DNA from: Candidatus Kapaibacterium sp.
GTDB lineage: Bacteria; Verrucomicrobiota; Verrucomicrobiia; Limisphaerales; UBA9464
NCBI GenBank assembly: GCA_044339945.1
Contig: JBIIUN010000003.1
Location: forward strand, 1-39,900
Direction of reading: 5' to 3'
Length of the DNA stretch: 39,900 nucleotides
Positions 1-39,900 of this stretch are shown piece by piece. The translations under genes were made by a program, and so were the position numbers. The notes below the pieces were generated by a model. The model was not told where the DNA came from, searched no databases, and saw only the letters and a program-made list of their open reading frames with translations. Numbering within the stretch: the first letter of the stretch is position 1; each line of letters starts with the position of its first letter.

Positions 1-2
1 TC

Positions 3-503
3 GCCCAGAAGCAGCTCGAACTCTTCAAGAAAAACGGCGTGAACCCCGCCTCCGGCTGCCTGCCCATGCTGGTGCAGTTCCCTGTGTTCATTGGCTTCTT
101 CTTCATGCTCCGCACCGCCATCGAGCTGCGCGGCGAGACATTCCTGTGGGTGAACGACCTGTCCCAGCCCGATACCATCTTCACGATCCCCGGCCTTGGC
201 TTCATCCCGTTCTTCGGCGTCGCCGGCGTCGGTTTGCCGATCAACCTCCTGCCGCTCCTCATGTGTGCCACGTCCCTGTGGATGTCCAGCCTCACGCCGG
301 TTTCGCCGCAGATGGACCCGGCGCAGCAGAAGATGATGAAGTTCATGCCCGTGTTCTTCGTGGTCTTCCTCTACGACTACAGCTCCGGACTGACGCTTTA
401 CTGGACCGTCCAAAACCTGTTGAGTGTGCTCCAGACAAAGCTCACCAAGATGAACGAGGCCAAGGAAATCAAGCCGGCTGCCCCGGTGGCGAAACGCCGC
501 TGA
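3..503 (+). CDS. yidC: Membrane protein insertase YidC, C-terminal part (truncated by window start)
   Basis: Frame is open from position 3 (AQKQLELFKKNGVNPASGCLPMLVQFPVF). It has the YidC motifs GCLP..Q.P, FLW..DLS.PD, DP.Q..MM..MP and SGL.LYW...N. Lies upstream of jag, as is typical. Confidence 0.95.
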   Translation, partial: AQKQLELFKKNGVNPASGCLPMLVQFPVFIGFFFMLRTAIELRGETFLWVNDLSQPDTIFTIPGLGFIPFFGVAGVGLPINLLPLLMCATSLWMSSLTPVSPQMDPAQQKMMKFMPVFFVVFLYDYSSGLTLYWTVQNLLSVLQTKLTKMNEAKEIKPAAPVAKRR

Positions 504-525
504 ACCCTCTTTCCCCCCTTTCCCC

Positions 526-993
526 GTGAAACCCGAATCGCCCAACATCGAACCGAAGGCCGCGCTCCAGGAAATGCTCTCGCAGCTTGGATTTGCGGTC
601 ACCATCACCGAAACCTCGCTGGAGGAGCAGGTCCTGCTCGACATCCAGACCGATGACCCGGGCCGGCTGATCGGCCGGGCGGGCCAGACCCTTTCGGACC
701 TCCAGTTCGTCCTCAACCGCATCGTCTTCAAGAGCGACAGCCGGATTCCCCGGATCGTCCTCGATGTCGGCGGCTACCGCCAGCAGGCGCGTGACCTCCT
801 GACCAGCCGGGCCAAGGAAGCCGCGGAAAAGGTCCGCCGCCGCGGGGAGATCGTGGAGATGGAACCGCTCAACGCCTACGATCGTTACGTCATCCACCAG
901 GCCCTCAAGGAAGACCAGGACGTCGAGACCCACTCCGTGGAAGTCGATGGCAGCGACAAGAAGGTGATCCTCATCCGCCCGAAGCGCCGCTGA
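526..993 (+). CDS. jag: Jag/KhpB (EloR) RNA-binding protein, KH + R3H domains, short form without the N-terminal Jag domain
   Basis: KH motif LIGRAGQTLSDLQ, then LDVGGYR and the R3H motif EPLNAYDRYVIH; yidC-jag synteny. Confidence 0.92.
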   Translation: MKPESPNIEPKAALQEMLSQLGFAVTITETSLEEQVLLDIQTDDPGRLIGRAGQTLSDLQFVLNRIVFKSDSRIPRIVLDVGGYRQQARDLLTSRAKEAAEKVRRRGEIVEMEPLNAYDRYVIHQALKEDQDVETHSVEVDGSDKKVILIRPKRR

Positions 994-1015
994 ACCGGCC
1001 TTTGCCCCTCAATTT

Positions 1016-1048
1016 CGCCCGCTTCCCGTCCCGGGAGGCGGGCGTTTT
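1016..1048 (+). terminator. Rho-independent terminator after jag
   Basis: 13-bp stem CGCCCGCTTCCCG / CGGGAGGCGGGCG (one G-U pair), loop TCC, followed by TTTT. Confidence 0.75.
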
Positions 1049-1128
1049 CGTTCGCGTCGGATGCGGCTTTCCAAAACAAATCCTTGCGGCGCGGCAAACA
1101 CGGCAGCTACACGTCCGCCCACTCTGTC

Positions 1129-3933
1129 ATGGGTAAAGCCCTCATCATCGCGGAAAAACCGTCGGTCGCCGCGGACATCGCCAAGGCCTTGGGCGGCTTC
1201 ACCAAGGACGCCTCGGGCGACTTCTTCGAGAGTCCCACGCACCTGATTTCGTCGGCCGTCGGCCACCTGCTGGAGCTCACCGTGCCGGAGGAATTCGACG
1301 TGGCCCGCGGCAAATGGACCTTCGGCCAGTTGCCGCACCTGCCGCCGCGGTTCGGCCTCAAGCCGATCGAGAAGAGCGAGGGACGGCTGAAGACGCTGGC
1401 CAAGCTGATCAAGCGGAAGGACGTGGACCAACTGATCAACGCCTGCGACGCCGGGCGCGAGGGTGAACTGATCTTCCGCAACATCGTGGCCCATACCGGC
1501 GCCAAGCAGCCCATCCAGCGGCTGTGGCTCCAGTCCATGACCCCGACGGCGATCCGGGATGGCTTTGCGAAACTGCGGTCCGGCACCGAGTTGCAGCCGC
1601 TCGCGGACGCCTCGAAGTGCCGCAGCGAGGCGGACTGGCTCGTGGGCATCAACGGCACCCGGGCGATGACCGCCTTCAACAACAAGTCCGGCGGCTTCTA
1701 CCTGACGACGGTGGGCCGGGTGCAGACGCCGACGCTGGCGATCGTGGTGGAGCGCGAGGCGAAGATTAAGAAGTTTGTGCCGCGCGAATACTGGGAGGTG
1801 CTTGGCACGTTCCAGGGCGAACGCGGCACCTACACTGGGCGGTGGTTTGACGAAGGTTTCCGGAAGGCGGACGGCAAGGAGGCCGACGCCGAACAGAAGG
1901 CGGAACGCCTGTGGGACAAGGCGCGGGCCGAGACGATTGGGGCGCGCTGCCAGGGCAAACCCGGGATCGTGACCGAGGAGACGAAGCCGGCGACGCAACT
2001 TTCGCCCCTGCTGTATGACCTGACGACGTTGCAGCGCGAGGCCAACGGCCGGTTCGGCTTCAGCGCGAAGAACACCTTGGCGATCGCCCAGGCGCTCTAC
2101 GAAAAGCACAAGGTGCTGACCTATCCCCGAACCGACTCGCGGCACCTGCCGGAAGATTACCCGGCCACGGTGAAGAAGACGCTGGAGTCGCTGGGCGACA
2201 CGGTTTACGCGCCGTTTGCCCAGAAGATCCTGGGCGAGGGCTGGGTGCGGCCGAACAAGCGGATCTTCAACAACGCGAAGGTCAGCGATCACTTTGCGAT
2301 CATCCCGACCGGCGTGGTGCCGAAGGGCCTTTCCGAGGCCGAGCAAAAGCTGTTCGACCTCGTGACCCGGCGGTTCCTGTCGGTGTTCTATCCGGCGGCG
2401 GAGTTCCTCGAAACCGTCCGCATCACGCGGGTCGAGAACGAGCCGTTCAAGAGCGTGGGCAAGGTGCTCGTGAAGCCGGGTTGGCTGGAAGTTTACGGCA
2501 AGGAAGCCCAGACCGACGACGATACGCCGAGCCTCGCCCCGGTCTCGCAGGGCGAACGCGTGGCGACGACGAACATCGAGGTCAAGCACAGCACCACCAA
2601 ACCACCGCCGCGCTACACCGAGGCCACGCTGCTCAGCGCGATGGAAGGCGCCGGCAAGCTGGTGGACGACGAGGAACTGCGCGAGGCGATGAGCGAACGC
2701 GGCCTCGGCACGCCGGCGACGCGCGCGGCGATCATCGAGGGGCTCATCAACGAGGAATACATCCACCGGCACGCCCGCGAACTCGTGGCGACGGCGAAGG
2801 CCTTCATGCTCGTCCAGTTGCTCAACGGACTGGGGGTGATGGAGCTGACCAAACCCGAGATGACCGGCGACTGGGAATTTCAGCTCAAGAAGATGGAGCG
2901 CGGCCAGCTCGGCCGGGAACAGTTCATGGGCGAGATCCGGCACTTCACCGCCGAGATCGTGGCCAAGGCCAAGCAGTTCGACAAAGATACCATTCCCGGC
3001 GACTTCGGCGTGCTTGCCGTGCCCTGCCCGAAGTGCGGGGGCGAGGTGCAGGAGAAATACCGCGAGTTCAAGTGCCAGGCGTGCGACTTCGCGATGCGGA
3101 AGATTCTCTCCGGCCGCATGTTCGAGCCGGCGGAAGTCGAGACGCTGATCCGCGACAAACAGATCGGGCCGCTGCAAGGGTTTCGCAGCCAGAAGGGCTT
3201 CCCGTTTGCGGCGGTGATCAAGCTGAACGCCGAGTTCCGCGGCGAGTTCGACTTCGGCAACGACTCCAAGGACGGCGAAAACGGCGAGGGCGCCCAGGCC
3301 CCGGATTTCAGCGGCAAGGAACCGGTCGGCAAGTGCCCGAAGTGCGCCGCGCGCGTGTTCGAGAACGGCATGAACTACGTCTGCGAGAAGGCGGTCGGGC
3401 CGGGCAAGACGTGCGATTTCAAGACCGGCGTGCTGATCCTCCAGCAGCCCATCGACAAGATGCAGGTCGGCAAGCTGCTCGCGGAAGGGAAGACCGACGT
3501 GCTGAAGGGCTTCGTCTCCAAGCGCACCAACCGGAAGTTCGACGCCTTCCTCACGCTCAAGGGCGGCGAGGTGAAGTTCGAGTTTCCGCCGCGCGAAAAG
3601 AAGGCCGGCGCCAAGACCCGCGAACCCGCGGCCAAGGTGGATTTCACGGGGCAGACCTCGCTCGGCAAATGCCCCAAGTGCGGCGGACAGGTGTTTGAGG
3701 GGCCGACCGACTACCTCTGTGAGCACAGCCAGCGCGACGCCAAGCGGTGCCTGTTCAAGACCGGGAAAGTCATCCTGCAACAACCCGTCGAGCGGGAACA
3801 GGTCAGCAAGCTGCTGGCAAAGGGCAAGACCGACCCGCTGACCAAGTTCATCAGCAAGGCGGGCAAGCCTTTCACCGCCCACCTCCGGCTCGCCGAGAAG
3901 GGCAAGGTGGAGTTCGAGTTCCCGGAAAGCTGA
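1129..3933 (+). CDS. topB: DNA topoisomerase III (type IA) with C-terminal Zn-ribbon/Toprim C-repeats
   Basis: ATG at 1129 gives MGKALIIAEKPSVA (Toprim). Motifs NACDAGREGE, VGRVQTPTL, catalytic LTYPRTDS, HFAIIPT and GLGTPATRA are present. The C-terminal tail has three CPKC modules. Confidence 0.95.
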   Translation: MGKALIIAEKPSVAADIAKALGGFTKDASGDFFESPTHLISSAVGHLLELTVPEEFDVARGKWTFGQLPHLPPRFGLKPIEKSEGRLKTLAKLIKRKDVDQLINACDAGREGELIFRNIVAHTGAKQPIQRLWLQSMTPTAIRDGFAKLRSGTELQPLADASKCRSEADWLVGINGTRAMTAFNNKSGGFYLTTVGRVQTPTLAIVVEREAKIKKFVPREYWEVLGTFQGERGTYTGRWFDEGFRKADGKEADAEQKAERLWDKARAETIGARCQGKPGIVTEETKPATQLSPLLYDLTTLQREANGRFGFSAKNTLAIAQALYEKHKVLTYPRTDSRHLPEDYPATVKKTLESLGDTVYAPFAQKILGEGWVRPNKRIFNNAKVSDHFAIIPTGVVPKGLSEAEQKLFDLVTRRFLSVFYPAAEFLETVRITRVENEPFKSVGKVLVKPGWLEVYGKEAQTDDDTPSLAPVSQGERVATTNIEVKHSTTKPPPRYTEATLLSAMEGAGKLVDDEELREAMSERGLGTPATRAAIIEGLINEEYIHRHARELVATAKAFMLVQLLNGLGVMELTKPEMTGDWEFQLKKMERGQLGREQFMGEIRHFTAEIVAKAKQFDKDTIPGDFGVLAVPCPKCGGEVQEKYREFKCQACDFAMRKILSGRMFEPAEVETLIRDKQIGPLQGFRSQKGFPFAAVIKLNAEFRGEFDFGNDSKDGENGEGAQAPDFSGKEPVGKCPKCAARVFENGMNYVCEKAVGPGKTCDFKTGVLILQQPIDKMQVGKLLAEGKTDVLKGFVSKRTNRKFDAFLTLKGGEVKFEFPPREKKAGAKTREPAAKVDFTGQTSLGKCPKCGGQVFEGPTDYLCEHSQRDAKRCLFKTGKVILQQPVEREQVSKLLAKGKTDPLTKFISKAGKPFTAHLRLAEKGKVEFEFPES

Positions 3934-3967
3934 CGCGGAAGCTCAGTCGCGAAGGCGGACCAATTTC

Positions 3968-3999
3968 AAGGCCCAGAACCCAGCCGGTTTTTGGGCCTT
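3968..3999. terminator. Hairpin between convergent topB and kinase genes, probably a terminator
   Basis: AAGGCCCAGAACC-cagcc-GGTTTTTGGGCCTT inverted repeat in the 90-bp convergent gap. Confidence 0.55.
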
Positions 4000-4023
4000 G
4001 CCGTTTCGGCCAATCGCTTGCGG

Positions 4024-5280
4024 TCAGGCCGGCAGATACAACGTCACGCAGGTTCCGCGGCCGGGAACGGTGGTGAAGTGCAGCGCGGCGCGGGTTTCGA
4101 GCACGGCGCGATAGACGACCGGCAACCCCAGACCGGTGCCCTCGCCGCTGGGCTTGGTGGTCAGGCTTTCCCGGAACAGCCGCGGAACCAAGTCGGCGGG
4201 AACGCCCGGGCCGTCGTCCCGGACGGCGATGGCGACGAACGGCGGCTGGTTCAGGAAATTGTCCCGCAGCCAGAAGGAGAGCCCGCCGCCGGGGGTGGGC
4301 GTGACAGCCGGCAGCGCGTCCCGGACGGTCCAGCACTCGATGTCCACGCGGTGGGGGCGGCCGGATGCCTGGAGCGCGTTGAGGCCGAGATTGCTGATCA
4401 TCCGGAACACGTCCGCGGCGCTGGCCTGGAGCAGGACCGGGGCAAGCGGCGGTTGGACGCGCAGCTGGTGGCCCTTGGCGGAACGGTGCGAGCGCAGCAG
4501 GTGGCCCAGGTCCTCCAGCACGGCCTTGGCATCGCACCGATCCTGGTCCTGGTTCCGCCGGAGCAGCCGCATGCTGCGCCGGGAAATCTCGATGGCCATC
4601 AGGCTCTGGTGCCTGAGGTCCAGCAGCAGTTCCTGGAACTGCTGGTTGGCCATCCGGACGCCGGTCAACGTCTGGGAAAGTTCGAGGGAAAGCGTCTCCG
4701 CCAGCGAGCTGATCACCGTGAGCGAGCCGTTCAGGTCGTGCAGGGCGCCGGCGTAGATGTCCCGTTCCATCCGGAAGGACTCAGCCTGGTGGGCCTGCTG
4801 CTCCAGCAGGGCCTGGTGCTCCCGTTCTTCGCGCCGGACTTCGGCCCGGGCACTGGCCTGGAGGACCAGCTCCCGGAGAACTGACACCTCAAACGGCTTC
4901 CGTAGGGCGGCAAAGATTTCGTCGTGCGCGGTCCGGGTGGTCAGGTCCAACGAAGGATCGGTGCCGAGCAGGATGGTCTGGGCCTCGGGCTGCAGGTGGT
5001 GAACACGCTGGGCCAACTCCCAGCCGGACATGCCGGGCAGGTGTCCGTCCACGATGACGACGTCGTGTCGCGCTTGGCCGAGGAATTCCAGGGCCGCGGC
5101 GCCGGAATCGCAGGCGCTGACCGCGAAGTCGTTCTGGAAAATCTGTTCCATGGCCTGCCGCACCAGCGGGTCGGCCTCGACGAGCAGCAATCCGGGCCGG
5201 CGGGCAGAGGCGACGGCGGCGCCGGCTGCCGGGCGGAGGTCCCGCCCGGCCGCGGGCGCGGTCTGCATTGGAGGATTCAT
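4024..5280 (-). CDS. Hybrid response regulator (receiver) - histidine kinase
   Basis: ATG at 5280 overlaps the upstream TGA (ATGA). REC: VIVDGHLPGMSG ... RKPF, with an atypical acidic pair LLLVEAD. H-box ALHDLNGSL, N-box NLGLNALQA, G1 DDGPGV, G2 GTGLGL. Confidence 0.85.
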   Translation of the reverse strand: MNPPMQTAPAAGRDLRPAAGAAVASARRPGLLLVEADPLVRQAMEQIFQNDFAVSACDSGAAALEFLGQARHDVVIVDGHLPGMSGWELAQRVHHLQPEAQTILLGTDPSLDLTTRTAHDEIFAALRKPFEVSVLRELVLQASARAEVRREEREHQALLEQQAHQAESFRMERDIYAGALHDLNGSLTVISSLAETLSLELSQTLTGVRMANQQFQELLLDLRHQSLMAIEISRRSMRLLRRNQDQDRCDAKAVLEDLGHLLRSHRSAKGHQLRVQPPLAPVLLQASAADVFRMISNLGLNALQASGRPHRVDIECWTVRDALPAVTPTPGGGLSFWLRDNFLNQPPFVAIAVRDDGPGVPADLVPRLFRESLTTKPSGEGTGLGLPVVYRAVLETRAALHFTTVPGRGTCVTLYLPA

Positions 5281-6542
5281 GACGTGGAGAGCAATTTTTC
5301 CCAAAGCCGCTCGTTGGTCATCAGGCGGGCGAGGAAGTCGCCGCCCTTCTCCGTGACGGATCCTTCCAGACGGTCGAGCGGCAGCCGGATGCTGTAGCGG
5401 AGGCCCCCCTCAGGGCGAGCCTGGACTTCGATCCGGCCGCCGTGGTGGTGCACGATGAAGAACGACGCCATCAGGCCGATGCCGAAGTCATTGGGTTGGT
5501 CGGTGCGGGTGAAGAACGGGTCGAACACCGACCGGAGGGCCTCCTCGGGCAGGCCGGGGCCATTGTCGCTCAGGGACAGTTCCAGTTCGGCCGGGGCGGT
5601 GGCCGAGGCGTCCACGGAGCGGGCATCGAGTTCGAGGATGTGCCCGGACTGGAGGTTGTTCAGTTCCTCGCGCAGCAGCAGTTCGAACATCCGGGGGAAT
5701 CGCTCGCCGTCGACCTTCAGCTTGGGCAGCCCCGCTGGCACCCGGTTGATGACGGTGATTCCCTTGGCCCGGAATGCGTCCCGGAGCCCATCGAGGGCCG
5801 TGCCCAGCAACGCCGCGGCATCGACCTCATGGCGGGGCAGGGGGGCCGGCGGTTCCGTGAACTGCGTGACGCCGTCGAGCACCTCGATGACGGCCTTGAG
5901 GCGACCCTGCACCTTGCTGTGGAAGTCGTGCCAGAAGCTGGGGTGCTGGAGCCGGTCGAGGTCCAGCCGCTCGCGGTGCAGCATCTCGGGCGTGAGCTCG
6001 AGGAACGTGCGCACCGCGGCCATCGAATTGCGGAGGTTGTGGCTGAGGCCCGAAGCCATCACGCCGAGGCCGAGCACCCGGTCGGTGATGACCATCTTGT
6101 GGAGGACCGAAAGTTTCTCGCGGAGCAGCGCGTCGCGTTCGCGCTGGAGCAGGAAGAATTCGAGCGCCCGCTTGATGGTGATCTCGAGCGAGTCGAAGTC
6201 GAACGGCTTGGAAACGTATTTGTAGATGGCGCCGCTGTTGATGGCGGCGACCGCGGCGTCCATGTCCGTGTAGGCCGTGGCCAGCATCCGGATGATGCGG
6301 GGCTGGAGCTTGCGGGCCTGTTCCAGCAACTGGACGCCCTGCATGCCGGGCATGCGTTGGTCGGAGATGATCACCCCCAGCTCGTCCTGGTGCTCCCGGA
6401 GCAGGCGGAGGCCCTCCTCGCCGCTCGGCGCGGTGAGCAGCCGGAGGTTCGGGGCCAGGATCTTGGTCACGTTCCGCAGCGACTTCTCCTCGTCGTCCAC
6501 GTAGAGGACGGCGAAGCGTTTGTAGTCGTAGGTGGGTTCCAT
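5277..6542 (-). CDS. Receiver + degenerate histidine-kinase protein, PhcQ/PhcR-like
   Basis: Start ATG 6542 (MEPTYDYKRF); the longer ORF-track start lies inside the upstream gene. Canonical REC (YVDDE, ISDQRMPG, ATAY, SKPF). H-box SHNLRNS, G1 DNGPGL, F-box FDPFFT, G2 GIGL, but no canonical N-box (FELLLREE). Confidence 0.85.
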   Translation of the reverse strand: MEPTYDYKRFAVLYVDDEEKSLRNVTKILAPNLRLLTAPSGEEGLRLLREHQDELGVIISDQRMPGMQGVQLLEQARKLQPRIIRMLATAYTDMDAAVAAINSGAIYKYVSKPFDFDSLEITIKRALEFFLLQRERDALLREKLSVLHKMVITDRVLGLGVMASGLSHNLRNSMAAVRTFLELTPEMLHRERLDLDRLQHPSFWHDFHSKVQGRLKAVIEVLDGVTQFTEPPAPLPRHEVDAAALLGTALDGLRDAFRAKGITVINRVPAGLPKLKVDGERFPRMFELLLREELNNLQSGHILELDARSVDASATAPAELELSLSDNGPGLPEEALRSVFDPFFTRTDQPNDFGIGLMASFFIVHHHGGRIEVQARPEGGLRYSIRLPLDRLEGSVTEKGGDFLARLMTNERLWEKLLSTS

Positions 6543-6562
6543 TTGAACTGGTTTCGAGGGTT

Positions 6563-9343
6563 CTACACTTGGGAATCCGCGGCAAACTCCAAAACAAACT
6601 CGCAGAATTCGCCCGGCCGGCTGTTCACGCGGATCCGCCCGCCGGATTCCTCCATGATGCGGTAGCAGATGCTCAGCCCGAGGCCCATGCCGGACCCGAC
6701 CGCCTTGGTGGTGAAGAAGGGGTCGAAGATCCGTGACAGGAGGTCGGCCGGGATGCCGGGGCCGTTGTCGCGGACCGAGATGAAGGGCACGGCGCCCGCG
6801 AGGCCGGCCCGCACCCGGACCTCGCCCGGCGGCGCGTCGGCCGGGCGTGCCTTGAGGGCGTCGAGCGAGTTTTGGATCAGGTTGATCAGCACCTGGAGCA
6901 ACTGGTTGGCGTTGGCCCGCACGGAGAGGCCATCGGGCACATCCAGTGACAACTTGACCCGCTCGTTGAGCTCCGCCGCGAAAAGCCGGGGCAGGCGGTT
7001 GAGCGTTTCCCGGGCTGAAATCGCCTCGACCGGGCCGCCGTGGCTGTGGGTGAAGGAGCGAAGATCGGCCACGATGTTGGAAACCCGCTTCAAGCCGTCC
7101 TCGGCATCCGCGACGGATTCCTTGAAGTCCGCCTGTTCGTCGGCGGGGAGCTGGGGGGCGGCCCGGCGGATCAGCACCATCGCGCCGAGGGCGTAATTCA
7201 GCGGGTTGTTGATCTCGTGGATGATGCCGGCGCACAGCCGCCCGAGGGAGGCCAGCTTCTCCGTCTGGACGAGCTGCGTCTCGGTTTCCTTGAGCTGTTC
7301 GAGGGCGGTTTCGAGGCGGCGGTTCTGCCAGCTCAGTTCCTTCTGGAGCTGGTGGGAGTCCACCAGGTTCTTCAGCCGCAGCCGGAGTTCCTGGGACGAA
7401 AAGGGCTTGGGCAGGAAGTCGCTGGCGCCCGCGGCGAGGGCTTGGAGCTTCGTTTCCTCGTCCGCCCGCGCGGTCAGCATCAAGAACGGCTGGGACCGGG
7501 TGGCGGCCTGCTTCCGCAGCTCGCGGCAGACGCTGAGGCCGTCGCGTCCCGGCATCATCATGTCACAGACCATGATCTCCGGCAGCATCTGGGTGGCGAG
7601 GCTGAGCGCCTGGTTGCCGTCCACCGCCTCGATGACCTCGTAGTCCTCGGCGAGCTGGCTCTTCAGGAAGCGCAGCATGTCCGGTTCGTCGTCGGCGAGC
7701 AGCAGCTTCGGACGCCGGCGGTTGCCGGCCGCGGGAGTCCAAGGGCGCAGCGAATCCTTCAGCGGGGCGATGCCGGAGAACATTTCGGCGCGCCGGTAGA
7801 GGCCTTCCAACCAGGCATCCTTGGGTTCCGCGGGCTGGGCGGTGGCGGCGGCGTCGGTGGCGGCCACGGCCTTGGATTCCGCCACCGCGGCGACCTCGGC
7901 CGACGTGGCCAGGGGCAGGCGCACGATCATGGTGGTGCCCCGGCCCAAGGTGCTTTCCGCGCCGACGGACCCGCCGTGGGCCTCCACCAGCTCCTTCACC
8001 AGCGACAAGCCGATGCCGGCGCCCTGGAACTTGCGCTGGGTGGAGGAATCGGCCTGCCAGAAGCGGTCGAAGATGAACGGCAACTGCTGCGGGTTGATGC
8101 CCATGCCGGTGTCCCGCACGGCGATGACGGCGAGGGCGCCCTCGCGGTGCGCGTGGATGGCCACCTCGCCGCCGGCCGGGGTGAACTTCACCGCGTTGAA
8201 GAGCAGGTTCAGGAACACCTTCTCCAGCTTGTCGGCGTCGCCCAGCAGATGCGCCACGTCGTCGGCCACCTGACATTGAAGACGCAGCCCCTTCTCGTCG
8301 GCGACGCCCCGCAGGGCCCGGAGCAGGCCCCTGAGGAAGTCCGCGGCGGGCACCGGCGCGGGTTGCAGCTTGAGGGTGCCGGAGTCCAGGCGGACGAGTT
8401 CGAGCAGGTCGTTGATCAGCTTCAGCAGGCGCATGCCGTTGCTGTGCATCGTGTCGAGGTGCTCGCGGACGGCCGGTTCGGCCAGCGAGGCGTGGCTGCC
8501 GCGGAAGGTTTCCAGCGGGGCGATCAGCAGGGTGAGCGGCGTCCGGAGCTCGTGGCTGATGTTGGCGAAGAAGCGGCCCTTGGACTCGTCGAGTTCCCGG
8601 AGCCGGTTGTTGGTCTGTTCGAGGTCCTGCTCGCGGAGCTTCAGCTCGAGGTTCGAGCTTTCGAGCTTGTGCTGGCTGGACTGGAGGCTGCGGTTGGTTT
8701 CGGCGAGCCGTTGCTCGCTCAGCTTCAACTCCTCCCGCGCGATGAATTCCCGGCGGCGCAGGCGATTGAAGAACACGTTGCCGGTCACCACGATGATGCC
8801 GGTCAGGGTCAGGAAGTAGAGGTTGTTGAAACCGTCGCCCGCCCGGAACGCGCCGCCGTGGACGACGCAGGCAATCACGTAGAACGCGACGATCAGGCCG
8901 CTGACCACGAGGGATTCCACCAGGTTCCAGTGGACCACCACGTTCACGGCCAGGAGCACGAGGTTCAGCCCGGCGTAGTAGGGGGAATCCCAGCCGTCGG
9001 TCTTGGCGATCATGACCGCGATGAACGCGGACGGGATCAGCGCCAGGGTGGGGCCGATGATCCGCGCGTAGCGTTCCCCGCGCGGCACGCGGAGCACCGC
9101 CCAGAGGCCCAGCGCGAGCGCCGAACTGATGAGCCGCAGGATGAGGAATTCCCCGACTTTGCCATCACTGCCGTAGACTAGGAAATCTAGCGACACGCCG
9201 GCCGGCATGAGCACCGCGATGAGCAGCGCGCCCACCTTGCCCATGCGCACCCGCTGGACCTGTTCGTCCGCGGCGAAGGCGTCGCGGAGCCCCGGATCGC
9301 GGGCCAGCAGGTCGTCAGGCGATTCCTGGCTTGCGGACTTCAA
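6563..9343 (-). CDS. Membrane hybrid sensor kinase: multi-TM sensor - HisKA/HATPase - REC - HisKA/HATPase (PhcS-like, expanded)
   Basis: About 6 hydrophobic segments, then a coiled coil. First kinase: FANISHELRTPL, NAVKF, DTGMG, GAGIGL. REC: LADDE, CDMMMP, PKPF. Second kinase: GIIHEINNPL, NLIQNS, DNGPG, GMGLGL. The TTG start at 9343 is uncertain. Confidence 0.9.
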   Translation of the reverse strand: MKSASQESPDDLLARDPGLRDAFAADEQVQRVRMGKVGALLIAVLMPAGVSLDFLVYGSDGKVGEFLILRLISSALALGLWAVLRVPRGERYARIIGPTLALIPSAFIAVMIAKTDGWDSPYYAGLNLVLLAVNVVVHWNLVESLVVSGLIVAFYVIACVVHGGAFRAGDGFNNLYFLTLTGIIVVTGNVFFNRLRRREFIAREELKLSEQRLAETNRSLQSSQHKLESSNLELKLREQDLEQTNNRLRELDESKGRFFANISHELRTPLTLLIAPLETFRGSHASLAEPAVREHLDTMHSNGMRLLKLINDLLELVRLDSGTLKLQPAPVPAADFLRGLLRALRGVADEKGLRLQCQVADDVAHLLGDADKLEKVFLNLLFNAVKFTPAGGEVAIHAHREGALAVIAVRDTGMGINPQQLPFIFDRFWQADSSTQRKFQGAGIGLSLVKELVEAHGGSVGAESTLGRGTTMIVRLPLATSAEVAAVAESKAVAATDAAATAQPAEPKDAWLEGLYRRAEMFSGIAPLKDSLRPWTPAAGNRRRPKLLLADDEPDMLRFLKSQLAEDYEVIEAVDGNQALSLATQMLPEIMVCDMMMPGRDGLSVCRELRKQAATRSQPFLMLTARADEETKLQALAAGASDFLPKPFSSQELRLRLKNLVDSHQLQKELSWQNRRLETALEQLKETETQLVQTEKLASLGRLCAGIIHEINNPLNYALGAMVLIRRAAPQLPADEQADFKESVADAEDGLKRVSNIVADLRSFTHSHGGPVEAISARETLNRLPRLFAAELNERVKLSLDVPDGLSVRANANQLLQVLINLIQNSLDALKARPADAPPGEVRVRAGLAGAVPFISVRDNGPGIPADLLSRIFDPFFTTKAVGSGMGLGLSICYRIMEESGGRIRVNSRPGEFCEFVLEFAADSQV

Positions 9344-10721
9344 GGTAGATGTTGACGCCGGTGACGTCGGCTTGGGTGGTGACCGCCCCGGGCGGCGCCG
9401 CGAGCGGGTGCAGGCGTTTCAGCTGTTCCCGGTCCCGGTGGATCAGATGCCATTCGAGCAGGAACTCCATGCCGTTCCGGGCCGGGTTGCACGAATCCAC
9501 GTTGGTGACGATCAGCAGGCCGCCCGGGGCCAGCATGTCGTAGAAGATGTTGACCAGCCGCTGGCAGATCCGATCGGACAGGTAGTCAAACAGGCCGGCA
9601 CAGTAGACGAGGTCGTATTGCGGGGCCGACGGGTCGATGCGGGCCGACTCCTTGAGGATCTGGTGGACCGACTTGCGCTGGAACGTGAGCCCGGTGGCCC
9701 GTTGGTGCTGCTGCTTCAGGGCGGTCAGCTTCTCCTGGCTGAACTCCAGGGTCTCGTCGTTGAAATCCACCAGCGTGAAGTCCGCGGCGTCGCACACCGG
9801 CTCCTCTGCCAGGCATTGCTGCACCTCGCCGGCCGGGCCGCAGCCGAGGTTGAAGATCCGCAGGCGACGGCCCGCGGCGACGGCCCGCGTGGTTTCGGCC
9901 ACGATTTGCCGGCGGAGGTAAGCGATGCGGTTGCGATGCGCCTCGGCCGGGGCCTGGGTGAGAAACCAGGCGTGGACTGCCTTGGCGAACAGCGAGCCGC
10001 CTTCCAGCGCCCGCGACAGGATCATGTTCACCATCAAATAGTCGCCGGCGTAGCCCAGTGGCTTCTGGAAGGTGCGGTAGGCGAACGGCGCGCAGAGCAC
10101 CAGCGGGTGCAGCAGCCGCCGCATGTAGGTGCGGTGCATCGCGTGGGCCGAGATGTCCACCGCGCCGGCGATGGTCTCGAACCGCACGAACAGCTCATTG
10201 AAGGCCGGCCCGACCGGCGGGCCGATTTCCGTGATGATTTCCTGCTCCCGGCGCAGGAGGTCGTTCGTCGGCAGGGAACGCAGGCCCAGTTCGACCTGTT
10301 CCAGCCAGCGGCGGAGGTCGGTGAACATGCTGTGCATGTCGGCGACCACGATCTTGAACTCGGGGCTGACGGCGTGGATTTTGGCCGCCTCCCGCATGAA
10401 GCCGGAGAGTTCGTTCCGCAATTGGTCCGGCTCCGTGAGCGGCGAGAACAGGTCGACGTCTAGCCACGACTCCTCCAGCGCCGCCTCGCACACGAGCATG
10501 ATGCCGGCGTTGACGAGGTTGCTGACGACCGCGCGGCCGGAATAGACGAGCCGTTCGCCGATGCTGATCCGGAAATCCAGCAGGACCTCGGACAGCTGGA
10601 GGATGCTGTAGGGATTGTAGACTTCGAAGACCGCGGCGAAGCGATTGAGGCGGACCGGGGTCGCCTGAATCTCAGCCCCCTGGCTGTTGCGGCAACTGAT
10701 GATGGTATCGCGTTCGATCAC
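9315..10721 (-). CDS. phcB: Class I SAM-dependent methyltransferase, PhcB-like (3-hydroxy fatty acid methyl ester signal synthase family)
   Basis: Motif I NLGCGPAGE, post-I VDFN, YDLVYCAGLFDYL, LAPGG. The family-type motif KPLGYAGDY.MVNMI and N-terminal RNSQG.E..AT..RL.R...VFEVY are recognised from memory. Sits directly upstream of the sensor kinase and receiver-kinase genes, as in phcBSRQ. Probable start GTG 10721 (ORF track starts at 10823). Confidence 0.75.
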   Translation of the reverse strand: MIERDTIISCRNSQGAEIQATPVRLNRFAAVFEVYNPYSILQLSEVLLDFRISIGERLVYSGRAVVSNLVNAGIMLVCEAALEESWLDVDLFSPLTEPDQLRNELSGFMREAAKIHAVSPEFKIVVADMHSMFTDLRRWLEQVELGLRSLPTNDLLRREQEIITEIGPPVGPAFNELFVRFETIAGAVDISAHAMHRTYMRRLLHPLVLCAPFAYRTFQKPLGYAGDYLMVNMILSRALEGGSLFAKAVHAWFLTQAPAEAHRNRIAYLRRQIVAETTRAVAAGRRLRIFNLGCGPAGEVQQCLAEEPVCDAADFTLVDFNDETLEFSQEKLTALKQQHQRATGLTFQRKSVHQILKESARIDPSAPQYDLVYCAGLFDYLSDRICQRLVNIFYDMLAPGGLLIVTNVDSCNPARNGMEFLLEWHLIHRDREQLKRLHPLAAPPGAVTTQADVTGVNIYLEVRKPGIA

Positions 10722-10794
10722 GGTGCTGGTGTGGACCCGACCGGGCTTGGCCGGCGGGAGAAATGGCGAACTCCCGACAGCCGACACGAGGGCG

Positions 10795-10823
10795 AACCTA
10801 AGGGGCCGGCCGGACAATCCCAA
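10795..10823 (-). promoter_or_regulatory. Possible sigma70-type promoter for the phcB-like operon
   Basis: Minus strand TTGGGA-N17-TAGGTT in the fadL-phcB gap; weak match. Confidence 0.25.
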
Positions 10824-10879
10824 GCGGGAAGTCCGGCCGCCTCAGGCTCGGTTCCGTGAGTCCGGCGGGTGTGTGGCCG

Positions 10880-12121
10880 CTAGAAGCGGCAGCCCACCGT
10901 GATGAAGATCGCGTGGCTGATGAACTCGTAGCGGCCGTCGGCGGATTGGCCGAGCGGGGAAACGAGGCTGCCGGCCACCGTCCGGGTCGGCCCATAGCCG
11001 AACTGGTAGGCCACGTCGAAGTCCAGCCGCTCGCCGCGGTGACCGACACCCACGCTCCAGAAGTGCCGGTCCAAGTCGGCCACCAGCGGGTTGTAGGTCA
11101 CGTCCGGCACCGAGTTTTCGTTGTAGATGTAGCCGCCGCTCACCGTCCAGCCATTGTCCAGGTAGCGGGTCGCGCCGAATTCGTAGTAGAAGCTGGATTC
11201 CCAATGGAACGGCAGCGGCAACGGGTTGGCCGGCAGGCCGGGGACCGCCTGTTGCTGGATGACGAAGGTGTTGAGCCGGTTCCAGTCGGTCCAATCCACG
11301 TTGAACTCCAGGTTCCAGGCGGGCGTGGGGCGGAACGAAAGTCCCGCGACGATATTCTGCGGGAACTTCCACTCGGAGCTCGCCGTCGGATTCAGCCCCA
11401 ACAAGTTCCAAGTCGTGTCCCCCTTGAGTTCCACGGTGGTGGCGCTTCGGTAGTTGAGCCCGAACTGGAACTGGGGATTGATCTTCCACATCAGCCCGGC
11501 GTTGAAACCCGCCGACCAGCCGTTGCCCTCGAACCTCAATTGGTCGCCCAGTCCGGCCGCGGGCGTCGCGAAGCCTTGGCGCAGGGCGGTATCGACGAAG
11601 TTCACCATCGGCCCCGCCGCAATCGACAGGCTGGGCGTGATTTCCCAGGCGATGACCGGATTGATCGTGAAGTAGCTCAGGCGGCCACGGATGCCGACGG
11701 TGCGGAAGCCTGTGTCCTCCGGCCATTCGTTGCTCAGCCCGAACGGCGAATAGAGGCCCAGGCCGTAGGCCAAGGGCAGGGATTCGGACTTGTAGGTGTA
11801 GAACAGTTGCGGGACCGCATGCAGGTCGTTGCGGTTGTCGTATTCCTGGCCGCCGGGCGCGGTGTAGTCGCTGTCCGTCTTGATGCCGAAGACGCCGCCG
11901 CGAAATTGCTGCCCTTCCAGTTGGGTGATGCCCGCCGGATTGTAGAAGATGGCGGACGCATTGTCGGCCGTGGCCGCAAAGGCCTCGCCCCGGGCGGTGG
12001 CAAAGGCATCCTGGTCGGGCAGCCGGAAGCCGGTGCCCAAGGCGGGCAACGTGCAGGCCAGGGCGGTGGTGGCGGCGGTGAAACGCCGGCAGAGGTGATG
12101 AGGAGTGGGGTGGATCTTCAT
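10880..12121 (-). CDS. fadL: FadL/OmpP1/TodX outer-membrane long-chain fatty acid (hydrophobic compound) transporter
   Basis: Signal peptide, then GFRLPDQDAFATARGEAFAATADNASAIFYNPAG (hatch NPA motif) and YSPFGL...W. Alternating beta-strands and a C-terminal Phe. Confidence 0.9.
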   Translation of the reverse strand: MKIHPTPHHLCRRFTAATTALACTLPALGTGFRLPDQDAFATARGEAFAATADNASAIFYNPAGITQLEGQQFRGGVFGIKTDSDYTAPGGQEYDNRNDLHAVPQLFYTYKSESLPLAYGLGLYSPFGLSNEWPEDTGFRTVGIRGRLSYFTINPVIAWEITPSLSIAAGPMVNFVDTALRQGFATPAAGLGDQLRFEGNGWSAGFNAGLMWKINPQFQFGLNYRSATTVELKGDTTWNLLGLNPTASSEWKFPQNIVAGLSFRPTPAWNLEFNVDWTDWNRLNTFVIQQQAVPGLPANPLPLPFHWESSFYYEFGATRYLDNGWTVSGGYIYNENSVPDVTYNPLVADLDRHFWSVGVGHRGERLDFDVAYQFGYGPTRTVAGSLVSPLGQSADGRYEFISHAIFITVGCRF

Positions 12122-12167
12122 GTGTGGTAGTGAAGCGAAAGGAGGGGAGACGGGGCGTCAGCCGGGG

Positions 12168-12995
12168 TCATGGACGACGGTTCAGTTCCGCGGCCCGGCG
12201 GAAAAAATCGGTCACGCCGATGGAGCGGTTGAACCATTCCCCGAATCTGGGAAAGAGCGCGGACAGCGCCAGTATCGGCCGCACAGGGTAACGGTTAACG
12301 ATGAGTTCGGGGCAATCCTCGCGGATGGCCCGGATCACCGCCTGGCAGACGCGTTCCGGCGGGCAGGCGCCCAGCAACGCCGGGGCGGCGTGACCGGTGG
12401 TTTCCTTCAGCCGGGTGTAGATGCCGGCCTCGATGAAGCCGGGGGTCACCACCGAGGCGCTGACGCCCGTGCCCCGGTAGCTTGCCCGCAGCGACTGGGT
12501 GAAACCGACCAGCCCGGCCTTGGTCGCGGCGTAGGGCTCCTGGAAGCCCGGCCCCGCTTTGCCGGCCAGCGAAGAAATGTTCAAGATGTGGCCGGTGCCA
12601 CGTTCCAGGAGGTGCGGGAGCAATTGCCAGGACAACAGCATGGGCGCCTCCAGGTTGACGGCGATCACCTCCGCGATCTGCGACGCGGTCAGTTCGTGGT
12701 AGGCCCACGAATACTCCACGCCGGCGTTGTTGATGAGCAGGTCCACCTGGCCGAAGTGGCGGAGCGCGCTTTCGATGACCCGTGTCCGTTCGGCGGCGAC
12801 CCGCAGGTCGGCGACCAGGACTTCGGCGCGCACCGTTTCCTTCGCGGCGACGGCCTGCACGCGCGGGAGTTCCACCCCGGGATAGGCCACGAGCAGGAGG
12901 TTGATCTGCTCCGAGGCGAGGGCGTGGACCAAGTGGGACCCGAGGCCCCCACTGGCGCCCGTAAGAATAGCGGTCCGGCCGGCGAGTTGTTTCAT
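12168..12995 (-). CDS. Classical short-chain dehydrogenase/reductase (SDR)
   Basis: TGASGGLG (TGxxxGxG), NNAG, NISS and catalytic YAATK. Ends 46 bp upstream of fadL on the same strand. Confidence 0.92.
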   Translation of the reverse strand: MKQLAGRTAILTGASGGLGSHLVHALASEQINLLLVAYPGVELPRVQAVAAKETVRAEVLVADLRVAAERTRVIESALRHFGQVDLLINNAGVEYSWAYHELTASQIAEVIAVNLEAPMLLSWQLLPHLLERGTGHILNISSLAGKAGPGFQEPYAATKAGLVGFTQSLRASYRGTGVSASVVTPGFIEAGIYTRLKETTGHAAPALLGACPPERVCQAVIRAIREDCPELIVNRYPVRPILALSALFPRFGEWFNRSIGVTDFFRRAAELNRRP

Positions 12996-13220
12996 GACGC
13001 AAAGGGAGGCGAAGCCCCCCCACGTTCGCCGGCCCCTTAATGCGCGGATTGGGTCCCTCAGGGAAGGCTAATCTGCCGTCCGCCTCGCCAGTGGTCCTCC
13101 AGGGCCGGCGAAGGCCGTGGGAAAATCTTGGTCCTCCCGCGGATTGGGGAATTTCGGAAGGGGTCCCGAATGTCGCTTGCCGGTCGGTGCTGGTCTCGCG
13201 TCTGATGGCGCAACCCTCCA

Positions 13221-13757
13221 ATGAAAGCCCTCAAGAAAACACTCGTGGTCATCGCGGGCGTCATCGCCTTGCTCGTCATAATCGGCCTGTTTCTGCCCAA
13301 GACCTACCACGTCGAGCGTTCGGCGGTGATCAATGCCCCGGCCGACAAAGTTTACCCGTTCATCTCCACCTTCCGTCGCTGGCCGGAGTGGATTGCCTGG
13401 ACCACCAACAAGTATCCCGACATGACCATGAAGTTCGGTGACACTGACACCGGGGTCGGGGCCGGCTATTCGTGGGCGGGGAAGTCGAGTGGCAACGGCG
13501 CGATCACGTTCACCGCCTTGGACCCGGGCAAGAGCATCGGTTACCACCTCGACTTCGAGAACGGCCAGTATCTGTCCACCGGCACGATCAGCTTGGTGCC
13601 CGATGGCTCCGCGATGAAGGTCACCTGGACCAACGACGGCGATCTTGGGGCCAGTCCGATCGGCCGCTGGTTTGGCCTGTTCATGGATCGCATGATGGGC
13701 CCGGATTTCGCCTAGGGATTGGCCAACTTGAAGACGCGGGTCGAAGCCGCAAAGTGA
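13221..13757 (+). pseudogene. SRPBCC (polyketide cyclase/START-like) protein with an in-frame TAG at 13713-13715, 13 sense codons before the expected stop
   Basis: N-terminal TM, YHVERSAVINAP, GVGAGYSW.G, VTWTN.G. Reading through the TAG gives GPDFA*GLANLKTRVEAAK-TGA(13755-13757), the usual C-terminal helix of this family. Confidence 0.7.
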
Positions 13758-13775
13758 GCCGAATACGGCGCGCGC

Positions 13776-14711
13776 TCAGGGCAACGGGGTCGTTCGCGCC
13801 GCGGTCACGAGGTGATACCAGTCCGCGTGGGACAGGTTCAGCGCATCGGCCGCCGCGGCGGCGCGGATACGGGCCGGATCGGTCGAACCGACGACGGGTT
13901 GGATGCCGGCCGGATGCCGCAGCAGCCAAGCGAGGGCGACGGCTTCCCGGGTTGCGCCGAGGGCTCCGGCGAGACGGTCCAGCATGGTGTTGACCCGCGT
14001 CGGCTCGTAGCCGCGCTGGCCCGGCAGCAAGCCGTGAACGTGGGAGCCCAGCAGGCCGCCGGCGAGCGGGCTCCACGCCATGGGCGTGATCGTCTCCGCG
14101 AGGCACTGGTCCAGCGTGCCGTCTTCCAGCGCGGCGAGCTGAAGCAGGCTGAGTTCGACCTGATTGACGGCCAAGGGCAGCGGGCACAGCCGTTGCAGGG
14201 CTGTCACCTGGCTGGGACGGAAATTACTCACGCCGAACTCGCGCACCTTGCCGGCGTCGCGCAGTTGGACAAAGGCGCCGGCCACGGCGTGGGGATCCAT
14301 GAGGTAATCGGGCCGGTGCAGCATCAGCAGGTCGAGGGTTTCGATGCCCAGTCGGCGCAGCGAGCCCTCGACGCTGGTCACGATGTATTCGGTGGTGAAA
14401 TCATAGCGGACCGGCGTGCCCGCGGGTTCCCCGGCCCGCCGGATGCCGCACTTGCTGGCAATCAGGATGCGCGCGCGAAGCTCCGGGGCCGCCCGCAGCG
14501 CCTCGCCGAAGATCTCCTCGCAGCGCCCGCCGCCGTAGATGTCGGCCAAGTCGAACATCGTGTAACCCGCGTCGGCCGCGGCGTGGACCGCGCGGATGCC
14601 GACGGCGCTGGTGGGTTCCGGCGGCTGGCCTTCGGAGCCGGCGAGGCGCCAGCAGCCGTAGGCCAAGCGGGAGGCGACGAGGGCGCTGCGCCCGAGACGG
14701 AGGGTTTTCAT
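13776..14711 (-). CDS. Aldo/keto reductase (YdhF-like)
   Basis: Start ATG 14711 (MKTLRLG). Motifs YGCWRL, FDLADIYG, IASKCG, LLMLHRPD, GVSNF, NQVELS, AWSPLAGG, LAWLLRHP. Confidence 0.92.
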   Translation of the reverse strand: MKTLRLGRSALVASRLAYGCWRLAGSEGQPPEPTSAVGIRAVHAAADAGYTMFDLADIYGGGRCEEIFGEALRAAPELRARILIASKCGIRRAGEPAGTPVRYDFTTEYIVTSVEGSLRRLGIETLDLLMLHRPDYLMDPHAVAGAFVQLRDAGKVREFGVSNFRPSQVTALQRLCPLPLAVNQVELSLLQLAALEDGTLDQCLAETITPMAWSPLAGGLLGSHVHGLLPGQRGYEPTRVNTMLDRLAGALGATREAVALAWLLRHPAGIQPVVGSTDPARIRAAAAADALNLSHADWYHLVTAARTTPLP

Positions 14712-14834
14712 GTGCGGACGGACCGTGAAACCGGCCGTCTTCGGGTGAAAGCCCAAAGGCGCACGCGGGTCGGAGCCACTTGAACTAGGCAATCTCTTCG
14801 GAGTGCAGCAAGATCCCGCCGGCCATCCTGATTT

Positions 14835-15569
14835 GTGAACTCAACTCAGCCAGCAACCGCCCCGGCGCAGGACGGCTTCGGTTTTCCCGAGACTGCGTGG
14901 AGCACGATCCTGCGGGCCCGGCAGAATTCCGCGGACGAACGCTTCGCCGCCGTGCAACGGCTATGTGAGCGTTACGAGCCAGCCATCCGCCGGAGCTTCC
15001 AGAAGACCGCTGGGCCGGAAATGGACGTGGATGAACTGGTCCAAGGCTTCTTCACCGAGAAGTTTTTGCGCCCACAGTTTCTGGCCAATTTGGAACGGGA
15101 CGGCGGACGTTTCCGCGACTTCATCCGGCAATGCCTGCGCAACTACCAGCGCACGGCGTGGCGGCGTTCGGTCCGCCACAGCCACCATGAAGTCATCGGG
15201 GCGGAGGCGACCGAACCAACTTCGGAAGCGCCCGGTCCTGACGTTGCGCTGGACCGGGAATGGGCGCGGCAGATTTTGGAACTGGCCCGCGCCCGGCTGC
15301 GGTCCGAAGCGGAGGCGGGCGGTTTTCTTGAACTGTGTTCCCATCTCGAAGCCCAACTGGACGGGGCTACTGACCTGCCCGGTCAGGCCGAATTGGGGCA
15401 GCGTCTGGGCAAGTCGCCCAACGCCGTGGCAGTCGCCCTTCACCGGTTGCGCGAACGCTACGGCTGGCTGCTGCACGATGAAATCCGCCAGACAGTGGCC
15501 GATCCCACCCGCTGGCGAGAGGAACGCGACCACCTGCTTGCGATCCTCAATTCGGTTGGAACGCCATGA
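14835..15569 (+). CDS. ECF RNA polymerase sigma factor, kinase-associated type
   Basis: N-terminal F.xT.WS extension (FPETAWST). Region 2 DVDELVQGFF ... GRFRDFI, then DREWA, and region 4 HTH AELGQRLGKSPNAVAVALHRLRERY. Stop overlaps the kinase start (ATGA). Confidence 0.88.
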   Translation: MNSTQPATAPAQDGFGFPETAWSTILRARQNSADERFAAVQRLCERYEPAIRRSFQKTAGPEMDVDELVQGFFTEKFLRPQFLANLERDGGRFRDFIRQCLRNYQRTAWRRSVRHSHHEVIGAEATEPTSEAPGPDVALDREWARQILELARARLRSEAEAGGFLELCSHLEAQLDGATDLPGQAELGQRLGKSPNAVAVALHRLRERYGWLLHDEIRQTVADPTRWREERDHLLAILNSVGTP

Positions 15570-17863
15570 CCTTCGAGGAGTTGGCCCAGGCGCGGGAGGG
15601 CAGTCCGCTCGGGGCGTTGCCGCTTTCGGCACCATTGCCCGAGGAATTCCGCCTGGTTGGTGAGGACTATGTGCTGCTCGAACGGTTGGGCGAAGGCGGT
15701 ATGGGGGAAGTCTGGTGGGCGCGGCAACTGAGCACCGGGCGGGAGGTGGCTGTGAAGCTCCTACGGCGCGGACATTCGGATGCGCGTTTCGCGCAAGAGG
15801 TGGCGGCCCTGGCCAAACTGGAGCATCCCGGAATCGTGAAACTGTTCCAGGCCGGGCAGCACGAAGGTCGCCCGTTCCTGGTGTTGGAACTGATTGCGGG
15901 GCCAACCGTGGCACAGTTGCTCCAAGCCGGTCCGCTGGAGCCGCGCATGGCGGCCCAGGCGGTAAAGGAAGCCGCCGAAGCCCTCGCCGCGGGCCACTCC
16001 CAAGGACTCATTCACCGGGATCTCAAACCTTCAAACCTGCTCCGCGATGCGGCGGGCCGGGTGCGGGTGACCGACTTCGGCCTGGCCAAGGACCTGACGG
16101 CAGGGCGCGACTTGACCCTGACGGGCGAACAGTTGGGCACGCCCGCCTACATGGCCCCGGAACAGGTGGATTCTCGTCGCGGTGTCGTGGGGTCCGCCGC
16201 GGATGTTTACGGGCTGGGTGCGACCCTGTTTCACACGCTCACTGGGCGGCCGCCTTTCGACGGTGCGACCACGGCGGAGATTCTTCACCATGTGATGACC
16301 CGGGAACCCGACTGGCATACCGGTTGGGAGCGCGTGCATCGTGACCTGCGAACGATTTGCCAGCGGGCCATGCACCGGGAACCCGGCCGCCGTTACCCCG
16401 GCGCTGCCGAACTCGCGGCGGAACTCGGCCGTTTCCTCGCCGGCGAACCGATTCACGCCCGGCCGATGTCCCTGGCCGAACGCGCGTGGCGCACCGCCCG
16501 GAAACCTTGGCCCGTGGCCGTCGCGGCCGCGTCGGTGCTGGGCAGTTTGCTCGCGGCCCTTTTGTTGCCGGTGTTGAACCGGAGCCAGACCCGGGCGTTG
16601 GTTTCGGGGTGGCCGCGGGCCAACCCGACCGCGCTTCATGTCCTCAACACTCCCAGCCGGGCGGGCTCGGGCCGATTTGTGTCGTTCTCAGATGTGAAGG
16701 GCTTGATGGCCATTGGCGGTTCGGAACGCCGGGTGCGAATTGCAGCCCTTGATCCGTGGCGTCCGTTGACTGGCAGCCTTCTGCTCTCGAATCGGGTCAG
16801 CTTCCACGTCTTCCAGCCCGGTGAGCCCATTCTGCTGACCGTCGAGGAATCCGGGCGCTGGAAAATCGCCCTCGTTGATCCCATCTATCGCGAAGGCATC
16901 AGCGACCAAATGAGCACCAACGTCACCCGGGTCGCCTACAGCCGCGAGGGCCATCACTGGGCGCTGGGCTCCGCGGCCGGCGAGGTGGATGTGCGGGCCT
17001 TCACCGAGCGTCAATTCCGCCGGCCGTTCCAGACCCGACATGACGGGGCGGTCACTGCCCTTCAGTTTGACGAGACCGCCAGTCGGCTGCTGACGGCCTC
17101 AGCCGACCGCACGGTCCGACTCTGGGATCTCGCGACTCAACAGCCATTGCAGACTTGGAGCGCCGACGCGCGCTTTGTGGTCGCTGGTTTCGCGGCCGGC
17201 GATTCGCTGGTGTATGCGGCCCACGTCCGAAGTCGCAGGAGTTCCGTCACCCGCCTGTTTCGGACTGCCGACGGTTCCTCGGTGGCGACCAATCATTTCT
17301 CGGGTGAACTGACCGGGCTTCAGTTGAGCCCGGACGGCTCCCGACTGATCGCCTTGTCCAGTGAGCGCTGGGCCGAAATCTGGGATGTTCGAGATCTGAC
17401 CGTCATCGCCAAGACCAGCGAGCATCCCGAACCACTCACGACCGCTTCAGTCAGTGCCGACGGCTTGCGCCTGTTGACCGTGGATGCCAGCGGCAGCGCC
17501 CGGCTCTGGGACGCCCACACCGGCGAGCCGCTAAGCGACTTCTGGCGTGGGCCGGCTGGTATCCGGCACGCCGCCTTTGCCCCCGACGGAATCCGCATTG
17601 GCTCCGGCGATGTCGGCCCCACCGGCACCCTTTGGGACGCGAGTTGTCCCCTGCCGGTCGGTTGGGATCGGGAAGCTTTGCTCCGCGCCCTGTTGCGCGA
17701 CGGGCGCCTTCCCTCCTTGCGGCGGGCGGCCTGGCTCGCCCCGGAAAATGCCGACGTGCTGAACCGGCTCGCGACTGCCACGGCGGTCGATGAACCCCAG
17801 CCCCGGGGCCAGCCGGAAGCGGATTTTCTCCGCCAGCGTGCGGCGCGGTTGTCCCCTCGATGA
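15566..17863 (+). CDS. Hanks-type Ser/Thr protein kinase - TM - WD40 repeats
   Basis: GEGGMGEV, VAVK, HRDLKPSN, DFG, GTPAYMAPEQ, DVYGLG. TM segment VAVAAASVLGSLLAALLL. WD repeats LLTASADRTVRLWD and GSARLWD. Confidence 0.93.
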   Translation: MTFEELAQAREGSPLGALPLSAPLPEEFRLVGEDYVLLERLGEGGMGEVWWARQLSTGREVAVKLLRRGHSDARFAQEVAALAKLEHPGIVKLFQAGQHEGRPFLVLELIAGPTVAQLLQAGPLEPRMAAQAVKEAAEALAAGHSQGLIHRDLKPSNLLRDAAGRVRVTDFGLAKDLTAGRDLTLTGEQLGTPAYMAPEQVDSRRGVVGSAADVYGLGATLFHTLTGRPPFDGATTAEILHHVMTREPDWHTGWERVHRDLRTICQRAMHREPGRRYPGAAELAAELGRFLAGEPIHARPMSLAERAWRTARKPWPVAVAAASVLGSLLAALLLPVLNRSQTRALVSGWPRANPTALHVLNTPSRAGSGRFVSFSDVKGLMAIGGSERRVRIAALDPWRPLTGSLLLSNRVSFHVFQPGEPILLTVEESGRWKIALVDPIYREGISDQMSTNVTRVAYSREGHHWALGSAAGEVDVRAFTERQFRRPFQTRHDGAVTALQFDETASRLLTASADRTVRLWDLATQQPLQTWSADARFVVAGFAAGDSLVYAAHVRSRRSSVTRLFRTADGSSVATNHFSGELTGLQLSPDGSRLIALSSERWAEIWDVRDLTVIAKTSEHPEPLTTASVSADGLRLLTVDASGSARLWDAHTGEPLSDFWRGPAGIRHAAFAPDGIRIGSGDVGPTGTLWDASCPLPVGWDREALLRALLRDGRLPSLRRAAWLAPENADVLNRLATATAVDEPQPRGQPEADFLRQRAARLSPR

Positions 17864-17894
17864 CAACCAGCCGGGCGGTGTCCCGGCGGTGGCC

Positions 17895-17956
17895 GGACAT
17901 TTTTTCGGCGATTTCCGGCAATGTCCCGCCGGTGAATGAGTGTATGCCGGTGAATG
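17895..17956. promoter_or_regulatory. Candidate operator region upstream of the LuxR-type gene
   Basis: Inverted repeat GGACATT (17895-17901) / AATGTCC (17920-17926). An 11-bp direct repeat GCCGGTGAATG occurs at 17928 and 17946. Confidence 0.3.
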
Positions 17957-18220
17957 GCCGCGAAGCCGCCTGACCCAAACCACCGGACCCAGCCTCCGCG
18001 CCTGAGCCCGCGCGAAGCGGAGGTCGCCGCGTGGCTGGGTGAGGACGATACCTACGCCCAGATCGCCGCGCGGCTCGGGTTGAAACACGACACCGTGCGC
18101 GGACACGCGCGGGCCATTTTTGCCAAGCTCGGCGTGCGCACCCGTCCGGCGGCCGTCGCCCGGCTGCTGGGCCAAGGCATTGGGGCTACGCAAAAGGGGA
18201 GGATTGACTGCCAGTGTTAG
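17954..18220 (+). CDS. Stand-alone LuxR/GerE-type helix-turn-helix regulator
   Basis: LSPREAEVAAWL...TYAQIAARLGLKHDTVRGHARAIFAKLGVRTR; no receiver or ligand-binding domain. Confidence 0.82.
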   Translation: MAAKPPDPNHRTQPPRLSPREAEVAAWLGEDDTYAQIAARLGLKHDTVRGHARAIFAKLGVRTRPAAVARLLGQGIGATQKGRIDCQC

Positions 18221-18290
18221 TATCCGTGTGACTTCTATTCATGCCCCTTTCCTTCGATCCCAGTCTGGTTCCGGCAACCCCTGCACTTTC

Positions 18291-21200
18291 ATGAGAAACC
18301 GCAGCCCCAGTCTGTTCTTTAACCGCTTGGACTGGATGGGATGTTTTCTGGCGAGCTTGGCCCTCATTGGATGCCTTACCACCCAGGCCGCCGACTTGGT
18401 TATTCGTGACATCCAGGTGCGGCCGGACCAGCCGGTTCAAATCCGGGTGCCGGCCAGCTTGGACGCCTACTACGTGCTCTATCGGGGTGAGCAGGTTCAG
18501 CAAATCATCCTGCCCCGGGACATGCGGCTCGGCGCCGGCGCTGAAGTGACCCTGACGGACCCGGTTCCCCGACCCGATACGGCCTTTTACCGCATTGAGC
18601 AGGTGCCCATCGCCACGCCGCGCGACACGGACGGCGACGGCATGGATGACGTCTTTGAACTGCGGCACCCCACGGCCTGCAAACCATTGGTTGCCGATGC
18701 GAGTCTGGATCCCGACGGGGACGGTAAGACCAACCGGGAGGAATACCTGCTGGGCACCGACCCCGGGACGCCCAACGTTCCTCCGGCCGTCCGGCTGGTG
18801 GCACCCAACGATCTGGCCGTGCTCTTTTTGCCCGGACCATTCGACCTTGTCGCGGAAGCCTCGGACGCCGAGGGACCGCTTTCCTCGGTGGACTTTCTGG
18901 CCGGCGACATCCTCCTCGCGACGCGGACCAACGCTCCCTTCGCCTTCTCCTGGACCAACGCGCCCGTGGGCACCAATCGGCTCACCGCCCGGGCCACCGA
19001 TCAATTCGGCGCCCGCGCCACCTCAAGCCCGGTCACCGTCCGAATCCGGTTTCCCAATGCGCTCCCCAACGTGGCGATCACCGCTCCGGAAACCAACTCG
19101 CTCCACGCCTTGCCGGTCGCCATCGAGGTGATGGTCGCGGCGAGCGACTCCGAAGGCCCGGTGGAATCGGTCCGGATCTTTTTCAACCGGACCAACCTGC
19201 TGGCCAGCCTCACCAACGTCCCCTTCGCCTTTGGCTGGACCAATGCGCCGTTGGGCACCAACGAACTGACCGCGGTCGCCCTTGACTCCGACGGGGCCAG
19301 CGTCACCTCGGCGCCGGTGAGCATCCGGGTGATCGTCGCCAACCGGGCTCCGGAATTCGCCGCGATCCCGGACGAGGCGGTGGACGAGGAGAAGCCGCTG
19401 AGCCTGAGCCTGAGCGCGACCGATGCCGACGAGCCGCGGCAGACGCTGACCTATGGTCTGGTCAGCGGTCCCGCGGGCTTGAGCGTGACCGCAGGCGGCG
19501 CCCTGAGCTGGACACCCACCGAGGCCCAGGGCCCGACGAACGTCGCGGTGCGGGTATCGGTGACGGACGGACTGTTGAGCGTGACCAATCAGTTCACGGT
19601 CGCCGTGCGGGAGGTGAACGTGGCGCCCGTGCTGGCGGCGATCCCGGACCGCGCGGTGGACGAACTCACGCCGCTGGCCTTGGCCCTGAACGCAACGGAC
19701 GCCGACGAGCCGCGGCAGATGCTGACCTATGGCCTGGTCAGCGGTCCCGAGGGCGTCGCCGTGACGTCTGGCGGCGCCCTGAGCTGGATGCCCACCGAGG
19801 CCCAGGGCCCGACGAACGTCGCGGTGCGGGTGTCGGTGACGGACGGACTGCTGAGCGTGACCAACCGGTTCAACGTGGCGGTGCGCGAAGTCAATGAGCT
19901 GCCAACATTCTTGGGACTGACCAATCAATCCATTCCCGAGCTGTCATCCTTCGCCCTGCCGCTGGCCGCCACTGACCCAGACCTACCAACCCAAAACCTT
20001 TCGGTCGCCTGGGTCGCTGGACCGGCTGGGTCGGGCGTGACCAACGGGGTTTTCGCTTGGCTCCCGGACGAACGCCAGGGGCCCTCCACCAACGAGGTGC
20101 GGGTCGTCGTCACTGACGGCCAACGGACCGTTACGAATGCCTTCACCGTGATCGTCACGGAGGTGAACACCGCGCCGGTGTTGGCGCCCGTTGCCAACCG
20201 GACCATTGACCAACTGACCCCATTGGACCTGACGTTGACCGCCACCGACGCCGACGAACCGGTCCAAGCCCTGACCTTCAGCTTGGTGAACGGGCCCGCC
20301 GACCTGACTGTGACTCCAGCCGGGCGGGTGTCCTGGGCTCCTCGACCGGCCCAGTTCCCCAGCACCAATGTCGTCGCTGTGCGTGTCGGCGACGGGCAGG
20401 ACTTCGCCACGAATACGTTCACGGTTTTCGCCCTGCCGGTGGACATACCGCCCACGGTGACCCTGACCGAACCCCTCGGCAGCGTCGCCTATGCGGCGCC
20501 GGGTTATGTGAAGCTCCATGCGGAGGCCCGCAGCACCAACGCCGCCATCGCCCGGGTCGAGTTTCTGGCGGGCACCAACGTCATCGGCACCGTCACGGCG
20601 CCACCCTACCGCTTCAACTGGGATGCCGTGCCGGCCGGGGAATACGTCATCACTGCCCGCGCGGTGGATACCCAGGGTGTCGCCGCCACCAATGGCGTGC
20701 CCACGCTCGTCAAGGTCACGCCGCTGGACACCGAACCGCTGACCACCTTCGCCAGCTCCCCGACGGCGGGCGAAACCGGCGTGGCGGTGACCCGCGAGAC
20801 CGTGCTCCGGTTTACCTGCCCGCTGCGCGACGACGCCACTGTGAGCCTCGACCGGTTTAATGCCGTGGCCAACGGACGCCGCGTGCTGTCCCGCATCGAG
20901 CTTTCCACCGACCGGCGCACCGCCACGCTGTTCTATCTGGAGAACCTGCCCGCCAGCAGCCGTGTGCGGGTGACCTTCAATGGCACGGGAATTTTCGACT
21001 GCCTGGGCCGCGCGGTGGATGCCGACGGCGACGGCCAGCCCGGCGGCATCGCGGAATTCGACTTCGACACGCTGGCGACCGTGGCGGTGGCCCGGACGGC
21101 GATCAGCGGGCGGGTGTTTGCCTCCGAACCGGTGTCGGGTGCGGGCACGACCAACTTCCTCAACCGCCCGCTCCAGGGCGTCACCATCACGGTGGACGGC

Positions 21201-24200
21201 GCGGAGGAAACCCAGCGCACCACCACCGATGCCCAGGGCAACTTCCGCCTCGAACCCTGTCCCTCCGGCCGTTTCTTCGTGCATGTGGACGGGCGCACGG
21301 CCGAGGGCAGCGAGTGGCCCAGCGGGGCCTACTACCCGTTCGTGGGCAAGGCGTGGGACGCGGAGGCGGGCCGCGCGGACAACCTGGCCAACGGCACCGG
21401 TGAAATCTTCCTGCCGCGGGTGCCGGGCGCCGCGCTGCAAGCGGTGAGCGCCACGGAAGACACCCGGATCACCTTTGCCCCGGAGGCGCTGATCGCGAAC
21501 CCGGACCTGGCGGGTGTCTCCATCACGGTGCCGGCGAACTCGCTACTCAGCGAGAACGGCGCGCGGGGTGGCCGCGTGGGCATTGCGGCGGTGCCGCCGG
21601 ACCGGCTGCCCGAACCGCTGCCGCCGGGACTGAACTTCCCCCTCGTCATCACGGTGCAGACGGACGGGCCGCAGAATTTTGACCGGCCCGTCCCAGTGAG
21701 GTTTCCGAATCTGCCGGACGCAACAACGGGGTTGGTGTTGCAGCCGGGCGAAACCACCACCTTGTGGAGTTTTGTGCATGATACCGGCCGCTGGGAGCCG
21801 CAGGGAACCATGACGGTATCCGCAGATGGACGGTTTCTCGATTCTGACCCCGGCAGCGGGATACGACAGCCGGGGTGGCATGGCTGGTTTGATTGTCCAA
21901 CTTGTTGTCCTGCTCCTCCTCCAATGACATTTGATGATTGGTGGGACTTGTCAGACACAGCAATTGGATGCGCCAAAGACTTTGCAGGCATCAAAAAAGG
22001 TCTCGCTTGCCTCGTGGAGATGCTTGGGTTGACCAAATCGATAGCCAACCTGATTCGCACTCTAATCGAAGCGCTCGATAAGAAAGATGCGAGCGCTTGT
22101 GATTGGGCCAGAGCTTCGATCGGTGGAATCGAACGACTCAAAGACATACTACAAGTAGCAGTGAAATGTGCAGAGAGCTACAGTCCTGTCTCGAAAGCTG
22201 AAGCGGCTATATCATGCTTGACGCGGCTTTTAGATGCAGGTGCTAAGCGATGCGGGAAATTCACTCAAGAAGATGGGACGCCTTGTGAGCCGACAATATT
22301 TAGGTTCCTTGTCTGTAAGGGACTCACGATAGCAAGGACCTATTTCGCTGCCGCAAACATATTTGTTAAGCAAGGCGAGGAGTTGATTAAAGCTATCGGG
22401 GATTTTTTAATCGGAGAGCTGGAACGGTCATTGAACAATCTATTAAACAGGATATGTCCAACCGCCGGGAAAATTGGTAGGGAAGGCGCTTTGCATTCAT
22501 TATCTGAGGATGAGGTCAGTCAGATTACTGAAGAGTTGCGAAACCATCTGAAAAAACTGGATCGGCTGAATAATGCAACCGAAGCCGTGCTGCTATCCGC
22601 GGAAATCCTAGATAAGCAATTTGATGAGTTAGTTGAAGATCATGAAAGCGGCAGAAGATATCGTGGAACTGGTGAATTTGTTTTCTGGGAAGCCAGATTC
22701 GCAGGTAGTGTGCTCAGGGGAGCTGGCCAACTTTCACAAATCCGTGTTCCAGTAATCCCACGCAACATCGCGTGGTCATGGGCCGAGTATTACCCAGGTG
22801 CAAACCTAATTGGAGAGTCTTCTGGAGTTATTCCTGCTGTCGGTCAGACAACATTATGGGCAAGAACGTTTGAATCAGCTGCGGCGTTGGCAGATAGCGA
22901 TGGAGATGGTCTTGCCGATAGAGTTGAATCTGTGATTGGCACGGACAGCAATGTGTCGGACACCGACCGCGACGGCATCCCCGACGGCGAAGAGATCCGC
23001 CAAGGCACCGACCCGCTCGACGGCCGGGTGGCCCAGACCGGCGTCATCAACTCGCTGCCCGTTACCGGCACGGCGGTGGACGTGAGCGCGGCCAACGACG
23101 TGGTGGCGGTCGCGGCGGCCGAGGGTGGTGTCACGCTGTTCAACACGCTCAATCCCGCCCGCCCGCTGCGCGTGGGGCAGGTGGACACGCCGGGCAACTG
23201 CGTGGCCGTGGCCAGCCTTGGCACCCGCGTGGTGGCGGCTGACGGCGACGCGGGCGTGGCCCTCATTGATTTCTCCGATCCGGCCAACCCGCAGCTCGTC
23301 CGGCAGGTCGGGCCGGGCGCGTTGGGCGGGGGCAGCATCCAGGCCCTCGCCGCGGCAGCGGACATTGCGTTCGCCGGCAGCACCTCGGGCAAGGTGTCCA
23401 TGCTCGATCTCGCCACCGGCGCGGTGTTCCAGACGCTGGACCTCGGCGGCAAGGTGGAGGACCTCGCCATCGAGGGCCTGACGCTCTACGCCTACGCGGG
23501 CGACCGCCTGCATGTGCTGCCCTTCGGCAAGGGCCTCATGGAGCGCGGCGGTTCGGTCGTCAGTCCCGCTCCCGCCGGGATCAACACCGCCAACGGCCGT
23601 GGCCGCCTGTTTGTGGGCGGGGAGGTCGCCTACGTGACCCACACCAAAGGTTTCAACACCTTCTCGGTGAGCGACCCGGCCAACCCGCGCCTGCTGGCCG
23701 CCGGTGACACCCGGGCACCTTTCGAGCAGTTCGGGTGGAAGCACACGGTGGCCAACGGTTCGGGGCGGGTGATTGCCGCCTTCAGCCCCAACCAAGCTTT
23801 CGACGGCCCCCACAACGTCGGCCTTTTCGACGCCCGCGACCTGAACAACGGGAACATGAACGACAAGTTCCTCACGCAATTCGAGACGCCCGGCATCGCC
23901 CGCGCCGTGACGCTTTACAACGGCCTCGCCTACGTGGCCGACCAGGGCGCCGGGATGCAGGTGCTCAACTACCTGCCGCCGGACACCGGGACCAACGGAC
24001 CGACGGGAACGCTGTTGGTTTCGGTAGCGCAGGACGATCCGGTTGTCGCACGGAGCCTGACTGTGGCCAATCCGGGTTTCGAAGAGGGAGTGCCGACCGT
24101 CTGGCCGGGGTATGTCCTGGACAATGGACCGATCCCTGGGTGGGAGGCCAGCGATGCGGCAGGGATCAATCCGGGCACCGGCTTTAGCCCATTTGCCGAC

Positions 24201-25961
24201 AACGGACTGATTCCAGAAGGAGCCCACGCCGCGTTCATTCAGGATGCCTATGTTCCCGGATCAACCAGCGGGTGGGTGAAGCAGGAGGTTTCCGGATTCG
24301 AGGTGGGCAAACTGTATCAGGTTCGGTTCCGGGAGAACGCCCGCAACTGTTGCCGGGGATCCCTTCCGGTGCTGGAAGTCAAAATGGGAGGCACGACCGT
24401 GGTTGAGGCCCATCGGGTTGCCCGTGTCGGTGGCGTTGACCCATACGCCACGATGAATTCGCGGTTGTTCACGGCCACCGCGGAGAAGATGAAACTGGAG
24501 TTCCTGAAATCGGGGGACCCCGGAACCGATACGAGCGTCCTTCTGGATGACGTCCAGGTGCTCGAAATCCAGACGGTTCCGGAAAACCAGATCACCGTCG
24601 GTAGTTTGGTTCTGCTCCAAGCACCGGTGCAGGACGACGTGCAGGTGCGGCAGGTGGAGTTCTTCGTGAACAACCAGCGCATCGCCATCGACGGCAACTT
24701 CCCGTTCGAGACGGTCTATCGCGTGCCGACCAACACCCTCGGCACGCCGCTGGTCTTCGCACTCCGCGCCTCCGACATGGGCGGAAACAGCCTGTTGCTG
24801 ACCAACAGTCCGGTGACGGCCCTTCCTGACTCCCAAGGGCCGGCCATCGCCATCAATGCCCCGGTCGAGGGCAGCGATTCCTATCTGGGCACCACACTGG
24901 CGGTGGAACTCACGCTGTTCGACAACGTGGACGGACCCAATGTCGCTGCCATCGGGTTTGAGATCGACGGCCAGCGGGCTGATTTCGAGCGCCTGACCCG
25001 GACGAGCTTCACGGTCAAGACGCCCACTGCCGTAGGCCGACATACCTTGGTCGCCATCGGTCGCGATTTCGCGGGCAACGAGGGCCGTTCAGCGGCGGTC
25101 AATTACTGGCGGCTCCCTTCGGCTCCGGACGATGACTTCGACCAAGACGGCCTCTCTAACCATCAGGAGATCCGCCTTGGCACCGACCCAACCAAAGCCG
25201 ACACGGATGGCGATGGTTTTGCCGACGGTCGCGAAGTCGAGGAGGAAACGGACCCGCTGGATGCACGAAACCGGCCCAGCTTCGTCTTCCTAGCCCAGCC
25301 ACCCGTGGAAATTGCCTTGGCCGGTGAGCGTGGACTGAACGGAACCGGAATGACCATTGCCGGGCCGCTGCTGGAAATCTTCTCACCCGGAACTAATTCC
25401 GTCCCAGGTGGTGTGGTCACGGCAGAACCGCTGGTCGAGTTGGTGCTGCCGGGCACCAATTCTGCCGTCACGGGGGTGATGCTGGCTCAACCGCCGGTGG
25501 AAATCGTCTTGGCGGATGCGCATGGGCTGAACGGAACCGGGGTCACCATTGCCGGGCCGCTGATTGAAATCGTCTCCCCGGGAACCAACTCCGCGCCGCG
25601 GGGCGTGGCCATCGCCCAACCGCTGGTCGAGTTGGTGCTGCCGGGCAACGACTCCTCCGCCCGAGGAGTGACGCTGGCTCAACCTCCGATTGAAATCGGG
25701 CTGCCTGAGGACGGAGCCAACGCCTCATTCCCCATATTCGCCCAGCCCGAGATTGAAATGTGGTTCCCCGGCCTCGGCGGATCGGCTGATTTTCCGCTCC
25801 GCCTCGCGGAACCCCTCCTGGAAGTTGATTTCGGTTCTGGCGAACCCAGTTCCGGGGCCAAGCCCACTACGGAAGTCTTACCTTACGGCAAAACGGACCG
25901 CATGACGGGGCCCGTGTTACCCTCACTCTCAAAGCAACGACAGAATCCCAATCCACTATGA
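18291..25961 (+). CDS. Giant secreted/surface protein (~2556 aa): FYR-type domain, TSP3-like Ca-binding motifs, Ig-like and cadherin-like repeats, low-GC Cys-rich cassette, LVIVD-like beta-propeller, CBM/DUF642-like domain, C-terminal repeat array
   Basis: ATG 18291 with signal peptide (...LASLALIGCLTTQA|ADL). Three DxDGDG...E...GTDP clusters. Ig units (A.ASD.EG....V.F) and cadherin-like units (L.ATDADEP.Q.LTY.L..GP). Propeller blades such as QVDTPG..V.V and AYVAD..AG.QV. Confidence 0.88.
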   Translation: MRNRSPSLFFNRLDWMGCFLASLALIGCLTTQAADLVIRDIQVRPDQPVQIRVPASLDAYYVLYRGEQVQQIILPRDMRLGAGAEVTLTDPVPRPDTAFYRIEQVPIATPRDTDGDGMDDVFELRHPTACKPLVADASLDPDGDGKTNREEYLLGTDPGTPNVPPAVRLVAPNDLAVLFLPGPFDLVAEASDAEGPLSSVDFLAGDILLATRTNAPFAFSWTNAPVGTNRLTARATDQFGARATSSPVTVRIRFPNALPNVAITAPETNSLHALPVAIEVMVAASDSEGPVESVRIFFNRTNLLASLTNVPFAFGWTNAPLGTNELTAVALDSDGASVTSAPVSIRVIVANRAPEFAAIPDEAVDEEKPLSLSLSATDADEPRQTLTYGLVSGPAGLSVTAGGALSWTPTEAQGPTNVAVRVSVTDGLLSVTNQFTVAVREVNVAPVLAAIPDRAVDELTPLALALNATDADEPRQMLTYGLVSGPEGVAVTSGGALSWMPTEAQGPTNVAVRVSVTDGLLSVTNRFNVAVREVNELPTFLGLTNQSIPELSSFALPLAATDPDLPTQNLSVAWVAGPAGSGVTNGVFAWLPDERQGPSTNEVRVVVTDGQRTVTNAFTVIVTEVNTAPVLAPVANRTIDQLTPLDLTLTATDADEPVQALTFSLVNGPADLTVTPAGRVSWAPRPAQFPSTNVVAVRVGDGQDFATNTFTVFALPVDIPPTVTLTEPLGSVAYAAPGYVKLHAEARSTNAAIARVEFLAGTNVIGTVTAPPYRFNWDAVPAGEYVITARAVDTQGVAATNGVPTLVKVTPLDTEPLTTFASSPTAGETGVAVTRETVLRFTCPLRDDATVSLDRFNAVANGRRVLSRIELSTDRRTATLFYLENLPASSRVRVTFNGTGIFDCLGRAVDADGDGQPGGIAEFDFDTLATVAVARTAISGRVFASEPVSGAGTTNFLNRPLQGVTITVDGAEETQRTTTDAQGNFRLEPCPSGRFFVHVDGRTAEGSEWPSGAYYPFVGKAWDAEAGRADNLANGTGEIFLPRVPGAALQAVSATEDTRITFAPEALIANPDLAGVSITVPANSLLSENGARGGRVGIAAVPPDRLPEPLPPGLNFPLVITVQTDGPQNFDRPVPVRFPNLPDATTGLVLQPGETTTLWSFVHDTGRWEPQGTMTVSADGRFLDSDPGSGIRQPGWHGWFDCPTCCPAPPPMTFDDWWDLSDTAIGCAKDFAGIKKGLACLVEMLGLTKSIANLIRTLIEALDKKDASACDWARASIGGIERLKDILQVAVKCAESYSPVSKAEAAISCLTRLLDAGAKRCGKFTQEDGTPCEPTIFRFLVCKGLTIARTYFAAANIFVKQGEELIKAIGDFLIGELERSLNNLLNRICPTAGKIGREGALHSLSEDEVSQITEELRNHLKKLDRLNNATEAVLLSAEILDKQFDELVEDHESGRRYRGTGEFVFWEARFAGSVLRGAGQLSQIRVPVIPRNIAWSWAEYYPGANLIGESSGVIPAVGQTTLWARTFESAAALADSDGDGLADRVESVIGTDSNVSDTDRDGIPDGEEIRQGTDPLDGRVAQTGVINSLPVTGTAVDVSAANDVVAVAAAEGGVTLFNTLNPARPLRVGQVDTPGNCVAVASLGTRVVAADGDAGVALIDFSDPANPQLVRQVGPGALGGGSIQALAAAADIAFAGSTSGKVSMLDLATGAVFQTLDLGGKVEDLAIEGLTLYAYAGDRLHVLPFGKGLMERGGSVVSPAPAGINTANGRGRLFVGGEVAYVTHTKGFNTFSVSDPANPRLLAAGDTRAPFEQFGWKHTVANGSGRVIAAFSPNQAFDGPHNVGLFDARDLNNGNMNDKFLTQFETPGIARAVTLYNGLAYVADQGAGMQVLNYLPPDTGTNGPTGTLLVSVAQDDPVVARSLTVANPGFEEGVPTVWPGYVLDNGPIPGWEASDAAGINPGTGFSPFADNGLIPEGAHAAFIQDAYVPGSTSGWVKQEVSGFEVGKLYQVRFRENARNCCRGSLPVLEVKMGGTTVVEAHRVARVGGVDPYATMNSRLFTATAEKMKLEFLKSGDPGTDTSVLLDDVQVLEIQTVPENQITVGSLVLLQAPVQDDVQVRQVEFFVNNQRIAIDGNFPFETVYRVPTNTLGTPLVFALRASDMGGNSLLLTNSPVTALPDSQGPAIAINAPVEGSDSYLGTTLAVELTLFDNVDGPNVAAIGFEIDGQRADFERLTRTSFTVKTPTAVGRHTLVAIGRDFAGNEGRSAAVNYWRLPSAPDDDFDQDGLSNHQEIRLGTDPTKADTDGDGFADGREVEEETDPLDARNRPSFVFLAQPPVEIALAGERGLNGTGMTIAGPLLEIFSPGTNSVPGGVVTAEPLVELVLPGTNSAVTGVMLAQPPVEIVLADAHGLNGTGVTIAGPLIEIVSPGTNSAPRGVAIAQPLVELVLPGNDSSARGVTLAQPPIEIGLPEDGANASFPIFAQPEIEMWFPGLGGSADFPLRLAEPLLEVDFGSGEPSSGAKPTTEVLPYGKTDRMTGPVLPSLSKQRQNPNPL
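19362..19896 (+). repeat. Near-identical tandem duplication (276-bp period) of a cadherin-like domain
   Basis: GCGATCCCGGAC starts at both 19362 and 19638. Long identical stretches, e.g. CCCACCGAGGCCCAGGGCCCGACGAACGTCGCGGTGCGGGT, occur in both copies. Confidence 0.92.
21885..22950 (+). other. In-frame low-GC cassette inside the giant gene
   Basis: Sampled lines are 40-48% GC (lines 21901 and 22381) versus about 73% upstream (line 21301). It begins right after PGWHG (21870-21884) and ends at a DSDGDG motif; it encodes 12 Cys. Confidence 0.88.
25293..25835 (+). repeat. Nine ~21-aa repeats A[Q/G/E]P[P/L/E][V/L/I]E arranged as three 192-bp super-repeats
   Basis: AQPP-initiated units begin at 25293, 25485 and 25677 (192-bp spacing), each containing three sub-repeats. 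Confidence 0.85.
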
Positions 25962-27091
25962 ACACATCTCGGCTCATGCAGGGCCTCGCGCTGTTCCTCG
26001 CATTCACCGCGGCGGCCCGGGCACAAACCGTCGACTCGGGCAGCACCGGTTCCTTGGGCGCCCTCGTGGTTACCAACGACACGTTCGTCCAACTCCCACC
26101 CGATGGAAAACTCAACTACACCACGGTGACCGTTGAAGCAGGGGCGACACTCCGTTTTGGCAAGAACCCGCTGAACACGCCGGTTTACCTCCTGGCCACC
26201 AGTGATGTCGTCATTAGGGGAGTCATCGATGTCTCCGGGAGCTACGGCGGCAACAACCTCGGGCAAGGTGGACCCGGAGGTTTCAATGGTGGGGCTCCGG
26301 GGATCAGTTCTGACCCGGGCGACGGCGAAGGCCCCGGCGGGGGGCAGGGCGGGGTGTGGGGGACGGACAAATATCCGGGCAATGGTTCGCATGGCTCTAC
26401 CGGCGTGCGCTCACTCGGCCCGAAATACGGCAATCGGGAGCTGCAACCTTTGATCGGCGGCTCGGGCGGAGGTGGCCAAGGCGCGTCGGGGGGAAGCGGG
26501 GGCGGCGGAGCCATCCTGATCGCCTCGAATACCAAGATTGAGGTGTCGGGCGGCGGAATCTGGGCGATAGGCGGACAATCGTTTGATTGGGCCGGCAACC
26601 GCGGAGGAGGCGGCGCGGGCGGCGCGGTGCGACTGGTTGCGCCGGCAATCGGCGGGGCTGGTGGCTCGTCCGAGGTGAACTGCAGTGGCGCATTGCATGC
26701 TGGCACCGGGCGCATTCGGATAGATGGCACTTACCTCGGCGGAATCAGCTTCAATGGTTTAGCCCAAGTGGGGCAGAACTTCGTGGTGATTCCCGCCGCG
26801 CAGCCTTCTCTTCGGTTCATTGAAGCGGCGGGACAGGCTATCCCGGTGGACGCGGGCAACACCATCCGCCTGAACCTTTCCCGAACGGCCTCGACCAATC
26901 AGACGGTCAAATTGCGCCTGGCGGGCTTCACCGGCTTTGTGCCGGTGACCGTCGCCGTGCTGCCGGAAGAGGCTGCATCCAGCCGGGTCGTGACGGAAAT
27001 CAACATGGCAGGCAACGCAACGGCGGAGACCACGGTCAACGTGACTTTGACCCCTGGGATGGTGAACCGGATCCAAGCTTGGACGCAGTAG
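25958..27091 (+). CDS. Secreted glycine-rich protein with a C-terminal beta-sandwich-like domain
   Basis: ATGA overlap with the giant gene. Signal peptide ending AARA|Q, then SGSTG..GAL, LPPDG and NTPVYLLAT. Gly runs GGSGGGG, GGGGGAILIAS and GGGGAGGAVRL. Confidence 0.85.
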   Translation: MNTSRLMQGLALFLAFTAAARAQTVDSGSTGSLGALVVTNDTFVQLPPDGKLNYTTVTVEAGATLRFGKNPLNTPVYLLATSDVVIRGVIDVSGSYGGNNLGQGGPGGFNGGAPGISSDPGDGEGPGGGQGGVWGTDKYPGNGSHGSTGVRSLGPKYGNRELQPLIGGSGGGGQGASGGSGGGGAILIASNTKIEVSGGGIWAIGGQSFDWAGNRGGGGAGGAVRLVAPAIGGAGGSSEVNCSGALHAGTGRIRIDGTYLGGISFNGLAQVGQNFVVIPAAQPSLRFIEAAGQAIPVDAGNTIRLNLSRTASTNQTVKLRLAGFTGFVPVTVAVLPEEAASSRVVTEINMAGNATAETTVNVTLTPGMVNRIQAWTQ

Positions 27092-27256
27092 CGTCGGCTG
27101 CCGAGACTTGGCTTCGAGCGTGAGGTGCTGGCCCCCTTACCGCGCGAAATTGTGTCATCGCCACTTGGACCAACAACAACGACGTCCCACCCGGCCTGTT
27201 CGTCGCCCGAATCCGTGCCAAGGCCCGGTGGCGCTTCACCGATCGGGAAAGGGACT

Positions 27257-29827
27257 ATGACGGGACACATCATGAAGACGTGGACGTGCAGTGCGCTGAT
27301 GCTCCTGGCAGGCTTGCCGGGAGTAGGTGTTTCCGGATTGGCGGCAAAGACGGAGATTGCCGCGCTGTTTGAGGAGTCCGGAACCGGCTTAGCCGTGGGG
27401 AAGGCTTTGCGCCCTGCCACCAAGCGTTCCCGGTTGGCGAAGATCAATTGGTCCGCGCTCCCGGGCCATGGGGCGGGGCTGTCCGCCCGCCGGGTCTTCC
27501 GGTTGAACCTGTTTCCGGGAGAGGAATTCGAGGTGTTGGTTTCAAAATTCGAGGTTCAGGGTGAACGGTTTGCGCTGGTCGGCAGCGTCGAGGGACAACC
27601 GGGTTCCCTGGTCACCCTGGCCGGCAACCCCCGCGCCATCGCGGGGGACATCTTTCTGCCCGGACGTGATCCGTTTCTCATTGAGTATGCCGGCGAAGGA
27701 ACCCATCGCATCGTCGAATCGGATCCGAGCCTGTTTCCGCCTTGCCAGGACCCGGGACCACCGGCAGCGGGCGCGGCGGGCCGGGCCGGGGCCAGCCAAC
27801 CGGCAGATCCTCCGGCCGTCCCCACTTTGGGGCCAGTGAGACGGGCGGGCGCCGAGCCGGAGCCACCGGCAATCATCGAGATTTTCGTCTCGTATACGCC
27901 CAAGGCATTGAAAGGGGCGGGCGGTCAGGACGGGATGGATGCGTTGATCGACGAATGTATCCTGGTGACGAATCAGGGCTTTGAGAACAGCCACATCAAC
28001 GCGCGCCTGCACCTCGCGGGCAGTTGGCTGACCGGGTATCAGGAATCCGGCAACTCCGCCACCGATCTGAACAACCTGCTCTACGGCGAACGGAATGGCT
28101 ACACGGGGAAGAGCGATGACCAGGGCGCCTACGCAGCCGCGGTCGGTCCGTTGCTGGGCATCGACATTACCTGCACCATCGTGGATTCCCTCTCGGACGG
28201 CACGGCTGGGCGGGCGGGGATCCTGACTTCTGGGGAGGTGGGGCGGGGCAAGGTCGGCTTGAGCGTCGTCTCCCGAACGTGGGCGACGCACGCGTTTCCC
28301 CACGAAATCGGCCACAATCTCGGTTGCAATCACGATGCGGCGAATGCCACCGGTCCCGGATTCTTTGCGTATTCAAAGGGCTGGAATTTTCAGGTCAACG
28401 GCCGGACCTATGGCACCATAATGTCCTACCCAGGCGACCGCATCCCCTACTTCTCGGCTCCCGAAATCTCGTTTCTCGGCGTGCCCACCGGGTTGGCCGG
28501 AGTCGCGGACAACGCGGCAACCGTCCGCGCCACGGCCCCGCTTGTGGCGGCGTCGTATTCGCCGGTCGAACTGCCCGCGTCGCACTACACCTTCACCACG
28601 CTCGCGGGCTCACCCGGTGAGCTCGGGTGGCGCGATGGCGTCGGAAAGTTCGCGCGGTTCGTGCAGCCTCGCGGCGTGGCGGTGGACCGCGACGGCAATG
28701 TCTTGGTGGCTGATTTGATGGGCCACACCCTGCGCAAAATCACGCCCGACGGAGCGGTCTCCACCCTTGCGGGTTTGGCGGGCTCGCGGGGCAGTGCCGA
28801 CGGCCTTGGAAAACAGGCCCGCTTCGACCAACCGGCCAGGATCGCCGTGGACTCACGCGGCCGGATCTACGTGGCGGATAGTTTCAACCGGACGATCCGC
28901 AGAGTCTCACCGGAGGGAGAGGTGACCACCTTGGCCGGTATGGCCGGGGAGCGGGGCCAGGTCGACGGAATTGGGGCCGCGGCGCGGTTTGGAGGCCCCG
29001 GGGGCCTGGCCGTTGACAATTCCGACAGCCTGATCGTTGCGGACGTAGTCAATCATTCCATCCGCAAGGTTTCGGCGGACGGGAAAGTGACGACCCTTGC
29101 AGGTGGGACGGAGGGGTATGCGGACGGAATCGGCAGGGAGGCGAAGTTTTCCTCCCCGGATGACCTCGCGGTGGACCCGGCGGGAAATGTCTTTGTCGCG
29201 GACGTCGAAAACATGTGCATCCGGAAAGTCACGCCGGCCGGCGTGGTCACGACGGTCATCGGACTGCCGGGCCAGCGTGGATTTGTTGATAGTGACAGAT
29301 CCCATGCCCGCTTCTCCTGGATCGGAGGCATTCTGCTGGAACCGGGTGGCGGCATCTTGGTGGCTGACTACGGGAACAACGTCCTGCGATCGATTTCGCC
29401 GGATGGATCGGTAACGACCATCGCCGGGGGGATTTTAGGAAGAGAAGAGAAAGTCGGCTGGGCCGGCAGTGCTGACGGCCCGGGGCCGCTCGCCCGGTTC
29501 TTCGAACCTCACGGGCTGGCGAGGGATTCCGCGGGCAACATTTACGTGGCGGATACCTCCAACAGGACCATCCGCAAGGGCAGCTTCAGCCCAAAGGGCC
29601 TGCCGGGGCTGCTCAGCCTGCAACTGGCCTCGCCGCCTTCAACGGACACGGGCTTTGGATTCACGAGCACCGTGATCTCCGGCCTGCGCTACCGGGTCCA
29701 AAGGACGACGGGCGCGGACGGTTGGACCGAGATAACGAACCTCCGTCCGTCAACCACGACGCTCAGTTTCGCGGACACGGTCCACACCAACAGTGGGGCA
29801 CACTTTTATCGGCTGGTCACGCCGTGA
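27257..29827 (+). CDS. Secreted reprolysin-like (M12B-type metzincin) zinc metalloprotease with NHL repeats and a C-terminal FYR-type domain
   Basis: Start ATG 27257 or 27272 with signal peptide. Zinc motif HEIGHNLGCNH (28301-28333) and Met-turn TIMSY. About 6 NHL repeats G..DG.G..ARF..P.G.AVD. Ends HFYRLVTP. Confidence 0.9.
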   Translation: MTGHIMKTWTCSALMLLAGLPGVGVSGLAAKTEIAALFEESGTGLAVGKALRPATKRSRLAKINWSALPGHGAGLSARRVFRLNLFPGEEFEVLVSKFEVQGERFALVGSVEGQPGSLVTLAGNPRAIAGDIFLPGRDPFLIEYAGEGTHRIVESDPSLFPPCQDPGPPAAGAAGRAGASQPADPPAVPTLGPVRRAGAEPEPPAIIEIFVSYTPKALKGAGGQDGMDALIDECILVTNQGFENSHINARLHLAGSWLTGYQESGNSATDLNNLLYGERNGYTGKSDDQGAYAAAVGPLLGIDITCTIVDSLSDGTAGRAGILTSGEVGRGKVGLSVVSRTWATHAFPHEIGHNLGCNHDAANATGPGFFAYSKGWNFQVNGRTYGTIMSYPGDRIPYFSAPEISFLGVPTGLAGVADNAATVRATAPLVAASYSPVELPASHYTFTTLAGSPGELGWRDGVGKFARFVQPRGVAVDRDGNVLVADLMGHTLRKITPDGAVSTLAGLAGSRGSADGLGKQARFDQPARIAVDSRGRIYVADSFNRTIRRVSPEGEVTTLAGMAGERGQVDGIGAAARFGGPGGLAVDNSDSLIVADVVNHSIRKVSADGKVTTLAGGTEGYADGIGREAKFSSPDDLAVDPAGNVFVADVENMCIRKVTPAGVVTTVIGLPGQRGFVDSDRSHARFSWIGGILLEPGGGILVADYGNNVLRSISPDGSVTTIAGGILGREEKVGWAGSADGPGPLARFFEPHGLARDSAGNIYVADTSNRTIRKGSFSPKGLPGLLSLQLASPPSTDTGFGFTSTVISGLRYRVQRTTGADGWTEITNLRPSTTTLSFADTVHTNSGAHFYRLVTP

Positions 29828-29977
29828 AATAGTCCCAATGACGGGAATCGCCATTCGAACGTCGCCGCGCACCACGCTGCCGTCGCCAACTAGACCGCCA
29901 CGAACAACGTGCCGCCCGGCCGGTTCGTCGCCCAAGTCCGCGCCAAGGCCAGGTAGGCTTCTTGTTGTGGGCTTAGG

Positions 29978-30008
29978 TTGGAGGGCGGCGTGGACGCCTC
30001 ACTCCGAA
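29978..30008. repeat. REP-like imperfect palindrome
   Basis: TTGGAG-ggc-GGCGT-gg-ACGCC-tca-CTCCGAA hairpin overlapping the stop of the small minus-strand ORF. Confidence 0.3.
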
Positions 30009-30226
30009 CTTATGCCCAACGGGGGCAACTGGGGTGCCTGTTCGTAGAGGCTTTCCACGGTCTCGGAGGCGAACAGTTCGTCGCGCATCCCCACATAATC
30101 GCCCTGACCAAGCTGCCAAGTGGAGAGGAGGCGGGCGACCTTGGAGGCGGGCAGGCGTTCCATGAGCACTTCTTCCGCCTCGGCGGTGGTCGCGGACTCA
30201 TTTTGGACGGTCACACTCATGGTCAA
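29999..30226 (-). CDS. Small protein, putative orphan antitoxin-like
   Basis: 75 aa with L...L...KVAR......LG.GDY...RDELF..ETV.SLY. From memory this resembles small proteins that accompany PIN toxins. Lies directly downstream of the vapC pseudogene. Confidence 0.5.
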   Translation of the reverse strand: MTMSVTVQNESATTAEAEEVLMERLPASKVARLLSTWQLGQGDYVGMRDELFASETVESLYEQAPQLPPLGISSE

Positions 30227-30259
30227 CTCAGGCTGGTGATGAACGGCACGCGCTTGGCC

Positions 30260-30640
30260 TCAGTCAGCCGGCTTAACCTCCGCAAACGGATTCCAAAGCT
30301 TCAGGCTTGGAATCCAAGCGAAGTCGTCGGTGTTGCGGGTAACTAGGGTCTGGACATGAACGAGTGCGGTCGCCGCGATGATGGCATCGCCCAAGGTCAG
30401 AGACTTTTGTTGGCGGAGCCGGATGGCTTCCAAAGTCACAGCCTCCAAAAGCGGGAAGATCTCCAGAGCCGCGAAAAAAGCCTCCAAAGCGGTGTGTTCG
30501 CCCGGCGCTAGACGGTGGAAGCCAAGAACCGCAATCCGCCTGATGACCGACACGGAACAGTCGCGGTCCCGGATCTATTCGCGCAAGGCGTGATGCGCCG
30601 GTTGCGCCGCGTAGATCAGGATGTTGCTGTCGAGCAACAT
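30260..30640 (-). pseudogene. vapC: VapC/PIN toxin pseudogene
   Basis: ATG 30640 gives MLLDSNILIY...LRE*IRDRDCSVSVIRRIAVLG, with an in-frame TAG at 30577-30575. The expected second acidic residue reads Ala. Later PIN motifs DAIIAATAL and LVTRNTDDF are intact. Confidence 0.88.
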
Positions 30641-30909
30641 CAGCCCTCCCGCCCCGGCAAGGGTCGTTCCAGCCGCTGCCCGCGTTGCCAAGCCGTCGGG
30701 TCAGCGATGCCCGCGATTCCGCCGAGACGGGCGAGTTGTTCGAGGGCGGCGTAGGCCCGCTGCCGCCGGACAGGGGCATCCAGGTCGGCGGCCTTGGCGA
30801 GCTGCAAGACGGCGACGACTTCGAGCGGTTGTCCGCGCAGCACCTCGGGCACCTGTAGCTGGAGCCAGCCATCGGCACCGCTCGTGGCGGTCGTGGAGAT
30901 CGTCGTAAT
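30640..30909 (-). pseudogene. Cognate antitoxin of the PIN toxin; start codon apparently mutated to ATT
   Basis: TGA overlaps the vapC ATG (TGATG). Frame reads (ATT)TTISTTATSGADGWLQLQVP...DPTAWQRGQRLERPLPGREG. A promoter-like TTGACT-N17-AAATCT (30944-30916) ends 6 nt before the ATT. Confidence 0.6.
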
Positions 30910-31083
30910 GGCGGGAGATTTCGCAGTGGAGAGGTTGAAGTCAATGTGAGGCTGACGACTTGTGTCTGGCGAAACGGATCTTCTCCGGAGTGCGCCGGAG
31001 TTGGTCGCAGCTTCCCCTGGTGAGCGAGTGGTGGCGCATCAACCGGCCTGGTCATTGCACAGGAACGTTCCCCGGGGTGCCCA

Positions 31084-31147
31084 TTGGGAGTTCCGCCTTC
31101 AGGGGGGGCGTGCATGCAACTTTGCTGTGTAAATGCGCAACTCCGAA
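31084..31147. repeat. Degenerate REP-like inverted repeat
   Basis: TTGGGAGTTCCGCCTTC versus the reverse complement of AAATGCGCAACTCCGAA gives 13/17 matches. Confidence 0.4.
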
Positions 31148-31240
31148 CACTCCCCGCGTCGGTGTTGGAGCAGTGTTCGGAAACCCAGGCGTTTCGCATC
31201 GCCAGTCCGGGGCCGCTGAACTAAGACCATTGCCACGACG

Positions 31241-31945
31241 ATGAGCGGACACAAACGAGGGCTGCTACTGGCGTATTTTGTGGCCAGCGCCTGGCTTGCC
31301 GTAGCCAAGCCGCCGGAGACGCGGCTCGAGGTGCAACGGCATGGCGTGGTGTTCGAGGAGTGGATTCGCAACACCTTCTTTGCCGGCTACCGTCCTCCGG
31401 CCTACACCCAGCGCTGGGACATTCCGGCGAACGTGAACACCAACCACGGCGGAATCCCAGTGAATCCCAAGGCGGCCAAGTTTGGCACCCCGGTGGACTT
31501 GGGCGATGCGCTCCGGCAGTTCGACATCCAGGAACCGTTCCTGCTGATCGTCGGCTTCTGGCAGCAGGAGGGGGCGGTGAAACGTTTCGTGAACGTCCAG
31601 GCCGTCCGCGTCGAGCCGGAGCAGTGGCGGCGACTTTGGGGCTCGGTCACCCGCGCGGACCTCGAACGACTGGACGCCCTAATCAAGGATCCGTCCCGCG
31701 ACGTGCTCGCCGTCCGGCGGGAAGCCCAAGCCGCCAAACGCCGACCACCGTTTGCGGGCGCGGTGATCCAGGTGAATCCCAAGATCGACGCGAAACAGCG
31801 TCGGTTGCAGTGCAGCCTCCGGTTCGGGGATTTCTTCGGACACTTGGCGCCATTGGCGGACCGGGCGGCGACCAACGCGCCGACCTTGTTTGGCGTGGCG
31901 CTGCCGGCGGAGGTGGCGTCGCCGCCCCGTGAATTCCGGCGCTAG
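31241..31945 (+). CDS. Signal-peptide protein, possible PD-(D/E)XK restriction-endonuclease-like fold
   Basis: N-terminus MSGHKRGLLLAYFVASAWLAVA, then EVQRHG..FE, WDIP, VNPK, LGDALRQF and NPKIDAKQRRLQCSL. Codon usage is coding-like. Confidence 0.6.
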   Translation: MSGHKRGLLLAYFVASAWLAVAKPPETRLEVQRHGVVFEEWIRNTFFAGYRPPAYTQRWDIPANVNTNHGGIPVNPKAAKFGTPVDLGDALRQFDIQEPFLLIVGFWQQEGAVKRFVNVQAVRVEPEQWRRLWGSVTRADLERLDALIKDPSRDVLAVRREAQAAKRRPPFAGAVIQVNPKIDAKQRRLQCSLRFGDFFGHLAPLADRAATNAPTLFGVALPAEVASPPREFRR

Positions 31946-32025
31946 GAGGCAGGCTTTCCCTGGGGCCCGCGGCAAACGCGGGAATTTTGCTTCTAGGCCC
32001 GCTCCGCGCGGTGTTTGCTGGGGCC

Positions 32026-33156
32026 ATGAAACTCCCCGCTGCCCTTGTTGGACTGGCGCTCGCCGGCTCGGTCTCCGCCGAACAATTCCTGCTCTATGTC
32101 GGGACCTACACCGGCGCGAAGAGCGAAGGAATCTACGGCTACCGCTTTGATTCCGGCACCGGCGAGGTCTCGGAACTGGGGTTGGCCGCGAAGTCGACGA
32201 ATCCCACGTTCCTCGCGGTGCATCCGAACGGCCGCTTCGTTTACGCCGCCAACGAGACCGGCAAATGGGGCGATCAGCCGGGTGGCTATGTTTCGGCCTT
32301 CCGGGTGGATTCCGCCACGGGACGACTGATCGAACTTAACCAACAATCGTCGGTCGGCGGCGCTCCCTGCCATCTCAACGTGGATGCGACCGGCAAGAAC
32401 GTGCTCGTGGCGAACTACAGTGGCGGTTCGGTCGCGTGTTTGCCGCTGAATGCCGACGGTTCGCTGAAGCCCCACAGCGCCTTTGTCCAGCACGTTGGTT
32501 CCAGCGTGAATCCGGCCCGGCAGAAAGAACCCCACGGGCATTCGGTGAACCTTTCCCCAGACAACCGGTTCGCCTTCGTGGCCGACCTGGGCACCGACAA
32601 GATCCACACCTACGCCTTCGACGCAGCGGCGGGTTCGCTGACGGCCCGCCCGGAGCTCGATGTCGTCATGACTCCGGGGTCGGGTCCGCGTCACTTTGCC
32701 TTCGGTCCGAAGGGGGCCAAGGCCTACGTGATCAATGAGCTGTTGCAGACGGTGACGGCCTTCCGGTATGCGCCCAAGACCGGAAAGCTGACGGCAGTGG
32801 ATACGATTTCCACGCTGCCGGACGCGAAGCCGGTCCCGGGCAACTCGACCGCGGAGGTGCGGGTGCATCCGAACGGTAAGTTCGTCTACGGGAGCAACCG
32901 GGGGCACGATTCGATCGCGGTGTTCGCTGTGGGGAAAGGGGGCAAACTTTCGGCGGTGCAGCATGTGCCGGTCGGTGGCAAGACGCCGCGGAACTTCAAT
33001 TTTGATCCCAGCGGGCGATTCCTGTTCGCCGGTCACCAGAGCTCCGATTCGTTCAGTGTATTCGCGGTGGATGGGAAGACCGGGCAGCTATCGGCCACGG
33101 GCAAAACGTTCAAGGTGGGGTCGCCGGTATGCTTCCGGTTTGTGCCGGTCCCGTGA
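32026..33156 (+). CDS. pgl: 6-phosphogluconolactonase / lactonase beta-propeller (YbhE family), exported
   Basis: ATG 32026 with signal peptide. Motifs YVGTYT, NPTFLA, VANYSGGS, RQKEPHGH, DLGTD, GSGPRH, SNRGHDS, GKTPRNF. Confidence 0.9.
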   Translation: MKLPAALVGLALAGSVSAEQFLLYVGTYTGAKSEGIYGYRFDSGTGEVSELGLAAKSTNPTFLAVHPNGRFVYAANETGKWGDQPGGYVSAFRVDSATGRLIELNQQSSVGGAPCHLNVDATGKNVLVANYSGGSVACLPLNADGSLKPHSAFVQHVGSSVNPARQKEPHGHSVNLSPDNRFAFVADLGTDKIHTYAFDAAAGSLTARPELDVVMTPGSGPRHFAFGPKGAKAYVINELLQTVTAFRYAPKTGKLTAVDTISTLPDAKPVPGNSTAEVRVHPNGKFVYGSNRGHDSIAVFAVGKGGKLSAVQHVPVGGKTPRNFNFDPSGRFLFAGHQSSDSFSVFAVDGKTGQLSATGKTFKVGSPVCFRFVPVP

Positions 33157-33157
33157 T

Positions 33158-33206
33158 CTGGGCGTGGGTTTGCCACCCACGGTCCCCAAAGGGGGCTCAG
33201 TTTTTT
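33158..33206 (+). terminator. Possible terminator after pgl
   Basis: CTGGGC...GCTCAG closing stem with inner stems GTGGG/CCCAC and CCCC/GGGG, followed by T6. Confidence 0.45.
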
Positions 33207-33354
33207 GCTAAGGATGTGGAAGTCGCCCCGGTTGGTGATAAATGGGCGCGACTTTACGGGTTGAAGGGCCGGCATGGAACCGAGGGTGGTCCGACGACTC
33301 GGCGTGGACCCTTGGCAATTCCTGGTCTGTCGCTAGGTTCCCGCCACACCTGTC

Positions 33355-36300
33355 ATGAATCGTATCTATCGATGGCTGTTCGCCGTCCTGCTGGCCGGGG
33401 CCGGGTTTGAGGTCGCGCTTGTCGGTCAGGAGTTGTTTCCGGCCGGGTCCGAATGGCGCTACGTCAAAGGCACGCAGCCAGCTTCCCGGCCCGACTTTAC
33501 TTCATGGAGGGGACCAAGCTTCGACGATACTGGCTGGGCCGTGGGGCGGGCGGCGTTCTACTACGGCGATCCGTTCACCGGCACCGAGCTAACGGACATG
33601 CAGAACAGCTACAGCACAGTGTTCCTGCGGAGGCAGTTCACTGTAGCGAATCCGGCGGACATCAAGACGCTGATCCTGCGTGCGGCTTGTGACGACGGAT
33701 TCATCTGCTGGATCAACGGACGCGAAGCGATGCGCTTCAACATGCCGGCGGGTGAAGTGGCCTTCGACGGGTTTGCCAGCAGCGCGGTGAATCCTGATCC
33801 CGCGGTGTTCAACGACTATCCGATCGCCAACGCCCAGACCCTGCTGAGCAAGGGCGTCAATCACATCGCCATCCAATTGGTGAACACGACGCTGGGCAGC
33901 AGTGACATCGTCTGGGACGCGTCGCTCAATTTTGAGGGTGACTTCGACGCACCGGTCATCGCGAGCCAATCGCCGGGAGCCGGTGCAGCCGTCCGGGAAT
34001 TGTTTTCGGTGGAAGTCATCTTCAGCGAGGGCGTGAAGGGCGTGGACGCTGCTGACCTGCTGGTCAATGGCAGGGCGGCGACCAACGTCATTGAAATTAC
34101 CCCGGGGCAGTTCGTGTTCAGTTTCCCCAAGGCGGCCAACGGGGCCGTGACGGTGGCGTTCCGGGCCGGCCACGGGATCACGGACTTGGCGGGGACGCCG
34201 CACCCGTTCGCGGGCGCCTCTTGGGGCTATACGGTCGATCCAACCCTCCCGACCCCGGGGTTGCTCATCAGCGAATTCCTCGCCGACAATGACGGCGTCA
34301 ATCGCGACGAGGATGGCGACGAATCCGACTGGATCGAGCTGTTCAATTCGTCGGCCCAAAGCGTTTCGCTCTTCGGTTGGTCGTTGACCGATGACCCGGC
34401 GAACCTGACGAAGTGGCGCTTTCCGAACCTGACCTTGCCGTCCGGGGGGCGCCTGCTGGTGTTCGCCTCCGAGAAGAACCGCACGGCGACGACTGGCCGG
34501 CTGCACACCAACTTCAAGCTCTCCAATGGCGGGGAGTTCCTAGCTTTGGTGAATCCGTCCGGCGAGGTAGCGTCCGGCTTTGCCCCGGTTTATCCGCCGC
34601 AGCGCAAAAACGTGTCCTACGGCCGGGCCAACGGGGCGCCAAACGTGGTGGGCTATTTCGCAACCCCCACCCCGGGCACGGCCAATTCGTCCAACGGCGC
34701 CGGCTTCGCCCCGGAGCTCACGTTTTCCGTCAAGGGCGGCACCTACCAGAGGGATTTCGCGCTCGCGGTGGCGCTGAAAAGTCCGAATCCGGCCGCGGTC
34801 ATCCGCTACACGCTCGATGGTTCGTTGCCCACGGAAGCCTCGCCGGTTTACGGCTCGGCCATCGCGATCAGCGGCTCGGTCATCGTCCGCGGCCGGGCGT
34901 TCGCGCCGGGGCTTCTCCCCGGCGAACCGCGCACCGAGATGTATCTGAAGCTGGAGGGCACTGCGCCCACGTTTGCGTCGGACTTGCCGGTGATGATCCT
35001 GCATAATTTCGGCAAGGCGCGCCCGCCGGCCGACGGTCAGCAAACGGCCTATCTCCAAGTCTACGAACCGGTGAATGGGGTGACGACGCTGACGAATCCG
35101 CCGACGGTGCGTTCCAAGGTTGGCATCGGTGCCCGCGGCTCAAGCACGCTGGGCTATTCCAAGGTCAGCCTTAACCTCGAAACCCGGGATGAATTTGAAG
35201 CCGATGACGACCGGGAACTGTTGGGGATGCCCGCGGACTCGGACTGGGTGCTCTACGCCCCGAACAATTTCGAACCCATCCTCATCCACAATCCCTTTGC
35301 GCATCAGCTTAGCCGGGACATCGGGCGCTATTCGTCGCGGACCCGCTTCGTCGAGCTGTTCCTCATCACGGACCGTGTGGGCACGGTTCGTTACCCGGGG
35401 ACCTACGCCGGGATCTATGTGCTCGAGGAGCGGATCCGCCGCAGTCCGGACCGGGTGGCGGTCGACAGGTTGGAGCCGGAACACAGCAGGCCGCCTCAGG
35501 TGACCGGCGGCTACCTCCTCAAGGTGGACCGCACCGGTCCCGGCGAGGTCGGCTTTTTTGCGGCCAACCAGGGCATGGCGTTCGTGGAGCCGTCGGAGTC
35601 GGAGATGTTCCTGCCGGAACGGGCCGCCCAACGACAGTATCTGCAGAATCACTTCGATGCGTTTGGAACCGCGCTATACGGCAGCAACTGGCGCAACCCG
35701 ACGACCGGCTATCGCGCCTACATCGATGTGGAGGCGTGGATTGACTACCACCTGATCAATACCCTGACCTTCAACGTGGATGCGCTGCGTCTCAGCGCCT
35801 ACCTCTACAAACCACGCAACGGCAAGATCACCTTCGGGCCCCACTGGGACTTTGACCGTGCCCTGTATTCCACCGACGGCCGCGACTTCAATCCCCGTAT
35901 CTGGAGTTCCGCGAATGGTTCCGGAACGGACTTTTTCAATGAGACGACCCAAGCGTGGTGGGGGCGGCTCTTCCAGGACCCGGACTTCTTCCAGCAATGG
36001 ATTGATCGTTACCAGGACCTGCGGGCGGCCGAGTTTTCGACCACGAACCTGCATCGGTTGGTGGACCAACTGACCGGCGAAGTTCGCAAGGCGCAACCGC
36101 GCGAACAGTCCAAGTGGGGCGGGTCAGCCCCGCCGCGGAACGGCTTCCAAGGCGAGATCAACTCGCTGAAGTTCTGGCTCTCCAACCGGGTCTCGTTCAT
36201 GGACAGCCAGTTTGTGTTCCGCCCAACCAACAGCACGCCGGGCGGCCGGTTCACCAACAGCCTCAGTGTTCGCCTGACGGGGCCGGCCGGCGGGACCATC

Positions 36301-38424
36301 TACTACACTCTCGACGGCACCGATCCCAGGTCTCCGGGCGGCGCCGTCCGTGGCTCGGCCCGCATTGCCGGCGCGGAGCCGATCCAGATCTCCGCCAATG
36401 CCCGGTTGATCGCCCGGGTAAACAACGGCAGCCACACTGCCCGGACCGGAGCCGGAGATCCCCCGCTGGTCTCCAGGTGGTCGGGGGTCACGGCGAGGAC
36501 CTATTTCAACGTGGTGCCGCCCCTCCTGCTGAGCGAGATCATGTTCCATCCGGCCGATGCCCCCGCCGGCTCCACCAACACGGATTCGGATTTTGAGTTC
36601 ATCGAGCTGAAGAACACTTCGGCCGCCCCGTTGAACCTGATTGGGTTTACGCTTGGCGGAGGGATCAGCTACGCGTTCACCGCGACCAGCGGGGTCACAT
36701 CCGTTGCTCCCGGCGGCAGGGTTCTGGTGGTTCGAAATCGGGCCGCGTTCCTGTCCCGGTATCCGGGCGCGTCGGGCATTGCGGGCGAGTTCACCGGGGC
36801 GCTTGCAAATGAGGGCGACCGGCTTGTGCTTCGCGGCCCGCTTCAGGAGCCGATCATCGATTTCGCGTTTGGCGATTCCTGGGCACCATTGGCTGACGGC
36901 GTGGGCTTCTCGTTGGTCCTCCGGGATGAGTCGATTGCCGCCGCGGAACTAGGAAATGCCAACGTGTGGCGCCAAAGTGCCCGGCCGGGCGGTTCGCCGG
37001 GCACTGTGGACTCGGAGCCCGCGGTTGTGGCGCCCGTCTTGGTCAATGAGGCACTCACCCACACGGATCCGCCACTGTTGGACGCCATCGAACTCTACAA
37101 TCCCGGCCTCGCGGCGGTGGACGTCGGCGGCTGGTGGCTTTCCGACGATTTTCGGACCCCGGGAAAGTTCCGCATCCCGGCCGGAACGACGGTGCCGCCA
37201 GGTGGTTATTGGACCGTGGACGAGTCAGCATTTCGCGTTGGCACGAATGGATTCTCATTCAGCGCGTTGGGAGATGAAGTGCATCTTTTCAGTGCTGATG
37301 CCGCCGGGACCCTGACTGGGTGGCATCACGGCTTCGAGTTCGGCGCGTCTTTCAATGGTGTCAGCTTTGGCCGCCACGAAACCAGCGATGGCGTCGAGCA
37401 CTTCGTCCCGCAGGCGGCTCGGACGCTTGGCGCGACGAACGCGGGGCCCGTGGTTGGTCCCTTGGTCATAACCGAAATCTACGGCGAACCGCCCCCCATC
37501 GCGGGCTTCAACAACACGGCGGACGAATTCGTGGAGATTCGGAATGTGACAGGAACCCCGCTCAGCCTGTTTGACCCCAAGCACGCGACCAACCGTTGGC
37601 GTTTGCGCGGAGGACTCGAATTCACCTTCCCCGCGGGAACCACCTTGCCACCCGGAGGTTTTGTGCTGCTTGTCAGTTTCGATCCTTCTTGGCCGACCAA
37701 TCCCGAGGCCGCGTTCCGGACCGCCTTTGGCGTCCCGGCGGAAGTCCCAATCTTTGGGCCTTGGGGTGGCGTGCTCAACAACTCCGGCGAAAACCTCGAT
37801 CTGAATCAACCGGACGAGCCGCTGGAGGCGCCACCGGCAATGGCAGGTGAAGTGCCGTATGTGAACGCGGAGCGGATAAACTACTTGGCCGTCAATCCTT
37901 GGCCAACCGGAGCATCCGGCCTGGGGGCATCGCTCCAACGCGTGAGAAGCCTCCGTTTTGGAAACGAACCTGCGAACTGGATGGCCGCCGCACCGACTGC
38001 CGGTCGGCAAAACAATCCGGAGGATTCCCTGGCCACTGGGGATGGCGACGGTGACGGTTTGCCGGACGAATGGGAGACTCGTTATGGGCTCGATGCTGGG
38101 TCGAACCAAGGCGACGACGGCGCTGCCGGCGATCCCGATGGCGATACACAGAGCAACCACAGCGAGTATGTCGCAGGCACCAACCCCAAAGCCGCAACGA
38201 GCGTCTTCCGAGTGGTTGCAAACAGACTGGAAACCGGAGTGCGGGTTGCGTTTTCAGCTACGGCAGGTCGTAGCTACACAGTCTGGTGGAGGGACACCCT
38301 TCAGGATGGGGATTGGAAAGTGCTGACGAATTTCGGCCCGCAAAACACCAACGGGGAACTAAGCGCCACCGACATAAGCGGGACTTTCCCCAGATTCTTC
38401 AGAGTAACTGTCTCGCTTCCGTAA
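33355..38424 (+). CDS. Secreted CotH-family kinase with four lamin-tail domains, Fn3/chitobiase-like modules, TSP3-like motifs and a C-terminal FYR-type domain
   Basis: Signal peptide. LTD motifs ISEFLADN..DWIEL, LSEIMFHP..EFIEL, VNEALTH..DAIEL and ITEIYGEP..EFVEI. YTLDG.P occurs twice. CotH motifs RGSS, DWVL, Y.GIY...E.I and WDFD. Ends RFFRVTVSLP. Confidence 0.9.
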   Translation: MNRIYRWLFAVLLAGAGFEVALVGQELFPAGSEWRYVKGTQPASRPDFTSWRGPSFDDTGWAVGRAAFYYGDPFTGTELTDMQNSYSTVFLRRQFTVANPADIKTLILRAACDDGFICWINGREAMRFNMPAGEVAFDGFASSAVNPDPAVFNDYPIANAQTLLSKGVNHIAIQLVNTTLGSSDIVWDASLNFEGDFDAPVIASQSPGAGAAVRELFSVEVIFSEGVKGVDAADLLVNGRAATNVIEITPGQFVFSFPKAANGAVTVAFRAGHGITDLAGTPHPFAGASWGYTVDPTLPTPGLLISEFLADNDGVNRDEDGDESDWIELFNSSAQSVSLFGWSLTDDPANLTKWRFPNLTLPSGGRLLVFASEKNRTATTGRLHTNFKLSNGGEFLALVNPSGEVASGFAPVYPPQRKNVSYGRANGAPNVVGYFATPTPGTANSSNGAGFAPELTFSVKGGTYQRDFALAVALKSPNPAAVIRYTLDGSLPTEASPVYGSAIAISGSVIVRGRAFAPGLLPGEPRTEMYLKLEGTAPTFASDLPVMILHNFGKARPPADGQQTAYLQVYEPVNGVTTLTNPPTVRSKVGIGARGSSTLGYSKVSLNLETRDEFEADDDRELLGMPADSDWVLYAPNNFEPILIHNPFAHQLSRDIGRYSSRTRFVELFLITDRVGTVRYPGTYAGIYVLEERIRRSPDRVAVDRLEPEHSRPPQVTGGYLLKVDRTGPGEVGFFAANQGMAFVEPSESEMFLPERAAQRQYLQNHFDAFGTALYGSNWRNPTTGYRAYIDVEAWIDYHLINTLTFNVDALRLSAYLYKPRNGKITFGPHWDFDRALYSTDGRDFNPRIWSSANGSGTDFFNETTQAWWGRLFQDPDFFQQWIDRYQDLRAAEFSTTNLHRLVDQLTGEVRKAQPREQSKWGGSAPPRNGFQGEINSLKFWLSNRVSFMDSQFVFRPTNSTPGGRFTNSLSVRLTGPAGGTIYYTLDGTDPRSPGGAVRGSARIAGAEPIQISANARLIARVNNGSHTARTGAGDPPLVSRWSGVTARTYFNVVPPLLLSEIMFHPADAPAGSTNTDSDFEFIELKNTSAAPLNLIGFTLGGGISYAFTATSGVTSVAPGGRVLVVRNRAAFLSRYPGASGIAGEFTGALANEGDRLVLRGPLQEPIIDFAFGDSWAPLADGVGFSLVLRDESIAAAELGNANVWRQSARPGGSPGTVDSEPAVVAPVLVNEALTHTDPPLLDAIELYNPGLAAVDVGGWWLSDDFRTPGKFRIPAGTTVPPGGYWTVDESAFRVGTNGFSFSALGDEVHLFSADAAGTLTGWHHGFEFGASFNGVSFGRHETSDGVEHFVPQAARTLGATNAGPVVGPLVITEIYGEPPPIAGFNNTADEFVEIRNVTGTPLSLFDPKHATNRWRLRGGLEFTFPAGTTLPPGGFVLLVSFDPSWPTNPEAAFRTAFGVPAEVPIFGPWGGVLNNSGENLDLNQPDEPLEAPPAMAGEVPYVNAERINYLAVNPWPTGASGLGASLQRVRSLRFGNEPANWMAAAPTAGRQNNPEDSLATGDGDGDGLPDEWETRYGLDAGSNQGDDGAAGDPDGDTQSNHSEYVAGTNPKAATSVFRVVANRLETGVRVAFSATAGRSYTVWWRDTLQDGDWKVLTNFGPQNTNGELSATDISGTFPRFFRVTVSLP

Positions 38425-38599
38425 GGCCCTTGAATGCAAGTGCTAACCTGATCTGCGATTCGAATTTTCCGAATGGAGACCGGCCCGGTCTCGGTTCGAG
38501 TTCGACTCTCTGGAAGCTTTGGCGGCTTGCCGCAGACTGATTGACCCGCTGCCGACGTGAGGCCGTGGTTACGGGTGAAGAATTATTCCAAAAAACGTA

Positions 38600-38627
38600 T
38601 TGCACCGTGGGTTGGAGTCGGTAAGTT
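38600..38627 (+). promoter_or_regulatory. Candidate str-operon promoter
   Basis: TTGCAC-N16-TAAGTT preceded by an A-tract, about 46 nt upstream of rpsL. Confidence 0.4.
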
Positions 38628-38673
38628 CTGCGCTCCCGTTACTCGCAAACGGCAACTTGATTCCATTGGTTCC

Positions 38674-39066
38674 ATGCCGACAATTAATCAGCTGATCCGC
38701 AAAGGGCGGAACAAGGTTACCTACAAGAGCAAGGCCCCGGCCTTGCAGTCTTCCCCGTTTCGCCGCGGTGTTTGCCTTCAGGTGATGACCCGCACACCGA
38801 AGAAGCCGAACTCTGCAATGCGAAAGGTTGCCAAGGTTCGTCTAACCAACGGATTTGAGGTCATTGCTTACATTCCAGATGAAGGTCACAACCTTCAGGA
38901 GCACTCAATTGTCTTGGTGCGTGGTGGTCGTGTGAAGGATTTGCCGGGTGTTCGTTACCACATTGTCCGTGGCACGTTGGACTGTGCGGGTGTTGAAAAA
39001 CGCCGCGTCAGTCGGTCAAAATATGGTGTGAAACGTCCCAAAGCTGCCAAGACTGCCGCGAAATAG
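38674..39066 (+). CDS. rpsL: 30S ribosomal protein S12
   Basis: ATG 38674 gives [12 protein letters not shown]; [33 protein letters not shown]. Confidence 0.99.
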
Positions 39067-39101
39067 GCCTTAACAATTTCATCTCGTAATTAATCGTTCA
39101 T

Positions 39102-39575
39102 ATGGCTCGTCGTCGCCAAGCGGAAAAACGGACCACTCAACCTGATCCCCGGTTCAACAGCCCTCTCGTTGGGCGGTTGATCAACATAGTTATGCGCAGT
39201 GGAAAGAAGACCATTGCTCAGAAGATTGTTTACGGGGCAATGGATGTCCTTGCTGAAAAAAATCCCGGCGTAAACACATTGGATATCCTTCAGAGGTCAA
39301 TTGATAACGCGAAGCCTCGGATCGAAACCAAGGCTAGGCGCGTTGGTGGTGCGACGTATCAGGTGCCCATGGAAATTCCTGCAGAGCGCCAAGTTGCTCT
39401 GGCGATGCGGTGGTTGACAACATACGCCGATGCTCGGAAAGGAATCCCGATGCGCGAGGCATTGGCTGCGGAGCTTATGGACGCATTCATGGGGCAGGGT
39501 AATGCGATTCGCAAGCGTGATGATGTTCACAAAATGGCTCAGGCCAACAAGGCGTTCGCCCACTTCCGCTGGTAG
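39102..39575 (+). CDS. rpsG: 30S ribosomal protein S7
   Basis: MARRRQA, GKK..A..IVY, RRVGGATYQVP, ends AQANKAFAHFRW. Confidence 0.99.
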   Translation: MARRRQAEKRTTQPDPRFNSPLVGRLINIVMRSGKKTIAQKIVYGAMDVLAEKNPGVNTLDILQRSIDNAKPRIETKARRVGGATYQVPMEIPAERQVALAMRWLTTYADARKGIPMREALAAELMDAFMGQGNAIRKRDDVHKMAQANKAFAHFRW

Positions 39576-39598
39576 CACTCTGTATTGTAGCAACAAAC

Positions 39599-39627
39599 GC
39601 CCCGCGGCTTGTCCCGGGGCATTTTTC
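39599..39627 (+). terminator. Terminator/attenuator-like hairpin between rpsG and fusA
   Basis: GCCCCG-10 nt-CGGGGC followed by ATTTTT. Confidence 0.4.
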
Positions 39628-39654
39628 ATCTAAAGAACGCCCACTTTCTGACCT

Positions 39655-39900
39655 ATGATGAGCGATGCAGTAGGAATTAACGCCGCACTGAATTCACCAC
39701 AGCGGCAGTATCCTTTGGAGCGAACACGCAATATCGGGATTGCGGCTCACATCGACGCGGGAAAAACGACGACTACCGAGAGAATTCTTTTCTACACGGG
39801 CCTGATCCACAAGATCGGTGATGTTGATGATGGCAATACGGTGACCGACTGGATGGAGCAGGAGAAAGAGCGGGGAATCACCATTACCTCCGCGGCGGTT
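39655..39900 (+). CDS. fusA: Elongation factor G, N-terminal part (truncated by window end; absent from the ORF track)
   Basis: ATG 39655 gives MMSDAVG...[27 protein letters not shown]...[18 protein letters not shown] (G1 and G2 motifs); follows rpsG. Confidence 0.97.

Follow-up and report, generated by a model that had tools for sequence, protein, structure and literature searches.

A candidate Phc-type signal-synthase-plus-sensor operon in a probable Verrucomicrobiota bacterium

Gene content and host of the locus

The window (the whole stretch of DNA that was analysed, 39,900 nucleotides in length) carries on its minus strand, from 10721 to 4024, four tightly packed genes that ORF and domain analysis resolves, in 5' to 3' order, into MT, B, C, and D. 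Two further genes lie upstream on the same strand, and the six features are as follows.

12168..12995, minus strand: short-chain dehydrogenase/reductase (SDR) gene (Pfam adh_short, E 1.3e-43)
10880..12121, minus strand: FadL/TodX/OmpP1-family outer-membrane channel for hydrophobic molecules (Pfam Toluene_X)
9315..10721, minus strand: MT, PhcB-family SAM-dependent methyltransferase, 468 aa, GTG start at 10721
6563..9343, minus strand: gene B, hybrid membrane sensor kinase, 926 aa (Pfam)
5277..6542, minus strand: gene C, soluble receiver plus kinase-like protein, 421 aa (Pfam)
4024..5304, minus strand: gene D, second soluble receiver plus kinase protein, 426 aa (Pfam)

The MT and B genes overlap by 29 nt, a gap of 20 nt separates B from C, and C overlaps D by 28 nt, unless D begins at the ATG at 5280, in which case the two abut. 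The minus strand shows no terminator-like site within 4024-10721. A preliminary description of this DNA had claimed a methyltransferase, a multi-TM kinase, and two receiver-kinases with tight junctions, and all four are present at the coordinates listed above. A spacer of 158 nt separates the FadL gene (Toluene_X E 2.5e-47; NCBIfam FadL E 8e-15, below the cut-off) from the MT gene downstream of it, and one of 46 nt separates the FadL gene from the SDR gene, which precedes it on the same strand. That description mentioned neither the upstream FadL-family gene nor the double-kinase hybrid build of the sensor. An SDR more than 57% identical occurs at the same relative place in only four of the 80 related loci surveyed below (L003, L004, L005, and L007); the SDR is a clade-specific neighbour that may be co-transcribed, and a role in making a 3-hydroxy or 3-oxo acyl precursor would be speculation.

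The host is taken to be a soil or water bacterium and, as for its phylum, very probably a member of Verrucomicrobiota, as had been supposed: L003, the closest of the related loci, bears the title Verrucomicrobiales and encodes an MT 97% identical and a TopA 99% identical to those of the window.

A PhcB-family methyltransferase

In Ralstonia, PhcB produces 3-OH PAME or MAME, PhcS senses this product via His230, and PhcQ is a receiver only (PMC8578825, PMC10653808, PMC11960443, PMC6989110), and PhcR combines a receiver with a kinase (PMC8578825). The MT of the window is a full-length homologue of the Ralstonia synthase (468 aa versus 464-468 aa), aligning over residues 5-468 with the NCBI-named PhcB proteins P0263 and P0270 of Ralstonia pseudosolanacearum at 41% and 40% identity (E 3e-116 and 7e-118, respectively) and showing 39% identity over the full length to a homologue on a Paraburkholderia graminis plasmid, which bears out the earlier claim of a PhcB-like methyltransferase. 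The GTG start at 10721 agrees in the alignment with the N-termini of the homologues. Pfam recognizes class I SAM methyltransferase domains at approximately residues 287-443 and no family in the first 289 residues, and the protein divides into three domains.

10467..10721, minus strand: N-terminal beta-barrel, approximately residues 6-82
9876..10424, minus strand: helical domain, residues 100-282
9318..9863, minus strand: Rossmann methyltransferase domain, residues 287-463

All three, including the non-catalytic N-terminal part of approximately 280 residues, are conserved in both clades of the family, and an alignment of 72 members of the two clades contains 66 invariant columns, including KPLGYAGDY, HRxR, GCGPA, YCAGxFDY, and TN. 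At position 19 the MT has Gln where Ralstonia PhcB has Arg22; at least 90% of the 72 aligned members carry Arg at this position, and the R22C change in Ralstonia PhcB reduces signal output (PMC6989110). The AlphaFold2 model of the MT is a confident one, with a mean pLDDT of 87.8, and its best fold matches in the PDB are small-molecule O-, C-, and N-methyltransferases, with no protein methyltransferases among them.

The placement of the MT was addressed with a quick IQ-TREE phylogeny of 36 rows, eight of them from Burkholderiales and none from Ralstonia, in which the outgroup branch is too long to fix the root. The eight Burkholderiales rows are joined by a branch with an SH-aLRT of 100% and a length of 2.53 changes per column, and the window MT groups with L003 and L004 among the Verrucomicrobiota-type rows. 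The Paraburkholderia plasmid MT shares 68-69% identity with Cupriavidus homologues, and a Cupriavidus homologue is 69-70% identical to Ralstonia PhcB. The preliminary description had named a position outside the PhcB clade as an outcome that would speak against it, and in this tree without Ralstonia rows the MT does fall outside the Burkholderiales clade; on the present sequences it belongs to a clade of its own, neighbouring the Burkholderiales PhcB clade within one family. Homology and conserved linkage identify the MT as a PhcB-family small-molecule methyltransferase and a putative signal synthase, and an identity of 40% to PhcB does not fix its substrate or product.

A hybrid sensor kinase and two receiver-kinase proteins

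The PhcS and PhcQ comparisons were made with proxies for the Ralstonia proteins, taken from a phcBSRQ-like cluster on the Paraburkholderia graminis plasmid pPHS1_P (L001), which has the order methyltransferase, kinase, receiver, receiver. Gene B contains approximately six hydrophobic segments in residues 34-193, and Pfam finds in it two HisKA, two HATPase_c, and one Response_reg domain, arranged as follows.

8729..9343, minus strand: PhcS-type six-helix membrane domain, residues 1-205
7874..8626, minus strand: kinase module 1, His264, residues ~240-490
7364..7711, minus strand: receiver, Asp594, residues ~545-660
6566..7297, minus strand: PhcS-type kinase module 2, His709, residues 683-926

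The membrane domain alone is 36% identical to the PhcS-like proxy over 146 aa (E 7e-22). For kinase module 2 the identity to the proxy is likewise 36%, over 262 aa (E 1e-45), and its His709 aligns to His233 of the proxy; in Ralstonia PhcS, the phosphorylation site is His230 (PMC11960443). The relatives of gene B keep His264 (75/75), Asp594 (69/69), and His709 (70/70). Judged against the proxy, a PhcS-type membrane domain and kinase are encoded directly 3' of the MT in the window, although gene B does not have the simple sensor build of one kinase module without a receiver. The multi-TM sensor that had been likened to PhcS is specifically related to the PhcS-like proxy in its membrane domain and C-terminal kinase, but does not resemble it in architecture. 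Homology and conserved linkage assign to gene B a membrane sensor domain and a C-terminal kinase of the type found in the PhcS-like Burkholderiales protein. The NCBIfam LvrA model also matches residues 217-679 (E 5.9e-90), at 302 bits far below its cut-off of 1200, and LvrB weakly matches genes C and D; Leptospira LvrA/LvrB is likewise a pair of hybrid kinase and receiver-kinase, but the LvrA match covers generic kinase and receiver modules only, without the membrane domain.

Gene C (Response_reg E 6.6e-18, HATPase_c E 4.9e-13; key residues Asp61 and His168) resembles the Paraburkholderia PhcQ-like protein over its receiver and linker (38% identity, 180 aa, E ~1e-37), whereas its receiver is far less similar (23-25% identity) to the other receivers of the window. 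It has the receiver plus kinase build described for PhcR, while the PhcR position of the proxy cluster holds a 134-aa receiver only, and homology and conserved linkage point to a PhcQ/PhcR-type receiver set on a PhcR-like receiver plus kinase build. Asp61 is kept in 61/61 relatives; the H-box His is kept in 30/58 (Gln in 19) and lost in 28/58, which makes phosphotransfer beyond C uncertain. Gene D (Response_reg E 3.4e-16, HATPase_c E 1.9e-15; key residues Asp86 and His189) is only weakly similar to the PhcQ-like protein (E 4e-6) and is an accessory member of the module. The circuit had been called self-contained, which is not borne out, since no PhcQ-type protein (a receiver with a non-kinase tail) is encoded near the operon in the window, gene D being a receiver with HATPase_c, and the window ORFs scanned near the operon include neither a LysR PhcA-like gene nor any other gene for a DNA-binding protein. 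The targets must be encoded elsewhere, as for PhcR and PhcQ, because C and D lack a DNA-binding domain.

The operon shares with Ralstonia Phc, besides the full-length synthase, the order of synthase, membrane sensor kinase, and soluble receiver protein with tight junctions, and receiver proteins without a DNA-binding domain; the build of gene C resembles the one described for PhcR (PMC8578825). It differs in its 926-aa sensor, where a complete additional kinase module and a receiver separate the membrane domain from the PhcS-type kinase, in a fourth gene that is a second receiver-kinase rather than a PhcQ-type protein with a non-kinase tail, in the attached FadL channel gene, and in the separate clade of its MT (relative to the Burkholderiales rows) from a different phylum. 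A PhcA-type LysR gene is also not seen near the operon, but this says little because Ralstonia phcA itself lies outside the phcBSRQ operon (PMC10653808). The proxy cluster L001 resembles the window in its MT (39% identity), membrane domain (36%), PhcS-type kinase (36%), and PhcQ-type receiver (38%), and departs from it in that its sensor, of 445 aa, has a single kinase module and lacks a receiver, the next two genes encode receiver proteins of 134 and 344 aa that contain no kinase domain, and no FadL gene adjoins the cluster.

Conserved linkage and candidate functions

The survey of linkage covers 80 related loci, each from a different species genome and 68 of them labelled Verrucomicrobiota, with MT identities down to 49%. 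A membrane sensor lies directly 3' of the MT in 76 of the 77 loci with enough sequence, the full architecture of gene B is found there in 62/64 testable loci (only L063 has the simple PhcS-like form), and a C-like gene is present in 62/63. The MT-kinase linkage, the loss of which had been proposed as a refutation, is conserved far beyond chance, and the cluster is widespread across much of Verrucomicrobiota rather than rare. The fourth gene is more variable: a D-like gene was counted at the position of gene D in 19/61 loci, but one of these 19 (L034) is the displaced C gene, which leaves a true count of 18, L063 has a displaced D-like gene, and L061, L062, L065, L069, and L073 have a receiver-kinase gene directly upstream of the MT instead. 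No output gene is conserved across the surveyed loci. Of the 66 loci for which 1.5 kb or more of sequence upstream of the MT is available, 36 carry a FadL homologue inside that distance, on the strand of the MT in 21 and divergent in 15, which fits a long-chain hydrophobic ligand; L075, L076, and L082 have theirs on the other side, downstream of the C gene.

The preliminary description saw novelty in a Phc system outside the Ralstonia lineage, but Phc genes are already described in Cupriavidus, Hydrogenophaga, and "numerous Betaproteobacteria" (PMC10653808), and sequence searches add Paraburkholderia, Massilia, Janthinobacterium, and others as carriers of PhcB homologues. What is new is the phylum Verrucomicrobiota, not the step beyond Ralstonia; the literature search found no paper on PhcB-type proteins in this phylum, and JGI automatic names already call such proteins PhcB.

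Likeness in logic extends to other lipid-derived signalling systems. In the alpha-hydroxyketone systems Lqs/Cqs of Legionella and Vibrio, a lipid-derived signal synthase likewise stands beside a multi-pass sensor kinase and a receiver without a DNA-binding domain, but the synthase is a PLP-dependent acyltransferase unrelated to the window MT. The Xanthomonas DSF system RpfF/RpfC employs a fatty-acid-type signal, and its sensor, like gene B, is a hybrid kinase that spans the membrane several times and contains a receiver of its own; its synthase is a crotonase-family enzyme and its output an HD-GYP regulator. LqsA, LqsS, and LqsR are mentioned in PMC10653808, and RpfC in PMC6989110.

The reading that we favour, with a probability of roughly 0.6, is that the cluster forms a Phc-type signal-synthase-plus-sensor operon in a Verrucomicrobiota bacterium and acts by ester signalling, and we infer the signal chemistry and the quorum-sensing role by analogy with Ralstonia. 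With SAM as its cosubstrate, the MT would convert a hydroxy fatty acid that stems from fatty-acid or lipid A synthesis into its methyl ester, volatile and membrane-permeant, in the way that PhcB acts on 3-OH palmitate or myristate, and the adjoining FadL-family channel may help the ester across the outer membrane. The ester would build up with cell density, bind to the hybrid kinase inside its six-helix membrane domain, and alter autophosphorylation at His264; the phosphoryl group would then pass to Asp594 of gene B and control kinase module 2 (His709), which would phosphorylate gene C at Asp61 and perhaps gene D at Asp86.

A sensor of envelope or lipid status confined to the cell, rather than quorum sensing, in which the MT esterifies a surplus fatty-acid or lipid A intermediate and the kinase reads the state of membrane biogenesis in that same cell, is a rather improbable alternative with several features in its favour. 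The presumed PhcB substrates, 3-hydroxy C14 and C16 acids, are building blocks of lipid A, the sensor domain of gene B is wholly embedded in the membrane and has no periplasmic domain, the module is near-universal and seemingly vertically kept in many Verrucomicrobiota in a housekeeping-like manner, and the SDR gene is co-located in the subclade of the window. However, the only relatives that have been studied secrete their product and act between cells (PMC8578825, PMC6989110), and the outer-membrane channel adjoining in 36/66 loci suggests traffic across the outer membrane. The same channel could instead bring in long-chain fatty acids or esters made by others, with the MT modifying or detoxifying them and the kinase cascade reporting their presence, in keeping with the annotation of the FadL family as importers of hydrophobic compounds, its frequent linkage, and the many large surface or secreted proteins encoded nearby that suggest a polymer- or particle-attached lifestyle. 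We consider such uptake and sensing distinctly unlikely, given that the PhcB precedent is the synthesis of a self-made signal and that FadL is absent in 30/66 loci while the MT-kinase linkage is almost invariant, which places the core logic in the MT and the sensor.

It is also conceivable, but very improbable, that the MT is a CheR-like protein methyltransferase that modifies the kinase or receiver for adaptation, with no diffusible signal. Pfam CheR SAM-binding matches are found in the window MT (E 3.6e-4) and in 55/72 family members (best E 2.4e-4), all below the cut-off, and one Paraburkholderia homologue carries the source name "MCP methyltransferase, CheR-type", but these matches cover only a generic SAM-binding stretch (residues 364-411), the listed fold matches consist of small-molecule methyltransferases and include no CheR, and extracellular signal rescues Ralstonia phcB mutants (PMC6989110).

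Beyond the Phc-type signalling proposed for this operon, it could be tentatively suggested, as a possibility that we hold to be doubtful, that Verrucomicrobiota and a few neighbouring lineages signal between cells mainly through the module of MT, double-kinase sensor, and receiver-kinase, often with FadL, by means of a lipid methyl ester that could differ from 3-OH PAME and MAME and a multi-tier His-Asp-His-Asp cascade without counterpart in the studied Phc systems. If this is true, the Phc system of Burkholderiales would be a streamlined offshoot of a larger and more diverse family, rather than its prototype.

Organization of the operon in the window

The PhcB-family methyltransferase (MT), a membrane hybrid kinase (gene B) and two receiver-kinase proteins (genes C and D) occupy the minus strand between 4024 and 10721, bearing out the coordinates and the gene content that the preliminary description had assigned to a Phc-like fatty-acid-methyl-ester quorum-sensing operon. 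That description was right to call the sensor a kinase and overlooked the two kinase modules and the receiver contained in gene B; likewise, it joined MT correctly to the kinases and missed the FadL gene upstream. In total, six genes run head to tail on the minus strand, in a region with a G+C content of 64-69%:

12995-12168, minus strand: short-chain dehydrogenase (SDR), 275 aa
12121-10880, minus strand: FadL/TodX-family outer-membrane channel, 413 aa
10721-9315, minus strand: methyltransferase (MT), 468 aa
9343-6563, minus strand: membrane hybrid kinase (gene B), 926 aa
6542-5277, minus strand: receiver and kinase-like protein (gene C), 421 aa
5304-4024, minus strand: second receiver and kinase-like protein (gene D), 426 aa

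MT and gene B overlap by 29 nt, genes B and C are separated by 20 nt, and genes C and D either overlap by 28 nt or abut, the latter if gene D starts at the ATG at 5280. Past gene D, the plus strand carries the housekeeping genes for YidC, Jag/KhpB and a topoisomerase. Rfam and tRNA scans detected no RNA elements in the window, and promoter and terminator scans of the window performed no better than on shuffles.

The FadL gene is flanked by genes for the SDR, an SRPBCC/polyketide-cyclase-like lipid-binding protein (13221-13715, plus strand) and an aldo-keto reductase (13776-14792, minus strand). Elsewhere, the plus strand of the window holds large ORFs for a Ser/Thr protein kinase fused with WD40 repeats (15566-17863), a reprolysin-like M12B metallopeptidase with NHL repeats (27125-29827) and a 1,689-aa protein with CotH kinase, lamin-tail and chitobiase C-terminal domains (33355-38424). 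A 2,613-aa ORF (18120-25961, plus strand) with bacterial Ig-like (Big_7, Big_9, Big_5) and TSP3 repeats is probably a giant surface adhesin, and the G+C content falls to 0.595 within it, at 22001-24000.

The methyltransferase and the PhcB family

By sequence comparison, namely its identity to Ralstonia PhcB and its placement in a family tree, MT is a member of the PhcB family that lies outside the clade holding the studied enzymes. NCBIfam and Pfam contain no PhcB-specific model; in the C-terminal third of MT, Pfam recognizes class I SAM methyltransferase domains of a generic kind only, it assigns residues 1-289 to no family, and the top NCBIfam matches are similarly generic (ArsM-like, BioC, UbiG; E 1e-5 to 5e-4, far under the cut-offs). 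A search of 5.8 billion proteins returned more than 5,500 matches at E <= 0.001 among 8,000 candidates scored, which NCBI names as class I methyltransferases of Verrucomicrobia and other MAGs, while many carry the JGI name 'extracellular factor (EF) 3-hydroxypalmitic acid methyl ester biosynthesis protein', by which databases refer to PhcB; the PhcB label is already given to MT-type proteins by automatic annotation. When 1.84 billion representatives of clusters formed at 50% identity were searched with a profile, 1,420 family members were recovered at E <= 1e-30. Stepwise searches through a Paraburkholderia plasmid homologue and then a Cupriavidus homologue led to two NCBI-named Ralstonia pseudosolanacearum PhcB proteins, with which MT shares 41% and 40% identity across its residues 5-468 (E 3e-116 and 7e-118, respectively). 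Moreover, its length of 468 aa falls inside the range of 464-468 aa that the available part of one report gives for PhcB (PMC8578825). In the plasmid collection, the only full-length homologue of MT is that of Paraburkholderia graminis, the 27 other matches being partial.

The phylogeny was explored with a quick maximum-likelihood tree of 36 rows, which has no Ralstonia row and is read here without a root. Eight Burkholderiales proteins, from Cupriavidus, Paraburkholderia, Massilia, Pseudoduganella and Janthinobacterium, form one clade with 100% SH-aLRT on a long branch of 2.53 changes per column. MT groups with its counterparts at two related loci (L003 and L004) in a large Verrucomicrobiota-type group, so that the placement with the PhcB clade implied by the preliminary description is not recovered: MT lies outside the Burkholderiales clade in this tree without a Ralstonia row. 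An alignment of 72 members from both groups contains 66 invariant columns, distributed across all three domains of MT, which an AlphaFold2 model (mean pLDDT 87.8) depicts as a beta-barrel at the N-terminus, then a long helical domain and lastly the Rossmann methyltransferase domain. No close relative of MT with a solved structure was found, the single match being marginal (5doo, E 0.003).

Gln19 of MT (10665-10667) aligns with Arg22 of Ralstonia PhcB, whose R22C substitution delays signalling according to the accessible part of PMC6989110; at least 90% of the 72 aligned members have Arg here, and the closest relatives have His or Arg. The N-terminal barrel was also considered as a PilZ domain. 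None of the 72 aligned members matches PilZ at E <= 0.1, so this identity stays only a lead, with one family protein (P0418) showing a PilZ match that overlaps the family's own barrel. Separately, longer family members (P0372, P0391, P0404, P0417, P0419, P0431) bear extra N-terminal domains, a receiver in P0372 and PilZ in P0419 (E 2.6e-23), P0431 and others. Since some PhcB-family proteins carry a receiver or PilZ domain, this suggests that signal synthesis itself is under phosphorylation or c-di-GMP control in some lineages.

Sensor architecture and conservation of the module

All comparisons of the kinases rest on a stand-in for Ralstonia PhcS, PhcR and PhcQ, namely the phcBSRQ-like cluster of the Paraburkholderia graminis plasmid pPHS1_P, whose products are a 468-aa MT, a 445-aa membrane kinase, a 134-aa receiver and a 344-aa receiver protein. 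Cupriavidus homologues share 68-69% identity with the MT of this cluster, and the Cupriavidus homologue used as the second-step query is 69-70% identical to Ralstonia PhcB. Two parts of gene B resemble the stand-in kinase, the membrane domain (36% identity over 146 residues, E 7e-22) and the second kinase module (36% identity over 262 residues, E 1e-45), in which His709 aligns with His233 of the stand-in; the phosphorylation site of Ralstonia PhcS is His230, as given in the accessible part of PMC11960443. The stretch between these two PhcS-like parts holds a classical kinase module that is complete, with His264, and a receiver with Asp594. An ESM Atlas search with the membrane domain returned unnamed clusters and MASE-type membrane sensor clusters, which serve as a lead only. 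The receiver of gene C with its following helix matches the stand-in PhcQ-like protein (38% identity, E about 1e-37) far better than it matches the other receivers of the window (23-25% identity), and the build of gene C, a receiver followed by a kinase, is like that of Ralstonia PhcR as outlined in the available parts of PMC8578825 and PMC10653808. Gene D shows only generic similarity to the PhcQ-like protein (E 4e-6).

A scan of species genomes (GTDB representatives, one per species) gave at least 600 pattern matches and at least 590 confirmed relatives, of which the best 80 loci were used for all counts that follow. Verrucomicrobiota labels account for 68 of the 80, including Prosthecobacter, Limisphaerales, Chthoniobacterales, Methylacidiphilales, Akkermansiaceae and the cultured strain DG1235, and the module also occurs in Verrucomicrobiales-labelled genomes. 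The remaining loci carry the labels Binatota, FCPU426, 'delta proteobacterium', Acidobacteriota and others; some of them are on short contigs, for which the binning may be wrong. The window's domains were compared with these loci by tblastn, with the testable loci as denominators.

Conservation of the module among the best 80 of at least 590 relatives (testable loci)
PhcS-type membrane domain directly after MT: 76/77
Full build of membrane domain, kinase 1, receiver and kinase 2: 62/64
C-like gene: 62/63, displaced in L034
D-like gene at the window's position: 18/61
FadL gene at most 1.5 kb upstream: 36/66 (21 on the same strand, 15 divergent)

The linkage of MT to the kinases on which the preliminary description relied is thus conserved, both in the full build of gene B and in the C-like gene. 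At the locus L034, an extra 1.6-kb ORF precedes the same genes, and the script count of 19 D-like genes was corrected to 18 because one was the displaced C gene of this locus. In three Akkermansiaceae-type loci, the FadL gene is downstream instead. Among the 64 testable loci, only L063, a Verrucomicrobiota MAG contig, has a sensor without the kinase-receiver insert: a simple PhcS-like protein with a membrane domain and one kinase, encoded downstream of the MT at 10001-11380, which may be an intermediate or a reduced form. In five loci (L061, L062, L065, L069, L073), a subclade that includes strain DG1235 (L061), a receiver-kinase gene immediately precedes MT on its strand and does not come after gene C.

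His264 (75/75), Asp594 (69/69) and His709 (70/70) in gene B are invariant among the relatives, as is the receiver Asp in gene C (61/61). Conversely, 30 of 58 relatives retain the H-box His in gene C and the other 28 have a different residue, Gln in 19; since it is so often replaced, the 'kinase' domain of C may in many species act in output or binding without being phosphorylatable. When neighbouring ORFs were clustered all against all, the widespread neighbours were limited to kinases (70 loci) and FadL (37 loci), with no conserved output gene near the operon. Retention of the SDR gene is restricted to the four closest loci, and that of the SRPBCC-like and aldo-keto reductase genes to L004. 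A NarL/FixJ-type response regulator (receiver plus GerE/LuxR helix-turn-helix) is limited to 10 loci, L021 (7760-8539, plus strand) and nine others, where it immediately precedes FadL-MT-B-C in the same orientation and could be the DNA-binding output of that clade; the window contains no such gene.

Proposed circuit, alternatives and significance

Homology between the module of the window and the Phc synthase-sensor module is very probable. The two share their synthase family and their types of sensor and receiver. What sets the module of the window apart from the studied system is a sensor with two kinases, additional receiver-kinase genes, a linked outer-membrane channel, the lack of a PhcQ- or PhcA-type partner in cis and its occurrence in a different phylum, where it is widely conserved. 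As a working model, MT would use SAM to convert a hydroxy fatty acid into a hydrophobic methyl ester; the ester would leave and re-enter cells, the FadL channel helping at the outer membrane, and would be bound by the membrane domain of gene B. Phosphoryl groups would then pass from His264 to Asp594, which would control the PhcS-type kinase module with His709; this module would phosphorylate gene C and perhaps gene D. Because neither C nor D has a DNA-binding domain, the output would be encoded elsewhere, as it is for PhcR and PhcQ, which act through PhcA.

That the module makes a fatty-acid-type methyl ester acting as a cell-to-cell signal is our favoured reading, with a probability of roughly 0.6. 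The same genes might instead form a private sensor of envelope status, which we consider unlikely, or a system that takes up and senses foreign lipids, which appears less likely still. A further alternative, that MT is a CheR-like protein methyltransferase, has as its sole basis sub-threshold matches to the generic SAM-binding stretch; the solved folds closest to the MT model are small-molecule O-, C- and N-methyltransferases (SgvM, SibL, DnrK and the uncharacterised 3ocj), with no protein methyltransferase among the nearest, and we regard this alternative as very improbable.

The occurrence of a Phc-type system outside Ralstonia, which the preliminary description pointed to, is not new, because the accessible parts of two papers describe Phc signalling in Ralstonia, report it as functional in Cupriavidus and place phc genes also in Hydrogenophaga and 'numerous Betaproteobacteria' (PMC10653808, PMC6989110). 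The literature searched, which covers only a minority of subscription journals, yielded no paper on PhcB relatives in Verrucomicrobia and no description of a paired signal synthase and receptor in Verrucomicrobiota. Papers containing both 'phcB' and 'Verrucomicrobi' appear, in their available portions, not to connect the two (including PMC12950752), and in the accessible part of a preprint from 2026 on uncultivated Verrucomicrobia, quorum sensing comes up for other taxa only.

Soil, freshwater, the sea and guts all harbour abundant Verrucomicrobiota. The module, conserved over several of their groups, is a concrete candidate for signalling in a phylum unstudied in this respect and offers a natural comparison for ligand recognition by the PhcS membrane domain and for the working of PhcR-like receiver-kinase proteins. 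Counts of 'phcB' in metagenomes should not be taken as a sign of Ralstonia-type signalling or as marking a pathogen, and Phc-type signalling would become a large family, no longer a speciality of Ralstonia and Cupriavidus.

Follow-up and report, generated by a model that had tools for sequence, protein, structure and literature searches.

Only in a few systems is it established by what route a very hydrophobic quorum signal passes the outer membrane. Krol and Becker are said to have found in 2014 that Sinorhizobium FadL homologues take up long-chain acyl-homoserine lactones. FadL-mediated uptake of long-chain AHLs in this genus is also stated in the accessible part of PMC9938287. In P. aeruginosa, oxylipin quorum sensing needs the FadL homologue ExFadLO (PA1288), and the direction of transport was debated, export having been proposed first and import now (available portion of bioRxiv 10.1101/2021.09.08.459554). 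For the Ralstonia signal 3-OH MAME, the accessible sections of PMC11960443 name no outer-membrane channel, and in strain GMI1000 the response regulator gene prhX lies 597 bp upstream of phcB according to the part of PMC10788593 that was available. A literature search for phcB in Verrucomicrobia or for FadL together with phcB returned nothing relevant, most subscription journals lying outside the search. To our knowledge, no cell-to-cell signalling has been described in Verrucomicrobiota.

Gene order at the locus and its Phc-like cassette

We analysed a window of 39,900 nucleotides, by which we mean the whole stretch of DNA under study. Its source is a Verrucomicrobium from lake water, and the assembly is 85% complete. 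The original prediction had described an SDR gene, fadL and a phcB-like gene as co-oriented and separated by 46 and 158 bp, and the ORF listing and its translation reproduced this arrangement exactly, with every one of the three encoded on the minus strand. Elsewhere in the window, at 22-23 kb, the GC content dips, and a search of this region for a tandem repeat found none.

Table 1 Coordinates of the features at the locus
Feature	Position	Strand	Assignment or remark
SDR ORF, 275 aa	12995-12168	-	Pfam adh_short 1.3e-43, 149 bits
SDR-fadL gap, 46 bp	12122..12167	-	sequence
FadL-family ORF, 413 aa	12121-10880	-	Toluene_X/FadL PF03349, 2.5e-47, 161.7 bits
fadL-methyltransferase gap, 158 bp	10722..10879	-	long GC-rich hairpin without U tract
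PhcB-like methyltransferase ORF, 468 aa	10721-9315, GTG start at 10721	-	Pfam class I SAM methyltransferase
Hybrid membrane histidine kinase, 926 aa	6563..9343	-	Pfam; tblastn
REC-kinase-like protein, ORF as listed	5277..7235	-	Pfam REC + HATPase
SRPBCC (lipid-binding fold) protein	13221..13715	+	Pfam Polyketide_cyc2 6e-15

Against a Cupriavidus protein the methyltransferase was 41% identical across 460 aligned residues (E 2e-112); against a Paraburkholderia plasmid gene it was 39% identical in an alignment covering 98% of its length. Its motifs KPLGYAGDY and NLGCGPA were invariant. In one protein-collection source, its relatives are annotated as 'extracellular factor (EF) 3-hydroxypalmitic acid methyl ester biosynthesis protein'. 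Homology along the full length to the phcBSRQ-type proteins of Burkholderiaceae that were compared, from Cupriavidus and Paraburkholderia, thus places the methyltransferase, at the level of sequence, in the PhcB type. The hybrid kinase gene follows the methyltransferase gene in 14 of 14 phylum genomes. According to Pfam, the kinase consists of a polytopic N-terminus, a HisKA-HATPase module, a REC domain and a second HisKA-HATPase module; its residues 3-479 matched the kinase of the Paraburkholderia locus (tblastn, E 7e-38), where one kinase and two response regulators are encoded downstream of the methyltransferase gene. As in Ralstonia phc, the gene immediately after that of the window methyltransferase encodes a sensor kinase with a polytopic N-terminus, and REC-kinase-like proteins are encoded next; unlike in Ralstonia, the kinase is a single hybrid, which resembles a fusion of PhcS and PhcR. 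Homologues of the REC-kinase-like protein aligned from about residue 226 of the listed ORF, and because the conserved part begins there, the real start probably lies close to the kinase stop. Loci L092 and L109 carry ketosynthase, ketoreductase and phosphopantetheinyl transferase genes ahead of the methyltransferase gene.

Upstream of the methyltransferase gene the window differs from GMI1000, having FadL and the SDR where prhX lies ahead of phcB. It had been claimed that neither gene belongs to the core Ralstonia operon, and this fits the prhX position given in the accessible text of PMC10788593 as well as locus L003 on a Paraburkholderia plasmid, where neither FadL nor an SDR was found within 8 kb. 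The addition of FadL and the SDR therefore departs from the described phc operon.

No sigma-70 promoter or intrinsic terminator was called in either intergenic gap, consensus patterns that may not apply to this phylum, and a scan of 4.6 kb returned one promoter-like and one terminator-like site, both intragenic and no more than in shuffles. In relatives, tblastn coordinates put the length of the SDR-fadL gap between about 70 and 246 bp. The fadL-methyltransferase gap folded with a minimum free energy of -85.1 kcal/mol (z -4.72), a value that none of 200 shuffles reached. Orthologous gaps gave z values of -3.2, -2.4, -1.8, -1.2, 0.06 and 0.16, of which only some beat the shuffles, and a conserved motif was sought in an alignment of eight such gaps, which held almost no conserved sequence. 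RNA contigs from four metatranscriptome runs in four studies covered parts of all three genes, in libraries that may also contain DNA; no contig in these four runs spanned 12122-12167 or 10722-10879, the contigs being short and unable to show transcript ends.

The FadL-family protein and the recurrence of its gene

FadL channels are passive beta-barrels plugged by an N-terminal hatch domain, in which the NPA motif is important. This motif has been studied in E. coli FadL, as the PDB entry titles 'delta NPA', 'N33A' and 'P34A' indicate. The window protein exceeded the PF03349 cut-off of 29.7 bits and covered profile positions 7-389 of 421. It has an N-terminal leader, a mature protein beginning with GF, NPA at residues 61-63 and a C-terminal Phe. 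E. coli FadL chains were matched at 1e-11 with N61-P62-A63 aligned to the E. coli NPA, and among 36 methyltransferase-linked FadLs, A63 was invariant and P62 at least 90% conserved. The AlphaFold2 model (pLDDT 91, pTM 0.86) gave Foldseek TM scores of 0.81-0.83 to E. coli FadL (E about 1e-32) and of 0.67-0.74 to TodX, TbuX and CymD, and is thus predicted to have the FadL-type beta-barrel fold. The predicted fold, the NPA motif and the mature G-F start are shared with E. coli FadL (PDB 1T16 and mutants), whereas identity to it is merely about 18% in the structural alignment. In the assembly of the window's genome, which is 85% complete, no second protein matched PF03349.

The original prediction had made linkage of fadL to phcB in related genomes a point to be checked, and the linkage did recur. 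Among 85 assessable loci from the best 80 of at least 596 methyltransferase matches, FadL lay no more than 1 kb upstream of the methyltransferase gene in 39 (22 co-oriented, 17 divergent) and somewhere in the retrieved flank, at most 10 kb long, in 47, and the flanks of the other 38 contained none; because these loci are kin and stem from the best 80 matches, the percentages are no population estimate. Single-query tblastn found FadL at 34 of 67 loci. The profile for the flank search was built from 85 sequences, and it detected no hidden FadL among Pfam-less upstream ORFs of FadL-less loci (e.g. L038, L044, L090 and L095). At some FadL-less loci, an OprB-family porin is encoded immediately upstream (L080, L100) or within about 3.7 kb upstream (L049, L099).

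PF03349 proteins are scarce in the phylum, occurring in 53 of 151 sampled genomes and mostly in 1-3 copies, and we estimate that chance adjacency would amount to well under 1% per genome. FadL was present in 11 of 14 other methyltransferase-bearing genomes, and in four genomes (G330, G249, G033 and G096) the lone copy lay within 10 kb of the methyltransferase gene. The near-complete methyltransferase-bearing genomes G351, G354 and G081 gave no PF03349 match. These genomes and the FadL-less flanks mean that FadL is dispensable for the cassette.

In the FadL tree, linked FadLs formed four clades free of any FadL from methyltransferase-less genomes, with 14, 14, 15 and 3 members (SH-aLRT 96, 100, 95 and 100, respectively), a pattern that may in part reflect taxonomy, since linked and unlinked FadLs were sampled from different genomes. 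On the methyltransferase tree the FadL types were scattered, starred branches requiring no fewer than 8 changes for type A, 3 for type B and 7 for type C, a distribution implying that FadL was repeatedly gained, lost or replaced. Loci with the adjacent arrangement include Verrucomicrobiaceae loci of clade B, such as L046 and L053, which suggest relatives of Prosthecobacter. The placement of FadL beside the methyltransferase gene exceeds chance, and its recurrence speaks for a functional connection of the channel with the Phc-like cassette.

The SDR and its restricted linkage

The SDR is, by sequence, an intact classical SDR with cofactor motif and N-S-Y-K tetrad: T12-G19 (TGxxxGxG), N89-G92 (NNAG), N114, S142, Y155 and K159 were invariant among eight orthologues. 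It is probably cytoplasmic, because the Rossmann cofactor motif TGASGGLG begins at residue 12 with no leader ahead. Its best solved relative is the (3R)-hydroxyacyl-CoA dehydrogenase 2et6 (7.6e-29), followed by FabG and actinorhodin ketoreductase. Cofactor motif and tetrad are shared with FabG-type 3-oxoacyl reductases and (3R)-hydroxyacyl-CoA dehydrogenases. Unlike FabG-type classical SDRs, the window SDR has a 75-residue C-terminal extension, conserved among its orthologues, belongs to a narrow orthologous group delimited by a drop in identity from 55% or more to 37% or less, and stays below every NCBIfam cut-off (FabG TIGR01830, 114.2 bits vs 297.75; the top model PRK06181, 137.6 vs 215). 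Because these equivalog cut-offs were missed, that of TIGR01830 among them, an assignment as FabG equivalog was rejected.

For the SDR, the predicted linkage held in part: it recurred in a narrow clade (L033, L035, L037, L152-L155 and L160) but not at other loci. The trio of SDR, FadL and methyltransferase genes is retained in L033, L035, L037 and L152-L154, and also in L155 with FadL inverted; on the short contig of L160, the SDR gene stands beside an inverted FadL gene, followed by the contig end. Other methyltransferase loci have no SDR gene or an unrelated one, as in the G327 order methyltransferase-kinase-REC-AraC-FadL-SDR-SDR, where both SDRs are unrelated to that of the window. At loci with distant SDRs only, neither FadL nor the methyltransferase was found nearby (0 of 71 such loci), and the L157 orthologue (55% identity) has unrelated genes as neighbours. 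SDR genes of any kind, counted at 94 loci, showed no obvious excess over expectation for so common a family. With linkage confined to the narrow orthologous group, the SDR was rejected as a general component of the module; it is clade-specific and stays beside FadL even where FadL is inverted.

Proposed role of the channel and alternative readings

With gene identities, predicted folds and recurrence of linkage shown, we propose that FadL is an accessory outer-membrane conduit for a lipid-ester signal of the Phc-like cassette and that the SDR, specific to one clade, provides a precursor or tailors the signal, a reading to which we give about an even chance. A Phc-like cassette, in which a relative of a signal synthase stands beside a membrane sensor, would be made up of the methyltransferase, the hybrid kinase with its polytopic N-terminus and the REC-kinase proteins, and it may make and sense a hydrophobic signal of the fatty-acid-ester type. 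The FadL barrel would carry this signal past the lipopolysaccharide barrier. Since FadL channels are passive, release and uptake would both be physically possible; uptake for perception appears favoured by analogy with the two published lipid-signal systems. The SDR, added by one sub-lineage only, may be a cytoplasmic oxidoreductase of the 3-oxo/3-hydroxy type, which would supply a 3-hydroxyacyl precursor or oxidise or reduce the signal at C3.

As in Sinorhizobium, where the accessible text has a FadL-family channel serving a hydrophobic cell-to-cell signal that crosses the outer membrane poorly, the window channel would serve such a signal; the signal class differs, and in many genomes the window-type channel gene is linked to a cassette of synthase and sensor. 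ExFadLO likewise is a FadL homologue required, according to the part of the source available, for a fatty-acid-derived autoinducer system, but oxylipins are produced extracellularly by secreted dioxygenases and that system has neither a methyltransferase nor a two-component sensor.

The channel may instead admit long-chain or 3-hydroxy fatty acids of external origin, whose source in the lake water might be algae or other bacteria, and which the SDR and the methyltransferase would modify and the kinase would sense, so that the system would respond to foreign lipids and not to a self-made signal. The model's nearest match to the E. coli long-chain fatty-acid transporter, the position of FadL as the only such channel in the assembly and the activity of the SDR's nearest solved relative on 3-hydroxyacyl-CoA are consistent with this, as is the P. 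aeruginosa oxylipin signal, which, as far as the available text goes, is formed extracellularly from oleic acid of the host and imported afterwards. We nevertheless consider it unlikely, since the methyltransferase is related over its full length to an autoinducer synthase, the biosynthetic genes of L092 and L109 point to an endogenous acyl chain, and many cassettes lack FadL.

That FadL chiefly releases a self-made hydrophobic ester, with perception independent of it, seems quite improbable. The passive nature of the channel would allow such a role, ExFadLO was initially proposed as an exporter in the part of that source available, and the accessible part of PMC11960443 describes Ralstonia as 'secreting' its signal, with the outer-membrane route unnamed; against this, import is now favoured in both published lipid-signal cases, as far as their accessible text reaches, and a signal within the outer-membrane bilayer may depart without a channel. 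It is very unlikely that the SDR and FadL are a pair for uptake and catabolism of hydrophobic compounds placed beside the cassette by chance, for although FadL genes often accompany degradation genes (cf. the structure titles of TodX, TbuX and CymD), 158 bp and a strong hairpin separate fadL from the methyltransferase gene and the L157 SDR orthologue is unlinked, FadL itself is rare and the adjacency at 39 of 85 loci (best 80 of at least 596 matches) comprises two orientations, four FadL clades and many independent changes on the methyltransferase tree.

Recurring in four channel lineages and in both orientations, the placement of FadL next to a cassette of PhcB-like synthase and sensor makes the channel a concrete and testable candidate for the passage of such a signal across the outer membrane. 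By this analysis FadL is an accessory of general occurrence and the SDR one confined to a lineage, and this distinction guides the first knock-out and the choice of organism. More tentatively, we raise the possibility that lipid-ester signalling of the Phc-like kind occurs widely beyond the Proteobacteria and has repeatedly recruited FadL barrels as a dedicated outer-membrane gate; the channel might then set who hears the signal, and the SDR of the window's sub-lineage might toggle C3 between 3-hydroxy and 3-oxo, giving a private signal variant or a switch-off.

The SRPBCC protein has a hydrophobic N-terminus, and its gene is divergent from that of the SDR. Its membership in the module is doubtful because conservation is limited to close relatives: among the related loci compared, its gene adjoins the SDR gene only in L033 and L152-L154.

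Gene order and PhcB likeness of the methyltransferase

The ORF listing placed the SDR, fadL and methyltransferase genes exactly at the coordinates of the original prediction, and both intergenic gaps had the predicted lengths. The methyltransferase belongs to a large and well-conserved family (more than 5,000 matches among 8,000 candidates scored), and many of its relatives are labelled 'EF 3-hydroxypalmitic acid methyl ester biosynthesis protein' by one source. Its PhcB likeness was judged against Paraburkholderia and Cupriavidus proteins. The window protein shares 39% identity over 98% of length with the product of a Paraburkholderia graminis plasmid gene, whose downstream neighbours, a kinase and two response regulators, give the phcBSRQ layout. 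The plasmid protein is ~68% identical to Cupriavidus proteins, and one of that set aligned to the window methyltransferase with 41% identity over 460 residues (E 2e-112). According to passages of one paper, the PhcB product is methyl 3-hydroxypalmitate or methyl 3-hydroxymyristate, and PhcB homologues are present in Ralstonia, Cupriavidus and Paraburkholderia (PMC6989110). The window kinase and its Paraburkholderia counterpart have the polytopic N-terminal part in common (residues 3-479, E 7e-38); the former looks like a fusion of PhcS and PhcR.

Features of the window around the methyltransferase gene and on its flanks
Feature	Position	Strand	Basis or remark
957-aa and 221-aa ORFs	1009-4537	-	After the REC-kinase genes
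Two more REC-kinase-like ORFs	After the 926-aa kinase in transcription order	-	ORF listing
Hybrid histidine kinase, 926 aa	9343-6563	-	Pfam: polytopic N-terminus, HisKA-HATPase, REC, second HisKA-HATPase
Class I SAM methyltransferase, 468 aa	GTG 10721 to 9315	-	Pfam
fadL-methyltransferase gap, 158 bp	10722-10879	-	ORF listing
FadL/TodX-family outer-membrane channel, 413 aa	12121-10880	-	PF03349, 161.7 bits vs cut-off 29.7
SDR-fadL gap, 46 bp		-	ORF listing
SDR, 275 aa	12995-12168	-	Pfam adh_short 1.3e-43, classical short-chain dehydrogenase
SRPBCC (lipid-binding fold) protein	13221-13715	+	Hydrophobic N-terminus; divergent from SDR
Aldo/keto reductase	13776-14792	-	Past the SRPBCC gene
ECF-type sigma factor and Ser/Thr protein kinase	14835-17863	+	Kinase with WD40 propeller
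2613-aa ORF	18120-25961	+	Big_7, Big_9, TSP3 repeats
1-kb G+C dip	~22001-23000		Within the 2613-aa ORF

Recurrence of the FadL linkage

Among 401 sampled genomes of the phylum, the methyltransferase was found in 15, namely the window's genome and 14 others. It is followed by a kinase of the long 926-aa type and a REC-kinase in all 14 of these carriers, 5 of which have a FadL homologue no farther than 10 kb away. A one-genome-per-species scan yielded at least 596 methyltransferase relatives; the 80 best were kept, which come mainly from Verrucomicrobiota, while a small number bear the labels Binatia, 'delta proteobacterium', FCPU426 or Acidobacteriota. Of the 67 loci whose upstream sequence reached 1.3 kb or more, a tblastn query with the window FadL showed 34 to have a FadL ending no more than 1 kb from the methyltransferase start. 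A FadL profile made from 85 sequences was next searched against 94 loci (14 plus the 80 best of at least 596), nine of which were left out because of contig ends. The profile placed FadL adjacent and co-oriented in 22 loci, adjacent and divergent in 17 and elsewhere in the flank in 8, and detected none in 38. FadL thus adjoins the methyltransferase in 39/85 assessable loci (38/84 without L032, a near-copy of the window with 98% methyltransferase identity) and lies in the flank in 47/85. The predicted recurrence of the fadL/SDR-phcB linkage in relatives therefore held for FadL; for the SDR, with its few orthologues, it did not extend beyond one lineage.

Loci that lack FadL differ in the gene that precedes the methyltransferase; in seven of them it is a REC-kinase gene. 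An OprB-family porin directly precedes the methyltransferase in L080 (8395-9819) and L100 (8450-9907), and an OprB gene lies up to ~3.7 kb upstream in L099 (6493-7872) and L049 (5782-7164). An alpha/beta hydrolase accompanies OprB in L080 and L100, and L080 also has a DUF2156/LPG-synthase-C gene. FadL, a 530-aa DUF2156/LPG-synthase-C protein and the methyltransferase follow one another on the same strand in L107 (7087-9973). Before the methyltransferase in the FCPU426 loci L092 (6801-9919) and L109 (5801-8836) come genes for a FabG-like SDR and for a phosphopantetheinyl transferase, together with a ketosynthase-like ORF in the former and an FAD-type oxidoreductase in the latter, which suggests that loci of this type have their own acyl-chain supply. 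In L076 an RND pump and a thioesterase occupy this place. Such recurrent outer-membrane channel or lipid-building genes beside the cassette fit a lipid-derived product.

Candidate role of the channel and independence of its linkages

The window FadL carries a hydrophobic leader at its N-terminus and ends in Phe. A G-F pair at the expected mature start matches the 'Phe3' of E. coli FadL (PDB titles), and its NPA at 61-63, a motif kept across 36 linked FadLs, aligns with the NPA of the E. coli protein. An AlphaFold2 model built with an alignment of linked FadLs (pLDDT 91, pTM 0.86) matched E. coli FadL with TM 0.81-0.83, above the monoaromatic channels TodX, TbuX and CymD (TM 0.67-0.74).

Hydrophobic molecules diffuse through the barrel of FadL channels and exit via its wall. 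That long-chain AHLs are taken up through FadL in Sinorhizobium reportedly goes back to a 2014 study by Krol and Becker. Such uptake is described in passages of PMC9938287, and excerpts of a preprint state that oxylipin quorum sensing in P. aeruginosa requires ExFadLO, for which export of the signal was thought first and import is now proposed (bioRxiv 10.1101/2021.09.08.459554). By analogy, we favour a role in which the window FadL would provide the route for the signal across the outer membrane, uptake towards the polytopic sensor kinase being likelier than release. The channel might instead bring in foreign lipids as a cue or substrate; its recurrent neighbour is a relative of a signal synthase. 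It might also serve export only, as was initially thought of ExFadLO, for which the newer proposal is import.

Against the third alternative, that FadL and the SDR are mere neighbours of the cassette, stand the scarcity and history of these channels. Sampling of 151 phylum genomes showed PF03349 in 53, mostly in 1-3 copies, and the window's genome (85% complete) has a single copy, the gene studied here. With one or two copies per 3-6 Mb, we roughly estimate chance adjacency at well under 1%. A FadL is present somewhere in the genome in 11 of the 14 other methyltransferase-bearing genomes and was not found in three near-complete ones (G351, G354 and G081), so the channel is accessory, not required. 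Our FadL tree comprised 85 rows: 45 linked FadLs, 8 unlinked FadLs whose genomes carry the methyltransferase, and 32 whose genomes gave no match to it. The partial FadLs of L036 and L061 were left out, as was that of L074, found afterwards. The linked FadLs fell into four well-supported clades without any member from a methyltransferase-less genome: clade A with the window FadL (14 rows, SH-aLRT 96), clade B from Verrucomicrobiaceae, every one co-oriented (14 rows, support 100), clade C with 11 divergent neighbours (15 rows, support 95) and clade D (3 rows, support 100); linked and unlinked FadLs were drawn from different genome samples, and the pattern may partly mirror taxonomy. On the methyltransferase tree (96 rows; both trees are quick LG+G4 searches) the FadL types are scattered; its well-supported branches require no fewer than 8 changes for type A, 7 for type C and 3 for type B. 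Sister methyltransferases, such as L107/L105 and L043/L054, can differ in FadL type or in having a FadL. Gain, loss or replacement of the linkage has thus happened many times over, and without selection for proximity this would be difficult to account for.

Full-text searches returned no relevant paper linking FadL with phcB, or phcB with Verrucomicrobia, and the passages of the Ralstonia Phc literature at hand name no outer-membrane route for the signal. The arrangement amounts to a variant of the known Phc-type cassette, joined by an outer-membrane channel that recurs across loci and, in a single lineage, also by an SDR.

The SDR, the intergenic gaps and the flanks

The SDR is without a leader peptide. 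Eight orthologues share, without change, its intact cofactor motif, NNAG and Asn114-Ser142-Tyr155-Lys159 tetrad, and the SDR scored under every NCBIfam cut-off. Its best solved relatives, (3R)-hydroxyacyl-CoA dehydrogenase (7.6e-29) followed by FabG and actinorhodin ketoreductase, all work at acyl-chain C3, but C3-acting enzymes prevail among SDRs with solved structures. The SDR has few orthologues, nine loci with at least 55% identity in a metagenome scan, the next being at most 37%. The order AKR, SRPBCC, SDR, FadL, methyltransferase, kinase is preserved in L152-L154, and SDR-FadL-methyltransferase in L033, L035 and L037. The SDR also adjoins FadL in L155 (SDR 61%, methyltransferase 49%) and on the short contig L160, in both of which FadL is inverted. 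Around the SDR of L157 (55%) lie genes for DAHP synthase and acyltransferase, and ~9 kb of sequence there contains neither FadL nor methyltransferase; L156, L158 and L159 are too short for judging. None of the 71 loci with distant SDRs only has a FadL or methyltransferase, and the SDR pair after FadL just downstream of the cassette in genome G327 is unrelated. Given this narrow orthologue set and the unlinked distant SDRs, the SDR is a lineage-specific addition tracking the channel, not a general component of the cassette. The SRPBCC and aldo/keto reductase genes stand beside the SDR in close relatives only (L033, L152-L154).

No promoter or terminator was called in either gap. The fadL-methyltransferase gap folds into a hairpin that is long, rich in GC and without a U tract (-85.1 kcal/mol, z -4.72, 0/200 shuffles equally low). 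Orthologous gaps showed no sequence conservation in alignment; their folding against shuffles was mixed (z -3.2, -2.4, -1.8, -1.2, 0.06, 0.16), and some likewise begin with a strong hairpin. The window's DNA is frequent in lake-water metagenomes, with more than half of sampled words in 14 runs from separate studies, one of which may be the window's source sample. Metatranscriptome contigs from four runs of four studies, whose libraries may contain DNA, cover parts of the SDR, fadL and methyltransferase genes, and none spans the SDR-fadL or fadL-methyltransferase junction.

Elsewhere in the window, the dip within the 2613-aa ORF has 49% G+C vs ~65% in the rest of the window, and a tandem repeat sought there was not found. 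The 957-aa and 221-aa ORFs, without a Pfam or NCBIfam match, are conserved in L032 and L033, and the sigma factor and Ser/Thr protein kinase genes overlap at the start of the latter.

Follow-up and report, generated by a model that had tools for sequence, protein, structure and literature searches.

We found that the giant gene in the window (the whole stretch of 39,900 nucleotides analysed here) is a member of a large paralogue family of Verrucomicrobiota, in which two conserved arms enclose a slot occupied by different modules. In the reading that we favour, with a probability of roughly 0.65, the slot of this particular member has been re-filled with a low-GC segment through xenologous replacement, and the module that it now holds, designated type T2, would be a displayed one. 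The features discussed below are collected in Table 1.

Table 1. Features of the giant gene and of the genes on either side of it (positions in the window)
Feature	Position	Strand	Details
Ser/Thr protein kinase with WD40 propeller	15566..17863	+	Directly upstream of the giant gene (Pfam)
Giant secreted protein gene (predicted)	18291..25961	+	2556 aa counted from Met58
Domain order of the giant protein			Ig-like and cadherin-like repeats, conserved core with module slot, Ig-like, TSP3, C-terminal repeats
Conserved N-arm, native composition	20697..21815	+	Big_5 Ig-like, CarboxypepD_reg (transthyretin-like) and an unnamed highly conserved domain (Pfam)
Low-GC3 tract, putatively imported	21816..22937	+	1122 nt, 374 codons (1233-1606), change-point scan
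PGWHG motif	21870..21884	+	Final conserved residues of the N-arm; paralogue alignments stop here
Middle module, type T2	21885..22889	+	335 aa, residues 1256-1590, 12 Cys, short Cys/Pro linker at start
Predicted four-helix bundle	21930..22664	+	Helices at module residues 16-65, 71-123, 138-190 and 208-260 (AlphaFold2)
Predicted small beta-sandwich closing the slot	22677..22877	+	Strands at module residues 265-331
Two bacterial TSP3 (thrombospondin type 3-like, DxDxDG) repeats	22890..23042	+	Open the C-arm; Pfam TSP3_bac, E 4.8e-13
C-arm with LVIVD-repeat beta-propeller region, native composition	23043..24149	+	Pfam LVIVD
Conserved partner gene	25958..27091	+	377 aa, Gly-rich, signal-peptide-like N-terminus, no known family; start overlaps the giant gene stop

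Layout and base composition of the giant gene

The open frame runs from 18120 to 25961 on the forward strand and comprises 2613 codons, including those upstream of Met58. Placing the start at Met58 (nt 18291) agrees with the call made in other assemblies, and a protein record of the resulting 2556 aa (P0022, present on 24 contigs) matches residues 58-2613 exactly. The N-terminus, read directly from the sequence rather than with a predictor, looks like a Sec signal peptide. Only one 19-mer in the whole protein reaches a mean hydrophobicity of 1.7 or more, at residue 20 counted from Met58. Pfam families detected in the protein were Big_7, TSP3_bac, Big_9, Big_5, LVIVD and CarboxypepD_reg.

The two arms were identified through their similarity to paralogues, with identities of 55-72% for the N-arm and 28-50% for the C-arm. 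Over the final 160 aa of the N-arm, mean column identity was 77% (15 genes). The N-arm terminates in the sequence [QKE]PGWHG in 42 of 49 members, PGW being present in all 49, and DxDxDG opens the C-arm in 45/49. A search of the N-arm against PDB sequences gave no match. A language-model comparison indicated, as a lead only, a resemblance to teneurin-type TTR/FN-plug domains (0.88, 178 shared features). PF25020 and PF24329 were absent among the Pfam matches of the N-arm at E ≤5, and CarboxypepD_reg-like families were present. A complex predicted between the last domain of the N-arm and the beta-sandwich/TSP3 region scored 0.00 against a mark of 0.32, a value that amounts to no answer and speaks neither way on a split domain.

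The initial annotation had pointed out a drop in GC content inside this gene with recovery in the same frame. The drop is real. In 300-nt windows, GC was 0.69-0.73 at 21000-21750, 0.43-0.49 at 21900-22800 and 0.73-0.74 at 22950-23400, and neither stops nor frame breaks were found across the tract. A two-change-point likelihood scan of codons 1001-1900 gave a GC3 of 0.417 within the tract and 0.882 outside it, with a log-likelihood gain of 113. The values at codon positions 1/2/3 were 0.67/0.55/0.85 in the N-arm, 0.54/0.47/0.42 in the module and 0.71/0.50/0.85 in the C-arm; the fall in GC reflects codon usage rather than amino-acid make-up. To evaluate the dip against its background, we used 17,572 windows of 1 kb from the assembly of 4.94 Mb (their mean GC was 0.659, sd 0.032). 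A GC of 0.50 or less was observed in only 13 windows, which belong to the rRNA operon, to a locus for exopolysaccharide export and to the tract in the giant gene, three loci in all. The dip exceeds chance.

The positions of the two borders are informative. The 2-lnL range of the left border was codons 1215-1235 and that of the right border codons 1604-1611, widths of 21 and 8 codons. The left border lies about 20-23 codons ahead of the end of PGWHG and the right border lies 16 codons inside the first TSP3 repeat, so that the tract takes in ~23 codons at the end of the N-arm, the entire module and the first TSP3 repeat. The insert had previously been delimited at 21870-22950; the tract itself was confirmed, but it maps slightly wider (Table 1). 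Repeats at the junctions resembling target sites were only short ones, at chance level. An intein or mobile insert was ruled out, as no Hint family was found with Pfam and homologues hold the same domain at the same place.

We confirmed that the junctions are present in DNA assembled separately from this contig. Sampled words of 21500-23300 were all present in 20 lake-water runs. Single contigs spanned 21000-23800 in runs X1, X12 and X20 and 21335-23800 in run X7, with 0 differences and even word depth. These runs, from samples of 2020, 2023, 2024 and 2025, had been assembled separately, and at most one of them can be the source of this contig. In addition, the exact module with both junctions was found in 6 distinct protein records, among them versions 2400, 2464 and 2556 aa long. 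It is therefore extremely improbable that the gene is an assembly or binning chimera joining homologous genes of two organisms at conserved motifs, a concern raised at the outset. This holds although the source genome is a metagenome assembly, fragmented into 631 contigs and 85% complete, the multi-copy family breaks assemblies and leaves fragments at contig ends, and the breakpoints fall in conserved sequence.

The module slot in the paralogue family

Matches to the arms were found in 15 of 41 related genomes, with up to 18 per genome; the genome under study harbours five full cores of giant genes and three fragments. In species-representative genomes, the N-arm domain was encoded by 379 stretches, and the 80 that were kept were mostly labelled Verrucomicrobiota or subgroups thereof. 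The labels of the relatives include Verrucomicrobiales, Limisphaerales and Pedosphaera. In 51 of 52 pairs the arms were joined in frame by 777-2736 nt. Alignments of the paralogues halt at PGWHG, most rows ending at query residues 395-397, and resume at the DxDGDG repeat, as expected of the internal module between two conserved arms that had been proposed. The homologues collected through these flanks also agreed with the proposal, as the region between the arms is non-homologous among most paralogues: the 51 middles fell into at least 9 BLAST groups that could not be aligned with one another.

Slots elsewhere contain phospholipase A2, PKD arrays or one of several Cys-rich domains that match no known family. 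Phospholipase A2 passed the Pfam cut-off in two of 40 modules, with a third falling just short, and its motif C..HD.GY aligns to PDB 4aup. Modules with no Pfam family accounted for 32/40 and 68/75 in the two sets examined. One paralogue (L011, also obtained as L136) ends 105-110 aa past PGWHG with a Cys-rich tail of low GC3.

Type T2 is one of the recurrent occupants of the slot, with identities of 18-28%. In a library of 1.84 billion proteins, we obtained 19 non-self matches to T2. Of these, 16 are giant proteins in which PGW shortly precedes a Cys-helical middle that can be aligned; a TSP3 repeat followed 344-401 aa after PGW in 14 of the 16 (~340 aa in our copy). The T2 profile matched 15 of 75 further modules across the bundle. 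When genomes were searched with the profile, 10/300 were positive at order level and 0/400 further genomes at phylum level, with five candidates scored per genome. An alignable middle, which would have spoken against an exchangeable module, was thus found for T2 itself, yet most middles of the paralogues are non-homologous. The description of the insert as a foreign cassette can be retained in part: its composition is foreign, but T2 appears to be a recurrent domain of the family rather than a foreign kind of cassette, and only the allele found here would be foreign.

The module type was unchanged between species of the genus in all four of the genome's own paralogues that have orthologues, so exchange is probably rare. 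The polymorphic system first envisaged would probably not be a toxin system that varies among strains: in addition to the stability of these types, the contigs from four runs and the 6 protein records were invariant, bearing in mind that contigs drop rare variants, and the gene downstream is a conserved one (see below). T2 did not cluster on either arm tree (6 changes for 7 rows; shuffles gave values as low in 140/500 and 131/500), and this scatter may equally be explained by an ancestral T2 that was replaced many times. The N-arm and C-arm trees conflict with each other, as L074 groups with L087 on the former (support 98) and with L060 on the latter (96).

We compared the GC3 of the module with those of other slots. 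The difference from the arms was -0.44 in our gene, and the next lowest values were -0.33 and -0.25. Weaker dips in other paralogues ranged from -0.19 to -0.33 (8 distinct genes), and in an independent sample strong dips were seen in 3/80, one of them spanning just 26 codons. Most T2 modules have the same GC3 as their arms. One T2-bearing homologue, L094, comes from the same order, from a genome that is low in GC throughout, with a GC3 of 0.44-0.45.

These values bear on whether the module could be old and native, its GC having been lowered locally, for instance through a strong increase in mutation, through weaker selection on codons or through diversifying selection acting on an exposed domain that evolves fast. 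A GC3 of 0.42 is far outside that of every other paralogue, although slot modules in general are slightly lower in GC3 than their arms, with medians of -0.03 to -0.07 per type. T2 does evolve much faster than the arms, mean column identity being 28% against 77% at the N-arm end, but AT-ending codons are also used for conserved arm residues and for the TSP3 repeat, beyond the reach of selection on the module. The change in composition is moreover abrupt at both ends. The searches for a donor would also suit a native module: no donor or close relative of our T2 allele was found among 1.84 billion representatives, the best non-self match being 24-33% identical over part of the module, and word-based searches of 5.8 billion clusters returned only its own cluster or, in one of the two run with the module by itself, no match. 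Taken together, we regard a native origin as quite unlikely.

The import of the tract by replacement, which we infer from its composition and borders, would have proceeded as follows. The 1.1-kb segment bearing T2 would have come from a family member in a bacterium of much lower GC, and the donor presumably had the same architecture, as residues of the arm type and a TSP3 repeat would have come along with the module. Since both breakpoints lie inside conserved arm-coding sequence, the most likely history is a homologous in-frame replacement (xenologous gene conversion) within the arm sequences. Among the five genomes of the same genus, none contains a close orthologue of our gene (its end branches measured 0.31 and 0.45), so that the state before the import is not visible.

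Predicted fold and genetic surroundings of T2

The initial annotation counted 12 Cys residues in the insert, which is correct; in module numbering they are located at positions 4, 7, 8, 29, 42, 72, 95, 111, 123, 134, 144 and 191. Among them, C29, C111, C123, C134 and C144 were invariant in 18/18 T2 homologues. These five residues fit a disulfide-bonded extracellular domain, as had been suggested, and the module would be oxidised and exposed outside the cell; both secretion and disulfides are deduced from the sequence. AlphaFold2 with an 18-row alignment (mean pLDDT 71.8) gave four helices of ~50 residues each, in line with the long amphipathic helices noted earlier, here as a structure prediction. 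A Cys-rich polar loop occupies module residues 124-137. This model supersedes one from the single sequence (pLDDT 60), which had drawn the beta part as helices. The beta-sandwich that follows displays the pattern Y.L..G...RG...G...LP.L....Y.L..Y.P, conserved in the T2 alignment. Other module types end in a divergent counterpart, and in 24 of 75 further modules the match to the T2 profile was confined to this end.

We found no family match for T2 in Pfam or NCBIfam, and its profile matched no PDB sequence below E 0.01. Comparison with the ESM Atlas reached a best score of 0.79 and gave no lead. Foldseek with the T2 model against PDB returned 0 matches at E ≤0.001, and VIA-align returned generic helical bundles only. 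No binding or catalytic signature was recognized in T2 by the Pfam, NCBIfam, PDB profile and fold searches.

The initial annotation had listed membrane activity among the possible roles of the insert, and T2 could in principle be a membrane-active, pore-forming or lytic alpha-helical effector. The predicted helices are long and amphipathic, and among the best-scoring folds are a designed membrane-lytic bundle (8gl3; Z 17.0, rmsd 3.0, 186 aligned) and the tripartite or ClyA-type pore formers NheA, AhlB, SmhA and Cry6Aa (Z 8.6-9.0). These Z values are, however, within the range usual for helical bundles, with designed bundles scoring 10-17, and the E values in Foldseek were 0.035 or weaker. No hydrophobic hairpin or segment is present in T2 (maximum Kyte-Doolittle 19-residue mean 1.42), and the loop at residues 124-137 is polar. 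The five invariant Cys would also staple the bundle, against a large refolding. The fold searches with the AlphaFold2 model lead to generic bundles, and we attach little probability to membrane activity.

The genes on either side were then considered. Of 29 matches to the Gly-rich partner in five genomes of the genus, 18 were located 1.2-2.4 kb downstream of a C-arm match on the same strand, and in the genome under study 4/5 matches were on contigs bearing a giant-gene core. The partner is 36-48% identical to copies elsewhere and also follows paralogues with other module types. The earlier statement that an immunity gene is not adjacent therefore holds: the next ORF, which overlaps the stop of the giant gene, is this conserved, predicted secreted partner, and no module-specific immunity gene adjoins the giant gene. 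The upstream kinase has matches that adjoin family members in about five places in relatives. A cassette of kinase, giant gene and partner was rejected as weak, as only one of 25 kinase matches in the genome, that of the locus itself, shares a contig with a giant-gene core.

A true polymorphic toxin, in which T2 would be released from the scaffold into competitors and an immunity protein encoded nearby or elsewhere, seems unlikely to us. As in Rhs, CdiA and Maf proteins, unrelated modules come after a conserved motif, but the module here is internal, with ~1020 residues after it; the paralogue that ends shortly after PGWHG does have the classical C-terminal layout. Phospholipase A2, a classic effector enzyme, occupies the same slot in two paralogues, and the weak fold rows for T2 include the ClyA, Hbl, Nhe and Ahl pore formers. 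T2 itself has no toxin-family match in the Pfam, NCBIfam and PDB profile searches, however, and its fold matches stay within the background for helical bundles. A small module-specific ORF is absent, Pfam detected no releasing peptidase domain, and orthologues in other species of the genus keep their type of module.

Relation to known modular surface proteins and toxins

The members of the family, giant proteins that are adhesin-like and predicted to be secreted, share a common scaffold, in which the conserved N-arm up to PGWHG is followed by a linker that is usually Pro/Gly-rich, the slot, the beta-sandwich, TSP3 repeats that would be of the calcium type, and the LVIVD propeller. Unrelated modules occupy the slot in different paralogues, the one here being a predicted Cys-stapled four-helix bundle. 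A full-text search of the literature, supplements aside, found no description of the giant-protein family.

The kin-recognition receptor TraA of myxobacteria is a surface protein in which a variable PA14-like recognition domain adjoins conserved, Cys-rich parts, and a conserved partner gene is co-transcribed with it. It carries a MYXO-CTERM anchor, is single-copy and polymorphic between strains, and follows no toxin/immunity logic at the receptor. The giant protein is like TraA in combining a variable module, conserved parts and a conserved partner gene, known here at the level of sequence, and differs in its domains and copy number.

In polymorphic toxins (Rhs, CdiA, MafB), a conserved motif precedes unrelated cassettes, sometimes of lower GC, and diversity is driven by recombination, according to the portions consulted of Zhang et al. 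2012 (PMC3482391). PGWHG ahead of unrelated modules resembles this arrangement. In contrast to these toxins, the module here is internal (residues 1256-1590 of 2613), a cognate immunity gene and a releasing peptidase are absent, Rhs/YD and FHA repeats are absent, and diversity is found between paralogues and species rather than strains.

In MARTX toxins of Vibrio and others, as far as described in the parts consulted of PMC5218395 and PMC5555677, conserved N- and C-terminal regions surround modular effectors, the repertoire of which is exchanged between strains without an immunity gene. The giant protein likewise has central exchangeable modules between conserved arms, a likeness in layout only. 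Unlike in MARTX, RTX or glycine-rich repeats were not detected in the whole protein with Pfam, nor was a cysteine protease (CPD) or other peptidase with Pfam and NCBIfam at E ≤0.01. Instead of an array, the slot holds one module, and the scaffold consists of Ig-like, TTR-like, TSP3 and LVIVD parts. The host is a free-living lake Verrucomicrobium, with no indication of translocation into a target cell.

A broader proposal, which we put forward only tentatively, is that the family constitutes an undescribed "payload-slot" megaprotein system, with a multi-copy scaffold and the Gly-rich partner, whose slot takes up effector or recognition domains unrelated to one another and is re-loaded across species by homologous recombination in the arms, the gene studied here having undergone a very recent reload across a difference in GC. 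If so, it would be a counterpart, in a free-living non-pathogen, of the logic of MARTX and polymorphic toxins, directed against prey, algae, competitors or grazers. The paralogues with phospholipase A2 suggest that the family is partly offensive, and its ecological role may lie in attaching to or attacking algae, cyanobacteria and grazers. The family would be large and almost entirely unannotated, considering the 379 stretches, and its PGWHG...DxDxDG arms could serve as a handle to harvest hundreds of extracellular modules from bacteria that are abundant in freshwater and soil. The gene would also provide a natural example of horizontal replacement at the level of a domain inside a gene, with both breakpoints at conserved motifs, which bears on how modular surface proteins diversify.

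RTX adhesins (MpIBP, FrhA and an Aeromonas adhesin) have Ig-like extenders, calcium-binding elements and interchangeable internal ligand-binding modules near the distal end, derived from "split" domains, according to the parts consulted of PMC12077191 and PMC10523503. As exchangeable internal modules without immunity genes are already found in both MARTX toxins and RTX adhesins, there is more precedent for the architecture than the initial annotation implied. RTX repeats and a type 1 secretion signal were not found in the giant protein, which instead begins with the sequence resembling a signal peptide, and the family differs from the adhesins in having several copies per genome, whose module types vary from one paralogue to the next. 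On the other hand, it shares with them the size of a megaprotein, Ig-like repeats, calcium-type elements and an interchangeable internal module. The even number of helices in the T2 model would place both ends of the bundle on one side, as in a projecting insert. By analogy, we favour the view that T2 would serve as a binding or effector tip on display and would not be a toxin with a matching immunity protein.

The low-GC3 tract within the giant gene

The giant gene encodes a putatively secreted, adhesin-like protein with an N-terminal arm ending in PGWHG, a middle slot and a C-terminal arm starting with a DxDxDG TSP3 repeat. In other assemblies the protein begins at Met58 (nucleotide 18291), giving 2556 residues. 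GC content in 300-nt windows was 0.69-0.73 before ~21750, 0.43-0.49 at 21900-22800 and 0.73-0.74 past 22950. GC3 was 0.85 in both arms and 0.42 in the module occupying the slot, so the drop sits in the third codon position and reflects codon usage rather than amino-acid composition. A two-change-point likelihood scan of GC3 on codons 1001-1900 placed the low-GC3 tract at codons 1233-1606 (21816-22937; log-likelihood gain 113; GC3 0.417 within and 0.882 outside), with 2-lnL ranges of codons 1215-1235 for the left border and 1604-1611 for the right. No stop codon or frame break was found in the translation across the tract, and 12 Cys are present in the 335 residues separating PGWHG from ADSDGDG. 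The analysis confirmed the in-frame, Cys-rich GC drop of the initial annotation (21870-22950) and placed its borders slightly further out.

Across the 4.94-Mb assembly, GC was at or below 0.50 in just 13 of 17,572 1-kb windows, all of them from three places: an exopolysaccharide-export locus, the rRNA operon and the giant-gene tract. The export locus (L102, contig C439 of the same assembly, G000, ~2000-6000), the sole other protein-coding one, is a cluster for exopolysaccharide chain length/tyrosine kinase, SLBB export and porin; the two low-GC islands in coding sequence are therefore both related to the cell surface. A second stretch of lowered GC (0.52-0.53 in 1-kb windows) lies at 38250-39750 of the window.

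As the genome was assembled from a metagenome and is fragmented (631 contigs, 85% complete), the tract was checked for being a chimera. Twenty lake-water runs contained every sampled word of 21500-23300. At the level of assembled contigs, 21000-23800 was covered by single contigs from the separately assembled runs X1, X12 and X20, and 21335-23800 by one contig from X7, with 0 differences and even word depth. These runs date from 2020, 2023, 2024 and 2025, and at most one of them can be the source of the window. The exact module with both junctions also occurs in six protein records of a 22-member cluster, including variants of 2400 and 2464 residues. The tract is no assembly artefact: the chimeric junctions that had been considered at the outset are contradicted by contigs crossing both of them run by run. 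Compared without gaps, the two length variants cease to match the 2556-residue form from residues 419 and 491 onwards, among the Ig-like/cadherin-like repeats near the N-terminus (window ~19300-20700, cadherin-like/Big_9).

Features of the giant-gene locus and phospholipase A2 paralogues; of the three phospholipase A2 loci, two pass the Pfam cut-off and the third narrowly misses it
Feature	Position	Strand	Remarks
Ser/Thr kinase fused to WD40 propeller	15566-17863	+	directly upstream of giant gene
Giant-protein open frame	18120-25961	+	2613 codons
Partner gene, 377-aa Gly-rich protein	25958-27091	+	start overlaps giant-gene stop; signal-peptide-like start; no known family
Phospholipase A2 slot paralogue	L049:1159-2022 (G002:C120)		
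Phospholipase A2 slot paralogue	L051:1198-2028 (G041:C212)		
Phospholipase A2 slot paralogue	L183:2981-3856		

Conserved arms around a variable slot

Residues 860-2010 of the giant protein were used to search 41 related genomes, and arm matches were obtained in 15, with up to 18 in one genome. Most N-arm matches (55-72% identity) ended at query residues 395-397, corresponding to PGWHG, C-arm matches (28-50%) began around query residue 730, corresponding to ADSDGDG, and the query middle was mostly without a match. The own genome harbours five full cores (contigs C357, C206, C93, C617 and C545), together with three fragments located where contigs end. Fifty-three stretches were used to pair arms on the same contig, one of them without a C-arm; in 51 of the 52 pairs the arms are joined in frame and stop-free by 777-2736 nt, the sole exception being a 5828-nt middle with three stops. 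The N-arm ended in [QKE]PGWHG in 42 of 49 cases and had PGW at its end in all 49, and the C-arm started with DxDxDG in 45 of 49. Mean column identity in the last 160 residues of the N-arm was 77% among 15 genes across the order; in the module it was 28%. These results show that the scaffold is conserved and varies at a single position. The N-arm domain is encoded by 379 stretches in species-representative genomes; 80 of these were kept, and nearly all bear the label Verrucomicrobiota, Verrucomicrobiales, Limisphaerales or Pedosphaera. Several family-bearing lake MAGs (L117, L118, L128, L138, L173) are titled 'Akkermansia muciniphila', which looks like a labelling artefact given their habitat and gene content.

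Paralogue alignments end again past the propeller (query ~1110 of 1151, residue ~1970; window 24150-24750), where GC is ~0.60 and a weak choice-of-anchor C match is found; the protein may have another variable region beyond the propeller. At the C-terminus (~25300-25800), ~35-residue tandem repeats, AQPPVEI.L...G..G..V.IAGPL.E., are visible in the translation, and the C-terminus of protein record P0017 has a similar pattern.

Fifty-one middles were grouped by all-against-all BLAST with single linkage, ignoring the last 120 residues; module types are these BLAST groups, and the related genomes compared are kin, not independent samples. Nine groups resulted (18, 16, 7, 4, 2, 1, 1, 1 and 1 members), the second largest being heterogeneous. 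Among 40 middles from relatives' loci that differ from T2, the type of the window copy, 32 had no Pfam family, three carried PKD arrays, two carried phospholipase A2 (PF06951, 41.5 bits, cut-off 34; PF09056, 33.3 and 35.6 bits, cut-off 29.4) and the remaining named ones were Ig-like or TSP3. An alignment of one phospholipase module with PDB 4aup (E 0.0011) retains the C..HD.GY motif of the active site. In a second sample, 68 of 75 modules lacked a Pfam family and one was phospholipase A2-like just below the cut-off. The N-arm closest to that of the window copy (72%) belongs to L011/L136 (G017:C324), a paralogue that ends 105-110 residues past PGWHG in a Cys-rich tail (GC3 0.35 versus 0.58-0.60 upstream), which is the classical C-terminal cassette layout.

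The earlier statement that no immunity gene is adjacent holds, as the next gene encodes a Gly-rich partner present in multiple copies. Of 29 partner matches in five genomes of the same genus, 18 follow a C-arm at a distance of 1.2-2.4 kb and share its strand, the paralogues in front of them being of several module types, and four of five matches in the own genome are on contigs bearing a giant-gene core. The Gly-rich protein is a conserved partner, unlike an immunity gene in its behaviour. In relatives, kinases adjoin family members at about five sites; of the 25 kinase matches in the own genome, just one shares a contig with a core, and this is the kinase of the window locus itself. Two more large secreted-type proteins are encoded nearby (33355-38424 and 27125-29827, both +), one with a CotH kinase and four lamin-tail domains, the other with a reprolysin-like M12B metallopeptidase and NHL repeats.

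The T2 module and the origin of the tract

A full HMMER scan with the module against 1.84 billion protein representatives (E ≤ 0.001) returned 20 proteins, one being its own cluster. Sixteen of the other 19 are proteins of 1597-4998 residues with PGW at most 90 residues upstream of the match, and a TSP3 repeat lies 344-401 residues past PGW in 14 of these; the remaining three were two fragments and one apparently spurious match. In an 18-row T2 alignment of genome loci, identity to the window module was 14-22%; five Cys occur in every row (module positions 29, 111, 123, 134 and 144), and Cys 42 and 95 are common to four rows. Against 75 further modules, the T2 profile matched 15 across the bundle and 24 more at the terminal beta-sandwich only. 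Judged by sequence comparison, the window module belongs to a type that recurs and is no orphan. The proposal that family members have non-homologous middles stands for the other types but not within T2, whose middles can be aligned.

We read the tract as an import from a family member of a lower-GC genome. Both breakpoints lie inside conserved arm-coding sequence, the left in the region VSADGRF..SDPG.GIRQPGWHG and the right in the first TSP3 repeat, both in AT-ending codons here. Homologous recombination with a lower-GC family member would place breakpoints within arm sequence, exactly as seen, and as the tract includes arm residues and a TSP3 repeat, the donor would have had the same architecture. 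A T2-bearing homologue from a genome of the same order (L094) has GC3 of 0.44-0.45 along the whole gene, indicating that low-GC genomes with such a member exist. Weaker GC3 dips in the slot were found in seven of 52 paralogues (-0.19 to -0.24) and in one other T2 gene seen twice (L100 and L137; -0.25 to -0.33); in an independent 80-locus sample just three reached -0.2, one over 26 codons. No other dip came near the -0.44 of the window copy.

On arm trees, which are quick searches on 300-residue pieces, the T2 label was unclustered for either arm (six changes in seven rows; shuffles as low, 140 and 131 of 500), and the two large module groups were clustered (0 to 1 of 500 shuffles). The trees disagree for some genes, L074 pairing with L087 on the N-arm (support 98) versus L060 on the C-arm (96). 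T2 could also be scattered because it is the ancestral module, which counts against import, as do three results: neither a donor nor a close relative of the window allele was found by the HMMER scan or word-based searches, no close orthologue of the giant gene was found in five same-genus genomes, and module type was kept in the orthologues of all four other own paralogues having them.

Candidate function and comparison with known systems

AlphaFold2 with the 18-row alignment (mean pLDDT 71.8, medium confidence) predicted four ~50-residue helices and a small beta-sandwich at 265-331. Foldseek with this model gave no match at E ≤ 0.001. VIA-align matched it to designed bundles (Z 10-17), to four-helix sensor domains and to flagellar junction proteins, with pore formers further down (Z ~9); all of these matches fall inside the stated background for helical bundles. 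The giant protein is of extracellular-type make-up (signal-peptide-like N-terminus, Ig-like, cadherin-like, TSP3 and propeller domains); it would be exported and its module oxidised. With an even number of helices both bundle ends would come together, so that the modelled bundle would stand out from the scaffold, flanked by the N-arm and the beta-sandwich. Taking into account that the slot can hold a membrane-attacking enzyme, phospholipase A2, it is plausible that family members display binding tips or effectors towards other cells or particles.

We favour T2 as a candidate binding or recognition tip, with a probability of about 0.5. The module contains no hydrophobic segment (maximum 19-residue Kyte-Doolittle mean 1.42), loop 124-137 is polar and the pore-former matches do not leave the bundle background; the membrane activity suggested in the initial annotation gained no support, and a lytic effector is unlikely. 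A toxin paired with an immunity protein is also unlikely, as the module is not C-terminal and the next gene does not behave like an immunity gene.

No earlier description of the PGWHG-slot family was found in the full-text literature, supplements aside. The giant protein shares with polymorphic toxins (PMC3482391) the logic of a conserved motif followed by a cassette, but not the C-terminal position or the immunity gene. Its layout also resembles that of RTX adhesins, which carry internal, interchangeable ligand-binding domains (PMC12077191, PMC10523503); a Pfam scan of the whole giant protein detected none of the RTX repeats, protease domain or type 1 secretion features that define RTX adhesins and MARTX toxins. 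Similarly, the arrangement of conserved arms around an exchangeable middle is like that of MARTX toxins, which combine conserved arms with exchangeable central effectors and do so without immunity genes (PMC5218395, PMC5555677).
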